A DNA stretch of 64,000 bases from Macrostomum lignano (GCA_002269645.1 NIVC01003755.1:1-64000); one strand, 5' to 3'. Positions 1-64,000 are shown, counted from the stretch's first letter. Notes: generated by a model not told the origin, from the letters alone. Made by a program: numbers and translations.

Positions 1-717
1 TGCTTCTTTGCTTTAACCATATTTTTCCTCAGGAAACAAGCATAAGTGACTGTACAAGGTCGAATGCTACTGTACATGTATTTAATTTAAAAGTTTTATT
101 CCTTTCGCGTTGCCTCCCCACAGGATGGGGGCTGAAGATTGCTAGTTCAATCGATTAAACATTTTAGTTAGGAGCGGCTCAAGCCAACGAAGCACATAAT
201 ACAACCGAAATTATTTGGATACAATATGAATTAATATTATGCTTCGAGAAACAGAGGCACAACTTATTGTTTAATCACTTGACATTGTTTTTCAACCAAT
301 TTGTAAACTGGATTTACCCTAGGAACACCAGAAGTTACCGTTTGTATCAGGACGTAACACTCGCAAATACTGTATAGCAAAATAGCAATGCTTTGTTGAA
401 GGCCTTTAAATAATTTTCAACTTACGAGCTACGAGCGTATTTACGAGTGCTGCGTCCTGATACAACGGCAACTTCTAGCGGTCCTTGTTGAGTAAACCAA
501 GGGTCAACAACCTCCGGCCCGCGAAGAGCCAAGCTGCTCTGGACTCTTTCGGCTGGCCGGTCTGTACGTTCGCGCCCACTAGACGCTGCTTTATGACTTT
601 CCAGCTCATCATATTGTTGCAGCTGGAGTCCTCAGACCGGGGATCTTATTTGTGCTTTTTAAATCTTCCTATAGTCTTATAAATAGATTCGCGGAGACTT
701 TTTTCTCTGCCCTTTTG

Positions 718-3147
718 TTAGATATTGTTATGACTTCTTATGACCCTGAGCTTGTGCCCCAGCAGCTGTTCCGCTGGTGACGATCCCGCTTTGTTGTTTG
801 ATGCGCGATAAAACAGCAAGAAGCGGTCAACAGACTCTTGACTGAAGCCATTTGCCTTGATGCTTTCTTTTAGCGTGCGTACGAACCGCTCTGCAACCCC
901 ATTACTTTGTGGGTGATAAGCTGCGATAGTTAGGTGCTCACAGTCAATTCCTGCCAACCACTCCGTAAAGTCCTTGCTGATAAAGCATGGTCCGTTATCT
1001 GACGCAGTGTCCTTGAATTCCAAGCTGAGAAAATGTCCTCCTGAGACACTGAATGACAGTTCGAGAAGTCATATCTTTGGTGACGTGGACTTCAGGATAC
1101 CCGCTGTACGAATCTACCAGAACGAGCATGTAGTGGTTGTCGATCGGTCCTGCAAAGTCGATATGAACTCGATCCCAAGGACCCGCAGCTTCAGGCCAAC
1201 TGGAGCGAAAATTCCTATTTTGCGGTTTTGCGGTCCTACAGATCTGGCACAAACCGACTGTCCGTTCGATATCGCTGTCCATGGCTGGCCACCAAACTCC
1301 GCACGAGCCAAGGATTTGATGCGGGACATTCCCAAATGAACTTCGTGCACTGCTGCAATTGCTTTCATGCGTAAGGATTTTGGAATAATGATCCTGTGGC
1401 CTCGAAGAATAACATTGTCCTGAACGCAAAGTTCTTCTCGTACATTTTTGAAAGGTCGCAGCCTAGGGTGTTTTAAGCTTCCCGTCGTTATAGCGCTCTT
1501 CAGCATGCGCATTTCGTTACACCGCTTCGTTGCCAACCTGATTTCTTCCAGAGACTTTGTAGTTGATACCGTGTGAATGTTACCAATCTCTAGCGTTTCA
1601 CCGCTTCTTCCTTGCGGAACCAATCTTGATAGCGCGTCAGATGCCCTAGCTTTAGATTTACGATACTCGATCTCGTAATCTTACGCCGTGAGAAATATCG
1701 CCCATCTCTGCAGCCTTGCAGACACTCTCGATGGTAGCTCTTTGTCACAGGCTAAGATGTAAACGAGAGGGGTGGATTTCACAAACGCGAAATTTCACAA
1801 CCGCTAAAAGCACTTGCTTTCATAAACGCGAAACTTCACAAACGCGAAACTTCGCAACCGCTAAATTTTCTGCAGTCACTTTCATAAACGCGAAACTTCA
1901 CAAACGCGAAACTTCGCAACCGCTAATTTTTTTGCAGTCACTTTCATAAACGCGAAACTTTACAACCGCTAAACTTCACAACCGCTAAATCACCTACTTT
2001 CATAAGCGCTAAGTTTCATAAACGTGAAACTTCGCAACCGCTAAATTTTTTGCAGTCACTTTCATAAACGCGAAACTTCACAACCGCTAAACTTCACAAC
2101 CGCTAAATGTCATCTACTTTCACAACCGCGAAACTTCATTACCGCGAAACTTCACAACCGCTAAAATTTTTGCACTTACTTTCGTATACAACAGTCTTTT
2201 TAGACTGTTTTTTATGGTCTTAATAAAAAAAATAGAGGTCGATGGTTGGTTATTAGCTTAAATTTTCTGCCACAGAGAAAACGATGACATCTTCTGACAC
2301 CCCATATTATCGCAAGCGCTTCTCGCTCTATTTGCGAATAATTTCGCTCCGATGATGACAAAAGTTTGCTTATGTACAAGACAGGACGTCCTTGCTGACT
2401 CAGGACACCACCAAGGGCAATCTGCGAAGCGTCTACTTCGAGCTCAACCGGTAGCTTTGGGTCGTACGCATACAAAACAGCGTCTTCTGAAAGTGATTTC
2501 TGGATGTTTCTGAACGCACCTTGTTCTTTTGCGCCCCAACGAAACTCCACACCTTTGCGCTTCAGGTGCACCAACGGAGCCGATATTCCAGAAAGGTTTG
2601 CAATGAATCGCGAGCAGAACGTAATCAGTCCGAGGAAGGATTCTAACTCGGAAAGATTCTTCGGAGCTTCCATTTCTTTGATCGCCCGCACTTTCTCTCC
2701 ATCAGGATAAATGCGCCGCTGTCCAGAATATGACCCAATAACCGGACTCGAGATGAATTCCGTTGGCATTTCTGATCATTTACCTTTAGCCCTTCCGATG
2801 CTAGACGGTGAAGTACTTGTTCTTCGCGTCCTTTCAACTCTGACTCATCGCTTCCACCGATTAATATATCATCCATGAACGCTATTGTTCCGGGAATGCC
2901 TTGGATCACTTGCGATATATACCGTTGGAAAATACTCGGAGCCGTTTTTATTCCAAACATAAGTTTATTGTACCTAAAATTTCCAAACGGTGTCGATATC
3001 ACGGTTTGTGGTTTAGATGCGTCCAGCTCTACTTATGGTTGTACGCTTTCTCTGGATCAATGATACTGTACTGAAAGCATCCCGCCACTGTCGAGAACGC
3101 TTCCTCCGGGTCGGTGTCGGGTAGCTATCCGGGACAGATCATTTACT
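718..3147 (-). mobile_element. Decayed Ty3/Gypsy LTR retrotransposon pol fragment (RT, RNase H, integrase), frameshifted and interrupted by two insertions
   Basis: RT motifs LMFGIKTAPSIFQ and FMDDILIG (2643-3002); RNase H VDASQIALGGVLSQ...YSQIEREALAIIWG...LITNHRPL (2212-2769), resuming as DKELPSRVSARLQRWAIFL near 1745; integrase zinc finger HEVHLGMSRIKSLAR...CQIC and core PWDRVHIDFAGP, DNGPCF, YHPQSNGVAERFVRTLK (718-1429). Domain order RT-RH-IN is Gypsy. Several frameshifts and stops; no LTR identified. Confidence 0.93.
1751..2213 (+). mobile_element. Non-autonomous insertion with Helentron/HINE-like architecture (sub-terminal inverted repeats, internal tandem repeats, 3' hairpin plus T-run)
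   Basis: Splits the Gypsy RNase H between ...FLLRP and DKELP. tgtaaacgag (1758-1767) is an 8/10 inverted match to ttcgtataca (2181-2190). Hairpin aacagtct-tttt-agactgtt (2190-2209) is followed by a T-run. The interior consists of aaacgcgaaacttcacaaccgct repeats. Confidence 0.55.
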
Positions 3148-3148
3148 G

Positions 3149-3724
3149 TGTGTGTATGTGTGTGTGCAACCAGTGCGAACACACTAGCCGGATGCGAGCC
3201 CAGCACCGACAGTGGAGGCCGCTTAGTGCTAAAAATCTGCGTCCGTCTGGTGTAGAGGGCCGGGCAGTCGTAGAGCCAGTGGGTGATAGTTCCGAACTCC
3301 TCAGCGCAGTACGGTCGCACCGGGCAGGCGTCTGGGCGCGGCGGATGCTGCTGCAGGAGGGTTGACGGTGGCAGGTTCTGCTGCAGTAAGGGGCGGCGCA
3401 AGCCAGACCAGGGGCCCTGGAGTGCATTGCTCGTGAGCAGCGGTCCGCAGCGGGCAGAGGTGACGACGGAAGTCAGGGCTGGGGTTTCTCTCGATGTCCA
3501 CGGAGCGGCCAAGGCGCAATTAGCTGCAGGTGTCGACAATGGTAGGCTGGCTGAGTTTGAGAAGAAGCACTCCACGACCCTCACCGACGGGCCGGGTCCG
3601 AGATCCGAGGGCGTCGTGGGGGCCAGTACGGGTAGCATTCGTATCCCATCCAGAGGAATATGCATGGTCCGAGTCGCCGCGAAGAGGCTGCTACTGTGAC
3701 CACAGGCTGTTGCTGTTGTTCTTG
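3149..3724 (-). mobile_element. Short internally deleted non-LTR retrotransposon derivative (Ingi/I-group-like): 5' part with 2A-like motif joined to C-terminal CCHC zinc knuckle and (CA)n tail
   Basis: Minus strand LRLGRSVDIERNPSP (DIERNPSP at 3475-3498), then within about 200 nt PYCAEEFGTITHWLYDCPALYTRRTQIFSTKRPPLSVLGSHP, then an (ac)n tail at about 3149-3176. Endonuclease and RT are absent. Possible 6-bp TSD ttactg (3143-3148 / 3725-3730). Confidence 0.6.
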
Positions 3725-5817
3725 TTACTGGCAGTTAGAAAGCTTCTTGTATAGAGTCCTTTTTCAAACTTTCATTATTTTCACAGCAACAAAATCTGCA
3801 AAATATATTGTAGGAATACTTCTGCAACTACCATGATGAATGAGTATAATTTAATTTCATAACAACAACTAACGATAAAACAGCCGGCAAACAGGGTAAA
3901 CGCGGGAAACCTTGGCGAAATCATTATTAATAAAAACCTTGTTGTGTATGTGTTTCGAAACATCTCTAGCATCGAAAATTTTCATTTACATATAAACAGA
4001 TCTTAATTTTCAATGCAATGTACGACGTGACAATTTTGAACGTTTTGAGTTTTCGTGCTCATTCCTGGAAATCAATATAAAAAGAAAATTGAAAAAATCC
4101 ATAGCATATTTCTTACATAGAGAGAGTCATAGCCAATTTTTTGCTTTAAAGTTTGCATACATTTTTTGTCATTGATAGTGTATTTTTTAATTTTCTATTC
4201 ATATCTCTAGCTCAGTGAACTTAAAATTGCTTTTTTGCTTTCTTCACTATTAATTAAAAGTAAATAGTGACTATAGGAAGTCTAGTGTACTAGTGGTAAC
4301 TAATAGGGCCTAAGTGTTCATTAAATAAAAAATAGTAAAAATAGACAGATACAGCTAGCCCTGTCTTCATTATGTCATATCTACTAATGACTGATTCTGA
4401 TACTGATAAGTGGTATTGAAATATATTTTTTAATATTTTTCAAATGCTTTTAAAACTTTGGATTTGATTATATAACAGTAGATAAAACTTATACTATACT
4501 ATAGGCTATTATATTCTGTATATTTACAAAGATTTTCAAAATCATTTTTTTAATTAAAATTATTTGACTAGGTTTAGGCCTATGGCAATGCCGCATATTT
4601 TGGGCAATTTTAATTTTTGCCTTTCATTTACAAAGATTTTTTTTTTAAAATGAAATAGTTGTAATATAAAACAATGGAAAACAATAAAATAATGTTCCAG
4701 GGCCTTTCTAATGCTAAAAAAACTTAAAACAACAATTTTCTATGGTCCTCAAAAGGTTAATGATAGAATTTGAAATGAATAACTTATTAGAGTTTTAATT
4801 TTATAGTTTAGTTTAACTTATGTAATTTAGCTTAGCTCAAGTCAATTGAAAAGGATAATAATATGCAATCCATGAATCCAAGAGAGCATATTGCCAAAAA
4901 CATATTAAGGGTACATTTAATGCTATATAAACTCTGAGATGCAACTTAAATATGGCTTGACTTATATCATGCATAGCTTAGAACTTTGCCTTATAGTATA
5001 CCTATGTCCCTTTGATGAGATTTGTATAGGCCTATACAGTTAGATCTTGCAAATTGAATAAGACAAAGCAATGGCTAACAATATTGTAATTATAAAGCTG
5101 TATATATATACTTGTTATCCATTAATGATTATATATATGACAGGAAAAACATGGCAATAAATCAATAGTAGTAGCATTATAGCTATACAATCAACAAAAG
5201 AATCATGACACACTTATTAGCATTATGCTCATTGCTCAGCCATATCAAGTACCCACAACTAGGCTAATGTATATCTTGGTGATACTTTTGATGAAAGAAA
5301 TAGGACTTATCTATATCTACTTCTCTGCTGAGACTACCAAGCTCCAGTTGTTCCACTGGATGATCAATGAGGTAGGCCTACTAGACACATATATTAGACA
5401 AGTTTTGCCAGTTGGCATTCACCCTGCTTTATTTCTATAGCCTATCACTAAATAAGATATCTAGCAACTAGTGTACTAAGAGGTGGCTGGCTTCAAAAAA
5501 GGAGCCTTTTCTAATTGAAACCTGGGCATGACAATTGGTATATTCCCATATAAGTCTATCTAAGAATTGGTCACCCATTCACTGCTAGGTGCTAAAGATA
5601 CATTGCTAGTGTCATATTGTTTGTTGTTACTTGACTCTGGTATAGTTAATTGGATTGACTTAGAAGTGGCCTTAGGGAGAGACTATTTATTCTAATCACT
5701 CCCAATCCCATTTTGTAATTATTAAGATTGGAACTATTTTGCTTTTTCCTAGCTTATTTACTTTAAGCATATATTCCATATCTCTACAATTCATGTTAAT
5801 TAATTAAATAGTACAGC

Positions 5818-8800
5818 ATGAGCTATAGTGAATGCACCTACCATGGGGAGCAAGAGTCCTACCACTGTGGTTATTGTGAAGGCAAAAAACAGAAGTCGCG
5901 CTGCACACATGGTAATTTTGCTCATATTTCAACTGTGCTATTCTGATGCTAATGACATTTTCATTCTATTACAATAATAGAAAGCAAATGGACTAATCTT
6001 TCTCGAATTTTAGGCGCCTCTTTTTCCACACTCACTACTAAGGACTACCAGAGTCTTATGTTTCGAGGATGGAGGCGGTAAGGACATATTGTATCCACTG
6101 TGGGTTGCTGCTAGTCACTAACCCCAATCCATAAGGGGGTGCTGCTACCCCTGATCCTTCACCGAGTGCCGCTGCCCCCGATCCTTCAGGGAGTGCCACT
6201 ACCCCCGATCCTTCAGGGAGTGCCACTACCCCCGATCCTTCAGGGCGTGCCACTACCCCCGATCCTTCAGGGCGTGCCACTTACCCCCGATCCTTCAGGG
6301 CGTGCCACTTACCCCGATCCTTCAGGGCGTGCCACTACCCCTGATCCTTCAGGGCGTGCCACTTACCCCCGATCCTTCAGGGCGTGCCGCTACCCCCGAT
6401 CCCTTCGGGGAGTGCCGCTACCCCCGATCTTGCAGCAATTGCCACATGCCACTACCCCCGATCCTGCAGCAATTGCCACTACCCCCGATCCTTCAGGGAG
6501 TGCCACTACCTTCGATCCTTCAGGGAGTGCCGCTACCCCCGATCCTTCAGGGAGTGCCGCTACCCCCGATAATTCAGCAATTGCCACTACCCCCGATCCT
6601 TCAGGGAGTGCCGCTACCCCCGATAATTCAGCAATTGCCACTACCCCCAATCCTTCAGGGAGTGCCGCTACCCCCGATCCTTCAGGGAGTGCCGCTACCC
6701 CTGATAATTCAGCAATTGCCGCTACCCCCGATCCTTCAGGTGGTGCCGCTACCCCGATCCTTCAGGTGGTGCCGCTTCCCCCGATCCATCAGGGTTGCAA
6801 TAGAAAAATAGATGCACAATCAGTTTTAAGTATAAAAAAGCATAAAGAAACTCAATGAATTGGCTCTCAGGTCGGGCGATTACTGTTACAAGCCCGTAAT
6901 GCGGGAGATCTGCTGTCCGCAGTACACAATTCGCTGCGATGTCGGTCGCTACCGACTGAGCCGCTCGCATCGGCGAGTCCTACGTCGAATGAACGAATTC
7001 CTGCGCAGCGGCGAAACGCCAAAGGCTAATAATAAAGCTGCAACAGGTGCTTCAGCTGCTACCGCCTCCAGACAGGTTTGTCAAAGACTAAACTCACTTT
7101 TTAGCTTGTTTGTTGTACCTTTGCTACCCTCGGATAGTACCAGCATTTTGTTCGGTTTTTTGTTATCACCCTCTAGTGCGTACAATAGCTCCTGAAAGAG
7201 TAGCTCTCTGTTATCCCCAATTAAGAATCACAGCTCTCTGTTATACCCAATTAAGAATCACAGCTCTCTGTTATCCCCAATTAAGAATCACAGCTCTCTG
7301 TTATCCCCAATTAAGAATCACAGCTCTCTGTTATCCCCAATTAAGAATCACAGCTCTCTGTTATCCCCAATTAAGAATCACAGCTCTCTGTTATCCCCAA
7401 TTAAGAATCACAGCTCTCTGTTATCCCCAATTAAGAATCACAGCTCTCTGTTATCCCCAATTAAGAATCACAGCTCTCTGTTATCCCCAATTAAGAATCA
7501 CAGCTCTCTGTTATCCCCAATTAAGAATCACAGCTCTCTGTTATCCCCAATTAAGAATCACAGCTCTCTGTTATCCCCAATTAAGAATCACAGCTCTCTG
7601 TTATCCCCAATTAAGAATCACAGCTCTCTGTTATCCCCAATTAAGAAACGCAGCTCTCTGTTATCCCCAATTAAGAATCACAGCTCTCTGTTATCCCCAA
7701 TTAAGAATCACAGCTCTCTGTTATCCCCAATTAAGAATCACAGCTCTCTGTTATCCCCAATTAAGAATCACAGCTCTCTGTTATCCCCAATTAAGAATCA
7801 CAGCTCTCTGTTATCCCCAATTAAGAATCACAGCTCTCTGTTATCCCCAATTAAGAATCACAGCTCTCTGTTATCCCCAATTAAGAATCACAGCTCTCTG
7901 TTATCCCCAATTAAGAATCACAGCTCTCTGTTATCCCCAATTAAGAATCACAGCTCTCTGTTATCCCCAATTAAGAATCACAGCTCTCTGTTATCCCCAA
8001 TTAAGAATCACAGCTCTCTGTTATCCCCAATTAAGAATCACAGCTCTCTGTTATCCCCAATTAAGAATCGCAGCTCTCTGTTATCCCCAATTAAGAATCA
8101 CAGCTCTCTGTTATCCCCAATTAAGAATCACAGCTCTCTGTTATCCCCAATTAAGAATCGCAGCTCTCTGTTATCCCCAATTAAGAATCGCAGCTCTCTG
8201 TTATCCCCAATTAAGAATCACAGCTCTCTGTTATCCCCAATTAAGAATCACAGCTCTCTGTTATCCCCAATTAAGAAACGCAGCTCTCTGTTATCCCCAA
8301 TTAAGAATCACAGCTCTCTGTTATCCCCAATTAAGAATCACAGCTCTCTAGTACGTGATTCAGATCGAATGTTTCATTCATTAATACTCGTAATAAAGTA
8401 CACTAAGCACCATACTTCCGTCAGGCCAACAATAGTAACATAGGCGAATCTCGTCCTGTTGAAACCACGGCGGCCTGGAAGATGGCGCCGTTTCGGGTCG
8501 CGGGCGCCTTCGGCTTGGCAAAGCGCGCCAGAAACGCTGGGAAAGGTTAGAGTTTTTATCAATTATTTGCCTCGTGACCTAAAGATTCTGATCTTCAGAT
8601 TAGTCTTATGAATCTTCAGATTGTTCTCATGGATATTCAGGTTAGTCTCATGGATATTCAGGTTAGTCTCTTGGATATTCAGGTTAGTCTCATGGATATT
8701 CAGATTAGTCTCATGGATATTCAGATTAGTCTCATGGATATTCAGATTAGTCTCATGGATATTCAGATTAGTCTCATGGATATTCAGATTAGTCTCATGG

Positions 8801-11045
8801 ATATTCAGATTAGTCTCATGTATATTCAGATTAGTCTCATGGATATTCAGATTAGTCTCGTGGATATTCAAGTTAGTCTCATGGATATTCAGATTAGTCT
8901 CATGGATATTCAGATTAGTCTCATAGATATTCAGATTAGTCTCATGGATATTCAGAATATTTTTTTTTCACCAAGATCTCCAAGCCCGTCTTATTTACTT
9001 ATCTAGAGGATGATGGGCAAATAGTTCTTTCAAAATACTCTTCATGCCTACTATAGCTAGCTGCTTTTATAGTAGTATAATATGTATTTGTTTTAAAACA
9101 AACAAAAAAATTTACCAGGCGGCTGAAAAAGCTTCGAGCAACGGCAGCGGCAGCGGCGGCCGCCTCTGGCGACGGCGCGGATCCCGAGACCAGTCTGAAA
9201 GCGACGCTGTCAGCCTACAGAGCTCGTCGGGCAGCTCGTGCCGCGGCCAGGGCGCCGAAATCGCTGGACCAGATGCTGCAGCCGCCGGCCGAGGCCAAGC
9301 ACCGGCTGCGGGTCGTACTGCTGCCAAGCGCTAAACGAGAATTCGACAGCAAGTCGGAGCATTCGCTCTACGAACGCTACCAGATGCGCATTCACGGCGA
9401 CTCCAAGGCCGATTGCGACTACCGGCAGTTCTATCGATTCTTGTGCAAGTCGCCGCTGGTCTATGCTAAACGCAACAATCGCTGGATCGGCTCGTTTCAT
9501 CAGCAGTATTGGCTTGAGCCGGAGAACCGCCTGATCATGGTTGGCGTTGTTGACATCCTGCCCGACTGCACCTCGTCTGTGTACGTATTTTACGATCCTG
9601 ACTATGCCTGGCTCAATCTGGGCACCTATGCGGCCCTGCGCGAAATTCAATTAACTAAACAGCTGGGCCTGCCGCACTACTGCATGGGCTATTATATTCA
9701 CGACTGCGTCAAGATGCGTTACAAAGGCGCTTTTGAAGGCTCCGAATTGCTCTGCCCGGAGACTTACACCTGGCACTGTTTGCAAACCGTGTGCGCGCCT
9801 AAACTCGATCTCAGCGGCTACTGCAGGTAATGCTTGTATTTATAAAGCCTCAATCATTAATTCAGACCTGTATTAGATGTAACGAGATTCTTATTTACTC
9901 CTGTAAAAGTTCACCTTAGATCTCGTACGCTATTAAATGAGCCACAGCTTGAAACTTTTTATAATGAAAAATACCCGACTTTGAAGTGCTTTATTATGGA
10001 AATTTCCCGACATTGAGACGATTAGTTATGGAAAAATATTCTACCCTGAGATTGTTGTTAATGATAATGGTATTTCTCCTGACCTTGAAATGATTTTTTT
10101 CGGGGAAATCTTCGACCATTTTTAGTATATGGACTAGCAATCTAGTGCATCCAAAAAGCAAGAGAGAAAAATTATCTATGTGAATCCTATTTGCCTTGAC
10201 ACCCACGCAATTTCCCCCTTAAGCCTTGACATCTTCGACCTTGAGATTTTGATTAATGATTATGGAAAATCCATTCGACCTTGAGATTTTTATTAATGAT
10301 TATGGAAAATCCATTCGACCTTGAGATTTTGAATAATGATTATGGAAAATCCATTCGACCTTGAGATTTTTATTAATGATTATGGAAAATCCATTCGACC
10401 TTGAGATTTTGAATAATGATTATGGAAAATCCATTCGACCTTGAGATTTTTATTAATGATTATGGAAAATCCATTCGACCTTGAGATTTTTATTAATGAT
10501 TATGGAAAATCCATTCGACCTTGAGATTTTTATTAATGATTATGGAAAATCCATTCGACCTTGAGATTTTGAATAATGATTATGGAAAATCCATTCGACC
10601 TTGAGATTTTTATTAATGATTATGGAAAATCCATTCGACCTTGAGATTTTTATTAATGATTATGGAAAATCCATTCGACCTTTAGATGATTTATTGGGGC
10701 AACCTTCAGCCTTGAGATAATTTATTGGGGCAACCTTCAGCCTTGAGATATTTTATTGGGGCAACCTTTAACCTTGAGAATTTGACTCATTGATCATCCA
10801 ATCAACTCATTCGCCGCAGATTTGCCCCATCCGACGTTCCGGACGCTATCTCGGCCCCGGTGCCAGTCTCGGAGCTCCAGGTGGCCCTCGGCCATGGCAG
10901 CGCCAATTTCATGCCGTACAGCCAGATGGAGAGAATGCTGTCCGGCCGGCCATCCCTGCTGGCCATGCTGGCCGAACTGGCCGCTGAATTCGCTCGCCTT
11001 GTCGGGCCCGAGTGCGCCCGCCGGATCAGAGTCCGGTTCTGCTGA
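5818..11045 (+). CDS. ATE1: Arginyl-tRNA--protein transferase 1 (spliced gene)
   Basis: Exons 5818-5911 (MSYSECTYHGEQESYHCGYC), 6014-6077 (KDYQSLMFRGWRR), 6871-7075 (SGDYCYKPVMREICCPQYTIRC), about 8425-8545 (phase problem, see findings), 9119-9826 (GSFHQQYW...GVVDILP...SSVYVFYDPDY...LGTYAALREI...YCMGYYIHDCVKMRYKG...LLCPETYTW) and 10820-11045 (EFARLVGPECARRI). GT-AG junctions and phases are consistent except around exon 4. Confidence 0.93.
6143..6790. repeat. Minisatellite, about 24-bp unit (ccccgatccttcagggagtgccgcta), ATE1 intron 2
   Basis: Visible tandem array with variant units. Confidence 0.92.
7200..8349. repeat. Minisatellite, 30-bp unit (cagctctctgttatccccaattaagaatca), about 38 near-identical copies, ATE1 intron 3
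   Basis: Exact 30-bp period (two units per 60-nt line). Confidence 0.97.
8592..8955. repeat. Minisatellite, 21-bp unit (gatattcagattagtctcatg), ATE1 intron 4
   Basis: Visible tandem array; 7-aa period in spurious ORFs. Confidence 0.95.
10232..10780. repeat. Minisatellite, 40-bp unit (ttcgaccttgagatttttattaatgattatggaaaatcca), ATE1 intron 5
   Basis: Visible 40-bp period. Confidence 0.95.
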
Positions 11046-11134
11046 TGGTGTCACTGATTTGCCTGCTCAATTTGCATTGAATTCTTCAAACTGGCTGTGA
11101 TCTTGCTGGCGTGTGTTCCATTTTATTTATGAGA

Positions 11135-11910
11135 GGGTCCTCAGATTGGACTAATTAGTTAAATCTACGAGGTCCTCAGACTGGACTAATTAGCCAAACC
11201 TATGAGGTCCTCAGACTGGACTAATTAGCCAAATATATGAGGTCCTCAGGCTGGACTAGCCAAATCTATGAGGTCCTCAGACTGAACTAATTAGCCAAAC
11301 CTATGAGGTCCTCAGACTGAACTAATTAGCCAAACCTATGAGGTCCTCAGACGGGACTAATTAGCCAAACCTATGAGGTCCTCAGACTGAACTAATTAGC
11401 CAAACCTATGAGGTCCTCAGACTGAACTAATTAGCCAAACCTATGAGGTCCTCAGACGGGACTAATTAGCCAAACCTATGAGGTCCTCAGACGGGACTAA
11501 TTAGCCAAACCTATGAGGTCCTCAGACTGAACTAATTAGCCAAACCTATGAGGTCCTCAGACTGAACTAATTAGCCAAACCTATGAGGTCCTCAGACTGG
11601 ACTAATTAGCCAAATCTATGAGATCCTCAGACTGGACTAATTAGCCAAACTATGAGGTCCTCAGACTGAACTAATTAGCCAAACCTATGAGGTCCTCAGA
11701 CGGGACTAATTAGCCAAATCTATGAGGTCCTCAGACTGGACTAATTAGCCAAATCTATGAGATCCTCAGACTGGACTAATTAGCCAAATCTATGAGGTCC
11801 TCAGACTGGACTAGCCAAACCTACTATAAGGTCCTCAGACTGGACTAATTAGTCAAATCTATGAGATCCTCAGACTGGACTAATTAGCCAAATCTATGAG
11901 GTCCTCAGAT
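11135..11910. repeat. Minisatellite, 35-bp unit (gaggtcctcagactggactaattagccaaacctat), just 3' of the ATE1 stop
   Basis: Visible tandem array. Confidence 0.95.
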
Positions 11911-12464
11911 GTGGATGTCCTTTAGAGATATGAAAAAAGACGCCAATCAAAAAATTCTGTTTGGTCACAATTAAAGTTTACTTCAACTATCATAATATGC
12001 TACTATTTTGTTTCGGACTAGTAGTAGCTCTAGATAATTGTGCGCTAATATTAAAATATGTCAGAGTTCGGGTCTCGTTTCTGCTATTCTAGTTCTAGAA
12101 TAACTAATTCTGCTAAAATCTAAGCTTCTATCCCGAACAGTTCTCGTTCATGTTTTTACCTTTCCATATGATTAGTTTGTGTCTAATTTCTGCTTTCACT
12201 TTGTGTACTCCAGTTTCATTTATTATTCAGCTAGAAATGATCAGATATGTGTTTTTTTTGCTCCGCGCATAACATATAGCTATCTGGAGACTGATTTTAC
12301 AAAATAACAAAAATTTCACGTTAGAGCCGAACGAACAGTAAAATTGGTTGTTTGCTCTGCTTTTCGGTCAACCCCTCGTGTTCAAATCATTACTTTTGTT
12401 CGAGGTCTGAGCTTTTATTGTTTCACTTTTGCCCTATTGAGCCAGGCCTGATGAGGATAGAGTC

Positions 12465-13100
12465 GAGTGGGGTGGTGAGTAGAGTGGGGAGATGAGTAGA
12501 GTGGGGAGATGAGTAGAGTGGGGAGATGAGTAGAGTGGGGAGATGAGTAGAGTTGGGAGGTGAGTAGAGTGGGGAGATGAGTAGAGTGGGGAGATGAGTA
12601 GAGTGGGGAGATGAGTAGAGTGGGAGATGAGTAGAGTGGAGAAATAAGTAGAGTGGGGAGATAAATAGTGGGGAGATGAGTAGAGTGGGGAGATGAGTAG
12701 GATGGGGAGATGAGTAGAGTTGGGAGGTGAGTAGAGTGGGGAGATGAGTAGAGTGGGGAGATGAGTAGAGTGGGGACATGAGTAGAGTGGGGAGATGAGT
12801 AGAGTGGGGAGATGAGTAGAGTGGGAGATGAGTAGGATGGGGAGATGAGTAGAGTGGGGAGATGAGTAGAGTGGGGAGATGAGTAGGATGGGGAGATGAG
12901 TAGATTGGGGAGATGAGTAGAGTGGGGAGATGAGTAGGATGGGGAGATGAGTAGAGTGGGGAGATGAGTAGAGTGGGGAGATAAATAGAGTTGGGAGATG
13001 AGTAGGGCGGGGAAAAGAGGAGCAAGGGGAGATGAGTAGGGTGGGGGAAAGAGGAGCAAGGGGAGATGAGTAGGGCGGGGGAAAGAGGAGCAAGGGGAGA
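12465..13100. repeat. Purine-rich minisatellite, 17-bp unit (gagtagagtggggagat)
   Basis: Visible tandem array; 17-aa (3-unit) period in spurious ORFs. Confidence 0.93.
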
Positions 13101-14214
13101 TAGGAGAATATTGAAGGGTGAGTAGACCTCAGAAGAGAGAGCGGGAAGGGCAGAAAAAAGGAGAGATGAAGAAGGGAAACTGAAATAGGGGAGACCAAAC
13201 ATAGACGATGAGAAGTTTGCCTCATCCAGAAAATACAGGCACTGTTAACAAGCGATTTGTCAGTTCGCCCCGAGGCCTGAGTCTGCTTGCTTGACAGTTC
13301 TCGATGAAGAGCAATCAGGAGGCTGGATTGAGTCGGGGGCGTCACGTCATGAGAAGCAGGCTGCAGTTAATTAAGCGGGAATTGCTTAGCCAATACCAAC
13401 TCGTCTCGAGCCTTTCCCCCATCTGTGCTAGAATCTCCAATTGCAAAAACTTGATTCCTTTTGTTGCTGTGCTCAAAAGAAGATATTTGGAGAACAGACA
13501 TTAATTCCGCGCCGCAGGGGGGGGGGAGGGGCGACGACGGCAAAAGAAGAATCAGCTGGACGCTGGGCGGCTAGAAATTATTCGGCAGCATCCCCCTGGG
13601 GCACACTGGGAATCGATGGCGCTGCATAGCGATTCGGGCGGATTTCTCATCTTCTCTGACAAGCTGGCACCCGGATCGATGCAGGCACTGAGTGTTGGCG
13701 AGGTTTGGGCACTGCTGCCGCTTCCTTGTGTCGCGACCGCGTCGCTATGCAATTAAATGGCAGAAAGATTTTGGCAGGCATTCACAGTAAGGTTTGCAAT
13801 TGTCAAAGGAGGGTATTTCACTCGATAATTTTTTGCCGGGAATGAAACGAGAGCTGGAGGCTCTTTTTTACTCCGCAACTATTAACAAAATTTATCATCT
13901 TTCTTTCTAAGTTGTAAGCGAATTAGCTATTCGGGAGTTTGCAGGGGAAGCTTCACGCACTGCCGCAGATCAAGGGCGGCAGTTTACCCTCTGCGCTGAG
14001 GACGCCGAGCACGCATATGCTCACACAGGGTGTACAGCGGCACCGACTTTCTCACCGTCGCCTTTAGCCTGGGAGGGGGGCTCTGGATCCGTTGTTGACA
14101 AGGATGTGATTTAAAGTGGCTCTGCAGAAAGTATTATCAATAGAAACAATTAGAGCCAATCATACATGTACAGTGTAATACTGGAACGTCTGCTTCGTCT
14201 ATGCCGCTAACGTT

Positions 14215-17200
14215 AAGGTGGCAGTGTCACATGCAGAGTCAAGAAGGTGGGAAGTGGCACATGGAGAGTCAGGGTGGAGAGTGGCACATGGAGAGTCAGA
14301 GGGTGGGGAGTGGCACATGGAGAGTCAGAGGGTGGGGAGTGACACATGGAGAGTCAGAGGATGGGGGAGTGACACATGGAGAGTCAAGAGGGTGGAGAGT
14401 GACACATGGAGAGTCAGAGGGTGGCATTGTCACATGTAGAGTCAGAGGGTGGGAAGTGGCACATGGAGAGTCAAGAGGGTGGAAAGTGGCACATTGAGAG
14501 TCAGGGTGGGGAGTGTCACATGGAGAGTCAGAGGGTGGGAAGTGGCACATGGAGAGTCAGAGGGTGGCATTGTCACATGCAGAGTCAAGAGGGTGGGAAG
14601 TGGCACATGGAGAGTCAAGAGGGTGGAGAGTGACACATGGAGAGTCAGAGGGTGGGAAGTGGCACATGGAGAGTCAGAGGGTGGGGAGTGACACATGGAG
14701 AGTCAGAGGATGGGGGAGTGACACATGGAGAGTCAAGAGGGTGGAGAGTGACACATGGAGAGTCAGAGGGTGGCATTGTCACATGTAGAGTCAGAGGGTG
14801 GGAAGTGGCACATGGAGAGTCAAGAGGGTGGAAAGTGGCACATTGAGAGTCAGGGTGGGGAGTGTCACATGGAGAGTCAGAGGGTGGGAAGTGGCACATG
14901 GAGAGTCAGAGGGTGGCATTGTCACATGCAGAGTCAAGAGGGTGGGAAGTGGCACATGGAGAGTCAAGAGGGTGGAGAGTGACACATGGAGAGTCAGAGG
15001 GTGGGAAGTGGCACATGGAGAGTCAGAGGGTGGGGAGTGACACATGGAGAGTCAAGAGGGTGGAGAGTGACACATGGAGAGTCAGAGGGTGGCATTGTCA
15101 CATGTAGAGTCAGAGGGTGGGAAGTGGCACATGGAGAGTCAGGGGGTGGCATTGTCACATGGAGAGTCAAGAGGGTGGAAAGTGGCACATTGAGAGTCAG
15201 GGTGGGGAGTGTCACATTGAGAGTCAGAGGGTGGGAAGTGGCACATGTAGAGTCAGAGGGTGGCAGTGTCACATGGAGAGTCAGAGGGTGGGGGAGTGGC
15301 ACATGGAGAGGATCAGAGGGTGGGGGAGTGGCACATGGAGAGGATCAGAGGGTGGGGGAGTGGCACATGGAGAGTCAGAGGGTGGGGGAGTGACACATGG
15401 AGAGTCAGAGGATGGGGGAGTGTCACATGGAGAGTCAGAGGGTGGGGGAGTGACACATGGAGAGTCAGAGGATGGGGGAGTGTCACATGGAGAGTCAGAG
15501 GGTGGGGGAGTGGCACATGGAGAGTCAGAGGGTGGGAGTATCACATGGAGATCGTCGAGTCCGGGTGGGGAGTGTCACATGGAGAGTCAGAGGGTGGGGG
15601 AATGGCACATGGAGAGTCAGAGGGTGGGGGAGTGGCACATGGAGAGTCAGAGGATGGGGGAGTGTCACATGGAGAGTCAGAGGGTGGGGGAGTGGCACAT
15701 GGAGAGTCAGAGGGTGGGAGTATCACATGGAGATCGTCGAGTCAGGGTGGGGAGTGTCACATGGAGAGTCAGAGGGTGGGGGAATGGCACATGGAGAGTC
15801 AGAGGGTGGGGGAGTGGCACATGGAGAGTCAGAGGATGGGGGAGTGTCACATGGAGAGTCAGAGGGTGGGGGAGTGGCACATGGAGAGTCAGAGGGTGGA
15901 GAGTGACACATGGAGAGTCAGAGGGTGGGGAGTGGCACATGGAGAGTCAGGGTGGAGAGTGACACATGGAGAGTCAGAGGGTGGGGAGTGGCACATGGAG
16001 AGTCAGAGGGTGGGGGGTGGCACATGGAGAGTCAGAGGGTGGGGAGTGGCACATGGAGAGTCAGGGTGGAGAGTGGCACATGGAGAGTCAGAGGGTGGGG
16101 AGTGGCACATGGAGAGTCAGAGGGTGGGGGGTGGCACATGGAGAGTCAGAGGGTGGGAGTATCACATGGAGATCGTCGAGTCAGGGTGGGGAGTGTCACA
16201 TGGAGAGTCAGAGGGTGGGGGAATGGCACATGGAGAGTCAGAGGGTGGGGGAGTGGCACATGGAGAGTCAGAGGATGGGGGAGTGTCACATGGAGAGTCA
16301 GAGGGTGGGGGAGTGGCACATGGAGAGTCAGAGGGTGGAGAGTGACACATGGAGAGTCAGAGGGTGGGGAGTGGCACATGGAGAGTCAGGGTGGAGAGTG
16401 ACACATGGAGAGTCAGAGGGTGGGGAGTGGCACATGGAGAGTCAGAGGGTGGGGGTGGCACATGGAGAGTCAGAGGGTGGGGAGTGGCACATGGAGAGTC
16501 AGGGTGGAGAGTGGCACATGGAGAGTCAGAGGGTGGGGAGTGGCACATGGAGAGTCAGAGGGTGGGGGGTGGCACATGGAGAGTCAGAGGGTGGGAGTAT
16601 CACATGGAGATCGTCGAGTCAGGGTGGGGAGTGTCACATGGAGAGTCAGAGGGTGGGGGAATGGCACATGGAGAGTCAGAGGGTGGGGGAGTGGCACATG
16701 GAGAGTCAGAGGATGGGGGAGTGTCACATGGAGAGTCAGAGGGTGGGGGAGTGGCACATGGAGAGTCAGAGGGTGGAGAGTGACACATGGAGAGTCAGAG
16801 GGTGGGGAGTGGCACATGGAGAGTCAGGGTGGAGAGTGACACATGGAGAGTCAGAGGGTGGGGAGTGGCACATGGAGAGTCAGAGGGTGGGGGTGGCACA
16901 TGGAGAGTCAGAGGGTGGGGAGTGGCACATGGAGAGTCAGGGTGGAGAGTGGCACATGGAGAGTCAGAGGGTGGGGAGTGGCACATGGAGAGTCAGAGGG
17001 TGGGGGGTGGCACATGGAGAGTCAGAGGGTGGGGAGTGGCACATGGAGAGTCAGGGTGGGGAGTGGCACATGGAGAGTCAGAGGGTGGAGAGTGACACAT
17101 GGAGAGTCAGAGGGTGGGGAGTGGCACATGGAGAGTCAGGGTGGAGAGTGACACATGGAGAGTCAGAGGGTGGGGAGTGGCACATGGAGAGTCAGGGTGG

Positions 17201-17625
17201 AGAGTGACACATGGAGAGTCAGAGGGTGGGGAGTGGCACATGGAGGGTCAGGGTGGAGAGTGGCACATGGAGAGTCGGAGGGTGGGGGAGTGGCACATGG
17301 AGAGTCAGAGGGTGGGGGAGTGTCACATGGAGAGTCAGAGGGTGGGGGGTGGCACATGGAGAGTCAGAGGGTGGAGAGTGGCACATGGAGAGTCGGAGGG
17401 TGGGGAGTGGCACATGGAGAGTCAGAGGGTGGGGGAGTGTCACATGGAGAGTCAGAGGGTGGGGGAGTGTCACATGGAGAGTCAGAGGGTGGGGGAGTGG
17501 CACATGGAGAGTCAGAGGGTGGGGAGTGGCACATGGAGAGTCAGAGGGTGGGGGAGTGTCACATGGAGAGTCAGAGGGTGGGGGTGGCACATGGAGAGTC
17601 AGAGGGTGGGGGAGTGGCACATGGA
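14215..17625. repeat. G-rich minisatellite, 27-30-bp unit (ggagagtcagagggtggggagtggcacat) with higher-order periods of 349 and 438-439 bp
   Basis: Tandem array. Identical spurious ORFs recur at 14296/14645 and 14442/14791 (349 bp apart) and at 15707/16146/16584 (439 and 438 bp apart). Confidence 0.96.
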
Positions 17626-19934
17626 GAATCAGTGCGTATACTGTGTTTAGAATTTGTTATTAATCAATTCTCAAGCTTTCAATTCCATCAAGACTCATTG
17701 CTGAGGGATCGACTGCATTAACTATCGATAAAAATAGCCCACAAACCTTGCGAGTCCATAAATGCGTAGTCATTATCGAATAGGCGTCCAACACTCAAGA
17801 CTAGGGCGATCACTGCAGCGTGCAGCTGACAGCTGGGCCGATCTTTGATCCGTGAAATCAGGCCGAATCGATTTTAGTTGCACGGCATGAAATAATTCAA
17901 TACATTACTAAAGGGCATCAGGTTTGAATCCGCCACGAATGGGTCTGAATGATATTTTCATGGATAAGTAAGCTGGAGGACGATTCAATTACTATTACAT
18001 GCAGTGCACGGATCGGCAAACTCCGGCCCTCGGGTCATTTTAAACTTCACAAGGGCCCGCCTAAGGTTTGTGTCTCTTCGTCTCTTCTCAGCTCTCTTCT
18101 CTCTAGTCTCCTCTCTCTTCTTGCAGGCTTGTAAAGGTTTGCAAGTTTGGGAGTTCTTAAGCTTTAAGTAGATAAAATGCTTTTGAATTGCCGAATTTTA
18201 TTAGAATAAGACATTTTTAGAAACAAAGGCAAGTCAATGAATGATAGTAATTCTTAGTTCTAAGAAAAAAGTAGAACATTGTTAATAAGTTCAGAAATTT
18301 TGGGAATCTTCTGACTTCTTGCTTGGCCAGGGCACGTCCCTAGAGTATCAATGGCTCTATTGAAGTTTAGATATACAAAATCAATGCCCATTTAGAATCT
18401 CCCTATCTAACACCCCCGTTCCCGATGCCCTGGTGGTTGACTTTAAGCTATACATATATTTGGGTTGAAGGTTCATCAAAATGAAGCTTAAATTTGAAGT
18501 CAGCACCATCAAAAATCTCTATAGAGATGAAATTATGATCCTATAAAAACTGCAACTAATTTATCTTCAAAAAGTTCAAGAAGCCCAAGTTTGTTTTTTT
18601 GTTCCTGTCGCTCCTTAAACGTGGCTAGCTACTACACCTTTTTCAAATCTATTTTGTTAAAAGTGCAGTCAAAGTCGAACTATTTTCACATTCAATTCAG
18701 ACAGTCTATGGTAGCCCTTGGTGCAATGTGCGCATCCACTTGCATTTCTTTGAGGTGTCTGTTTCGACTCACCCGTAACGAATCAACTTGTGATATGTCC
18801 TTGAAATGTCCCCGGACTCCGCAATTCAGCTGCGTCAGTTTCACACTGCGAGTGATAATCAATGTATGCAGGAGCTAAGCACTGCAATGCGCAGTGAAAA
18901 GCTGCACTCACAACAACGGTGTCGAGTCTTGAAAAAAAGATGAAAAATCTGTGCAGAAGCTGAATAAACAAGGCTGGTTCCTGCCTGCTCATAGTTTTCC
19001 ATTAATGCAATTTTCCTGTTTCCATTATTGGCGCCTGTCTCGAATACTCGAACCACAAAATCGGTTTAAGAAGTATCTCTCACCGCAGAATCTATCGGAC
19101 TTCATCATCTAGCAAAATCGATTGAATCGAAGAAAGCTCAGCAGTTGCATCTCAGCTCTGAAGCTGCGGTTTTCAAGTTCACCATCGCAATTGGAAAACT
19201 TCATTTAGCAAAGTGTTTAATTGTTTTTCTGCATTTGCAAATCCTAGCATAAAGTGGGGCGATATCTCGACAAGGACCACTGGACAAAACCATAGACACC
19301 CATAGCGAGCGGGCTGCCGTGTTTCAATCATGCTTCAACGCGCACACCAGAAAGAATGCCGAATATAGCCTCGAAATTGGGTCAGACAGTACAGTATAGC
19401 TACACGCACTTTTAGGCCCATAGATTTGCCAGTCTGCGGCTTTGCAACAAATCAGTAAGTAGTAGCCTTTTGACCATAGACATCTCTAGCGAGCACTTAA
19501 ACTTAGTTTTCATAAGCGTGGGCTACTTACTGCAAGTTAAGGTACATGATGTTCATATGTTGGTACATTTATTTATCAGTCACACCTTTACTGGTTTCTA
19601 ATTACATTAACTTGGGCCTATTCAGGCTTGTCTGCATATTGTTTCAAGTTGTGGAAAGTCTGTCAAGTTTAAGTAAACTAGCCGAGTGGGATATAGTCAT
19701 ACGCTTTAATTATAGTTTTTAAGACATTAAGCACTTATATTCTGAACATGCGCAATGCAAACAAAGTGACTGGTGTATTTTTAGTTTAACTTGGTACCGA
19801 ATAAACAGTTTTCTTTTATGCTTATTAATTGTCGTAACAGTCCTGTTAAATTAGTTCAGTCAACAGGCTAAGCATTCGCTTTTCATAATCATAAGATCCT
19901 GTCTAAGATGGCTTCCTTCTAAGTTGTCGAGCTC

Positions 19935-20382
19935 TAGTCAAGCATGGGGTCACGCAGCATCTTCATGTCGAGCGAGGGCCACGCAGCATCCTCTTGTCGA
20001 GCAAGGGGTCACGCAGCATCCTCTTGTCGAGCATGGGGTCACGCAGCATCCTCTTGTCGAGCATGGGATCGCGCAGCATCCTCTTGTCCAGCAAGGGGTC
20101 ACGCAGCATCCTCTTGTCGAGCATGGGATCACGCAGCATCCTCTTGTCCAGCATGGGATCACGCAGCATCCTCTTGTCGAGCATGGGATCCACGCAGCAT
20201 CCTCTTGTCCAGCAAGGGGTCACGCAGCATCCTCTTGTCGAGCATGGGATCACGCAGCATCCTCTTGTCGAGCATGGGATCACGCAGCATCCTCTTGTCC
20301 AGCAAGGGGTCACGCAGCATCCTCTTGTCCAGCAAGGGGTCACGCAGCATCCTTTTGTCGAGCATGGGGTCACGCAGCATCG
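19935..20382. repeat. Minisatellite, 30-bp unit (agcatggggtcacgcagcatcctcttgtcc), copy 1
   Basis: Visible tandem array; same unit as 26572-27052. Confidence 0.95.
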
Positions 20383-21057
20383 GCATCGCGTTAGAAGTCG
20401 ATAGTAAAAAGGCGCCTAGAGTAATACGGAGTGTCGCATTTTTTTATTAGCTACAGGGCATCAAACAGGCATCAAAATGTAGCTGATACAATTTACAATA
20501 AGTAGATTGATATAAATAAGGACAAAGGCTTACCAATTAGCAAAAGCGACAACAGGCAATTTTGTAGTGGCTGATGAGCCATGATCGTCTGTCTAAATGG
20601 ATAGTTAAACCGAACGAATATAGTTTACTAATTGGCTTAACAGTTATTATCAACTGATTGAATCGGTGGTTAAAAAATGTTGTGAGGCACGGACCAGACA
20701 AAGCGCCTTCTCGCTTTTATAGTCGCTTTAGAGCAGCGGTTCTGTACTGTTGGTCGACTTCTATATCTATGGCACTGCCGAAGCCATAGACGCTAATACG
20801 AGCAAAGTAGACAAATTGTACCATGACTACGTGGCTATCGGGCGGGCTGATATTCGATTATTGCCATAGACGATTTCATTTTGGCCCGAAAAGTCGCGCC
20901 GATGATGGATTTTTTCCTTTATTCTTTCTCTATAGTTGAACTGTATAGTTTCTCACTAAATCATTATGTCTATGGTTGAAATGCGAGGGCTTCGCCCCCA
21001 CACCCCCATGCCCATACCAGTGAGCATTCACTGAAAAATCGATAATGATGGATTGAC

Positions 21058-21222
21058 AATTAGCAATCTGGAGCGGAAACGAGTTTTACCACATGAGGCC
21101 ACGTAATTGTAAAGAATAAGGAGCCAGCACTGAATGTCGATGGCTCTGTCTGACTCTGTCTATGCTAGCCTGGCCTCATCAGATAAAACTGAAAAACTCG
21201 TTTCCACTCCAGGTTGCTAATT
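21058..21222. mobile_element. MITE-like element with 30-bp terminal inverted repeats
   Basis: aattagcaatctggagcggaaacgagtttt (21058-21087) versus aaaactcgtttccactccaggttgctaatt (21193-21222): inverted match with 2 mismatches; no clear TSD. Confidence 0.6.
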
Positions 21223-23935
21223 ATAGAACTCCTTGTCAACGCCTCTAGTTCGGTCTCCTCGCTACGCGCACTCGTGCCATAGACGTTAACAACACGTAAA
21301 AAAACAATTTGTGATACTCTAATTATTGATATACAAACTCAAAAGCCTCTCTCTATTTTGGCTATGGACATCCATTGTCTTCATGCTGATGCTTAATATG
21401 AATGAAGAGGAGGTTTGAAAGATTCCTCGGTTTGGGTTAGGGTTACATTTTACACACATAAGAGGGTTTAAAAATCTGGAGAGGAACAGATATCACACGA
21501 GCTACAGTACCATCATGCAGCCAAGAAACTGTCTGGAGTAACCATATCTTGATTGTCGAGAGGTCACAAGTTGATGCCCTTCTTCAACGGCAAACCGGCG
21601 CGAGGAGCGCATAAATGGAACAGCAAATCGAGGAACAGTCTATTGAAGATGACGCGTTTGTGAAGTAATTTACCAAAATGACTTCATTCAACTGACTGTC
21701 TGGTTTAAACTGGACATTAAACTAAATTCGAGATGCGTGTTTACTTTTGTCTCATCGAATTATCCACGTAATTTAGAGATCCCAGAGACCATCGGGACAC
21801 GATTTTAAGAAAATCTCGTTTTAGGAGCTGATCTTCTCTAAAATTTGATGCTTTCAATCTGTGATTTAAAATATGCTTCATTTAATGGTCAATGGAAGGT
21901 TAATAAGAAGCGAGATTTTAAGTTTCAAGATCAAGGTCATAAGTGTGCATAGCGCACGAGTGGCAATTTGGCGATTAACTTAAAATTCGCTTCATGTTAA
22001 CTACATTGATTGCATTGTCTATGATCGAAACCGGATTGTCAGTTAATGACCAGCCATTAGGCAGAGGTTATTACCGTGATGGGAAATTTCGATTAATGAG
22101 GCACTAAAGCACGGCTGGGAGTCGCGCGCACGAGTGTCTATGGGCGTGGCTACACGACCAAGCCGTGCTTTAGTTACTGGTACATTGTGTTTTCTGTTCG
22201 TGCATCAATGCCTCCTTAAGATTTTCTTATTTTGCGTTTTGTCTATGGTAGTGTTCAGCGCCGTGCCGGGGGCGGAGCCCCCACATAAGCTCGCTAAAAT
22301 TGAATATTCAGAAAAGTGTATGTATATACTGATGTCTATGGTATAAACTACGAGTCGTAAATGATTCATACTGTTTCATTTTTACCAGACTACCATAGAC
22401 TGTCTTACGAAACAGTGCTATACAGATAGTGAATTCAGGAATGGAGAAAGGACTTCTCAGTTGACTGACGAGCTGTAAAATGACTACGACCCGGCTTCTT
22501 CATTGGGACGCTTTCCCTGGAGGAATGATAAGTGGACTTACTGGCGCCGAGATCGAGAAGTACATAGATGATTTAGACTTGAAGAAAGCTGCTGAAGCAC
22601 TTTCTCTCGAGGATGTTGATCAAGTGTGTCACATTGGAACAGTTGAACAAGGAGTGTTGCGTGGCCAGTTCCGAGTGTCAAGAGAGGAGCTCAGTAGAGC
22701 GACTGAATGACTTCATCGACGCGAATGGATCCATTCAAGTTTGACATCGCGAAGTGTGAACGCTCTGCGTTAGCGTATGTGCTACGCAATGGCGTATGTA
22801 AATTTCAATCAATGTCTGTTTTTTAGTCTGTCTGTAAAATAAAACTCAAATCGTTCCTTTTTTCCTGAAGCATGACCAATGGACTTGTCTTGCTTTCTCG
22901 AGTTACATTTAAACTCAAACGCTTGAAATTGGCACCTCATAGCACGACAAAAGCTGTGCTCATGGTGTCAAGAAGTTGAGTAGCATAATTTTCATGAGTC
23001 AGTTTACATGGATAATATAGTGTATCGTATATGTATAGATATGACGAAACAGCTACGCTAACAGCTGCAATGTCAGTCAGCTTCCTGAACCAAAAATTCA
23101 AGCCAATTTTCTTCTGCCTACAGGTAACCTCAGCATGCGAATGGCTAATAAATAATTAATGAAGCCAATCAGGCATTGCTGAAGAACGCAAATCCCGCAG
23201 AAGCAACACACTGCGCCGCCACAAGATTTCTCGGCGATTTTAGCTAAACAAAGTACTGGGAATCTTGCAAATTGGCCAGCTACTGAAATTGCCTGCATTT
23301 AAGCTAAGCAAATATTTGAGAAGAAGTTTGTCGATGAATTCGAAGCTGTCATGTGCATACAGTAGCTTAGTTTTTTCGCGAGTTTTTCTGAAACTTCGTC
23401 TCAGCTGCCACCTACCAGATGCAGTCTTACAAGAATAAGCTCGTGCACGAAGATTAATCTGGGCTTGCGCCATTCTCGCCCACGAGGGCCAACAACCAAG
23501 GCACAGATCGAGCGTGTACATGCTGTACCCGACGATTAGAAAGTCAGGGCCACGCTGTACTTCTGTGTGAGCGAGTCTGTCCGCGCTCAGGGGTCAGCAG
23601 AATGGACAGGACGGCTTGTTGTGCAGCTCAATTGACTCGCAAATCTGACTCACAAAGCTCACAAGGATGTCAGAGGGGATATTAACCTCCTTTTTACCTT
23701 TCCCTGAGGCGTTATATTGTTGCACACTTCTGCGACACAGTGGCTCTCTCAGTACCAAAATCCTTCGAAGGCTGCTCCAGTAGACGGATGAAACTCCGCA
23801 AAGCACTAGGCCTATTTCATTGCAAGAGTTTCTTTAAAGAGTTTCAAGTGTGTCCGAAAAAAGTTTTAGCTACTCTGTACCCATTTACTTCGTGTCCAAC
23901 GGGACACCTGCGTTATTTAAGCCATTATTGCAGTA

Positions 23936-25505
23936 TTCCAAACGATTCCAAACGAATTATTCCAAACGATCTGAGGCTGCCGCCGGAGACGCCGTTGCCG
24001 GCAGAGGAGAGTTTTAATGCAGCCCCAGTCAGCACAGCCGACGTTGTGAGGCTCGCCCAACAGTCACCGGGCGGGAAAGCGCTGGGTCCGGACGAGGTGC
24101 CCATCGAGGCGCTGCGACTCCACTGTGTGGCCAGCGAGGTCGCCAGTGTGATGAACCGCGTGCTTTGCGGTGAGGCGGCACCCAACGAATGGACCACGGC
24201 ACACATCGTCGCTATTCCGAAGAAGCCGTGCACCACGCGGCTTGAGGAGCACAGAGGTATATATGCCTGCAGTCCTGTGCTGTGAAGCTGTTCAACCGGA
24301 TGCTGCTATCGCGGTTGCAGCCCGTGCTGGATCCGTACTTGCGGCCTGAGCAGAACGGGTTCCGGCCCCATCGTGGCACAATGGCGCAGATCCTGGCTCT
24401 TCGCCGAGTCATCGAGGAAGCGCGGACCCGCCAGTCAAGCCTGATTTCTCTCTTTGTTGAATTCAGGAAGGCTTTCGACTCGGTCGTGAGGGCCGTGCTC
24501 CCAATGGTGCTTCGTGCGTACAACGTGCCAGAGCAGCTGATCTCCGCCGTCATGGCGCTGTATCACGGCAGGAACGCTGCTGTGCTGAAATCGGACGGCC
24601 TGTCGGATTTCTTTGAGACATCCTCTGGGGTGCTTCAGGGAAATACGCTTGCGCCGTTCTTGTTTGTCCCACGACGGCTTCCTGTTGCAGCGACGCGTGG
24701 GTCGACGTCAACCGGAAAGGCGGCTTAGCATTCTGGGCTACGCCGATGATCTCGCCCTGCTGTCATCGACCGTCGAGGGCGCCCAACGCCAGCTGGACCG
24801 GCTGGTGAGCGTTGCGGCGAGTGTCGGCCTGGTGGTCAACACGCAGAAGACCGTCGTGCTATGCGTGCCGGACGACACCGAGGCTGCAATTTTCTGCCGA
24901 GGCGCGGACGGGCAGGTGACGAAGCTTCCGTGCTGTCAGCAGTTCGTCTACCTCGGTGGTCTGGTGCCTGACGTTCGCAAGGATCTGAGACGTCGCCGTG
25001 GACTTGCCTGGGCTGCCTTCCGTTCCGTGAGGGTTGTCCTGCAGTCCGAGGCCCTGCCCGACCGCCAGAGGGCGGCGTTGTTCCAGGCGGTGATCGAGAC
25101 CGTCCTGTTGTACAACGCCGAGACCTCGACGCTGACGGACTCGCTCGAACAGCTGGTCGATGCGGCGCACGCTGGCCGGCTGCGCGCCGCCTTTAAGACC
25201 GGCTACGAGCGAGTCACCAATGCGGCACTCTATCGCCGCACTGGCCTGTCCCGCCCCAGCGAACTGTTGCGCCGTGGGAGACTCCAGCTAGCAAGCAATT
25301 TCATCCGAGCAGATTCGTACTGCCCACAGCTGGTGCAGGTGCTGCTGCTGACGCTGCAGGCACCCTACCGGCGGGGGCAGGCGCGCACTCGGCGTTTCGT
25401 TCGGACACTGCCGGCGGTGCAGCCTACGTTCGCGCCCAGGCCTTGAAACGCGCCTTGTGACGTTGTCTGCTAACTGATTGACAACGTATTTTGTTGTTGT
25501 TGTTG
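23936..25505 (+). mobile_element. 5'-truncated RTE-clade non-LTR retrotransposon (RT with frameshifts), (TTG)n tail, 10-bp TSD
   Basis: GKALGPDEVPIE, IVAIPKK, KLFNRMLLSRL, EQNGFRPHRGT, VEFRKAFDSV, GVLQGNTLAPFLF, LGYADDLALL, FVYLGG. Tail ttgttgttgttgttg at about 25490-25505. TSD tattgcagta at 23926-23935 and 25506-25515. Confidence 0.93.
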
Positions 25506-25806
25506 TATTGCAGTAACATTTCCAGAAGCTCATTTTAAAGTTAGACGATTCGCTAAATGTTGGTTAACAAAAAAATAGCAATAACCAGATTCAATATTCA
25601 GTGGCAATAACCAAGTTTAGCAGTCTTATTACATGTAGATACGCAGATATGTAATTTTCCTGATAAAAATCTTGCGTGTTTCTCGTTGCTTCACATCCGC
25701 AAGCCAAAGTTTCCTTCAAGGCATGCATTATTTGTAGAAAGTGTGCGTTGAAGAATGGAAAGTTATTCTGAGCTGAAACCTGAACACTTCCATGATCTAA
25801 AATATT

Positions 25807-26096
25807 AATAATAATAATTGATTACAACTGCCCTGATGGCCAGATGAGCAACCGACAGCTCAACTGGCAGCTCATCTGAAGGCTGCGTACGGCTGTTCAG
25901 TCCAAGGACTGGGTAGTCGCCACACACCCTCAATTACCCCAGCTAATGCTGGCACCCATTTTACAGCTGGGTGAACTGAAGCAATGCAGAGTTAAGTGTC
26001 TTGCTCAAAAACACAAATTTTTCCGAGTGGGTCGAAAATCGAACCCCCGACCTTTCAGTCGCTAGTAGGACGTTCTAACCACTGGGCTACAGCGAC
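25807..26096 (-). mobile_element. tRNA-derived SINE with CORE-like domain and (ATT)n tail, copy 1
   Basis: Minus strand: box A tagcccagtgg, box B ggttcgattt, then ttgagcaagacacttaac...cccagctgtaaaatggg and an (att)n tail. Homologous to 62429-62733. Confidence 0.85.
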
Positions 26097-26571
26097 TTTA
26101 TGCTTTAAGATACTCCACGAGTACAAAGCGAGTCCGCCCTAGCAGGAAGTAGGTACTCCAACCCATCACCTCTGGACCAGTAGGCGTGAAAATGGAACGC
26201 TTTTAAAGAAAATATTTTTTTGCATTGCGCCACCTGAGATTTACGTAATCAGCGTGGGTTAACTTCGAATAATCAGTAACAGCCTCGCCCAGTAATGAAA
26301 ATCTAAGTTCGAAGAAAATATGCGATTTGCTACTCTCTGGCTGAGAACAAGTGCGAACAGCACTGAGAGCCAGCTTTGTAATTTCCAGCAGGTGTGAAAC
26401 AGTTTAAAATAGGAACGAGTGGGAATCGATTCAGGCCGAAAAGTGTCTAATTCGCTCGACATCCCAGGAGATCTATGGAACCGATTAAAAGCTACAAGCC
26501 AGTAAAAGTACATTCTTGGTGTCGACTAGACCAAAACAGTTGCTCGCATCAGAGTAGAACAAATCTTCTAG

Positions 26572-27052
26572 TCCAGCATGGGGTCACGCAGCATCCGCTT
26601 GTCCAGCATGGGGTCACGCAGCATCCGCTTGTCCAGCATGGGGTCACGCAGCATCCGCTTGTCCAGCATGGGGTCACGCAGCATCCGCTTGTCCAGCATG
26701 GGGTCACGCAGCATCCGCTTATCGAGCATGGGATCACGCAGCATCCTCTTGTCGAGCATGGGGTCACGCAGCATCCGCTTATCGAGCATGGGATCACGCA
26801 GCATCCTCTTGTCCAGCATGGGATCGCGCAGCATCCTCTTGTCGAGCATGGGGTCACGCAGCATCCTCTTGTCCAGCATGGGATCGCGCAGCATCCTCTT
26901 GTCGAGCATGGGGTCACGCAGCATCCTCTTGTCCAGCATGGGGTCACGCAGCATCCTCTTGTCGAGCATGGGGTCACGCAGCATCCTCTTGTCGAGCATG
27001 GGGTCACGCAACATCCTCTTGTCCAGCATGGGATCGCGCAGCATCCTCTTGT
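26572..27052. repeat. Minisatellite, 30-bp unit (agcatggggtcacgcagcatcctcttgtcc), copy 2
   Basis: Visible tandem array; same unit and orientation as 19935-20382. Confidence 0.95.
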
Positions 27053-28009
27053 GTTTTCCAGAGTGACGAGCGGTTGAAGCCTGAGCTGCAAAGATGCATC
27101 CTAAAAAGTAGCAAGGCAAAATGCGGTTATGTTTCCCGGAGGCTAAAAGTGCAATATAAAAGGCCGATGAAAATTCGACATACCGAGCAGCAGGAACAGT
27201 ACCCAGGAAGGCAGCAGTCGTTGAACCATGATTCCAAAGATATTCGACGACTTCAATTACGCTTCAGAAGAACTGTCTGCTTCAATGGGCCGAGCAGTCT
27301 GTCGCGATCTGGGCAAGATTAAGTAGTCTCGAGAGCGTGGGAAAGTCAAGATGTTTTCGAGCTGTCGTGGAGCAGCTTATCACCCAGATGCAGCAGCTTA
27401 ATGTTAGCAGTGTGATAAAGGTGTTGATTGAGAAAGACGGCCTAGCAGGTGGGGCAAACAGCGGGCCAAAATCAAACAGTGCACCGCGTCAGTCCAGCAT
27501 TGGCTGGCTCTCTTTAAATAATGTCAATGAAAACAGGAGTGCGATGGGGATGGGGAATAGAGGCCCAGGGTCGATTGTCCAGCAGCCAATGGCGGGCCGC
27601 TCCCCACCGAGCTGACAGGTCGGCCAGCCATAGGCTGTCGCAGGCGGAGCTCGAAAGAATTGTTAAATTGAAAATTTTTAAACTCAAGACTGCATTCGAT
27701 TCGAAATTAGATTTCGACATCAAAACACTGTTAACTACAATAGGAAAACAGTAATCAGTATACTTGTCTCAGTTTCAGCCTAAATTTGCTAGAGAACAAA
27801 GAGGCTAAAAATGTAGCAAATAGTGGCCAAAAAGTCTTAGTAAGACAGAGATAGGAATAACTTAATTAATAATTATTCCCAATTGGCATTGTAGCCAGCA
27901 TTACTGTGCGCATTTTGGACACTCGTTTAACAACAGCAGCCAATGGAAATGATGGAGAATGTTCACAATATTCAACATACCGATATGTATCGACCATCAG
28001 TGGATTAGC

Positions 28010-29145
28010 TACCAAACTTACCCTTTATATTCAGCGGATTATCTACCAGCTTTACCCTTGATATTCAGGGGATTATCTACCAGCTTTACCCTTGATATTC
28101 AGCGGCTTATCTACCAGCTTTACCCTTGATATTCAGAGGATTATCTACCAGATTTACCCTTGATATTCAGGGGATTATCTACCAGCTTTACCCTTGATAT
28201 TCAGCGGATTAGCTACCAGATTTACCTTTGATATTCAGCGGATTATCTACCAGATTTACCTTTGATATTCAGCGGCTTATCTACCAGCTTTACCCTTGAT
28301 ATTCAGCGGATTAGCTACCAGATTTACCTTTGATATTCAGCGGATTATCTACCAGATTTACCTTTGATATTCAGAGGATTATCTACCAGATTTACCCTTG
28401 ATATTCAGCGGATTATCTACCAGATTTACCCTTGTTATTTAGCGGATTATCTACCAGCTTTACCCTTGATATTCAGCGGATTATCTACCAGATTTACCTT
28501 TGATATTCAGAGGATTATCTATCAGATTTACCCTTGATATTCAGGGGATTATCTACCAGCTTTACCCTTGGAATTCAGCGGATTATCTACCAGATTTACC
28601 CTTGATATTCAGCGGATTATCTACCAGATTTACCCTAGATATTTAGCGGATTATCTACCAGATTTACCCTTGATATTCAGGGGATTATCTACCAGATTTA
28701 CCCTTGATATTCAGGGGATTATCTATCAGATTTACCCTTGATATTCAGGGGATTATCTACCAGCTTTACCCTTGGAATTCAGCGGATTATCTACCAGATT
28801 TACCCTAGATATTCAGCGGATTATCTACCAGATTTACCCTTGATATTCAGGGGATTATCTACCAGATTTACCCTTGATATTCAGGGGATTATCTACCAGA
28901 TTTACCCTTGATATTCAGCGGATTATCTACCAGCTTTACCCTTGATATTCAGCGGATTATCTACCAGATTTACCCTTGATATTCAGGGGATTATCAACCA
29001 GATTTACCCTTGATATTCAGCGGATTATCTACCAGATTTACCCTAGATATTCAGCGGATTATCTACCAGATTTACCCTTGATATTCACCAAATTAGCTAC
29101 CAGATTTACCCTAGATATTCACCAAATTAGCTAACAAATTTACCC
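28010..29145. repeat. Minisatellite, 34-bp unit (attcagcggattatctaccagatttacccttgat)
   Basis: Visible 34-bp period. Confidence 0.95.
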
Positions 29146-29925
29146 GGCAACCCTTTGATCGGCAGTATAAGATCGGGAAAAATACAAATGAAATCAACTT
29201 GTTAGCGGTAAAAAAGTACAAGGAAAAACTACCCAGTGAAAAAGAGAAATAAAGAGAGAGAGACATTCGTTGGCATCCACTGCCGTGTCATGAAACAGTG
29301 CAGTCGAAAAACGTTCGAGCAACAGGCGGATTTCAATTTCTTCGATACATGGGAATTCGCGCGGCCGAAATCGCACTGTATGAAAATGAAACTGGCATAA
29401 ATAAAAAGTATATGATCAAAAAAACACAGCGCAGTCGAGGGCCTGTCATTGCAAAGAAATCGATCACGAAGTACTACGAGCTACCATAGCTAGTTCAATA
29501 CGCTAAGTAATAAAAAGGCTACTACTATAAAATTAAACAGTAGAAAAACAAATTATTAACGGCTTCGAATATAATCTGATGATACCTGATGATGATGACT
29601 CGTACAGCGGCACAGACGTTCTTGACGTCAGGCATTCAGGCATGTACAGCCAGCCAGCAAGTAAAATCGCTTTCAGTCTAATTAAAACAACTACCGGAAG
29701 TTCAGTTGAGTGCGAAAAACTAATTAACTCTTAACTCTTATAACAAGAACGGATAGACAGTTAATATAAGGAAAGAGACAGGTGCCACAAAACTGAACGA
29801 AATCAGGATCGATATAAAAATCGATAATGTAATACACACTAATGGAATAACAGACCGTCAGTTAAAGAATGCTGAAGAAAATCAATTGGAAATTTAATTG
29901 GCCAACGCCTACTGCAGTGCCAGCG

Positions 29926-32900
29926 CTACACACTTAGGCAGACGTCCAAGAATCCCATGGCGATGTCGTCAACAATGGTGGGATCCGGGATCTTCTGGGC
30001 TGTGCCGTAGATGGCTCCCTGCATGATGAAGGCGGCAGATGTGTTCTGTATGATACCCCTGCTGTGTCCGTCACTGACTGTAGCAACCCCTGCTGTGTCC
30101 CTCACCGACTGTAGCAACCCCTGCTGTGTCCCTCACCGACTGTAGCAACCCCTGCTGTGTCCCTCACCGACTGTAGCAACCCCTGCTGTGTCCCTCACCG
30201 ACTGTAGCAACCCCTGCTGTGTCCCTCACCGACTGTAGCTACCCCTGCTGTGTCCCTCACCGACTGTAGCTACCCCTGCTGTGTCCCTCACCGACTGTAG
30301 CTACCCCTGCTGTGTCCCTCACCGACTGTAGCAACCCCTGCTGTGTCCCTCACCGACTGTAGCTACCCCTGCTGTGTCCCTCACCGACTGTAGCAACCCC
30401 TGCTGTGTCCCTCACCGACTGTAGCTACCCCTGCTGTGTCCGTCACCGACTGTAGCTACCCCCTGCTGTGTCCGTCACCGACTGTAGCTACCCCCTGCTG
30501 TGTCCCTCACCGACTGTAGCAACCCCTGCTGTGTCCCTCACCGACTGTAGCTACCCCTGCTGTGTCCGTCACTGACTGTAGCAACCCCCTGCTGTGTCCG
30601 TCACTGACTGTAGCAACCCCCTGCTGTGTCCGTCACTGACTGTAGCAACCCCCTGCTGTGTCCGTCACTGACTGTAGCAACCCCCTGCTGTGTCCGTCAC
30701 TGACTGTAGCAACCCCCTGCTGTGTCCGTCACCGACTGTAGCTACCCCCTGCTGTTAATGTACTTATTATTGCAAAATTGTTTCAACTGAACATGAAAAC
30801 GTGTCCAATCTGCTCACCATCCCGACGTCCTTGGCGGTGGGATCCTTGAGCAGCGCGGCGGCGGATTCGTGGATATCCTCAATCAGCCGCTCGGCAACGC
30901 CAGGCTGGGTGTGCACATATGTGCAGCAGATGTGGAAACTGCGGATAGAATAGAAAAAATTCCGTAATGAAAGCAGGTAAAGACTCTAATCATTGCAGGC
31001 ATTCGTGTGTAAAATGCGAGTCAAGTACGAGCCTCTATAACCATATTTGGTGCAGAAATTGATATACGTTTTGTGAAGACACGACAGCGAGCCACACAAA
31101 AGCTAACCAGAATCCAGGATTTTAACGGGGGGTCACCTGACCTCCCCTGACCCCCTTCAGATCCGCCAGTGAGTTTAAGCTCCAAGCTTGAGACACTTTT
31201 AAGCAATATAACTATGAAAAAATCAAACGGAAAACTCTGTTTTCCAGAGGATCACAACCCCTTAATTTTGTCCGGGGTCAAGCGACCCCCTTGACCCCCC
31301 CCCTCGGGATCAGTCAGCAAGTTCAAGCTCCGAGAAAAAAATATTTTTGAGCGATATAACTACGAAAAGACAAACCGTTTTTTTTGTTTTCCGGGGGTCA
31401 TGACCTATGAGTAATTTTGTCGAGGGGGGGGTCAACCGACCCCCTTGACCTCCCCTGGATCGACCAGAGTTCTATTCGATAGATGAAAGCTGGAACTGAA
31501 CAAAAATAGCTAGAAGAGTCCGTCCTATTCCCAGGCAGAAGGTCGGGTACTAGCGAAGGAGAAACGGAAAGTCAAATATTGACCCTAAGCTGTGTACTCT
31601 GGCGACTTGAAAAAAGGAAACACGAGATGCCACAAGGCGGCACTACCTGCAGCTGGCAGTTAAGGAAAAATTCTATGAACCCTACCCAACTGCGGTTCAT
31701 ATGCCCGATCGAATTTCTCAATTCCCCTCACCTGGCCGGCTTCTGCAGCATGTTGAGACTCCAGCCTTTCTCTTTGAGCGCGTCCGCCAGGCGGTAGGCG
31801 CTGAAATGGTCGCTGCCGATGCCGATGACGCTCATCTGCGGGTCCCCCATCAGCTTCACGCCCTCGATCTGCTGCACTCTGCCGATCCGTGTATGGGGGG
31901 TGGGGTGCGTTCACCTTCTAGCAACATTAACTGTATGAGGAATGAGAGCACCGAGGATCCATGGGGTGCAGAGGGGAATAAGAGCACCGAGGATCCATGG
32001 GGTGCAGAGGGGAATGAGAGCACCGAGGATCCATGGGGTGCAGAGGGGAATGAGAGCACCGAGGATCCATGGGGTGCAGAGGGGAATGAGAGCACTGAGG
32101 ATCCATGGGGTGCAGAGGGGAATGAGAGCACCGAGGATCCATGGGGTGCAGAGGGGAATGAGAGCACTGAGGATCCGTGGGGTGCAGAGGGAAATGAGAG
32201 CACCGAGGATCCATGGGGTGCAGAGGGGAATGAGAGCACTGAGGATCCGTGGGGTGCAGAGGGAAATGAGAGCACCGAGGATCCATGGGGTGCAGAGGGG
32301 AATGAGAGCACTGAGGATCCGTGGGGTGCAGAGGGGAATGAGAGCACCGAGGATCCATGGGGTGCAGAGGGGAACGAGAGCACTGAGGAATCATGGACTG
32401 ACTCACCCGGCTTTAATCTTGCGCGCAGTTCCGACAATCTTTTTTGTGGCATCGACGTAGCCTTCAAGGCCGAAGTGCAGCAGAGTGGCCCAACAGGCGG
32501 CGATCACGGCGCCAGGACGAGAGCCTGTCCAGTATTTAAAAAAAACTGGGTTTATCAATTAAAGTTAAAGAAATTAGAAAATAATAATACCAATTATCAA
32601 CCCACCCGGCATTGTTGGTGAAGCGTAGAAGCCGCCGCACCAGCCGGTATAGGAGAAAAATTGCTGCTTGCGATATTCGGCGTTGCGGTACAACAGCACT
32701 GAGGAACCTTTCGGTGCGAAAGCGTACTGTGGGGTTAAGGTTAAAAAATGTAGCGTACATGTTTATTGGCGTGTGTACTTTGTGTGGAGTAGGATTCTGT
32801 CCTCCGGAGTGAGGTGGGTCGCTGTGTATTTGGATTCTCTGACTTCGGGAGTGAGGTGGGTCGCTGTGTACATTTGGATTCTCTGACTTTGGGAGTGAGG

Positions 32901-35900
32901 TAGGTCGAAATGTACATTTGGATTCTCTGACTTCGGGAGTGAGGTGGGTCGCTGTATACATTTGGATTCTCTGACATCGAGAGTGAGGTGGGTCGCTGTG
33001 TACATTTGGATTCTCTGACTTCGGGAGTGAGGTGGGTCGCTGTGTACATTTGGATCTCTGTCCTCCGGAATGAGGTGGGTCACTGTGTACATTAGGGTTC
33101 TCTATCCTTACCTTGTGCGTGTCACAAGAAATGCTGGTCACACCAGGCACGCGGAAGTCGACTGGCTCTAGCGGGAAACCGGCCTGTTCCATGAATGGCA
33201 ACAGAAAGCCGCCAAGGCAGGCGTCAACGTGGACTGGCACGCCGTATTTGAGGCCCAGCTAGAGGGTTGGGCGGTGGACATCATTAAGGACGGAATACGT
33301 ACGGATACAAGCAAAATTTCACGTATTCGATCGGCTTTCGATGATTTGCACGAAATTGTTTTATTATACATACATGCGGTTTCATAATACATAATTCACA
33401 GCTAATGACCCTAGGGGACAAGTTTGCTCCCTCACTGCAGTCAGCATTTTTCCCTCGTTATTTATGCAGAAAATGCGTCAGCATAGAAAATAAAACTCTT
33501 AAATAAATTCGGTAACTAAACAAACCAGATGGCCTCAGATTGGACACACAGGAATTCCACCTACTCAATTCCAATTAAGTATGTTTTGCGTGGCAAGCTA
33601 AATTACTGCCTTCGAGGTATAAAAGCTTGAAGCTAAATTTTCCAAGCAGAAACTGCTTTCCGGATTGCGTCTGAGCGCGCATATCGAAGATAGCTGGGAA
33701 GGCTGCATAAGCGCGCAAGCGAATGACAGACAGCAGCAAAAACTGAAAGCTGCAATTTTCGTCGCTTTTTACATCAATAATGTGATTTGATAGCTCAATG
33801 AGGACTCTGGATTTTGTACTCAAACCAATCTTACTCTAATTTCCACTGGACCCTATAAAAATGCGCGCTAACGACAAAACCCCAGATAGAGCAAGGGAAT
33901 CGCCTGAGCCTAAGAATGAATAGAAGAAGTTAGAAGTTAAGCAGCCACTTTGGACAGGAGTTCTCGATTTAAACCTGTTGACACGGTTGTTAAATACTTG
34001 TAGCCCACTTACATGTACTGCGCTTACTAATGACAAAGATCGCTTAACAGAACTTTATTTATTGTTACGTTACTCTTGCAGGTGCTTATTCGACATTTTT
34101 GAGTCACGTGAAGTTCTAATGGACGCCACTAACGCGAGTCAAAACTGTATGCTTATTGGTTATAACTAAACAAAGTCAGTTTTTAGTGGCATTAGTCGAC
34201 TGTAGACGTTCCCAAGTAGAGTAAAAACACTGCCAGTACCAACACAATGATGTTTTAAGGGCTCAAGAAAAAAGCAACGAGGCCCGGAGGATAGAAATGT
34301 AATTAGGAAACATCTGCTACTGTCAAAGGATTTGACAACTGTGCAGAAGACGCAGCGCCTAGTTAGAAAGATCATCGGCTAACTAGAAAGTAGGAATTTT
34401 TAGTAAAACTAGGCGGCTAGCACTCAAGTTGTTCAAATTAAAAATTGATTGTCTTCAAATGAGGTTAGAAATCTCCTAATCTCTAAGAGAAAAAAGGGGG
34501 CAAATCCGATTATTCGGTAAAGACATTGAAATAGAGTGCAGACTAACTCGAACGTCCGCAAAAGCACCGAAAGAAGACGAACGGAAAGAGGTCGACAATC
34601 GGTAGGATGTTAACCAGCTTCACAGGACAGTGAGAGGGTCGCATTGATTGCTCTTAAGATAATGCTTCTAGTTTAAAGACGTTGAGAATTTAGCGATGGT
34701 CAAGCAAAAAAATGTGCCAAAGAGGCAGAGACGATTATATTGGTAAGGCTCAGTCTATGGCTCATGGCTCATCTTTCGTTTCGGTCTATGGCTCATCTCC
34801 TAGTATCAGGCGATTCTTTGTATGTAATCCACGGCATGTGCGACTCCGGCGGAGATAATGGGTGGTTAGACGAAGGTCGGAACTCAGGATAATGGGTGGG
34901 GGCACGAGTGTGCTAAATTCAGCAACGCCTAGATCACGAGTGCGCGTAGCGCACGAGTGTCTATGGTGTTGCTGAATTCAACGCACGAGTGCCCCCACCC
35001 ATTATCCTGAGTTCCGACCTTTGTCTAGCTTCATTGTCGCTCGGAAGTACCATAGACAAAATATTTGGTTGAACCTGTATGGCCATAGGCTGCTTATCAT
35101 AGTTTTTGGCCATAGACTGTTTTCAAAGAAGAAAGGCACAGAGGAGAGAGAGGGTGGAGAAAATGAAAGCTCTCAAATAACCCTGCTACAAGAAAAGCAT
35201 CATGGCAGACCAAGTGCATCTGATTAACTGGGCTAACTTGCCGATTAGTTGTCTCTCTGGTGTCACACGCTCCGAAATGGATTTTATTTCAATGCTATCG
35301 ACTTCGGGAAACGACTTCGCAGTTGACGAAGACCTAGCCACATTTATCAAGTACATCGAAGAGGGAGGAGCAAGTGACGAATTGCCGTTGCTACCGGATG
35401 AAAATGAAGACGTGGAAGAAGTCTCATGCATGACCGAAGGACCGGCAGTGCCGCTCGATATAACTGAAACGATGGCACGCGAAGAAGTTGCAAGTTTGCC
35501 GAGCAAGACTCGGGAGCAGATGTTGGCATACGGCTCAAGTTTTGTCAACTTTCTAGCTGAGCATGGAGCAGCCGTGCACGAATTGACTACTGCCACGCTG
35601 GCAGAGTTTCTGAGGTATTTCTATTTCAAACTACGACGCGCTGACGGAGGCAGCTATTCGCCGTCAAGCCTAGTCTGCATACGTGCTGGAATCCAACGCT
35701 ATTTGACAATGATTGCGGGACTCAACATTAACATTCTTAGCGGAGAAGAATTTTCCGGAGCTAATCGTCTACTGCGGTTCAAAGTCCGTGAGTGGCAATC
35801 CTCAGGAGGTCAGGTTCGACCGTTTCCTCCAATTGAGGAAGGAGACATGCAAAAGCTGCGTCTTTACTTTGACCGCTCAACTGCCGAAGTTACACAGGAC

Positions 35901-38900
35901 GAGATGCTGTTTCGGCTGCTGTACGGACTGGGAGAACGAGGCAGAGAGCACCTTGCGAGCTTGGAGACAAAGGATTGGTTAGAGAAGAAAAGCGACTCAG
36001 ACGGAAGGATATACTACGCACTATCATCGTCGAAGACCAAGAACAGGACAGCTGATCCGGCGAAAGCCAAAAGAGACGTCGAAATCAAGCAGGCCAGGAT
36101 ATATGACACAGCAATTATAGATGAGTATTTGTCTCTCCTGCCTGGTGAAACGAAGGACAATTCTCTGTTCCCAAGACCGCTAAGAAATTCGCCGACTGGA
36201 GCACGGCGGTTTTGTGCTAAGCAGAAGAGAGGCGTAAACTATCTCAACAACTTTATGAAGACGCTGAGTGGGAAGGCCAAGCTATCCAAAGTTTACACCA
36301 ACCACTGCATCAGGCAAATCTCCTTTGCCAAAGGTGTAGCTTAATTTAGCCTTTAGGCAATGCCTCAAGATGCTTACAATTGTGTAATACCGTTTGCCCA
36401 ATATTTTAGAGTCAGCAGGGTGTGCGACTTAGAAGCAGCTGGGCATTCCATGGCCGACATCATGGCGATAACTGGCCAGAAGTGCGAAAAAACCGTTCGC
36501 CGATATCTCTCAATCAGACGTGACAAGGTGCTAAAGAAGTGCAGCGACGCCGTAACCAAGGTACTGGACATGGAGAAAAACACTACACCTGATTCAAACG
36601 GCCATGTTATTACGAGCGCGTGCCCATCAGCCAGTACAACAGATAGCCCAGCAATCAACACGAGCGTGTGCCCAGTCAACATCCAGAGCTCAACGGTCCA
36701 GGAGGCGGTCAACTTCGCAAACGCTCATCCAAATGGCAAGAACATCTTCGTTATGCAAAACTGCACGTTCAACCAATGCAGTCTGTGAGAATTTATGGGC
36801 AACTGACACTATATGCCAAAATTTCAAGAGTATTTCCTAGTTTTTTGTTACCTTTTTGTTACTGTGCATTGTTGTATTGAATTTTATTGTTACTGTGTGG
36901 TATGCTGTTTTCTAAATAAATTGTGGACATTATCCACAAGTCGTGGACATTATCCAGAACTCAAGGACATTATCCAGAAGTGACGCTAGAACCACAGGCT
37001 ATAAAGTGAAATCAAAGTTGCGACAGTTTTTACCATAGACAAAACATTATCTAAAAGCACTGACTAGCGACAATGGGTTATCTCCGCTATCCATGTATAT
37101 CCATCTCGTTGGTTTGTCTAGGGTAGCAGAGTTACGCTACTGATTATCACCGCTCATTTAATACTGGGGGAATAGACGAGGCGCACAGGCAAAGTGGATT
37201 ACATTCGGTTTCGTAATGCTAAGTTACATGCTAAGTAAACGGACATGCAAAGTTAAAAGCCTATAGAACAAATACGCTCGTATGGGTTGGGCCATAGACA
37301 ACACGCAAATTTTTGACTGAGAACAAGCAAGCCTGCAGTTGGACATCCAAACTTGCCATTTATGGCCGCGAAGTTGATCAGGCTTGCCCGATTCCAGGCT
37401 TGATTGTCTTTCATTCGAATTTCTGAGTCAAAAACTAGCTTGTATCATGGAAAAACCAATACTACATTGACAGTAGAAGTATACCAAGGGGTGGGAATCC
37501 CCCAGTTTTTACTGCGATGGAACGGAACAACGCTAGCTTTTTGTTGCGCACCTTCTCAAACAATAATAAAGTCGTAAGCCATCCGGACCGTCGAGATTGT
37601 CGTATCGTGCAACTCAGCGAGTGTACACTGATTGCTCGATGTACTATTCTTTTGACTTTACTGACCAAATCTTTGATTGAGCGCGGTGACCTTTTCTTCT
37701 GTTCTTAGAGTGTGAAATTCTTTTAAACCCATCGTATTATTAAATATGTAGTGCAGTACATGTATGTACGTTGTTATAAGACCCATAGCGCTGATGAATT
37801 TTTCATGCGTTTATTTTTATCATAATATATAAACATCGGCTTGTAAGCTTACTCGTGCTTAAAAAACTGTAGACTTGTTTCAGAGATAGAGTCAACGATT
37901 CTGCCAGGTCCGGATTTTTTCCACAAGCGCTAGTGTAATTCAGTACACCTCTGTTCGCCAATCAGCACTGCGTCTCAGTGCGGCTTTGTAAAGCCTCGAA
38001 ATTTTATCAGCACATCGACCAAACGTATCTCAACATTGACCAAAGGACTTCGTTGGTCAATTGCATTCACCCAAGCGGAGTTTCTGGACCCTCAACAGGT
38101 GGCACCAGGTGACTATGGAGCGTGTTCTTGAATTTCGTGTGCTTGCTTTGCTCCGTTCTGGCGCAGCAAACAAAATTGTCTGTCGAGGGGATTCCCCCGA
38201 TGGTACTTCGACGGGCGGAAATCCTACTTGGTATTCCTTCTATTAAGGCAAGTAGGCGGTAAGTCTACTTAAGCGAAAGACAAGATAAACAGGAAATACA
38301 AGAACTATAAACAATTAATGCGCTTAACTCGAAATAATTCTCGAAAGATTCGAGAACGAAATTTGGGAGCAGATGTTATTGTAATGAAGGCTTATGAGGT
38401 AGTTAGCGCATTAGTTTATTGACTTAAAACACTGAATCATTTAGTCCTTTACGAACTGAATACTCAAACATACGGTGTGACCCCTGAGCGTTAATTATAA
38501 AGGCACAAGATGAAGTATAGTTTACTATTCTTTCATTATGTCGACAAGTTCGTGTGCGAATAAGCATAATCAATCATTCCACAAACTTGTTTCAGTAACA
38601 GAAAAAAACTTGCATATAAATTAGCAAATTTCTACTTAATGAACAGAATTGAAAGCCGAAAACTGGACGAATCTAATTATAATAGATTTTTTTGCAAGTA
38701 CTTTTCTTTAGACTAATGCTGGACTAACAACTTCTGAGATTCGAGAGACCCGGGACTCTCGAAAGATCATGATTATTTAACGAATTATGTTTTCGTTAGC
38801 AAGGTACCGAGATTACCGTGGAGCATGAAGACGGTCTGGAAAAGTGGCTGTCTAGCCTACAGAAGAATACAAAGAAAAAGTATAGAACAGACCAGAAGTA

Positions 38901-41900
38901 CGGCAGACCCACTCTGTGGGGTGACCAGGTGTGCAATAACAGTAGAATGCCTTCAATAACAGTAGGATGCCTTCAATAACAGTAGAATGCCTTCAATAAC
39001 AGTAGGATGCCTTCAATAACAGCAGGATGCCTTCAATAACAGTAGGATGCCTTCAATAACAGTAGGATACCTTCAATAACAGTAGAATGCCTTCAATAAC
39101 AGTAGGATGCCTTCAATAACAGTAGGATGCCTTCAATAACAGTAGAATGCCTTCAATAACAGTAGGATACCTTCAATAACAGTAGAATGCCTTCAATAAC
39201 AGTAGGATACCTTCAATAACAGTAGAATGCCTTCAATAACAGTAGGATGCCTTCAATAACAGTAGAATGCCTTCAATAACAGTAGAATGCCTTCAATAAC
39301 AGTAGAATGCCTTCAATAACAGTAGGATACCTTCAATAACAGTAGAATGCCTTCAATAACAGTAGAATGCCTTCAATAAAAGTAGGATGCCTTCAATAAC
39401 AGTAGGATGCCTTCAATAACAGTAGAATGCCTTCAATAAAAGTAGGATGCCTTCAATAACAGTAGGATGCCTTCAATAACAGTAGAATGCCTTCAATAAA
39501 AGTAGGATGCCTTCAATAACAGTAGAATGCCTTCAATAAAAGTAGGATGCCTTCAATAACAGTAGGATGCCTTCAATAACAGCAGGATGCCTTCAATAAC
39601 AGCAGGATGCCTTCAATAACAGTAGGATGCCTTCAATAACAGTAGAATGCCTTCAATAACAGTAGGATGCCTTCAATAACAGTAGGATGCCTTCAATAAC
39701 AGCAGGATGCCTTCAATAACAGCAGGATGCCTTCAATAACAGCAGGATGCCTTCAATAACAGTAGAATGCCTTCAATAACAGTAGGATGCCTTCAATAAC
39801 AGTAGGATGCCTTCAATAACAGTAGAATGCCTTCAATAACAGTAGAATGCCTTCAATAACAGTAGGATGCCTTCAATAACAGTAGGATGCCTTCGATAAA
39901 GGTAGTATTGCCAGGCACTCTAAAAACAGCCAAGGAGCACAAGAGAAAAGTCCTCCGTATCTAATTATCTTGCGACTGCCTAAGGGCAAACAAAGCACAT
40001 GCCCAGTTACGCTGACAAATTAGCTGTCGCTAATAACACCTGCTAATTGATGACATTGCCTCTTCGGGGTCTATCCGAGGTTCTCAGTACAAAAAAATAG
40101 TGCTAAAACAGAAGATGCAGACTCGGAGAATTCAGTCTGAGGATGATGATTCATTACTTACTTACAAAATTAGATAGGTGCTAATTAGTTTAATAACTAA
40201 TTAGTAAAAACTTATACATTATATTTTATTATTAGGCTAAAAAAGTGACATTACTTGTTTAAAATAAATTTTACTTTTTCTTTTTAAATCTTTTCTTCAG
40301 TTTAAAAAGCCATTGTCTTGCTTTTAGGAGGCTTGCTCTGGAGCGTTTCTTAGACATCGGGTGCCACTATGGCCGACATGCCGCCCCATCCAGTCAACAT
40401 CCCGTACTTGCAGCGGAATGGCCGCGCCCACCAAGAGCAAAATCGTTTTTTTAATATTTGAATTGAACTCAAGCAACACGAAATATTCCCCTAGAGCTGC
40501 CTATAAGAGCTGTATGCACATCCTGCTGCAGCCACCGGGGCCAATCTCTGTCAACAAGACTCAACAACGCAGATACTTGCAAGTGTTTAAATTAAATAAT
40601 TTCTCTGATACTAACGAGAGCAGCAGAGAAAGTAAACAGTTTGCCAGGGCTCAGGGTCTGACTATGTGTTGTCACAGAGTTTCGTTATAAAATAGTTCGC
40701 GCACCCAAATACCAAAAGCCGGCGCTTACACAGCATTGAAAATGGTGCCCCAGATACCACAGTGGCGCTACCAGCATTCACAGTGGCGCTACCAGCATTC
40801 ACAGTGGCGCTACCAGCATTCACAGTGGCGCGCTACCAGCATTCACAGTGGCGCGCTACCAGCATTCACAGTGGCGCGCTACCAGCATTCACAGTGGCGC
40901 GCTACCAGCATTCACAGTGGCGCGCTACCAGCATTCACAGTGGCGCGCTACCAGCATTCACAGTGGCGCGCTACCAGCATTCACAGTGGCGCGCTACCAG
41001 CATTCACAGTGGCGCGCTACCAGCATTCACAGTGGCGCGCTACCAGCATTCACAGTGGCGCGCTACCAGCATTCACAGTGGCCCTACCAGCATTCACAGT
41101 AGCGCTGCCAGCATTCACAGTGGCGCTAACAGCATTCACAGTGGCGCTACCAGCATTCACAGTGGCACGCTACCAGTATTTACAGTGGTGCGCTACCAGC
41201 ATTCACAGTGGCGCGCTACCAGCATTCACAGTGGCGCGCTACCAGCATTCACAGTGGCCCTACCAGCATTCACAGTAGCGCTGCCAGCATTCACAGTGGC
41301 GCTAACAGCATTCACAGTGGCGCTACCAGCATTCACAGTGGCACGCTACCAGTATTTACAGTGGTGCGCTACCAGCATTCACAGTGGCGCGCTACCAGCA
41401 TTCACAGTGGCGCGCTACCAGCATTCACAGTGGCCCTACCAGCATTCACAGTAGCGCTGCCAGCATTTACAGTGGCGCCCCCCCCAAATATCAACCGTCA
41501 GCGCTCCCAGCAAGCATAGCTCACCTTTGCTATTTCTCCAATGGGATCAATAATTCCATGAGAATAGGATGGCGTGCTGCCGACAAGCTGAAATGAGTAA
41601 TACCACTAATAATTTATGTCAGTTACCATTAAATTCAGCACAGTACATTACACATGCTGCCATCCATTACCATGCAGGTGTTCTTATTAATAGCTGACCG
41701 CATAGCCGCAACGTCCACTCGGCCATCCGGCTTAGATGGCACGTGAACAATTCGAATCCTCAGGTAGTGAGCGGCCTGAGCAGCGAGTTTATGAAATGAA
41801 ACACAAGTTTGATAGGTGAGCTAGGCTGCATAGGTAAAAGGCGGCATACATTATTGCCTCGTCACCTTATTAGTGCCCTTGGCTAACCGGGGGGAGTTAT

Positions 41901-44900
41901 CAATAAAATCAAGGGTAAATCAAATCAAAGGGTGCATGCAAAATATTCACCTTATCAAACGCGGCATGAGCTGTGGTGGACACAATCCTGCAATGCATAA
42001 GCAACAAGTGAGAATTAAAACTAGATATTTAGACCTAAACAGAAGGATAAAGAGAGACTTTATCAAAACTACAGAATAGTAGGGCCTATTCCAGTATAGT
42101 CAGTAATACATGATTATAATTTAGAAATGCAAACAGACAGAGTCAACAGCCCTCAGTAAGCCGGCAGACGCTCAAAAAGGGGGCCGATCGAAAGACTTGA
42201 AGAGAAGAAAATTATATTTGAGCTCCCCTCAAGCGCTTATCTAATTAGACTGTCAGCCTTGGCATTGCAATGCATAATGGATGAGCACACAGTCTAGTGT
42301 ACACACAAGTACGGATTGAAATTTGAAGCTTTCTGCTGCAATTCTTAAAAAAACTAATCATCATTTGACAGAGAGGGGTGGAGTTTCGGTTTTCCGAATA
42401 TTCCCCAGCAAATTCCTGGATTATTCAGGATGTTAGCACCAAACATGGATAAGGAGGCCCTGAGAAGTCATCGCCATTTAATTACAAATGATAAACTTAA
42501 GTATTTCAGCACACTGTTTGAACATTTCCCTGGCTTGGACTAACGGCAGAGAAGCAGATTCAAGAATCAAGCGAGAGGAAAGAGAGGGCAGGAAAAGTGT
42601 AAGAACTGGTTTAGTGGGTGTGGGACAGAGGCAGGTTCAGTGAGTGTGGGACAGAGGCAGGTTCAGTGAGTGTGGGACAGAGGCAGGTTCAGTGAGTGTG
42701 GGACAGAGGCAGGTTCAGTGAGTGTGGGACAGAGGCAGGTTCAGTGGGTGTGGGACAGAGGCAGGTTCAGTGAGTGTGGGACAGAGGCAGGTTCAGTGAG
42801 TGTGGGACAGAGGCAGGTTCAGTGAGTGTGGGACAGAGGCAGGTTCAGTGAGTGTGGGACAGAGGCAGGTTCAGTGAGTGTGGGACAGAGGCAGGTTCAG
42901 TGAGTGTGGGACAGAGGCAGGTTCAGTGAGTGTGGGACAGAGGCAGGTTCAGTGAGTGTGGGACAGAGGCAGGTTCAGTGAGTGTGGGACAGAGGCAGGT
43001 TCAGTGAGTGTGGGACAGAGGCAGGTTCAGTGAGTGTGGGACAGAGGCAGGTTCAGTGAGTGTGGGACAGAGGCAGGTTCAGTGAGTGTGGGACAGAGGC
43101 AGGTTCAGTGAGTGTGGGACAGAGGCAGGTTCAGTGAGTGTGGGACAGAGGCAGGTTCAGTGAGTGTGGGACAGAGGCAGGTTCAGTGAGTGTGGGACAA
43201 ACTTCTATAGTTGTAGGAAACGTCGACATGGTGAATAATTAAGTCTTTGGCTTTACTACTCCCTAAATAAGCGAGAAAGAGACTCAGAAAATATGGGGGT
43301 AAAGCCCGTATACTCGTATTTTGAAAGGCCTAGAGCAAGGATTATAAACACTGGCCCCAGTTTAAGGCCAAAAAAGATCCGCAAATTGCGTGCCGCAAAC
43401 GAGAGAAAAAAATGAAAGAAAGTTGCGAAAGGTGAGAGGCAGATGAAACCGAAACTTTATTTTTTCAACTCATAATTTCTATCTAAACTACAGTAGCAGC
43501 CTCAGCAGCTGCAGCCAGCTGCTCAAGCAAGCACTATTCGAAGCCTTACTCAAACTAGGATTGTAGCGACCGAGCTATATTATTCAGCAAGTCTTAGTTG
43601 CTCAAGTCTGCATTATAAACAGTTAAAGCAGATCCTGAGCTCTTTTCGGGTTCAGGTTCCAACTGGGTGAATGAAAACTCAAGAAAGTTCTCTAGAAAAG
43701 TTTTAATATGATCCATCTGGAGGTTCTAAATTTCTGGATTGGAGCAGCTGGGTTGGTTTCTGGGGTTAAATGCTACAAGAAATAGGCGCTCAATTATCTA
43801 AATTTAAAAATAAACTTAAATGGGTTCTATTGGCTACTCTCATGCGGTTCTATGGGTGATTCGATTAGCTATTCTCATGGGTTCTATGGGTGATTCGATT
43901 AGCTATTCTCATGGGTTCTATGGGCGATTCGATTAGCTATTCTCATGGGTTCTATGGGTGATTCGATTAGCTATTCTCATGGGTTTCTATGGGTGATTCG
44001 ATTAGCTATTCTCATGGGTTCTATGGGCGATTCGATTAGCTATTCTCATGGGTTCTATGGGCGATTCGATTAGCTATTCTCATGGGTTCTATGGGTGATT
44101 CGATTAGCTATTCTCATGGGTTTCTATGGGTGATTCGATTAGCTATTCTCATGGGTTCTATGGGCGATTCGATTAGCTATTCTCATGGGTTCTATGGGTG
44201 ATTCGATTAGCTATTCTCATGGGTTTCTATGGGCGATTCGATTAGCTATTCTCATGGGTTCTATGGGTGATTCGATTAGCTATTCTCATGGGTTCTATGG
44301 GTGATTCGATTAGCTATTCTCATGGGTTCTATGGGTGATTCGATTAGCTATTCTCATGGGTTTCTATGGGCGATTCGATTAGCTATTCTCATGGGTTCTA
44401 TGGGTGATTCGATTAGCTATTCTCATGGGTTTCTATGGGCGATTCGATTAGCTATTCTCATGTGTTCTATGGGTGATTCGATTAGCTATTCTCATGGGTT
44501 CTATGGGTGATTCGATTAGCTATTCTCATGGGTTCTATGGGTGATTCGATTAGCTATTCTCATGGGTTTCTATGGGCGATTCGATTAGCTATTCTCATGG
44601 GTTCTATGGGCGATTCTCATGGGTTCTATGGGCGATTCTCATGGGTTCTATGGGCATTCTCATGGGTTCTATGGGCGATTCTCTTGGGTTCTATGGGCAT
44701 TCTCATGGGTTCTATGGGCGATTCTCATGGGTTCTATGGGCATTCTCATGGGTTCTATGGGCATTCTCATGGGTTCTATGGGCGATTCTCATGGGTTCTA
44801 TGGGCGATTCTCATGGGTTCTATGGGCGATTCTCATGGGTTCTATAGGCGATTCTCATGGGTTCTATGGGCGATTCTCGCGCGTGGGTTGTCCGAGCGAA

Positions 44901-47900
44901 GCATTAAAATTTTATTTACATCAGCATCAGTCCTACATTGCGCTGGACAACCCTATTTCATGGACTTTCATAAGTAATTTTCATAGAGCTCTAGGGGGAT
45001 TTAGGTGGAAATTTGCTGATTCAAATACCAGGGCAACTCTGAAAAAAAAAGCTACAGACTAAAGCACTGTTTATTCCATAAAATAATAAATTAAAATAAA
45101 TTGCCTCTGTATGTTCGAGCTCACATTTGCGGATAACGAATGCCCTTGTCGAAAGCCAGGTTTCGGTAAGCGAGACAAGCCATCAGGATGCTCTCGGTGC
45201 CTCCTGAGGTTGTCTGAAAATATTATTTAGGAATGGCATGACAAATTATTTAGCTGTCGTATTAAAGTTAATCTGAACGTGCCAAACAATGATTAATCCG
45301 CGTTTCACGGATCACGCAAAGTGAAATTCTCTGGGAACTATTAACATTTTATGCCACTAAAAAGTGTGAAGTGCCGCTCAGAAAAATATGCTTGAAATTT
45401 AACGGAAGTCAACCGTCACGCTTGCAGTCGAATCGCGTGGTGGGTTCTGGGCTGCGATCTTTGACTAACTTGATCTATCGAGTGTGGCTTTTATTATCTA
45501 ATTTATTAGTTTAAATATGCTTTCTGTGAGATCCTCAAGACTATAATTTTTGTGCCGAAAATCTTAAGTATGAGCCAAATGTAAGCTAGTCTAGATCTTA
45601 TTCTAAATAAAGACACCCTTCTGCATATAAAGACACCCAGCTCCCATACTAAAGACACCCAGCTCCCATACTAAAGACACCCATCTGCATATAAAGAAAC
45701 CCAGCTGCCATACTAAAGACACCCTTCTGCATATAAAGACACCCTTCTGCATATAAAGACACCCAGCTCCCATACTAAAAACACCCAGCTCCCATACTAA
45801 AGACACCCTTCTGCATATAAAGACACCCAGCTGCCATACTAAAGACACCCTTCTGCATATAGACACCCAGCTGCCATACTAAAGACACCCAACTCCCATA
45901 CTAAAGACACCCAGCTGCTATACTAAAGACACCCAACTCCCATACTAAAGACACCCAACTCCCATACTAAAGACACCCAACTCCCATACTAAAGACACCC
46001 AGCTGCCATACTAAAGACACCCAGCTGCCATACTAAAGACACCCAGCTGCCATACTAAAGACACCCAGCTGCCATACTAAAGACACTCAACTCCCATACT
46101 AAAGACACCCAGCTGCCATACTAAAGACACCCAACTCCCATACTAAAGACACCCAGCTCACATACTAAAAACAAGTTACAGTGACAGTCCCGACTTACTA
46201 CTCAGATGTGAGTGAGTAGTTACGCATGAAAAATAATTAAAATTTATCATTGGAGCTTCCATTTTTGCCGGGAAATTCGGTAGAAAATGCGTGAAGTGTT
46301 TCAGTTGAGAAAGTGAAACTTTCATCGAGCGCAGAAAGACACAGAAAGATAAGGACTGTAAGGACTAAGAAGAGCATGCCGCAGGTTTTAGGCTTCTAAC
46401 CAGATAAAATTGACAAAGACAGACAGAAACGCAAGCAGAGTTTGCCCGAAACCTACTAAGAAAATTTCGGGCCCAGTGACGCAGGACGAACCAAATTAGT
46501 TGCGTTTTAGTGCGGTCTGCCTCTGTCCAGTTTACTGTAATGACATTATTAACTAAAGCGCTTGCTTGCACTGAGCGAAATTTTCATTTAAGGTTAAAGC
46601 AGTTTGCGCCAGCACAAATATAGAAAACAGTGCATGCTGTTCATTGCGCTATAACGACTTTGATGACAACATAAAATAACGCGTAAAACATAAAATAATG
46701 ACCAACAAAAATCTACCCCATACCTACCTCAGCCTCAGTTTAATCACAGGTCTGAATGGCCCAAAAATCAATAAACTCCTACTTCTACCCCATCCCACGA
46801 GCCGCTGTCCAATCACAGGTCCTGGCTGGCCCAATAATCAATAAACTTATACCCCATCCCACGAGCCGCTGTCCAATCATAGGTTCTGGCTGGCCCAATA
46901 ATCCATAAACTTATACCCCATCCCACGAGCCGCTGTCCAATCACAGGTCCTGGCTGGCCCAATAATCAATAAACTTCTACCCCATCCCACGAGCCGCTGT
47001 CCAATCATAGGTTCTGGCTGGCCCAATAATCCATAAACTTATACCCCATCCCACGAGCCGCTGCCCAATCACAGGTACTGGCTGACTCAATAATCAATAA
47101 ACTTCTAGCCCATCACAAGAGCCGCTGTCCAATCACAGGTGACTCACTAGGTGGGTCTAGAGACTTGAATAAATCAAACGGAGCTTTCACTCACGCATCC
47201 GCAAGCCTCCTCGTCACCGTTGAACAGTTGACAAGTCATGCTGACCACCTCGGCCTCCATGCGGCGCACATCGTTAAATACTTCCGGATGGAGCGGATTG
47301 GTCCAGGCGAACTCTTTATATACCTGGGCGATTGTTTACAGAGTAGAATTTCATAAACTGCTTATAGATAGACAGAACCCAAACACTAAGGTAGTAACAC
47401 AAATTCTAGACCTAGCAGCTGCCTCACCTTTGCGTTCAAATCGGTGAGCTCCTCGCCGCCGTGATAGACGGTGCCAGAGACGGAGCCGTTGGTCCAATTC
47501 ACCGAGGCAGCTTTGTAGTCGGCAGCCACAGCCATGACCTCCGCCTGTGGAGATTAGAATTGGCACACAGGGATTATCTATATATGAATTAAATCATCAA
47601 AATTTTTCCTATCTGACGAGTACTGACTTACTGGAGTCATAGACTTCTTTGGTAGCTCCTTGAACACCGGATGCTTAGAACTCGAGTGGCCAGCTTCGAA
47701 TGCCTTCTTTACCTCTACAACCGACTCGCGCTTCTTTGCCTGTATCTGCTTTTTCACCGGCGGCAGCGATTTCACGAATTTAAAGAAGGACGTCCGCATT
47801 CGCTCCAACAAAGCTGCGTGGGCGGTTGAAAAAATGATTAATTGATAGATGAATTATGAATTGAATCCCAGGTGACACTCAGCAGCTACTTATAGAATTC

Positions 47901-48319
47901 CAGGTGACACTCAGCTGCTACTTATAGAATCCCAGGTGACACTCAGCAGCTACTTATAGAATCCCAGGTGACACTCAGCAGCTACTTATAGAATCCCAGG
48001 TGACACTCAGCAGCTACTTATAGAATCCCAGGTGACACTCAGCAGCTACTTATAGAATCTCAGGTGACACTCAGCAGCTACTTATAGAATCTCAGGTGAC
48101 ACTCAGAAGCTAGTATTTTAAAACAAGTAACAAAAGAAATTTTGTAATAAACTCACTATACTCAGGGTCACAGAGAAAGTTAATGATGCTGCAAAGTAAA
48201 ACTGTGGCCCCAAAAGTTATAAGACACACTGAAGCAGCATCCATTCCAGCAAATGATGCATTAGTGAAGCTTCTAGCATCCTCTAAGGCAAGCTTCATAT
48301 AGTCGAGAATTGGGTCCAT
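29926..48319 (-). CDS. SGPL1: Sphingosine-1-phosphate lyase 1 (PLP-dependent), 14 coding exons, about 543 aa
   Basis: Exons 48157-48319, 47632-47813, 47428-47544 (VSGTVYHGG), 47195-47323 ([10 protein letters not shown]...MEAEVV), 45125-45213 ([12 protein letters not shown]), 41951-41987 (TAHAAFDK), 41671-41775, 41525-41587 ([16 protein letters not shown]), 33112-33258 (HVDACLGGF...[11 protein letters not shown] lysine), 32606-32726 ([10 protein letters not shown]), 32407-32524 (GSRPG), 31732-31878, 30818-30938, 29926-30018. All GT-AG; phases join to 1632 nt with an N-terminal TM anchor. Confidence 0.96.
30055..30752. repeat. Minisatellite, 31-bp unit (ctgtagcaacccctgctgtgtccctcaccga), SGPL1 intron 13
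   Basis: Visible tandem array. Confidence 0.95.
31120..31465. repeat. Degenerate tandem of about 165-bp MITE-like units (ggggtca..gacccccttgacc.cccc..gatc), SGPL1 intron 12
   Basis: Motif at about 31127, 31274 and 31425, with shared downstream aagctcc...atataacta.gaaaa. Confidence 0.6.
31935..32392. repeat. Minisatellite, 36-bp unit (gagagcaccgaggatccatggggtgcagaggggaat), SGPL1 intron 11
   Basis: Visible tandem array; 12-aa period in spurious ORFs. Confidence 0.95.
32795..33095. repeat. Minisatellite, 44-bp unit (gagtgaggtgggtcgctgtgtacatttggattctctgacttcgg), SGPL1 intron 9
   Basis: Visible tandem array. Confidence 0.92.
34867..35027. repeat. Long inverted repeat (about 63-bp arms) centred on a CC(A)TAGA...TCTATGG mini-unit
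   Basis: tagacgaaggtcggaactcaggataatgggtgggggcac...aattcagcaacgcc (34867-34929) versus ggtgttgctgaatt...gtgcccccacccattatcctgagttccgacctttgtcta (34965-35027). Confidence 0.85.
35048..37044 (+). mobile_element. Crypton-type tyrosine recombinase DNA transposon bounded by direct TACCATAGACAAAA repeats, nested antisense in SGPL1 intron 8
   Basis: 14-bp direct repeat at 35048-35061 and 37031-37044 (18 bp with one mismatch); an inner CCATAGAC at 35110; contains the YR gene; three ggacattatcca repeats at 36925, 36945 and 36965. Confidence 0.72.
35202..36788 (+). CDS. Tyrosine recombinase (Crypton/DUF3504 family), 496 aa, join(35202..36313,36410..36788)
   Basis: [36 protein letters not shown] (DUF3504-type N-terminal region), catalytic R (GERGREHL), K (SSKTKN), HxxR (YTNHCIR) spliced via ag/gcaaat...ttttag/a to [32 protein letters not shown] (catalytic Tyr), C-terminal FVMQNCTFN. 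The spliced length of 1491 nt is an open frame; aataaa at 36914. Confidence 0.85.
38935..39900. repeat. Minisatellite, 20-bp unit (aataacagtaggatgccttc), about 48 copies, SGPL1 intron 8
   Basis: Exact 20-bp period (three units per line). Confidence 0.97.
40755..41478. repeat. Minisatellite, 21/23-bp units (gctaccagcattcacagtggc[gc]), SGPL1 intron 8
   Basis: Visible tandem array with an internal block duplication. Confidence 0.95.
42620..43198. repeat. Minisatellite, 26-bp unit (gtgggacagaggcaggttcagtgagt), SGPL1 intron 5
   Basis: Visible tandem array of about 22 copies. Confidence 0.96.
43845..44878. repeat. Compound minisatellite: 34/35-bp unit (gggttctatgggtgattcgattagctattctcat) changing to a 21/22-bp deleted unit, SGPL1 intron 5
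   Basis: Unit switch near 44600. Confidence 0.95.
45605..46165. repeat. Minisatellite, 22-bp unit (aaagacacccagctcccatact), SGPL1 intron 4
   Basis: Visible tandem array. Confidence 0.94.
46720..47140. repeat. Minisatellite, about 64-bp unit (ccccatcccacgagccgctgtccaatcacaggtcctggctggcccaataatcaataaacttata), SGPL1 intron 4
   Basis: About six degenerate copies. Confidence 0.9.
47865..48112. repeat. Minisatellite, 32-bp unit (aatcccaggtgacactcagcagctacttatag), SGPL1 intron 1
   Basis: Visible tandem array. Confidence 0.94.
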
Positions 48320-50469
48320 CTTAGTATTTGAGTTCAAATCATGAACAAAAAACCAGTAAGAGAAGTGCTTAAGAGGTTAATTATAGATTAGTAATGGAAC
48401 TAAAATTGAATAGACATACTAGTATATAATCTTTAGCATTTATAATTAAAACTTCTCTTTGAATTTATACTCTAATCCAAAATAAGAAGCTTATTTACTG
48501 ATTATACAGTATTTAGGAAAAACTAGATTAGGCTTAGAGTATTATAAAAGCATAATAATGGAATTTTTTTCTAATATTGTTGTTTATTAAACTTGTAGGT
48601 TTAATATAAATATCATATTTAGGAGCCTGCATAGGCATTAATATTTTGTTGATTTAATTATAATAGGTCTAATTTATATTTGAAAACTAATATTTATTAC
48701 CATTAGGCCTAGGTCTAACCAATTTATTTATATTATTTACTTTGAGCCTAGCTAAAAAACCTTTAGGCCTATATTAGATTTAAAAAACTATAGACTATTA
48801 GATCATATCATTTTTATTTACTCATTTAATCCCAAGTTTTATAGGGCCTTATCAAGCTATATAAGCAATAAAACATATATAGACATTAGGCCTAGTTATA
48901 TAGCACATCAATTGACAATAATATGGTTTTTTAATTACATATTATAGCCTAGGTTTAGTATATTAAACTTAAACCTTAGGCTAAGAATAAGATAGGGACT
49001 AAGCCTAGGCTATCCAGTGTAAGACCAAGACTACCACATATCAAGACCACTATACTTGGGGGAGACAGGGAAGAATTTGGCTCAATGTGTTATTGGATTG
49101 TGCTAGAGAAGAGATGAGTGGGTAGGAGAGCTAGTAGGACAAGGCTACAAAAGAGGAACCTATGAGAGGAATAGCAATGCTAGAAGATTAGTAGCTTCTC
49201 CTTAATACTAGTAACCAGTAATAGCTGTGGTAGTCTTAGTGTATGGCAGTCTTAGTCATATGCTAACTATCCTTAGAATAGAGACTTTTTCAACTTTATG
49301 TAGGCCTATATAAATTAATACTAATAGCAATTTTAATAAGATCTTCATTTTATTTCTATAGGGTTATAAGTATCAGGGGTATTTGATAGTTTCTATAGCT
49401 ATAGAAACTTGAAAGACAATATCAATAGGTGCATAGGTATAGAAATAAAAAGACAAATTGATTTAATACAGATTATAGGCCTAATGACTAGGGATTAATT
49501 AGCCTAGGTCAATTTAGGAGTCTATTATGCCTAGTTATACTTATAGCTATAGGCCTAATTCCAACATAGATGGCCTATGCTATGGCTTAAAATGTCTATG
49601 TTGACTATGTATATATGGCCTAGGCCTTAGGCCCAGGCTACTTGTCTGTCAGACAGACTAGTCTTGTCTTGTCTAGTCTTTATTAATTGGATTTGCTAAT
49701 TGGATTAACTATTTTGGATTAGCTAAGCTTCTTGAGGCTTTGAATTAAAATAGGCCTACTCGTACTTCTGCCTGGTGCATTATTTTAAGTTTAGGGGCCT
49801 AGGATACTACCTAGGAACTTGTAGCATTAGGCACTTTCCAAACTGGCTGGATCCAGTTTTATCACACGAACATTGTCGGCCTATATGCACAATACGCATG
49901 ACGCATTCACGTAGCCTAGCACTATTCCTACATTTTTATACGCGAATCAACCAGTTTAATCGAGGCTTGCTGCACTATGTAGCTACTAAGTACTTAGTGA
50001 TTCGAAATTCTAAATAACATAGAAAGTGTTTTGTCCTGTACGGAAATCATAAGAGGTGGCTGATTGCTATAACATATAGTAGCAATACATAGCAAAGATA
50101 GCAAATAGCCTACATAGCAAAAGGCAAGGCGGAAATCAGCTGATTTGTGTTGATCTCGTGGCTCTTAGACTTTGGCTTCTTGGAAATTTTAACGAACCTG
50201 AAGTATGTTCTGGTTATAACTTTTTAATTTCATTTGATTCGTAAATAATAGACTTATGTTAAGATCTTAGATTGTCCGTACAGTCAGAAAAATGTTAATT
50301 TTTTTCATCCAGAAATCAGTGCCAGTAATCAACATTTCCCAGATCTCCAGCCCCCCCCCCCCCAGTGACGCAAAATTCACAACCCGCGTCACCTCTAAAC
50401 TGTTGGTAATGCAATTTGCGTCACAAGTCTCTATAGCTTCGGCTTGTAAGGAGAGAGGGGAGCACGAGA

Positions 50470-50790
50470 GTCGCCTGTAGACGATTTGCCCGCTGGAGAC
50501 TTTCCCGTCGGGGGGGGGGGGAGGCTGCAGACAGGATCTCTGAGGCGTGGCAAAATGCACTGCAGTAAAAAAAGAATTGCGGGCAAACCTCGGCAAGAAA
50601 AAGCTCGGTGGGCAATTCACTCGCAGGCAAATTGCACTGCGGGCAAATCTCGGCAGGCAATTCTCGGCGGGAAAGCTCGACGGGCGATTCACTCGCGGGC
50701 AAAATGCACTGCGGGAAAATCTCAACGGGCAAATCTCCTGCGGGCATCTCGGCGGGCAATTTGTCTGCGGGCAATTCTCATGGACCCAAA
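50470..50790. repeat. Degenerate array of gcgggcaaa(t)/aaatgcactgc motifs, probably the interior of a non-autonomous DNA element
   Basis: Repeated short motifs without clear termini. Confidence 0.45.
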
Positions 50791-50822
50791 AATGATAAAA
50801 TGGATTCATATACTGTAGAACC

Positions 50823-51071
50823 TGTTCTGTTGTGGAATTAACGAACGCAGAAACAAGATAGATAATTATCCGGGCGCTCAGTGGCACCAAAAGAAGGGGT
50901 TGGCCAATAGGAGGGCGGCTCGTATATTTATGCACGCGGGGAAGGAAAGTTCTAGAAAGACCGGGGAAGGAAACTTCTGGAACTATGCGTAAACAAGTCC
51001 GCGGTGGAAGTTTCTAGAAACGCTGTCCCCGAACTACCCCTACGCCTCGCATGCCTTTGCAATACACAACA
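50823..51071 (-). repeat. 3' LTR (249 bp)
   Basis: Begins tgttgtg after the PPT on the minus strand and ends agaaca; matches 53245-53493. Confidence 0.95.
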
Positions 51072-51086
51072 TTCTTCCCCTCCTTC
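51072..51086 (-). other. Polypurine tract (gaaggaggggaagaa)
   Basis: Purine run directly 5' of the 3' LTR on the element strand. Confidence 0.9.
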
Positions 51087-51119
51087 AAGGAGTCCAACAG
51101 TCCCCAAGCTTCACTTTAA

Positions 51120-51845
51120 TCAGTCCCAGCGGCAGTTCATGAAGCGTATCGGCGGGTGCCTGGCTCGCTCAGATCGGCGGGGCGCTGCTGTTCTTGCCGG
51201 AGGCTCCGCCGCCGGTGCCGCCGGTGCCGCCGTGCCGGCTCCGGTCGTTGGCGCCGAGTCCACCAGTGGGTCGAACCGCTCTCTCGGCTGCGCCGGGTGC
51301 GGTGTTCGGATCAGCCGCTGCTGGTTCCATCTGGTGCCGTCGCTGAGCTCGACCGCGTGGTGTCCCGCCTGACGGAGCACTTGTAGTGGCCGTGAGAGGC
51401 GGGTACCCAGCTTGCCCTTCTTGGTGGGCCGTCGGATTCTCACCCAATCGCCGGGGTGGAACGTCTCGGGGCGGGCCCTTCGTCTGGCATCGGTGTAGGC
51501 CTTGATCCGCTGCTGCCGCGCCTCGATTTGCTGCCGCAGTGCCTGAGGCGTCGCCTCGGTCATTGTCATTCCCCCTCCGGGAGACAGCATGGTGATCGCG
51601 GTGCGCCACTTCCGACCCAGCATGAGCTCGGCCGGTGACTTGCCCGTCAGGCTGTGCTTGGAGCTCCGGTAGGCAGACAAGAAGTTGGTCACGGCGTCTT
51701 GAAACGGCCTGTTCTCCACCATGGCCGCTCTGATGCTGGCGAGTAGCGACCGATTGAGACGCTCCGTCTGGCCGTTGGTCTGCGGATGGTAGAGGCTGGT
51801 CTTGACGTGCCGGATGCCCTGCTCGGCCAAGAAGTCCGAGAACTC
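51120..51845 (-). pseudogene. Integrase core C-terminal half (no start codon, out of frame with gag)
   Basis: EFSDFLAEQGIRHVKTSLYHPQTNGQTERLNRSLL...FLSAYRSSKHSLTGKSPAELMLGR...FHPGDWVRI. Confidence 0.85.
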
Positions 51846-53232
51846 GCTCGATGATGCCGTCCTTCTCTATCTTGTCGAGTTCGGCACCGACCTGCTCCTG
51901 TCGCATGAGGGGCAGGCGACAGAGTGGCTGCTGGACGGGTCGCGCTGCTGGGTCGACCTTGGGCTGGTGTAAAGCGCCGGCGCAGCATCCTATCGCACCG
52001 CTGAAGGTCGTTGGGTACCGCGCCTGCAAGTCCGCCGTCAAGTCGCTGACCTTCGCGATTCCGGGTGGCTGCCCGCTAAGGTCGACTCGGAAGCCCAGCT
52101 TCTCCATCAGGTCTCTACCGACGATGTTGTCGCCGCCTGGCGCAACGAAGAACCGGTGCTGCATCGCCTTGTCGCCGTAGCGCACCTCCAGCTCGGTGAC
52201 ACCACTTAGCTGGATCGGCAGTCCACCGTAGGCACACAGCTTCGTCGTGGTGGGAGAGGTGACTGCACCTGAGATCCGGTCGGCGGTCTGTCGGGACAGC
52301 AGCGACACCCTTGCGCCGCAGTCCACCATCAGGCTGACAGCGGTCCTGTCCGGTCCGAGTTCCAGCGTCGCCCGGACCTCCCTGTCGCCACCCGGCACTG
52401 CGTAGACTGTGATCACCTCGTCCGCGGCATTGACAGCAGCCTGCTGGCTGCGACAGCAACTCCGGAAGTGGTTCTTCTTGCCACAAGCGTCGCATGTCTT
52501 GCCCTTGGCCGGACAGGGGGTCGTCGGTCCGTGGTCTCGCCCACAGCGTGTGCAGGCGCCGCCGGGTTTGGCCGTCCTGCCAGCTGGTGCTGGGCGGTGC
52601 CTCCCCTTTGCAGCGACCTTCTGGCCCCTCGGCTGTCGGATCGATTGGACGGCTGCCGTGCTCGAGGTTGATGGCGCCATCGCCTTGGCTTCTTTGGAGG
52701 CTTCCTCGATGGAGACCGCGATGCTGAGCGCTTTCGCCAGGTTGAGGTCCTCCACCTTCTCCGTCAGCAGCCTCTCTCGGATTCTGGGGTTACTGGTCTT
52801 CTCAGCCAGCTGGTCTCTGATGAGATCGTCCTGTATCGCGCCGTAGTTGCACAGCTCCGTCAGCTCCCTCAGGGCTGCCACGAAGGTCTTGACGTCCTCG
52901 CCGGGTAGCTGCTGGCGCTGGCGGAAGCGATATCTGGCTACCATCACGTTGGGCTTCTCGCCGAAGATCTTCTCGAGCTCCGCCTTAGTTGCTGCGAACG
53001 TGTCGTTCTCCTTGATTGCTTGGCGTGCTCGAGCAACCCGCTGACCTTCAAATCCAAGCAGATGGAGCAGAAGGCTCCTCTTCAGCGGTTTCGCCTCTTC
53101 CTTCCCTTCGGGCTCCTTGAATTGGGCCGCCTCGTAATAAAATTCAAAGGCCTCAATCCATCGGCTCCATGGTACTGTCGGTGATCCGCAGTTCGCCAGG
53201 AAGGGCGTGGGTGCAGGGATGCTAGCCGCCAT
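51169..53232 (-). CDS. Gag-protease polyprotein with RT N-terminus, fused out of frame at the deletion
   Basis: ATG at 53232 inside the PBS; retrotransposon Gag (RYRFRQRQQLPGEDVKTFVAALRELTELCNYG...IRDQL), two zinc knuckles, aspartic protease, RT start (PVQQPLCRLPL...ELDKIEKDGIIERV), then a non-homologous tail. Confidence 0.85.
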   Translation of the reverse strand: MAASIPAPTPFLANCGSPTVPWSRWIEAFEFYYEAAQFKEPEGKEEAKPLKRSLLLHLLGFEGQRVARARQAIKENDTFAATKAELEKIFGEKPNVMVARYRFRQRQQLPGEDVKTFVAALRELTELCNYGAIQDDLIRDQLAEKTSNPRIRERLLTEKVEDLNLAKALSIAVSIEEASKEAKAMAPSTSSTAAVQSIRQPRGQKVAAKGRHRPAPAGRTAKPGGACTRCGRDHGPTTPCPAKGKTCDACGKKNHFRSCCRSQQAAVNAADEVITVYAVPGGDREVRATLELGPDRTAVSLMVDCGARVSLLSRQTADRISGAVTSPTTTKLCAYGGLPIQLSGVTELEVRYGDKAMQHRFFVAPGGDNIVGRDLMEKLGFRVDLSGQPPGIAKVSDLTADLQARYPTTFSGAIGCCAGALHQPKVDPAARPVQQPLCRLPLMRQEQVGAELDKIEKDGIIERVLGLLGRAGHPARQDQPLPSADQRPDGASQSVATRQHQSGHGGEQAVSRRRDQLLVCLPELQAQPDGQVTGRAHAGSEVAHRDHHAVSRRGNDNDRGDASGTAAANRGAAAADQGLHRCQTKGPPRDVPPRRLGENPTAHQEGQAGYPPLTATTSAPSGGTPRGRAQRRHQMEPAAADPNTAPGAAERAVRPTGGLGANDRSRHGGTGGTGGGASGKNSSAPPI

Positions 53233-53243
53233 CCTCGTCGCCA
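53229..53243 (-). other. Primer binding site TGGCGACGAGGATGG, complementary to the 3' end of tRNA-Ser(GCU)
   Basis: Lies 1 nt inside the 5' LTR; complement CCATCCTCGTCGCCA matches the animal tRNA-Ser(GCU) 3' end as I recall it. Confidence 0.8.
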
Positions 53244-53244
53244 A

Positions 53245-53493
53245 TGTTCTGTTGTGGAATTAACGAACGCAGAAACAAGATAGATAATTATCCGGGCGCT
53301 CAGTGGCACCAAAAGAAGGGGTTGGCCAATAGGAGGGCGGCTCGTATATTTATGCACGCGGGGAAGGAAAGTTCTAGAAAGACCGGGGAAGGAAACTTCT
53401 GGAACTATGCGTAAACAAGTCCGCGGTGGAAGTTTCTAGAAACGCTGTCCCCGAACTACCCCTACGCCTCGCATGCCTTTGCAATACACAACA
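53245..53493 (-). repeat. 5' LTR (249 bp)
   Basis: TG...CA, matches the 3' LTR, flanked by PBS and TSD. Confidence 0.95.
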
Positions 53494-54109
53494 GAACCAA
53501 TCAGGCGAACTGTGCCATCAACATGGAAGATTTAATGTACATGCATGTACATATATAAAGATATAGCCTTCTTTCTCTCTTGCGCTGCCCTTGGGTGTGG
53601 TCAGCCCAGTCTCCCATTGCTCTCATCATATCCTAATTTTTTAATCTTGACTTACGAATTCCGTGTTTTAATAAATTAACCGAGCGGTTAAGGCCAAGGG
53701 CCAGTAATTCAGGGCATTATAGTCATTCAACTCCTTTTGTTTCTGTCTGTTTCACTATGAGTCGAAATGTGGAGTAGTGAGTGCACCGGTCGCAGGGCTA
53801 GGTCTAGAAGTCCTTGCGCAAGGCATGGAATAAAAGCTGAATCAGAGTGTGAGCCGAATTCACCAAATAGTCATACCAGTAATACTTCTAAATAAGTCTC
53901 TGTAGGATGTACATATGTACATCATGATCAGAGACCTGTAGTCTAGCTGGGACCTGCACTTCCCCATCCCTCGCCGCATAGAACCTGTATCTACAAGTAG
54001 GAGGAAAACAATTACACATAACGCATGCACGTAAGACCGAAGTGCTAATAAACGATGCCGCAAACAATCCGCTTGCCGAGATTCTGCTCGAGTATGCTGA
54101 CAGCTGAAG

Positions 54110-54330
54110 CCGCTCCTGAGGAGCCGTCAGTTAATTTATCTCGGCGGCCTCGTGCCGGACGTGGGCGAGGAGCTCGCGCTAGGGAAAGCTCAGGCTGCCT
54201 CTCAATCTGTCCGGTTGGTGCTGCACTCAGAGGTCCTGACTGACGGCGCCAGACCGCAGCGCTTCCACTACAGATGCCCGCGTCCTTCTCCACGACAAGA
54301 TTTATGATCGGCCGCAGTGGATTCCCATGC
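54110..54330 (+). pseudogene. Degenerate RTE LINE fragment, same family as 23936-25505
   Basis: QLIYLGGLVPDVGEELALGKAQAASQSVRLVLHSEVL aligns to QQFVYLGGLVPDVRKDLRRRRGLAWAAFRSVRVVLQSEAL. Confidence 0.75.
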
Positions 54331-55373
54331 AGTCGCCTATAGTTTGAACTACATGTGGTGTATAGCCGCCTCGATAGCTTTTTTACAGCAATTTGAGGCT
54401 CGTCGTCAGTCACAACGACATCAAATGCCGCCTCTTAGACAATTTGCACGATCATGCATTATAGCTTGTATACTCGTACATATTTTTGCCTGGCAGCGAA
54501 AAAAACTTCGATCAAACGGGAAACCTGCCTTGCCCTTATATATTAATGCCCTTTTTTTTCGAACACAAATATTCTCGACACATTCCCTGGCGAGGGCAGT
54601 AGACTGATTTCGTGCTGTCTGCAGGCTTCGTGTTGTCTTAATTCCTCTGTTCCTTCTTCTGCCTTAATTTTTATTTTAATGTTAAAAAGGCAAAAAACGC
54701 TAGCTTTGCTACTAAAAAAGGAGTACATGCAGATGAGCGCATTTTTGGAGTACAATATCTAGATATTTTAGTTATGCAAAATCTATACGAAGCTAAAAAG
54801 TGTCCGAAATGCATTTTTTGCATTTGAGTTAAAAATATCAAACAAAACCAGAGTCAATCATTTTTTGGTTCAAACAAAGACTGAAAAAAACTGTAGCGAA
54901 AACCAAATTGATGCCCAGTTTCGATGCCATTTTCTTGTTTATTTCTAGGTTGGCGCGGTAAACCTTCAAGATGAACAGCTGGTTAAATTAGACAAAAAGG
55001 GTTAGTAGCAAAATTTATATAGCGACCTTCTGTGACTCTTATAGACAAGAGAGGCTTTTAAATCGGTAGCTGATGACCAAGACTCGGTGGCAAGTAAGTA
55101 AAGTGAAATATTTTAGTGAGAATTTTTTTAGGTTTCGCAATACTATTAATATCAATACTATCCTATAGCTTTAGTTGTCCAGTTGGCCAATTGTGATTGA
55201 ATGAGAACTTGCAGGATGATATTACACGAGACTAAAAACCGAATTTCGGTGAGCACTGGGCACAGTCACGAGTTTCTGAAGGACAGTAATTTTTTATTAT
55301 CTATTAATACTCTGCAGCAAAATTAACTAGAATTTGAAACCAATTTGCCTATCAGGGCATTAGCTCAGCCGAT

Positions 55374-55703
55374 TTACTTGGTGGAACTCTTCAGATAGGC
55401 GATGAGATCGGCGCGTTCCTGCTCCTTCTTGAGGCCGGCGAACACCATCTTTGTGCCGGGTATGTACTTCTTGGGATTCAGCAAGTACTCGAAGAGGGTC
55501 TCCTCGCCCCAGGTGATACCCTTGCTCTTGTTGGCGTCCGTGTAGGAGAATCCGGCCGCTTGGCCAGTTTTACGGCCAAACAGGCCATGCAGGTTTGGCC
55601 CAGTCTTGTGGCCGCCGCCCTTCTCAACAGTGTGGCACTGCAGGCAGCGCTGGATGAAAATCTTCTTGCCCTTCTCAACATCGCCATTGGGAATTTTGCC
55701 CAT
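55374..55703 (-). CDS. CYCS: Cytochrome c (mitochondrial type, intronless CDS, 109 aa)
   Basis: [10 protein letters not shown], heme motif [39 protein letters not shown] (axial Met). Confidence 0.98.
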
Positions 55704-57268
55704 TGTGTCTGAGTGCAGGCTTGCATCAAATTTGAATTTGGTAGCATAAATATGATTGAATAGTTATAAAGTATCAATGAAAAAACATTAATTAAAAACT
55801 ATGGTTAATTGTACTATTTATTAATGTTAATGGGCAGATAATGAGAGGACTTAAAAAGATGAAGCTTTGCTAATTTTGGATAAGGAGGCAAATTGCAACT
55901 ACTAATACTTAGCTGCCAGCTAATGTACTTAGCTGCCATATACCACTTCTATATATTTTCCTTCCTGTTTTGCTATATCATTCCTATAGAAAACACAATA
56001 GATCCTAATAGCCTTAGCTTAAGTTAAGAGTGAAATCAAGATTTTATTGCATTTATACTTATAATAGTTATTTAGATGATGCAGTTTTATAGTATATAGA
56101 ATCCAGTCAATTTTGCTTGATTTTACTTTTATTAACTTTATTTAAAGCCAATTTAATTGGTAAAACTTTCTTTCTAAATGCAGACAAGTGCATTCCTGTT
56201 TTTCTTTAGATAGCCTTATTTAATGATCAATAAGTTGAATGTTTCAAATAATTGACAAATTATTATTAATCTGACAAAAAATTCTACACAAAAATTGATA
56301 TATAAACTCGAAAATAGAATAAATTGAAACTTGGGGTTCAACTTTTTTATAATAATTAGCAGCTTGAGGGGCAATAGTATATAGAAATAGTATATTGAAA
56401 TTAAAAAATTCAAATTGTAGTTGCATAAATAATAGCATAAAACTATTTTTTTTTCGTCAATAATACATCAAAGTCCACATTATGCCTTCAATGTATCCAA
56501 CCCGATAGGTAATCAGGTTTATATTGAAATTCTTATCTAGCCACAATATTTTAAAATTGAATCAACATTTCAAGTAATATTTCGCAATTGTCGGAACTAA
56601 CTCAAGTCTCACTCGAACAAGACACTTAGACAAGATACTAGTACACAACCAGTAAATTTTACTTCTGCTTGGCAATTTTTATTTTTAATGATACACTTAG
56701 GGAGCTGGCCTAACCCTAGGAAAAATTGGCGTATTTGATATACAAATTATAATGGGCCCGCGATAATTATAACTATACAGTTAAAAATTAAGAACAGGTT
56801 TTATATATGTTTACTTTAATTTGTTTCAGCATATAAATGAAGCAATTTTTCTGTAAAACCAAAAAGTTATTGCTAAATGCGCAGTCTTTTATTTTTTTAT
56901 TAAAAACATTTGTTAAGGCGCTTTAATAACGAAATCGTACGGCCTTTATTGCAAAAAATAGTTCCAATGCACTGATAGCTTTATCCAATCGACTTATTGA
57001 AGTTATTGTCAATATTTTAACTCGCTTGTAGCCTAGACTGTTAGCAGTCAGCTGCTGGGAGCAACCCATTTATTAAAAGTTAACAAGTTTAAATAATTAG
57101 CAAAGCAGTGGATGGTGTTATTTCTGTTATTATTTCTGTTACCTACTACGCACTCCTTGTTTTTAATTCGTCCGTAAAGTTACACTAAGTACACGTGCAA
57201 GCTTATATCTAAAACTGCATGCATGTACCACTGAAGTATAATATTCAAAATTAAAATAATGATCATAC

Positions 57269-57472
57269 TGTTGTGTATTGCAAAGGCATGCAATGCGAAG
57301 GGAAAGTTCGGGGACAAGGGTTTCTAGAAACTTCCACAGCAGGACTTGTTTACGCATTGTTCCAGAAGTTTCCTCTCCCCGTCTTTCTAGAAATTTCCTT
57401 CCCCGCGTGCATAAATATACGATCGAGCCGCCCTCCTATTGGCCAAGCCCTCTTTGGTGCCACTGAGCGCCC
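57269..57472 (+). mobile_element. Diverged solo/partial LTR related to the LTRs at 50823 and 53245, in opposite orientation
   Basis: tgttgtgtattgcaaaggcatgc...tttctagaaacttccac...ccccgcgtgcataaatatacg...ccctcctattggccaa...ttggtgccactgagcgccc aligns to the LTR with substitutions and indels; the last ~50 bp do not align. Confidence 0.85.
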
Positions 57473-59129
57473 CTGCAGATTTATAATTTTCTCTTCTTTT
57501 TTCCTCTTTATCGCATTGAAAATTTTGTGTAGAGTCATGATGGTGCTCATAAAATTTAGCGACGCTAGCTTTTTCTCTTTAATTTACGGCTCTAAATTTT
57601 GTCACCCACTTGAGTGGCATCCGCTTTGACAACTCAATATTCAAATTTTTACGACCTTCTATTTTTCAATACTCTCTTGATTTTTCCCTCTTGCATGTAT
57701 TTATAATATTGATTAGGGGATCGCTAAGTTTTTGAGTATTTGTTATAGTTTTCTTTATTCCTTTCCCTAAGATAACTTAGTCACCCATGCAGTGCCATTT
57801 TCCTTTGTTTGATTTCGATCAGTTTTTTTCGTCGACAACTGTCGGTGTGGACGTCCAAGCTTTAAAACTGAAACGAAGTTTACAAAAAGTCGATGCAACC
57901 AATTAGCCGCGGTACGATAAATTTAGTAAAAGAGGTGTTTACTCCAGTGCAGGTTTGTGAACTTTTGCTTAGAAAATTGAAGAGATTCCATCAGCTGTTT
58001 TCATTTTTCCATGTACATATGTAAAACATGCCAGAGTTCATGCTTCGATCAATTCAAGCAAGGTGAAAGGATTAGTCTAACTAACCTGTTTTGTACCGGT
58101 CTTACCTGTGCTATGTTGTGCATATAAGTGCGCCCTGTTGTCACTGTGTGACTGCGTCTCTCGTGTCTCGATCTTCTTTCTTGTTTCTGGCTTTCTCCAT
58201 AGAAGTCTCAAGTCTGCGCTTGGCACAGGTGCAGCCACTTTACTGAATTATGAAAGTAAAAAATTGGTGCGTCTTAAACTTTGGGGGCCATCGGCCGATA
58301 CCATCACAGGCTACCGCAATACTGACTATACTTTGTGAGTGAACTAGCGGCCAAAAACTACAATCAGCCTATAACAGCTGTCACAGAAAATGGGATTTGG
58401 GGATGAGCTGCTGCTCCAGGTTCTGCTCCTGGGTCTCCTTGGTTAAGCTATACCCACAAAGACCCCACCTCCTATAGTTCAACACATGCAGGATGCTGTG
58501 TTGCCCGCACGGCCCTATGCAACCCGAAGCCAAGGCAGTTCATCAGGAGCTGGCATTCTGCATGCGGCTTGTGCATCAAATGAGCCGGTGGCAGTGCAAG
58601 CTGTGACGGGGGAAGGGAGTAGAAGGGGTTAGAAATGCAGGTGAGCTGCGCCTACTATATATAGTAGCAAGCTGGAAACTAAAAAAGCAGGGATGTGACG
58701 CTTAGGCACCAGGAATTGAAAGCAAATCCTAACCGCGTACATTTGTACACCGCTGGACGAAATTTTCTTCCACAAGCCGCGTTACCTGGCGAATGAGAAA
58801 GTTGAGGCAGGCTATACTTTGAGAGGAGAAAGAATCGAAGTGAATGGGGCGAGGATGCGGAGAGGCAAATTTCTTTCTCGGGTTATCAATAAGCCACATC
58901 CCAGGAGATTTTGAGTCGCCCAAACTTGACAAGAAATTTCCGCTACCTATAGCTAACCCCCTTAGTTGAAGTCAGCATCAACCAAGTCCTCAGACAGGTA
59001 AGTGTCAATACAAAGTATTATAATTGTTGGGAAATTTGCCTCTATAATCAAACAAATCCCGCCTTTTGAATATTTGCCTCGGAGATTGTGCATAGACATT
59101 CTCCGAGTTTCAGTAAGATTATGTATAAG

Positions 59130-59800
59130 ATATTCTATGGGTTTGAGGTCATCATCAAATGACAATGATCAATGAAATGATCGAATGAGTATTTCATCGG
59201 CTCTCGGGATTTAATCACATACCGACCTCAAACCCATAGAATATCTTATTTAAACTACTTTAATTTTGCGGGATGTATTCAGATAAATCCCGGAGCCATA
59301 CTTGTATGTCTATGGTTGAAGTTAGGGATGGGGGTGTGGGGGCGAAGTCCCTGCTGGGGGTGTGGGGGCAAAGCCCCCACATTCTTAACATAGACAAAAT
59401 TTCATTAAGAAATTTCTCGAGTCACGAAGGAAGAGAAGAGAGAAGCTCGCTTATTTAGATACATACAATAATCCTTGCTATATGTCCGGGAAAGTGATCG
59501 ATGAAATCTCGAAAAATAAAATCTATGTCAATAACCTCCCTGAAAGTGAGCTTTAAAGTGGTTTAATGAAATGTATCCCACTTTGCCTGTACGCCTTGTC
59601 TACGTCGCTGGTGTTTTGCTAGCGGAGATTCTCACTAAGTAACCTCCGCTGCCATAGACAAAAAATTAACGCCGTGAGCAGGAGTGAGGTTGATTGAACA
59701 CTTTCTTCTACCATAGACAAAACGTGTTCCGCAAATACAGGGAGCGGAGAATACTCATAATCTCCGCGAATCTAGTCAATATTCTCCGCTCCTTGCATTC
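59130..59800. mobile_element. Third cluster of CCATAGAC/GTCTATGG-delimited modules
   Basis: Exact 8-mers at 59308, 59652 and 59711; taccatagacaaaa at 59709-59722; tatgtctatggttgaa shared with 20965. Confidence 0.5.
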
Positions 59801-60534
59801 GTGGGATACTGCATATCTAGAGCTCTATACGAGTATAAGAAAGGCAAGACACATCAAAAGATGAACACTGTGTTTCCCTTGCACGAGCTACCAAAGGCAA
59901 TAACCATTTTTGTGCTGAAAAATAAAAACCATCATCCATTCTCATCGTGTATTTTTTCGCGGTCAAGCCTGCCTCCTAAAATGTTCCAAGATACCTACTT
60001 TCCCGTCCTTCTACTAGAGCAGTCCTGGTAAAGAATGCGTTATTTGCATCTACATGCAGCTCTTGCGGTTCTTTTCGAAAAGAGAACTCCGGCTTGGCAG
60101 TCAATGGTGTCTGATACTATTTTCACTATTTTTCTGTCCCTTTGCACATATCAAGAGTGAATTATACAATTTACATGTAAAAGCGGGCAGGCGTGCCAGC
60201 CAGAGTTTCGACTGCCCAGTCTGGAGGTTGGGGGGGGGCTCGCGAAAAGGGCAGAGTCAATAAAGCAGGGGTCCAAGCCAACCCGAGGAGGACTTGCTCG
60301 TACATAGCTTTTATTCATGGCGGCCAAATGTTAGAAGCGTACTTGGAAATAATAGAAAAGAGACTACAGAAATTAAAAGAAATGTAAAAATTTACGTCTT
60401 GAAAAGGTCGTAAATGAGTCAGAGAGCCAAATCAGTTGGTAAGGCAGCTTGTTTGTTAATTTGATTTTGATAGGCACTAGCTCGTATAAGTATTCAGCCT
60501 TGTTGGTTGCTAGCTTGGTTGGCATTTATGCAGA

Positions 60535-62128
60535 TTGGGTGGTTGGTTGATAGAGATGGGTATTAGGTAGATTGGGTGGCTGGTTGGTAGAGATGGGTAT
60601 TAGGTAGGTTGGGTGGTTGGTTGGTAGAGATGGGTATTAGGTAGATTGGGTGGCTGGTTGGTAGAGATGGGTATTAGGTAGATTGGGTGGCTGGTTGGTA
60701 GAGATGGGTATTAGTAGGTAGGTTGGGTGGCTGGTTGGTAGAGATGGGTATTAGTAGGTAGATTGGGTGGCTGGTTGGTAGAGATGGGTATTAGTAGGTA
60801 GGTTGGGTGGCTGGTTGGTAGAGATGGGTATTAGGTAGGTTGGGTGGTTGGTTGGTAGAGATGGGTATTAGGTAGATTGGGTGGCTGGTTGGTAGAGATG
60901 GGTATTAGGTAGATTGGGTGGCTGGTTGGTAGAGATGGGTATTAGTAGGTAGGGTGGCTGGTTGGTAGAGATGGGTATTAGTAGGTAGGTTGGGTGGCTG
61001 GTTGGTAGAGATGGGTATTAGGTAGATTGGGTGGCTGGTTGGTAGAGATGGGTATTAGGTAGATTGGGTGGCTGGTTGGTAGAGATGGGTATTAGTAGGT
61101 AGATTGGGTGGTTGGTTGGTAGAGATGGGTATTAGTAGGTAGGTTGGGTGGCTGGTTGGTAGAGATGGGTATTAGTAGGTAGGTTGGGTGGCTGGTTGGT
61201 AGAGATGGGTATTAGGTAGGTTGGGTGGCTGGTTGGTAGAGATGGGTATTAGTAGGTAGGGTGGCTGGTTGGTAGAGATGGGTATTAGTAGGTAGGTTGG
61301 GTGGCTGGTTGGTAGAGATGGGTATTAGGTAGGTTGGGTGGCTGGTTGGTAGAGATGGGTATTAGGTAGGTTGGGTGGCTGGTTGGTAGAGATGGGTATT
61401 AGTAGGTAGATTGGGTGGTTGGTTGGTAGAGATGGGTATTAGTAGGTAGGTTGGGTGGCTGGTTGGTAGAGATGGGTATTAGGTAGGTTGGGTGGCTGGT
61501 TGGTAGAGATGGGTATTAGGTAGGTTGGGTGGTTGGTTGGTAGAGATGGGTATTAGGTAGATTGGGTGGTTGGTTGGTAGAGATGGGTATTAGTAGGTAG
61601 GTTGGGTGGTTGGTTGGTAGAGATGGGTATTAGTAGGTAGGTTGGGTGGCTGGTTGGTAGAGATGGGTATTAGGTAGGTTGGGTGGCTGGTTGGTAGAGA
61701 TGGGTATTAGTAGGTAGGGTGGCTGGTTGGTAGAGATGGGTATTAGTAGGTAGGTTGGGTGGCTGGTTGGTAGAGATGGGTATTAGGTAGGTTGGGTGGC
61801 TGGTTGGTAGAGATGGGTATTAGGTAGGTTGGGTGGTTGGTTGGTAGAGATGGGTATTAGGTAGATTGGGTGGTTGGTTGGTAGAGATGGGTATTAGTAG
61901 GTAGGTTGGGTGGTTGGTTGGTAGAGATGGGTATTAGTAGGTAGGTTGGGTGGCTGGTTGGTAGAGATGGGTATTAGGTAGGTTGGGTGGCTGGTTGGTA
62001 GAGATGGGTATTAGGTAGATTGGGTGGCTGGTTGGTAGAGATGGGTATTAGTAGGTAGGTTGGGTGGTTGGTTGGTAGAGATGGGTATTAGTAGGTAGAT
62101 TGGGTGGCTGGTTGGTAGAGATGGGTAT
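60535..62128. repeat. G/T-rich minisatellite, 37/40-bp units (ggtagagatgggtattaggtaggttgggtggctggtt)
   Basis: Visible tandem array upstream of the GT32 start codon. Confidence 0.96.
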
Positions 62129-62231
62129 TTAATCTGATAAGCATTCAGTCAGTCAGCTGGTCGGTCACAGCATTCACGATCCGTTTCCGCAGTTTGACTC
62201 AGACTGATCCTACTATTGTTGGTCTACGCGA

Positions 62232-63743
62232 ATGCTCCAAGAACGACTTCTACGCTTCCTCTCTATATGTGTACTGCTTGGGATCATAGTATTTTCAGGG
62301 CTCAATCAGGTAAGTGAACTCACAATTTCATCTTATGGTGTCAATTATGGATTACAAGAGGTATAGGTTATCGAAAATCTTCTCTAAGTCTAACGCCTCA
62401 GCCAAGTGATGATACCAGCATAAGCTAAGGGGCTGTAGCCTAGTGGTTAGAACGTCGGACTCATGACTGAGAGGTCACGGGTTCGATTCTCGACCCACTC
62501 GGAACAATTTGTGTCCTTGAGCAAGACACTTGACTCTGAACTACTTCAGCTCACCCAGCTGTAAAATGGGTGCCAGCATTAGCTGGGGTAATTGAGGGTG
62601 TGTGTGGCGACCCCCCAGTCCTTGGACTGAACAGCCGTACGCAGCCTTCAGATGCACCGCACAATAGCTGCGGCTGAGCTGTCGGTTGCACATCAGGCCA
62701 TTAGGGCAGGTGTAGGCAATTATTATTATTATTAGCATAAACAACTAGGATGTTATGTCAACTTATGTCTGTAGAACAGGACGAAAGAAAAGCTGTTCCT
62801 ATATGTCTCTAAGGTATTTTTCGATGCAAGTTTTTCTCTGAACAGATGTTCTAGTTCAGGAGACGGCCAACTCCGACCCATGCAGCCCGCGAAGTCTCTC
62901 TATCCGGCCCTCAGGTCCTTTGAAACTTCACAATAGCAATACGACCCGCTGAAGGTTTGTGACTATTCTCAGCTCTCTTCTCTCTAATCTCCAGCTCTCT
63001 CTTCTTTTCTCTCCTCTCCTCTCCCTTCTCTCCCGTCCTCACTCTCTCCTCTCTTCTCCTTTATTCCCTCTTCTCTCTTCTCTACTTTGCTTCTCTATTT
63101 CAATAGAGAGACAGGCAATGTCTTCTCTATTTTTCCCTTCTATTTCCGGCCCACAGTCATGTTCTAGATTCTCTACCTGGGCTTGAAGCAAAAATGTTTG
63201 CCAAACCCTGTTCTAGTTCAAAGTCTATCAGCTGAGAGATAGTCAATTTAGTAAGGTAGAAAAATAACTCAGTCTTCAGAGAAAGACTGAATTCTGAAGT
63301 GCCAAGTCTTCTCACAGCGCTATACCGTGGTCCTCTTTGCTTACTTTACAAGAATCTACCTCTCTAGAATGAGGTCACTAAAACGAGTGTGAACGCAAAT
63401 CCAGTAACATAATTTCAGCAATTTCATATCCAACGCAAGAATGGAAGCCTGACAGCAGTTGAACCAAGTAACAGTTCAGGAGGCAGCTCCTCAGACTGCG
63501 GCCCGATTCCGCGCATACTGCACTACACTTTCTCCAGCGAGCATGCGTACTCAAACTACAAGGGATTTGTAAGCGATTGCCTGGCGCTGAATCCCGACTG
63601 GCAGGTCTACCTGTGGCGGGACGCCGACGCGGAGCGCCTAATTAAGGATCACTATCCTGACTTTGCGGCCAAGTTTGCCAGCTATCGAGGCGACTTGCAA
63701 AAGTCTGACGCCATTCGGTACGCTGTGCTGCATCGATTCGGCG
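62232..63743 (+). CDS. Glycosyltransferase family 32 (DXD sugar-binding, SUR1/OCH1-like), type II membrane protein; first two coding exons, gene continues past the window
   Basis: Exon 62232-62309 MLQERLLRFLSICVLLGIIVFSGLNQ (signal anchor, donor cag/gtaagt); exon 63419-63743 ...IPRILHYTF...NPDWQVYLWRDADAERLIKDHYPDF...SYRGDLQKSDAIRYAVLHRFGG/gtgagt; phases are compatible. Confidence 0.85.
62429..62733 (+). mobile_element. tRNA-derived SINE with CORE-like domain and (ATT)n tail, copy 2
   Basis: Box A tagcctagtgg, box B ggttcgattc, gtccttgagcaagacacttgactc...cagctgtaaaatggg, (att)n tail. Confidence 0.87.
62857..63210. mobile_element. Non-autonomous hAT (Charlie-like) element with 8-bp TSD
   Basis: TSD ttctagtt at 62849-62856 and 63211-63218; imperfect TIR caggagacggccaac / gtttgccaaaccctg; internal ccggccc motifs. 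Related fragments at about 497-560 and 18013-18062. Confidence 0.8.
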
Positions 63744-64000
63744 GTGAGTCTGGGGCGGTGGGGGGCGGATTTGTCAAATGTTTTTCAAAAGTGTCAGTCT
63801 CATTGTAAACAAATTCCCGTTTAGAAAACGTTACCGTGACCAGAATCGCTAAAGAGTGATTGCAAACAACTCACTTGTTACTCTAGGGAGTCTGGGGCCA
63901 CTCTTGTGACTCTTTAACGATTCAAACAACTGTAATGCGACGGAGAGGCGACTGTTTAGTCACGAGCACCTCAAGTGAGTTGCATGATCGCAAGAGTCGC

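Follow-up and report, generated by a model that had tools for sequence, protein, structure and literature searches.

A tyrosine recombinase (YR) gene in an SGPL1 intron of Macrostomum lignano is accompanied by exact copies of the octamer CCATAGAC, and the two together probably represent a site-specific Crypton lineage with the core R-CCATAGAC-W. According to this reading, an apparently intact, CryptonA-like DNA transposon of macrostomid-type flatworms would move by exchange at the core. The element spans about 2.0-2.6 kb and encodes a Cre-like YR only. By its recurrence beside related genes, CCATAGAC looks like the first well-defined putative recombination site for an animal Crypton. All coordinates refer to the window, that is, the whole stretch of 64,000 nucleotides that was analysed (GCA_002269645.1, NIVC01003755.1:1-64000). 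The element lies antisense to SGPL1 within intron 33259-41518, the setting that an earlier note on this DNA had proposed.

The recombinase gene and its product

The YR gene is the sole long ORF in 34.7-37.4 kb and consists of two exons:

35202-36313, + strand: exon 1, defined by the ORF, the spliced translation and alignments A1 and A2
36314-36409, + strand: GC-AG intron of 96 bp (donor CAG/GCAAAT, acceptor ttttag/A)
36410-36788, + strand: exon 2, stop codon counted in

Exon 1 codes for residues 1-370 and two bases of codon 371, covering the INWxxLP N-terminus, a QRICH1-like N domain, R246, K280 and H368. Exon 2 completes R371 and supplies Q394, the nucleophilic Y403 of RRYL, a disordered tail and a C-terminal NCTFNQC motif. 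The spliced translation is intact and has the 496 aa that the earlier note gave, although the gene had been described as open and is so only once the conserved intron is removed. With the intron left in, the frame is kept but stop codons occur inside it, the first at 36344. Homologues support the intron, as HCIR is followed directly by V/L-S/T-R in their proteins, and the YR of locus L006 is interrupted at the identical position and in the identical phase, there by an intron with a GT donor.

The residues R246, K280, H368 and R371 are invariant in alignment A2 and, together with Y403, are assigned as catalytic from this conservation. At the fifth catalytic position (HisII/Trp), the clade of the window YR carries Q394 and more distant relatives carry H; this replacement of the usual His/Trp counts against the Crypton reading. 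The AlphaFold model reaches a pLDDT of 70-92 over most of residues 90-410, with lower values around 241-300. Its top Foldseek match is Cre (1ma7_B; E = 1.2e-8, target TM 0.63, about 330 columns, both domains), and further matches include IntI4, XerA, XerH, the Tn1549 integrase and QRICH1 (9hjt_H; E = 1.8e-4). The protein thereby models as a Cre-like two-domain YR. A PDB profile search with the window protein returned XerA (E = 3.5e-4).

Profile searches for Phage_integrase and DUF3504, which the earlier note had advised as a check, succeeded for relatives and fell short for the window protein itself, a further point against the Crypton reading. Against PF00589 (Phage_integrase), the window protein scored 12 bits (E = 0.18), under the cut-off of 27.1 bits that relatives P0007-P0010 passed with 27.8-35.9 bits. 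For DUF3504, P0010 reached 48 bits, above the cut-off, and P0007-P0009 remained sub-threshold. The QRICH1 domain matched the window protein at E = 3.6e-4, also under the cut-off. Since the relatives match Phage_integrase, DUF3504 and QRICH1 and the modelled fold matches QRICH1, the evidence points to CryptonA as the group, not to CryptonS. The assignment to a Crypton-type YR is supported, with no reverse transcriptase (RT) nearby, and the affinity to CryptonS suggested in the earlier note is not, that group being one of oomycetes and diatoms (Kojima and Jurka 2011, PMC3212892). Nor does that paper mention the tandem clusters that the note ascribed to CryptonS.

Core sites at the main element

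The gene is surrounded by core sites, repeats and palindromes arranged as follows:

34753-35027, no strand assigned: left accessory region with inverted cores GTCTATGG at 34753, 34784 and 34959 and a palindrome
35048-35061, + strand: distal 5' site, left copy of the 14-bp direct repeat TACCATAGACAAAA, TA-type core
35058-35107, + strand: spacer between the two 5' cores, with palindrome TATGGCCATA and a one-mismatch core CCATAGGC at 35083
35108-35117, + strand: proximal 5' site GGCCATAGAC, GG-type core, TGT next, 84 bp before the ATG
36923-36981, + strand: three 20-bp direct repeats GTGGACATTATCCAGAAGTC, finishing 56 bp before the 3' core
37031-37044, + strand: 3' core, right copy of the 14-bp direct repeat TACCATAGACAAAA
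37041-37299, + strand: 259-bp segment with a second GG-type core GGCCATAGAC at its end (37290-37299)

Direct copies of CCATAGAC occur on the + strand at 35050, 35110, 37033 and 37292, with spacings of 60, 1923 and 259 bp. The earlier note had listed these four correctly and missed the three inverted ones. It was also right about an outer repeat of 14 bp without target-site duplication (TSD): TACCATAGACAAAA is exact at both 35048 and 37031, and the bases outside the two copies are not duplicated. The 3' core begins 244 bp past the YR stop. Within the 259-bp segment, a degenerate inverted core is found at 37116, and 37113-37205 is about 70% identical to 59662-59570 in inverted orientation. The palindrome of the left accessory region (34867-35027, arms of 79 nt) contains four same-strand CACGAGTG motifs and a GGATAATG/CATTATCC pair. 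The attatcc motifs previously seen in this flank, at 34887 (-) and 34999 (+), are its two arms. A comparable hairpin unit is present in Macrostomum lignano locus L089 (9623-9714, z = -12.6), and 34999-35041 resembles L006 13-57.

The 20-bp spacing of the repeats near the 3' end, likewise part of the earlier note, was recovered with ggacattatcca at 36925, 36945 and 36965, and TRF agrees (period 20, 3 copies, 87% matches). Seven copies of CATTATCC lie in cluster regions and none in the background. Repeats of the CATTATCC type also occur near the ends of relatives, and the 3' end of L006 carries GGACATTAACC and GGTCATTAAC. These repeats are candidate accessory (arm-type) binding sites.

The interleaved order TA1-GG1-gene-TA2-GG2 loosely recalls split direct repeats, so that the YR could be the remnant of a DIRS/Ngaro-type YR retrotransposon and the cores parts of such repeats. 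This origin is very improbable. No RT, RNase H or methyltransferase ORF occurs between 34.7 and 37.4 kb, and RT ORFs found elsewhere in the window (23.7-25.4 kb, 51-53 kb) are parts of other elements. The gene contains an intron, its Pfam and fold links lead to DUF3504 and QRICH1 rather than to DIRS-type YRs, and the left (60 bp) and right (259 bp) inter-core segments share no homology.

Clusters of the core in the window

The octamer occurs 21 times in the window against an expectation of 1.85 +/- 1.44, a count that none of 100 shuffles reached. All 21 copies fall into three clusters, at 18704-22400, 34753-37299 (the main element) and 59308-59718. Taken over five loci, 33 copies of CCATAGAC stand in 8.0 kb of cluster DNA, and the remaining 56.7 kb of window sequence contains none. 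The core logo reads R-CCATAGAC-W, with flanks otherwise variable. Outside the main element, the following features were distinguished:

18704-22400, no strand assigned: cluster 1, 11 exact cores distributed over the two strands, plus several degenerate cores, hairpin units and CACGAGTG motifs
22393-22710, + strand: 5' remnant of a second YR element of a different lineage, with CCATAGACTGT, 79 bp and then the ORF MTTTRLLHWDAFPGGMISGL...
59308-59718, no strand assigned: cluster 3, three exact cores and several degenerate ones

The second YR repeats the proximal 5' geometry of the main element, CCATAGACTGT being placed at 22393, and its ORF runs for 76 aa before the frame is lost (tblastn against the P0008 N-terminus, E = 0.004). 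In cluster 3, a unit of 88 bp (GTCTATGG...CATAGAC) bears the hairpin GGGGGCAAAGCCCCC, which also stands beside a core in cluster 1 and in L089. No TSD was found at GTCTATGG...CCATAGAC units in window cluster 3, at window 34784-35057 or at L089 9623-9714. A DDE-type MITE or TIR transposon was rejected on this ground, as units of a DDE element would be surrounded by TSDs.

Association of the core with related genes

Of ten close-clade YR loci, eight have an exact CCATAGAC at a distance of 26-146 bp upstream of the ATG, which bears out the link between octamer and YR drawn in the earlier note; the chance of such an upstream core at one locus is about 0.005. The eight comprise two loci in the window (the main and the second element), two in Macrostomum lignano (L089, L090) and four in Logan or JGI contigs (L001, L006, L092, L093), drawn from at least three sources. 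In the Macrostomum lignano loci, 11 of 11 sites are within a few kb of a YR. The gene stands alone in the ten loci examined, with neither RT nor RNase H beside it; in related contigs, which measure 1.8-2.5 kb, the YR is likewise the only gene. Relatives at 25-37% identity display no clear enrichment, with about 15 copies of CCATAGAC versus about 9 expected, and four of these 15 or so form one tandem repeat. The comparison set consists of paralogous elements, the best protein match being 64% identical.

A two-site 5' end with a spacer of 52-110 bp recurs in L006, L092, L093 and L089, and a hairpin or short palindrome occupies this spacer in the main element, L089, L092 and L093. The 60-bp module that had been taken for an independent cassette is therefore probably part of a compound 5' end. 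Two further findings count against the Crypton reading. Relative to the gene, the cores of L001 and L006 point the other way, though L001 and L092 share one sample. In L089, the 2.7 kb after the stop contain no exact 3' core and only a degenerate inverted one.

Domestication is well documented for Cryptons (PMC3212892), and the YR might be a gene of the host or an insertion that was fixed long ago, with the CCATAGAC clusters as an unrelated short-repeat or MITE family that lies nearby or was independently targeted. The intact ORF with its conserved spliceosomal intron would suit such a history, as would the position of a YR a few kb downstream of ATE1 in L089, as in the window. We nonetheless regard immobility as unlikely. 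The many diverged paralogues in Macrostomum lignano and other samples (44-65% identity), the antisense placement within an intron, and the fixed core position upstream of the ATG argue against it, as does the truncated second YR of another lineage with the same core geometry. Moreover, neither window YR gene has its closest relative in P0011, which neighbours ATE1 in L089, and the units do not have the TSDs expected of DDE-type MITEs.

A stronger challenge concerns the role of the octamer. CCATAGAC may instead be a recombinase-binding motif, repeated in both directions in the terminal few hundred bp of one element at roughly 34750-37300, an arrangement reminiscent of sub-terminal motifs in En/Spm or Ac. 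On this view, the intervening DNA would consist of spacers rather than cassettes or separate insertions, and clusters 1 and 3 would represent decayed or non-autonomous elements of this kind. Cores occupy both strands in each cluster, which speaks for this account and against exchange at the core, because simple integration at an asymmetric core gives no such pattern. The double 5' site and its spacer are conserved and co-linear between L092 and L093, which likewise counts against the preferred reading. Homology between L006 and window 21961-22084 and 34999-35041 runs past the cores, so the cores may be sub-terminal and not exact ends. Segment 21961-22084 itself resembles two L006 contig ends joined and looks like an internal-deletion derivative with both end regions. 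In L093, finally, a core lies about 25 bp beyond the breakpoint in its YR gene.

Other observations weigh against sub-terminal motifs and leave them a possible but less probable explanation. Direct core pairs bracket the gene in three loci, with identities of 14 bp in the main element and 10 bp each in L001 and L090. In three different contexts, homology of the GC-hairpin module persists as far as the core and breaks off within 6 bp past it, and inter-site segments of different clusters are mostly unrelated. A tyrosine recombinase depends on a defined site of crossover, and the octamer is the only conserved terminal sequence that was found. The earlier proposal of integron-like arrays of independent cassettes retains only partial support, tempered by the conserved two-site 5' end, the presence of both orientations and homology that sometimes crosses sites.

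Proposed mechanism

Under site-specific exchange at CCATAGAC, the 5' end of the element would be compound, with a core, a spacer of 52-110 bp, a second core and the 5'UTR; the 3' end would comprise CATTATCC-type direct repeats, possibly bound by the recombinase, and then one or two cores. The recombinase may pair two direct cores and excise a circle carrying one core, which could re-integrate at another CCATAGAC by conservative exchange. This scheme follows the accepted Crypton model, in which exchange takes place at short direct repeats common to element and target (PMC3212892, PMC13465315). Every integration would leave a core on either side, making existing insertions preferred targets, and the clusters of copies may be explained in this way. 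Truncated and autonomous copies would accumulate there together with short non-autonomous units that bear hairpins, and the apparently intact main element may still be active.

Comparison with known systems

Crypton repeats typically measure 4-6 bp. In this lineage, by contrast, an exact core of 8-10 bp is kept across species and among proteins only 44-65% identical. Multiple cores can occur at each end, the element is accompanied by inverted cores and by hairpin units, and sites and elements are clustered, all of which departs from Cryptons as known. The element resembles Cryptons, and CryptonA in particular (Goodwin 2003; PMC3212892), in its animal host, in the YR as sole protein without RT, and in short direct repeats around the gene without classical TIRs or TSDs. 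Its relatives match DUF3504 and the QRICH1 N domain, both CryptonA-derived, and non-autonomous derivatives appear to be present. Terminal repeats were reported as absent from animal Cryptons (PMC3212892), in contrast to the repeats that flank the gene here.

CryptonS elements are stramenopile, with their own conserved C-terminal region, repeats of 5-6 bp and TATGG termini (PMC3212892). CCATA, which reads TATGG on the opposite strand, forms part of the core, and the sense strand of L001 and L006 reads GTC-TATGG-TA. The window host is nevertheless an animal, and the detectable domain links are of the CryptonA type. Ngaro, VIPER and PAT share bipartite ends, seen here as a TA-type core followed by a GG-type one both to the left and to the right of the gene, but this element has no RT and its inter-core segments, of 60 versus 259 bp, are non-homologous.

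Mobile integrons (IntI, attI, attC) also combine a YR with segments that are otherwise unrelated and share a short conserved core at their boundaries. The imperfect palindromes between inverted cores at L089 9623-9714 and window 59308-59395 resemble the inverse-core and core sites of attC, and IntI4 is among the fold matches. The array nonetheless falls outside the integron class: cassette ORFs, attI and a promoter platform are absent, the recombinase sits inside the array and is itself bracketed by cores, and attC-like palindromes occur in some units only, many inter-core segments being non-palindromic. Elements at dif or att sites, such as CTX-type IMEXs with XerCD and tandem prophages, are bacterial, mostly use host recombinases and target a unique chromosomal site, unlike the own YR and multi-locus sites seen here. 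What they have in common with the proposed lineage is conservative integration that regenerates the target on both sides and so leads to stacking at one locus.

Recombinase gene and protein

The main element, in the cluster at 34753-37299, carries a tyrosine recombinase (YR) gene that had been described as a 496-aa frame. Read unspliced, the frame meets a stop at 36344. Homologues pass from ...NHCIR directly into V/L-S/T-R-..., a junction that points to a 96-bp GC-AG intron at 36314-36409 (donor CAG/GCAAAT); once it is spliced out, the product has exactly 496 residues. A canonical GT-AG intron was rejected, since no GT donor joins in frame and the homologue alignment favours the GC donor at 36314. 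In L006, a Logan locus whose protein is about 50% identical, an intron with a GT donor occupies the identical position and phase. The top protein matches are Macrostomum lignano proteins at 64-65% identity.

An AlphaFold model (nine sequences) is mostly confident over residues ~90-410 (block pLDDT 65-92) and weak at 281-300. Both domains match Cre (1ma7_B; E = 1.2e-8, target TM 0.63), with further fold matches to IntI4, XerA, XerH, Tn1549 integrase and human QRICH1. By alignment, the proposed catalytic set of R, K, HxxR and Y corresponds to R246, K280, H368 and R371, which are invariant, and to Y403, within RRYL. The HisII/Trp position in this clade is Q394. In Pfam searches the window protein stays below threshold (QRICH1 domain, E = 3.6e-4; PF00589, E = 0.18), the related proteins P0007-P0010 pass the PF00589 threshold, and P0010 passes that of DUF3504 (48 bits). 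No reverse transcriptase (RT) was found near the YR gene in the window. Because of the Cre-like model, the catalytic residues, the relatives' Pfam matches and the lack of a nearby RT, we call the gene a Crypton-type YR with CryptonA-type affinities. Its origin as a fragment of a DIRS/Ngaro-type retroelement is exceedingly improbable.

Core sites in the window

Plus-strand copies of the core CCATAGAC had been reported at 35050, 35110, 37033 and 37292. All four are present, with spacings of 60, 1923 and 259 bp, in the following surroundings.

34753, 34784 and 34959: inverted cores GTCTATGG left of the main element, absent from the earlier note
34867-35027: palindrome with 79-nt arms, holding attatcc at 34887 in one arm and 34999 in the other
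35048, plus strand: TA-type core TA1 and first copy of the exact 14-bp repeat TACCATAGACAAAA
35108, plus strand: GG-type core GG1, followed by the YR gene
36925, 36945 and 36965: starts of three 20-bp repeats containing GGACATTATCCA (TRF period 20, 87% matches)
37031, plus strand: TA-type core TA2 and second copy of TACCATAGACAAAA
37290, plus strand: GG-type core GG2

The 14-bp repeat, whose outer bases are without duplication, the 20-bp spaced repeats and the recurrence of attatcc in the left flank thus all hold as first described.

Exact CCATAGAC occurs 21 times in the window against 1.85 ± 1.44 expected, a count reached by none of 100 shuffles. All 21 copies fall inside three clusters (18704-22400, 34753-37299 around the main element, and 59308-59718), and the remaining ~56 kb of the window holds none. 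Aligned, 36 exact sites give the logo R-CCATAGAC-W, with A in 19 and G in 15 at position -1, A in 22 and T in 9 at position +1, and variable flanks further out. Two subclasses recur, TACCATAGAC(AAAA) and GGCCATAGAC, and they alternate in the main element in the order TA1, GG1, gene, TA2, GG2. Self-BLAST of the flanks indicates that the clusters share almost nothing, the exceptions being 37113-37205 against 59662-59570 and a GC-hairpin module adjoining a core.

Other motifs are concentrated in the same regions. Exact CATTATCC/GGATAATG occurs seven times in cluster regions and not at all in the background, and GGGGGCNNNGCCCCCAC nine times against one. ACATTATCC with up to one mismatch is not enriched across the whole window (13 copies, 14.7 expected); the one form that is conspicuous is exact CATTATCC within cluster regions. 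The cluster-confined motif CACGAGTG has seven copies against 1.03 expected. Within palindromes (window 34903, 34935, 34952 and 34984, and 21955 and 22129; M. lignano locus L089, 9657-9680) it occupies mirror positions in both arms without ever changing strand. On folding, tandem G·A mismatches would therefore arise in one strand only, with pyrimidine mismatches in its complement, an asymmetry that could serve as a strand-discriminating feature.

Association of the core with recombinase genes

A second, different YR gene lies in the window as a 5' remnant at 22480-22710 (76-aa ORF MTTTRLLHWDAFPGGMISGL..., frame lost after ~260 bp), which matches the N-terminus of the related protein P0008 (tblastn, E = 0.004). 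Upstream of it, CCATAGACTGT occurs at 22393, and 79 bp separate this 11-mer from the ATG. The main gene is arranged alike: its CCATAGACTGT lies at 35110, and the gap to the ATG is 81 bp. Comparable sites occur at related loci.

Core sites at related YR loci
L089 (M. lignano): core at 9894, 99 bp ahead of ATG
L090 (M. lignano): cores at 9851 and 11542 on either side of gene, with GGCCATAGAC in common
L001 (Logan): GTCTATGGTA at 36 and 1678 on either side of a 495-aa gene
L006 (Logan): cores at 60 and 150; ATG at 251
L092 (Logan): core at 129; ATG at 259
L093 (JGI): cores at 9 and 123; ATG at 277

In eight of the ten close-clade loci, counting the two in the window, an exact copy of the 8-mer precedes the ATG by 26-146 bp, where chance would supply ~0.005 per locus. 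L091 and L094, whose 5' flanks are only 78-87 bp long, have no core there. Across the 57 kb examined in the M. lignano loci, none of the 11 sites is farther than a few kb from a YR gene. Judged from sequence association, the core site belongs to the recombinase. A domesticated or immobile gene, the further alternative for this locus, is improbable.

Among 80 metagenome loci of distant relatives (25-37% identity), CCATAGAC has no clear enrichment, with ~15 copies against ~9 expected, four of the ~15 belonging to one tandem repeat. Hence, the core is clade-specific. By eye, L002-L005 and L007 in this distant group apparently have ~15-bp TIR-like ends and large 5' hairpins. L005 (Logan ERR9287621) contains two different YR genes in tandem, 401-1747 and 2118-2321, 370 bp apart, with TIR-like 17-mers around the first and large hairpins in the flanks.

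Two loci call for separate mention. L001 was considered as a circle or tandem assembly and rejected as such, its flanks beyond the two cores being different. In L093, a YR gene that is a close relative of the one in L092 breaks off at about residue 175 (800-870), and the stop codon thereby created is followed 24 bp later by GTCTATGG, which points to a rearrangement or to an insertion close to a core within the gene.

Element ends and hairpin units

The 60-bp segment between the first two cores had been described as a module. A two-site 5' end recurs in L006, L092, L093 and L089, with spacers of ~52-110 bp, and L092 and L093 are co-linear across both sites. The segment is therefore more likely part of a compound 5' end than a cassette in its own right. 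In the main element, as well as in L089, L092 and L093, the 5' spacer has a hairpin or a short palindrome within it.

The GC-hairpin module is common to cluster 1 (18704-22400), cluster 3 (59308-59718) and L089, and its homology stops no more than 6 bp beyond the core in each context. Of the units bounded by inverted cores, (-)...(+), L089 9623-9714 (z = -12.6) and the palindrome 34867-35027 fold better than shuffles, as do 59308-59395 and 22334-22400 more weakly. The remaining units fold no better than shuffles, and target-site duplications were found at none of the units. A Helitron-like origin (hairpin and CTAG-type end) was rejected, as no Rep/helicase gene is present and the ends have a different sequence.

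Several observations leave room for the cores being sub-terminal binding motifs rather than exact ends, a possible though less probable reading. Cores lie on both strands in every cluster. Relative to the window cores 35050/35110, their orientation with respect to both the YR gene and a weakly conserved upstream flank is reversed in L001 (36/1678) and L006 (60/150), and L001 and L092 come from one sample with opposite core orientations. A core cannot be flipped against its own flank by recombination at that core, so such recombination does not account for the reversal. In L089, the 2.7 kb past the stop contain no exact 3' core. The two ends of the L006 contig resemble the contiguous cluster 1 stretch 21961-22084, as an internal-deletion derivative would, and L006 13-57 resembles 34999-35041 (alignment score 49 against 27 ± 5 for shuffles), which is outside the main element's first core.

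Genomic setting

The placement within SGPL1 was confirmed by tblastn. With a human SGPL1 query, minus-strand exons extend from 47332 to 29932, and the element lies antisense within the 8.3-kb intron 33259-41518. A plus-strand ATE1 (arginyltransferase) gene occupies 6860-9830. ATE1 is upstream of CCATAGAC clusters and a Crypton YR both here and in M. lignano contig NIVC01002014.1 (L089 1-2227 / 10001-11350). Apart from a 62-bp module, the window has no nucleotide similarity to L089 or L090, and identity in the ATE1 exon reaches only 37% between the window and the M. lignano locus. This divergence was read as pointing to a species other than M. lignano, probably a flatworm. The shared position next to ATE1 could reflect either a landing pad that has been conserved or mere coincidence. 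Rfam and ARAGORN found nothing, and a small RNA gene was accordingly rejected as the target.

The window is exceptionally dense in minisatellites, with at least 20 long arrays (periods 17-44 bp), many in SGPL1 and ATE1 introns. Examples of these and other repeats are as follows.

7202-8349, 14223-17632, 27997-29145, 38934-39899, 60535-62129: minisatellite arrays
19932-20381: 30-bp array within cluster 1, 91% identical to the array 26563-27052
25803-26098 and 62427-62734: inverted ~300-bp repeat, 36 kb apart, 88-96% identity, unrelated to CCATAGAC clusters
995-3002 (minus), 23740-25446 (plus), 50920-53422, 57268-57422: other transposon remains (LTR-retrotransposon pol fragments, LINE-type RT, gag-pol-like ORF)
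51169-53244, minus strand: 691-aa gag-pol-like ORF, with 81-nt repeats at 50920 and 53342 and an inverted copy at 57342

Mechanism and comparison with known systems

The observation in the earlier note is confirmed, and its interpretation is supported in part only. We regard the locus as probably representing a lineage of CryptonA-like transposons that is site-specific and has R-CCATAGAC-W as its core. Each integration would regenerate its target, and for this reason site clusters would build up; an empty allele would read ...ggaagTACCATAGACAAAAcatta..., with one core. That the element moves, where crossover takes place and what the 20-bp repeats do are matters of inference within this framework.

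A bolder and rather unlikely proposal treats the CCATAGAC cores and inverted-core hairpin units as a platform for cassette-type recombination in a eukaryote, equivalent in an animal to the arrays of integrons or IMEXs. Entire YR genes, like short non-coding modules, would undergo excision, inversion and re-integration independently of one another, in trans and at any core. Recombination would be limited to exact cores, which would keep them exact. Landing pads would persist across species, the locus downstream of ATE1 in the window and M. lignano being a possible example.

Among eukaryotic DNA transposons, no class is less well understood than the Cryptons. To our knowledge, animal Cryptons are still without a defined recombination site, and we know of no reconstituted Crypton recombinase. 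The CryptonA-like lineage supplies an exact 8-10 bp core kept across species and roughly two-fold protein divergence, together with candidate accessory repeats and natural site clusters, which makes a model of circle excision and site-specific integration directly testable. Macrostomum is a tractable laboratory flatworm genus for such work. The model would also account for local pile-ups of short unrelated repeats in these genomes, which are very repeat-rich, and the recombinase, if active, could provide a compact new pair of site-specific recombinase and target.

No description of this YR family was found in the literature on Macrostomum and Cryptons. CryptonS is an oomycete and diatom group with 5-6 bp repeats; its TATGG termini are as stated in the earlier note, and tandem clusters go unmentioned (PMC3212892, Kojima & Jurka 2011). 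Animal CryptonA and CryptonI are reported to lack terminal repeats (PMC3212892). For fungal CryptonA, a 2026 study restates a model of exchange at short repeats common to element and target, and describes the termini as poorly conserved (PMC13465315). In content and type of repeat the main element is a Crypton; integron and IMEX arrays are functional analogies only. It differs from known Cryptons in having an exact core of 8-10 bp that persists between species and between proteins of 44-65% identity, and in its compound ends, accompanying hairpin units and clustered sites.
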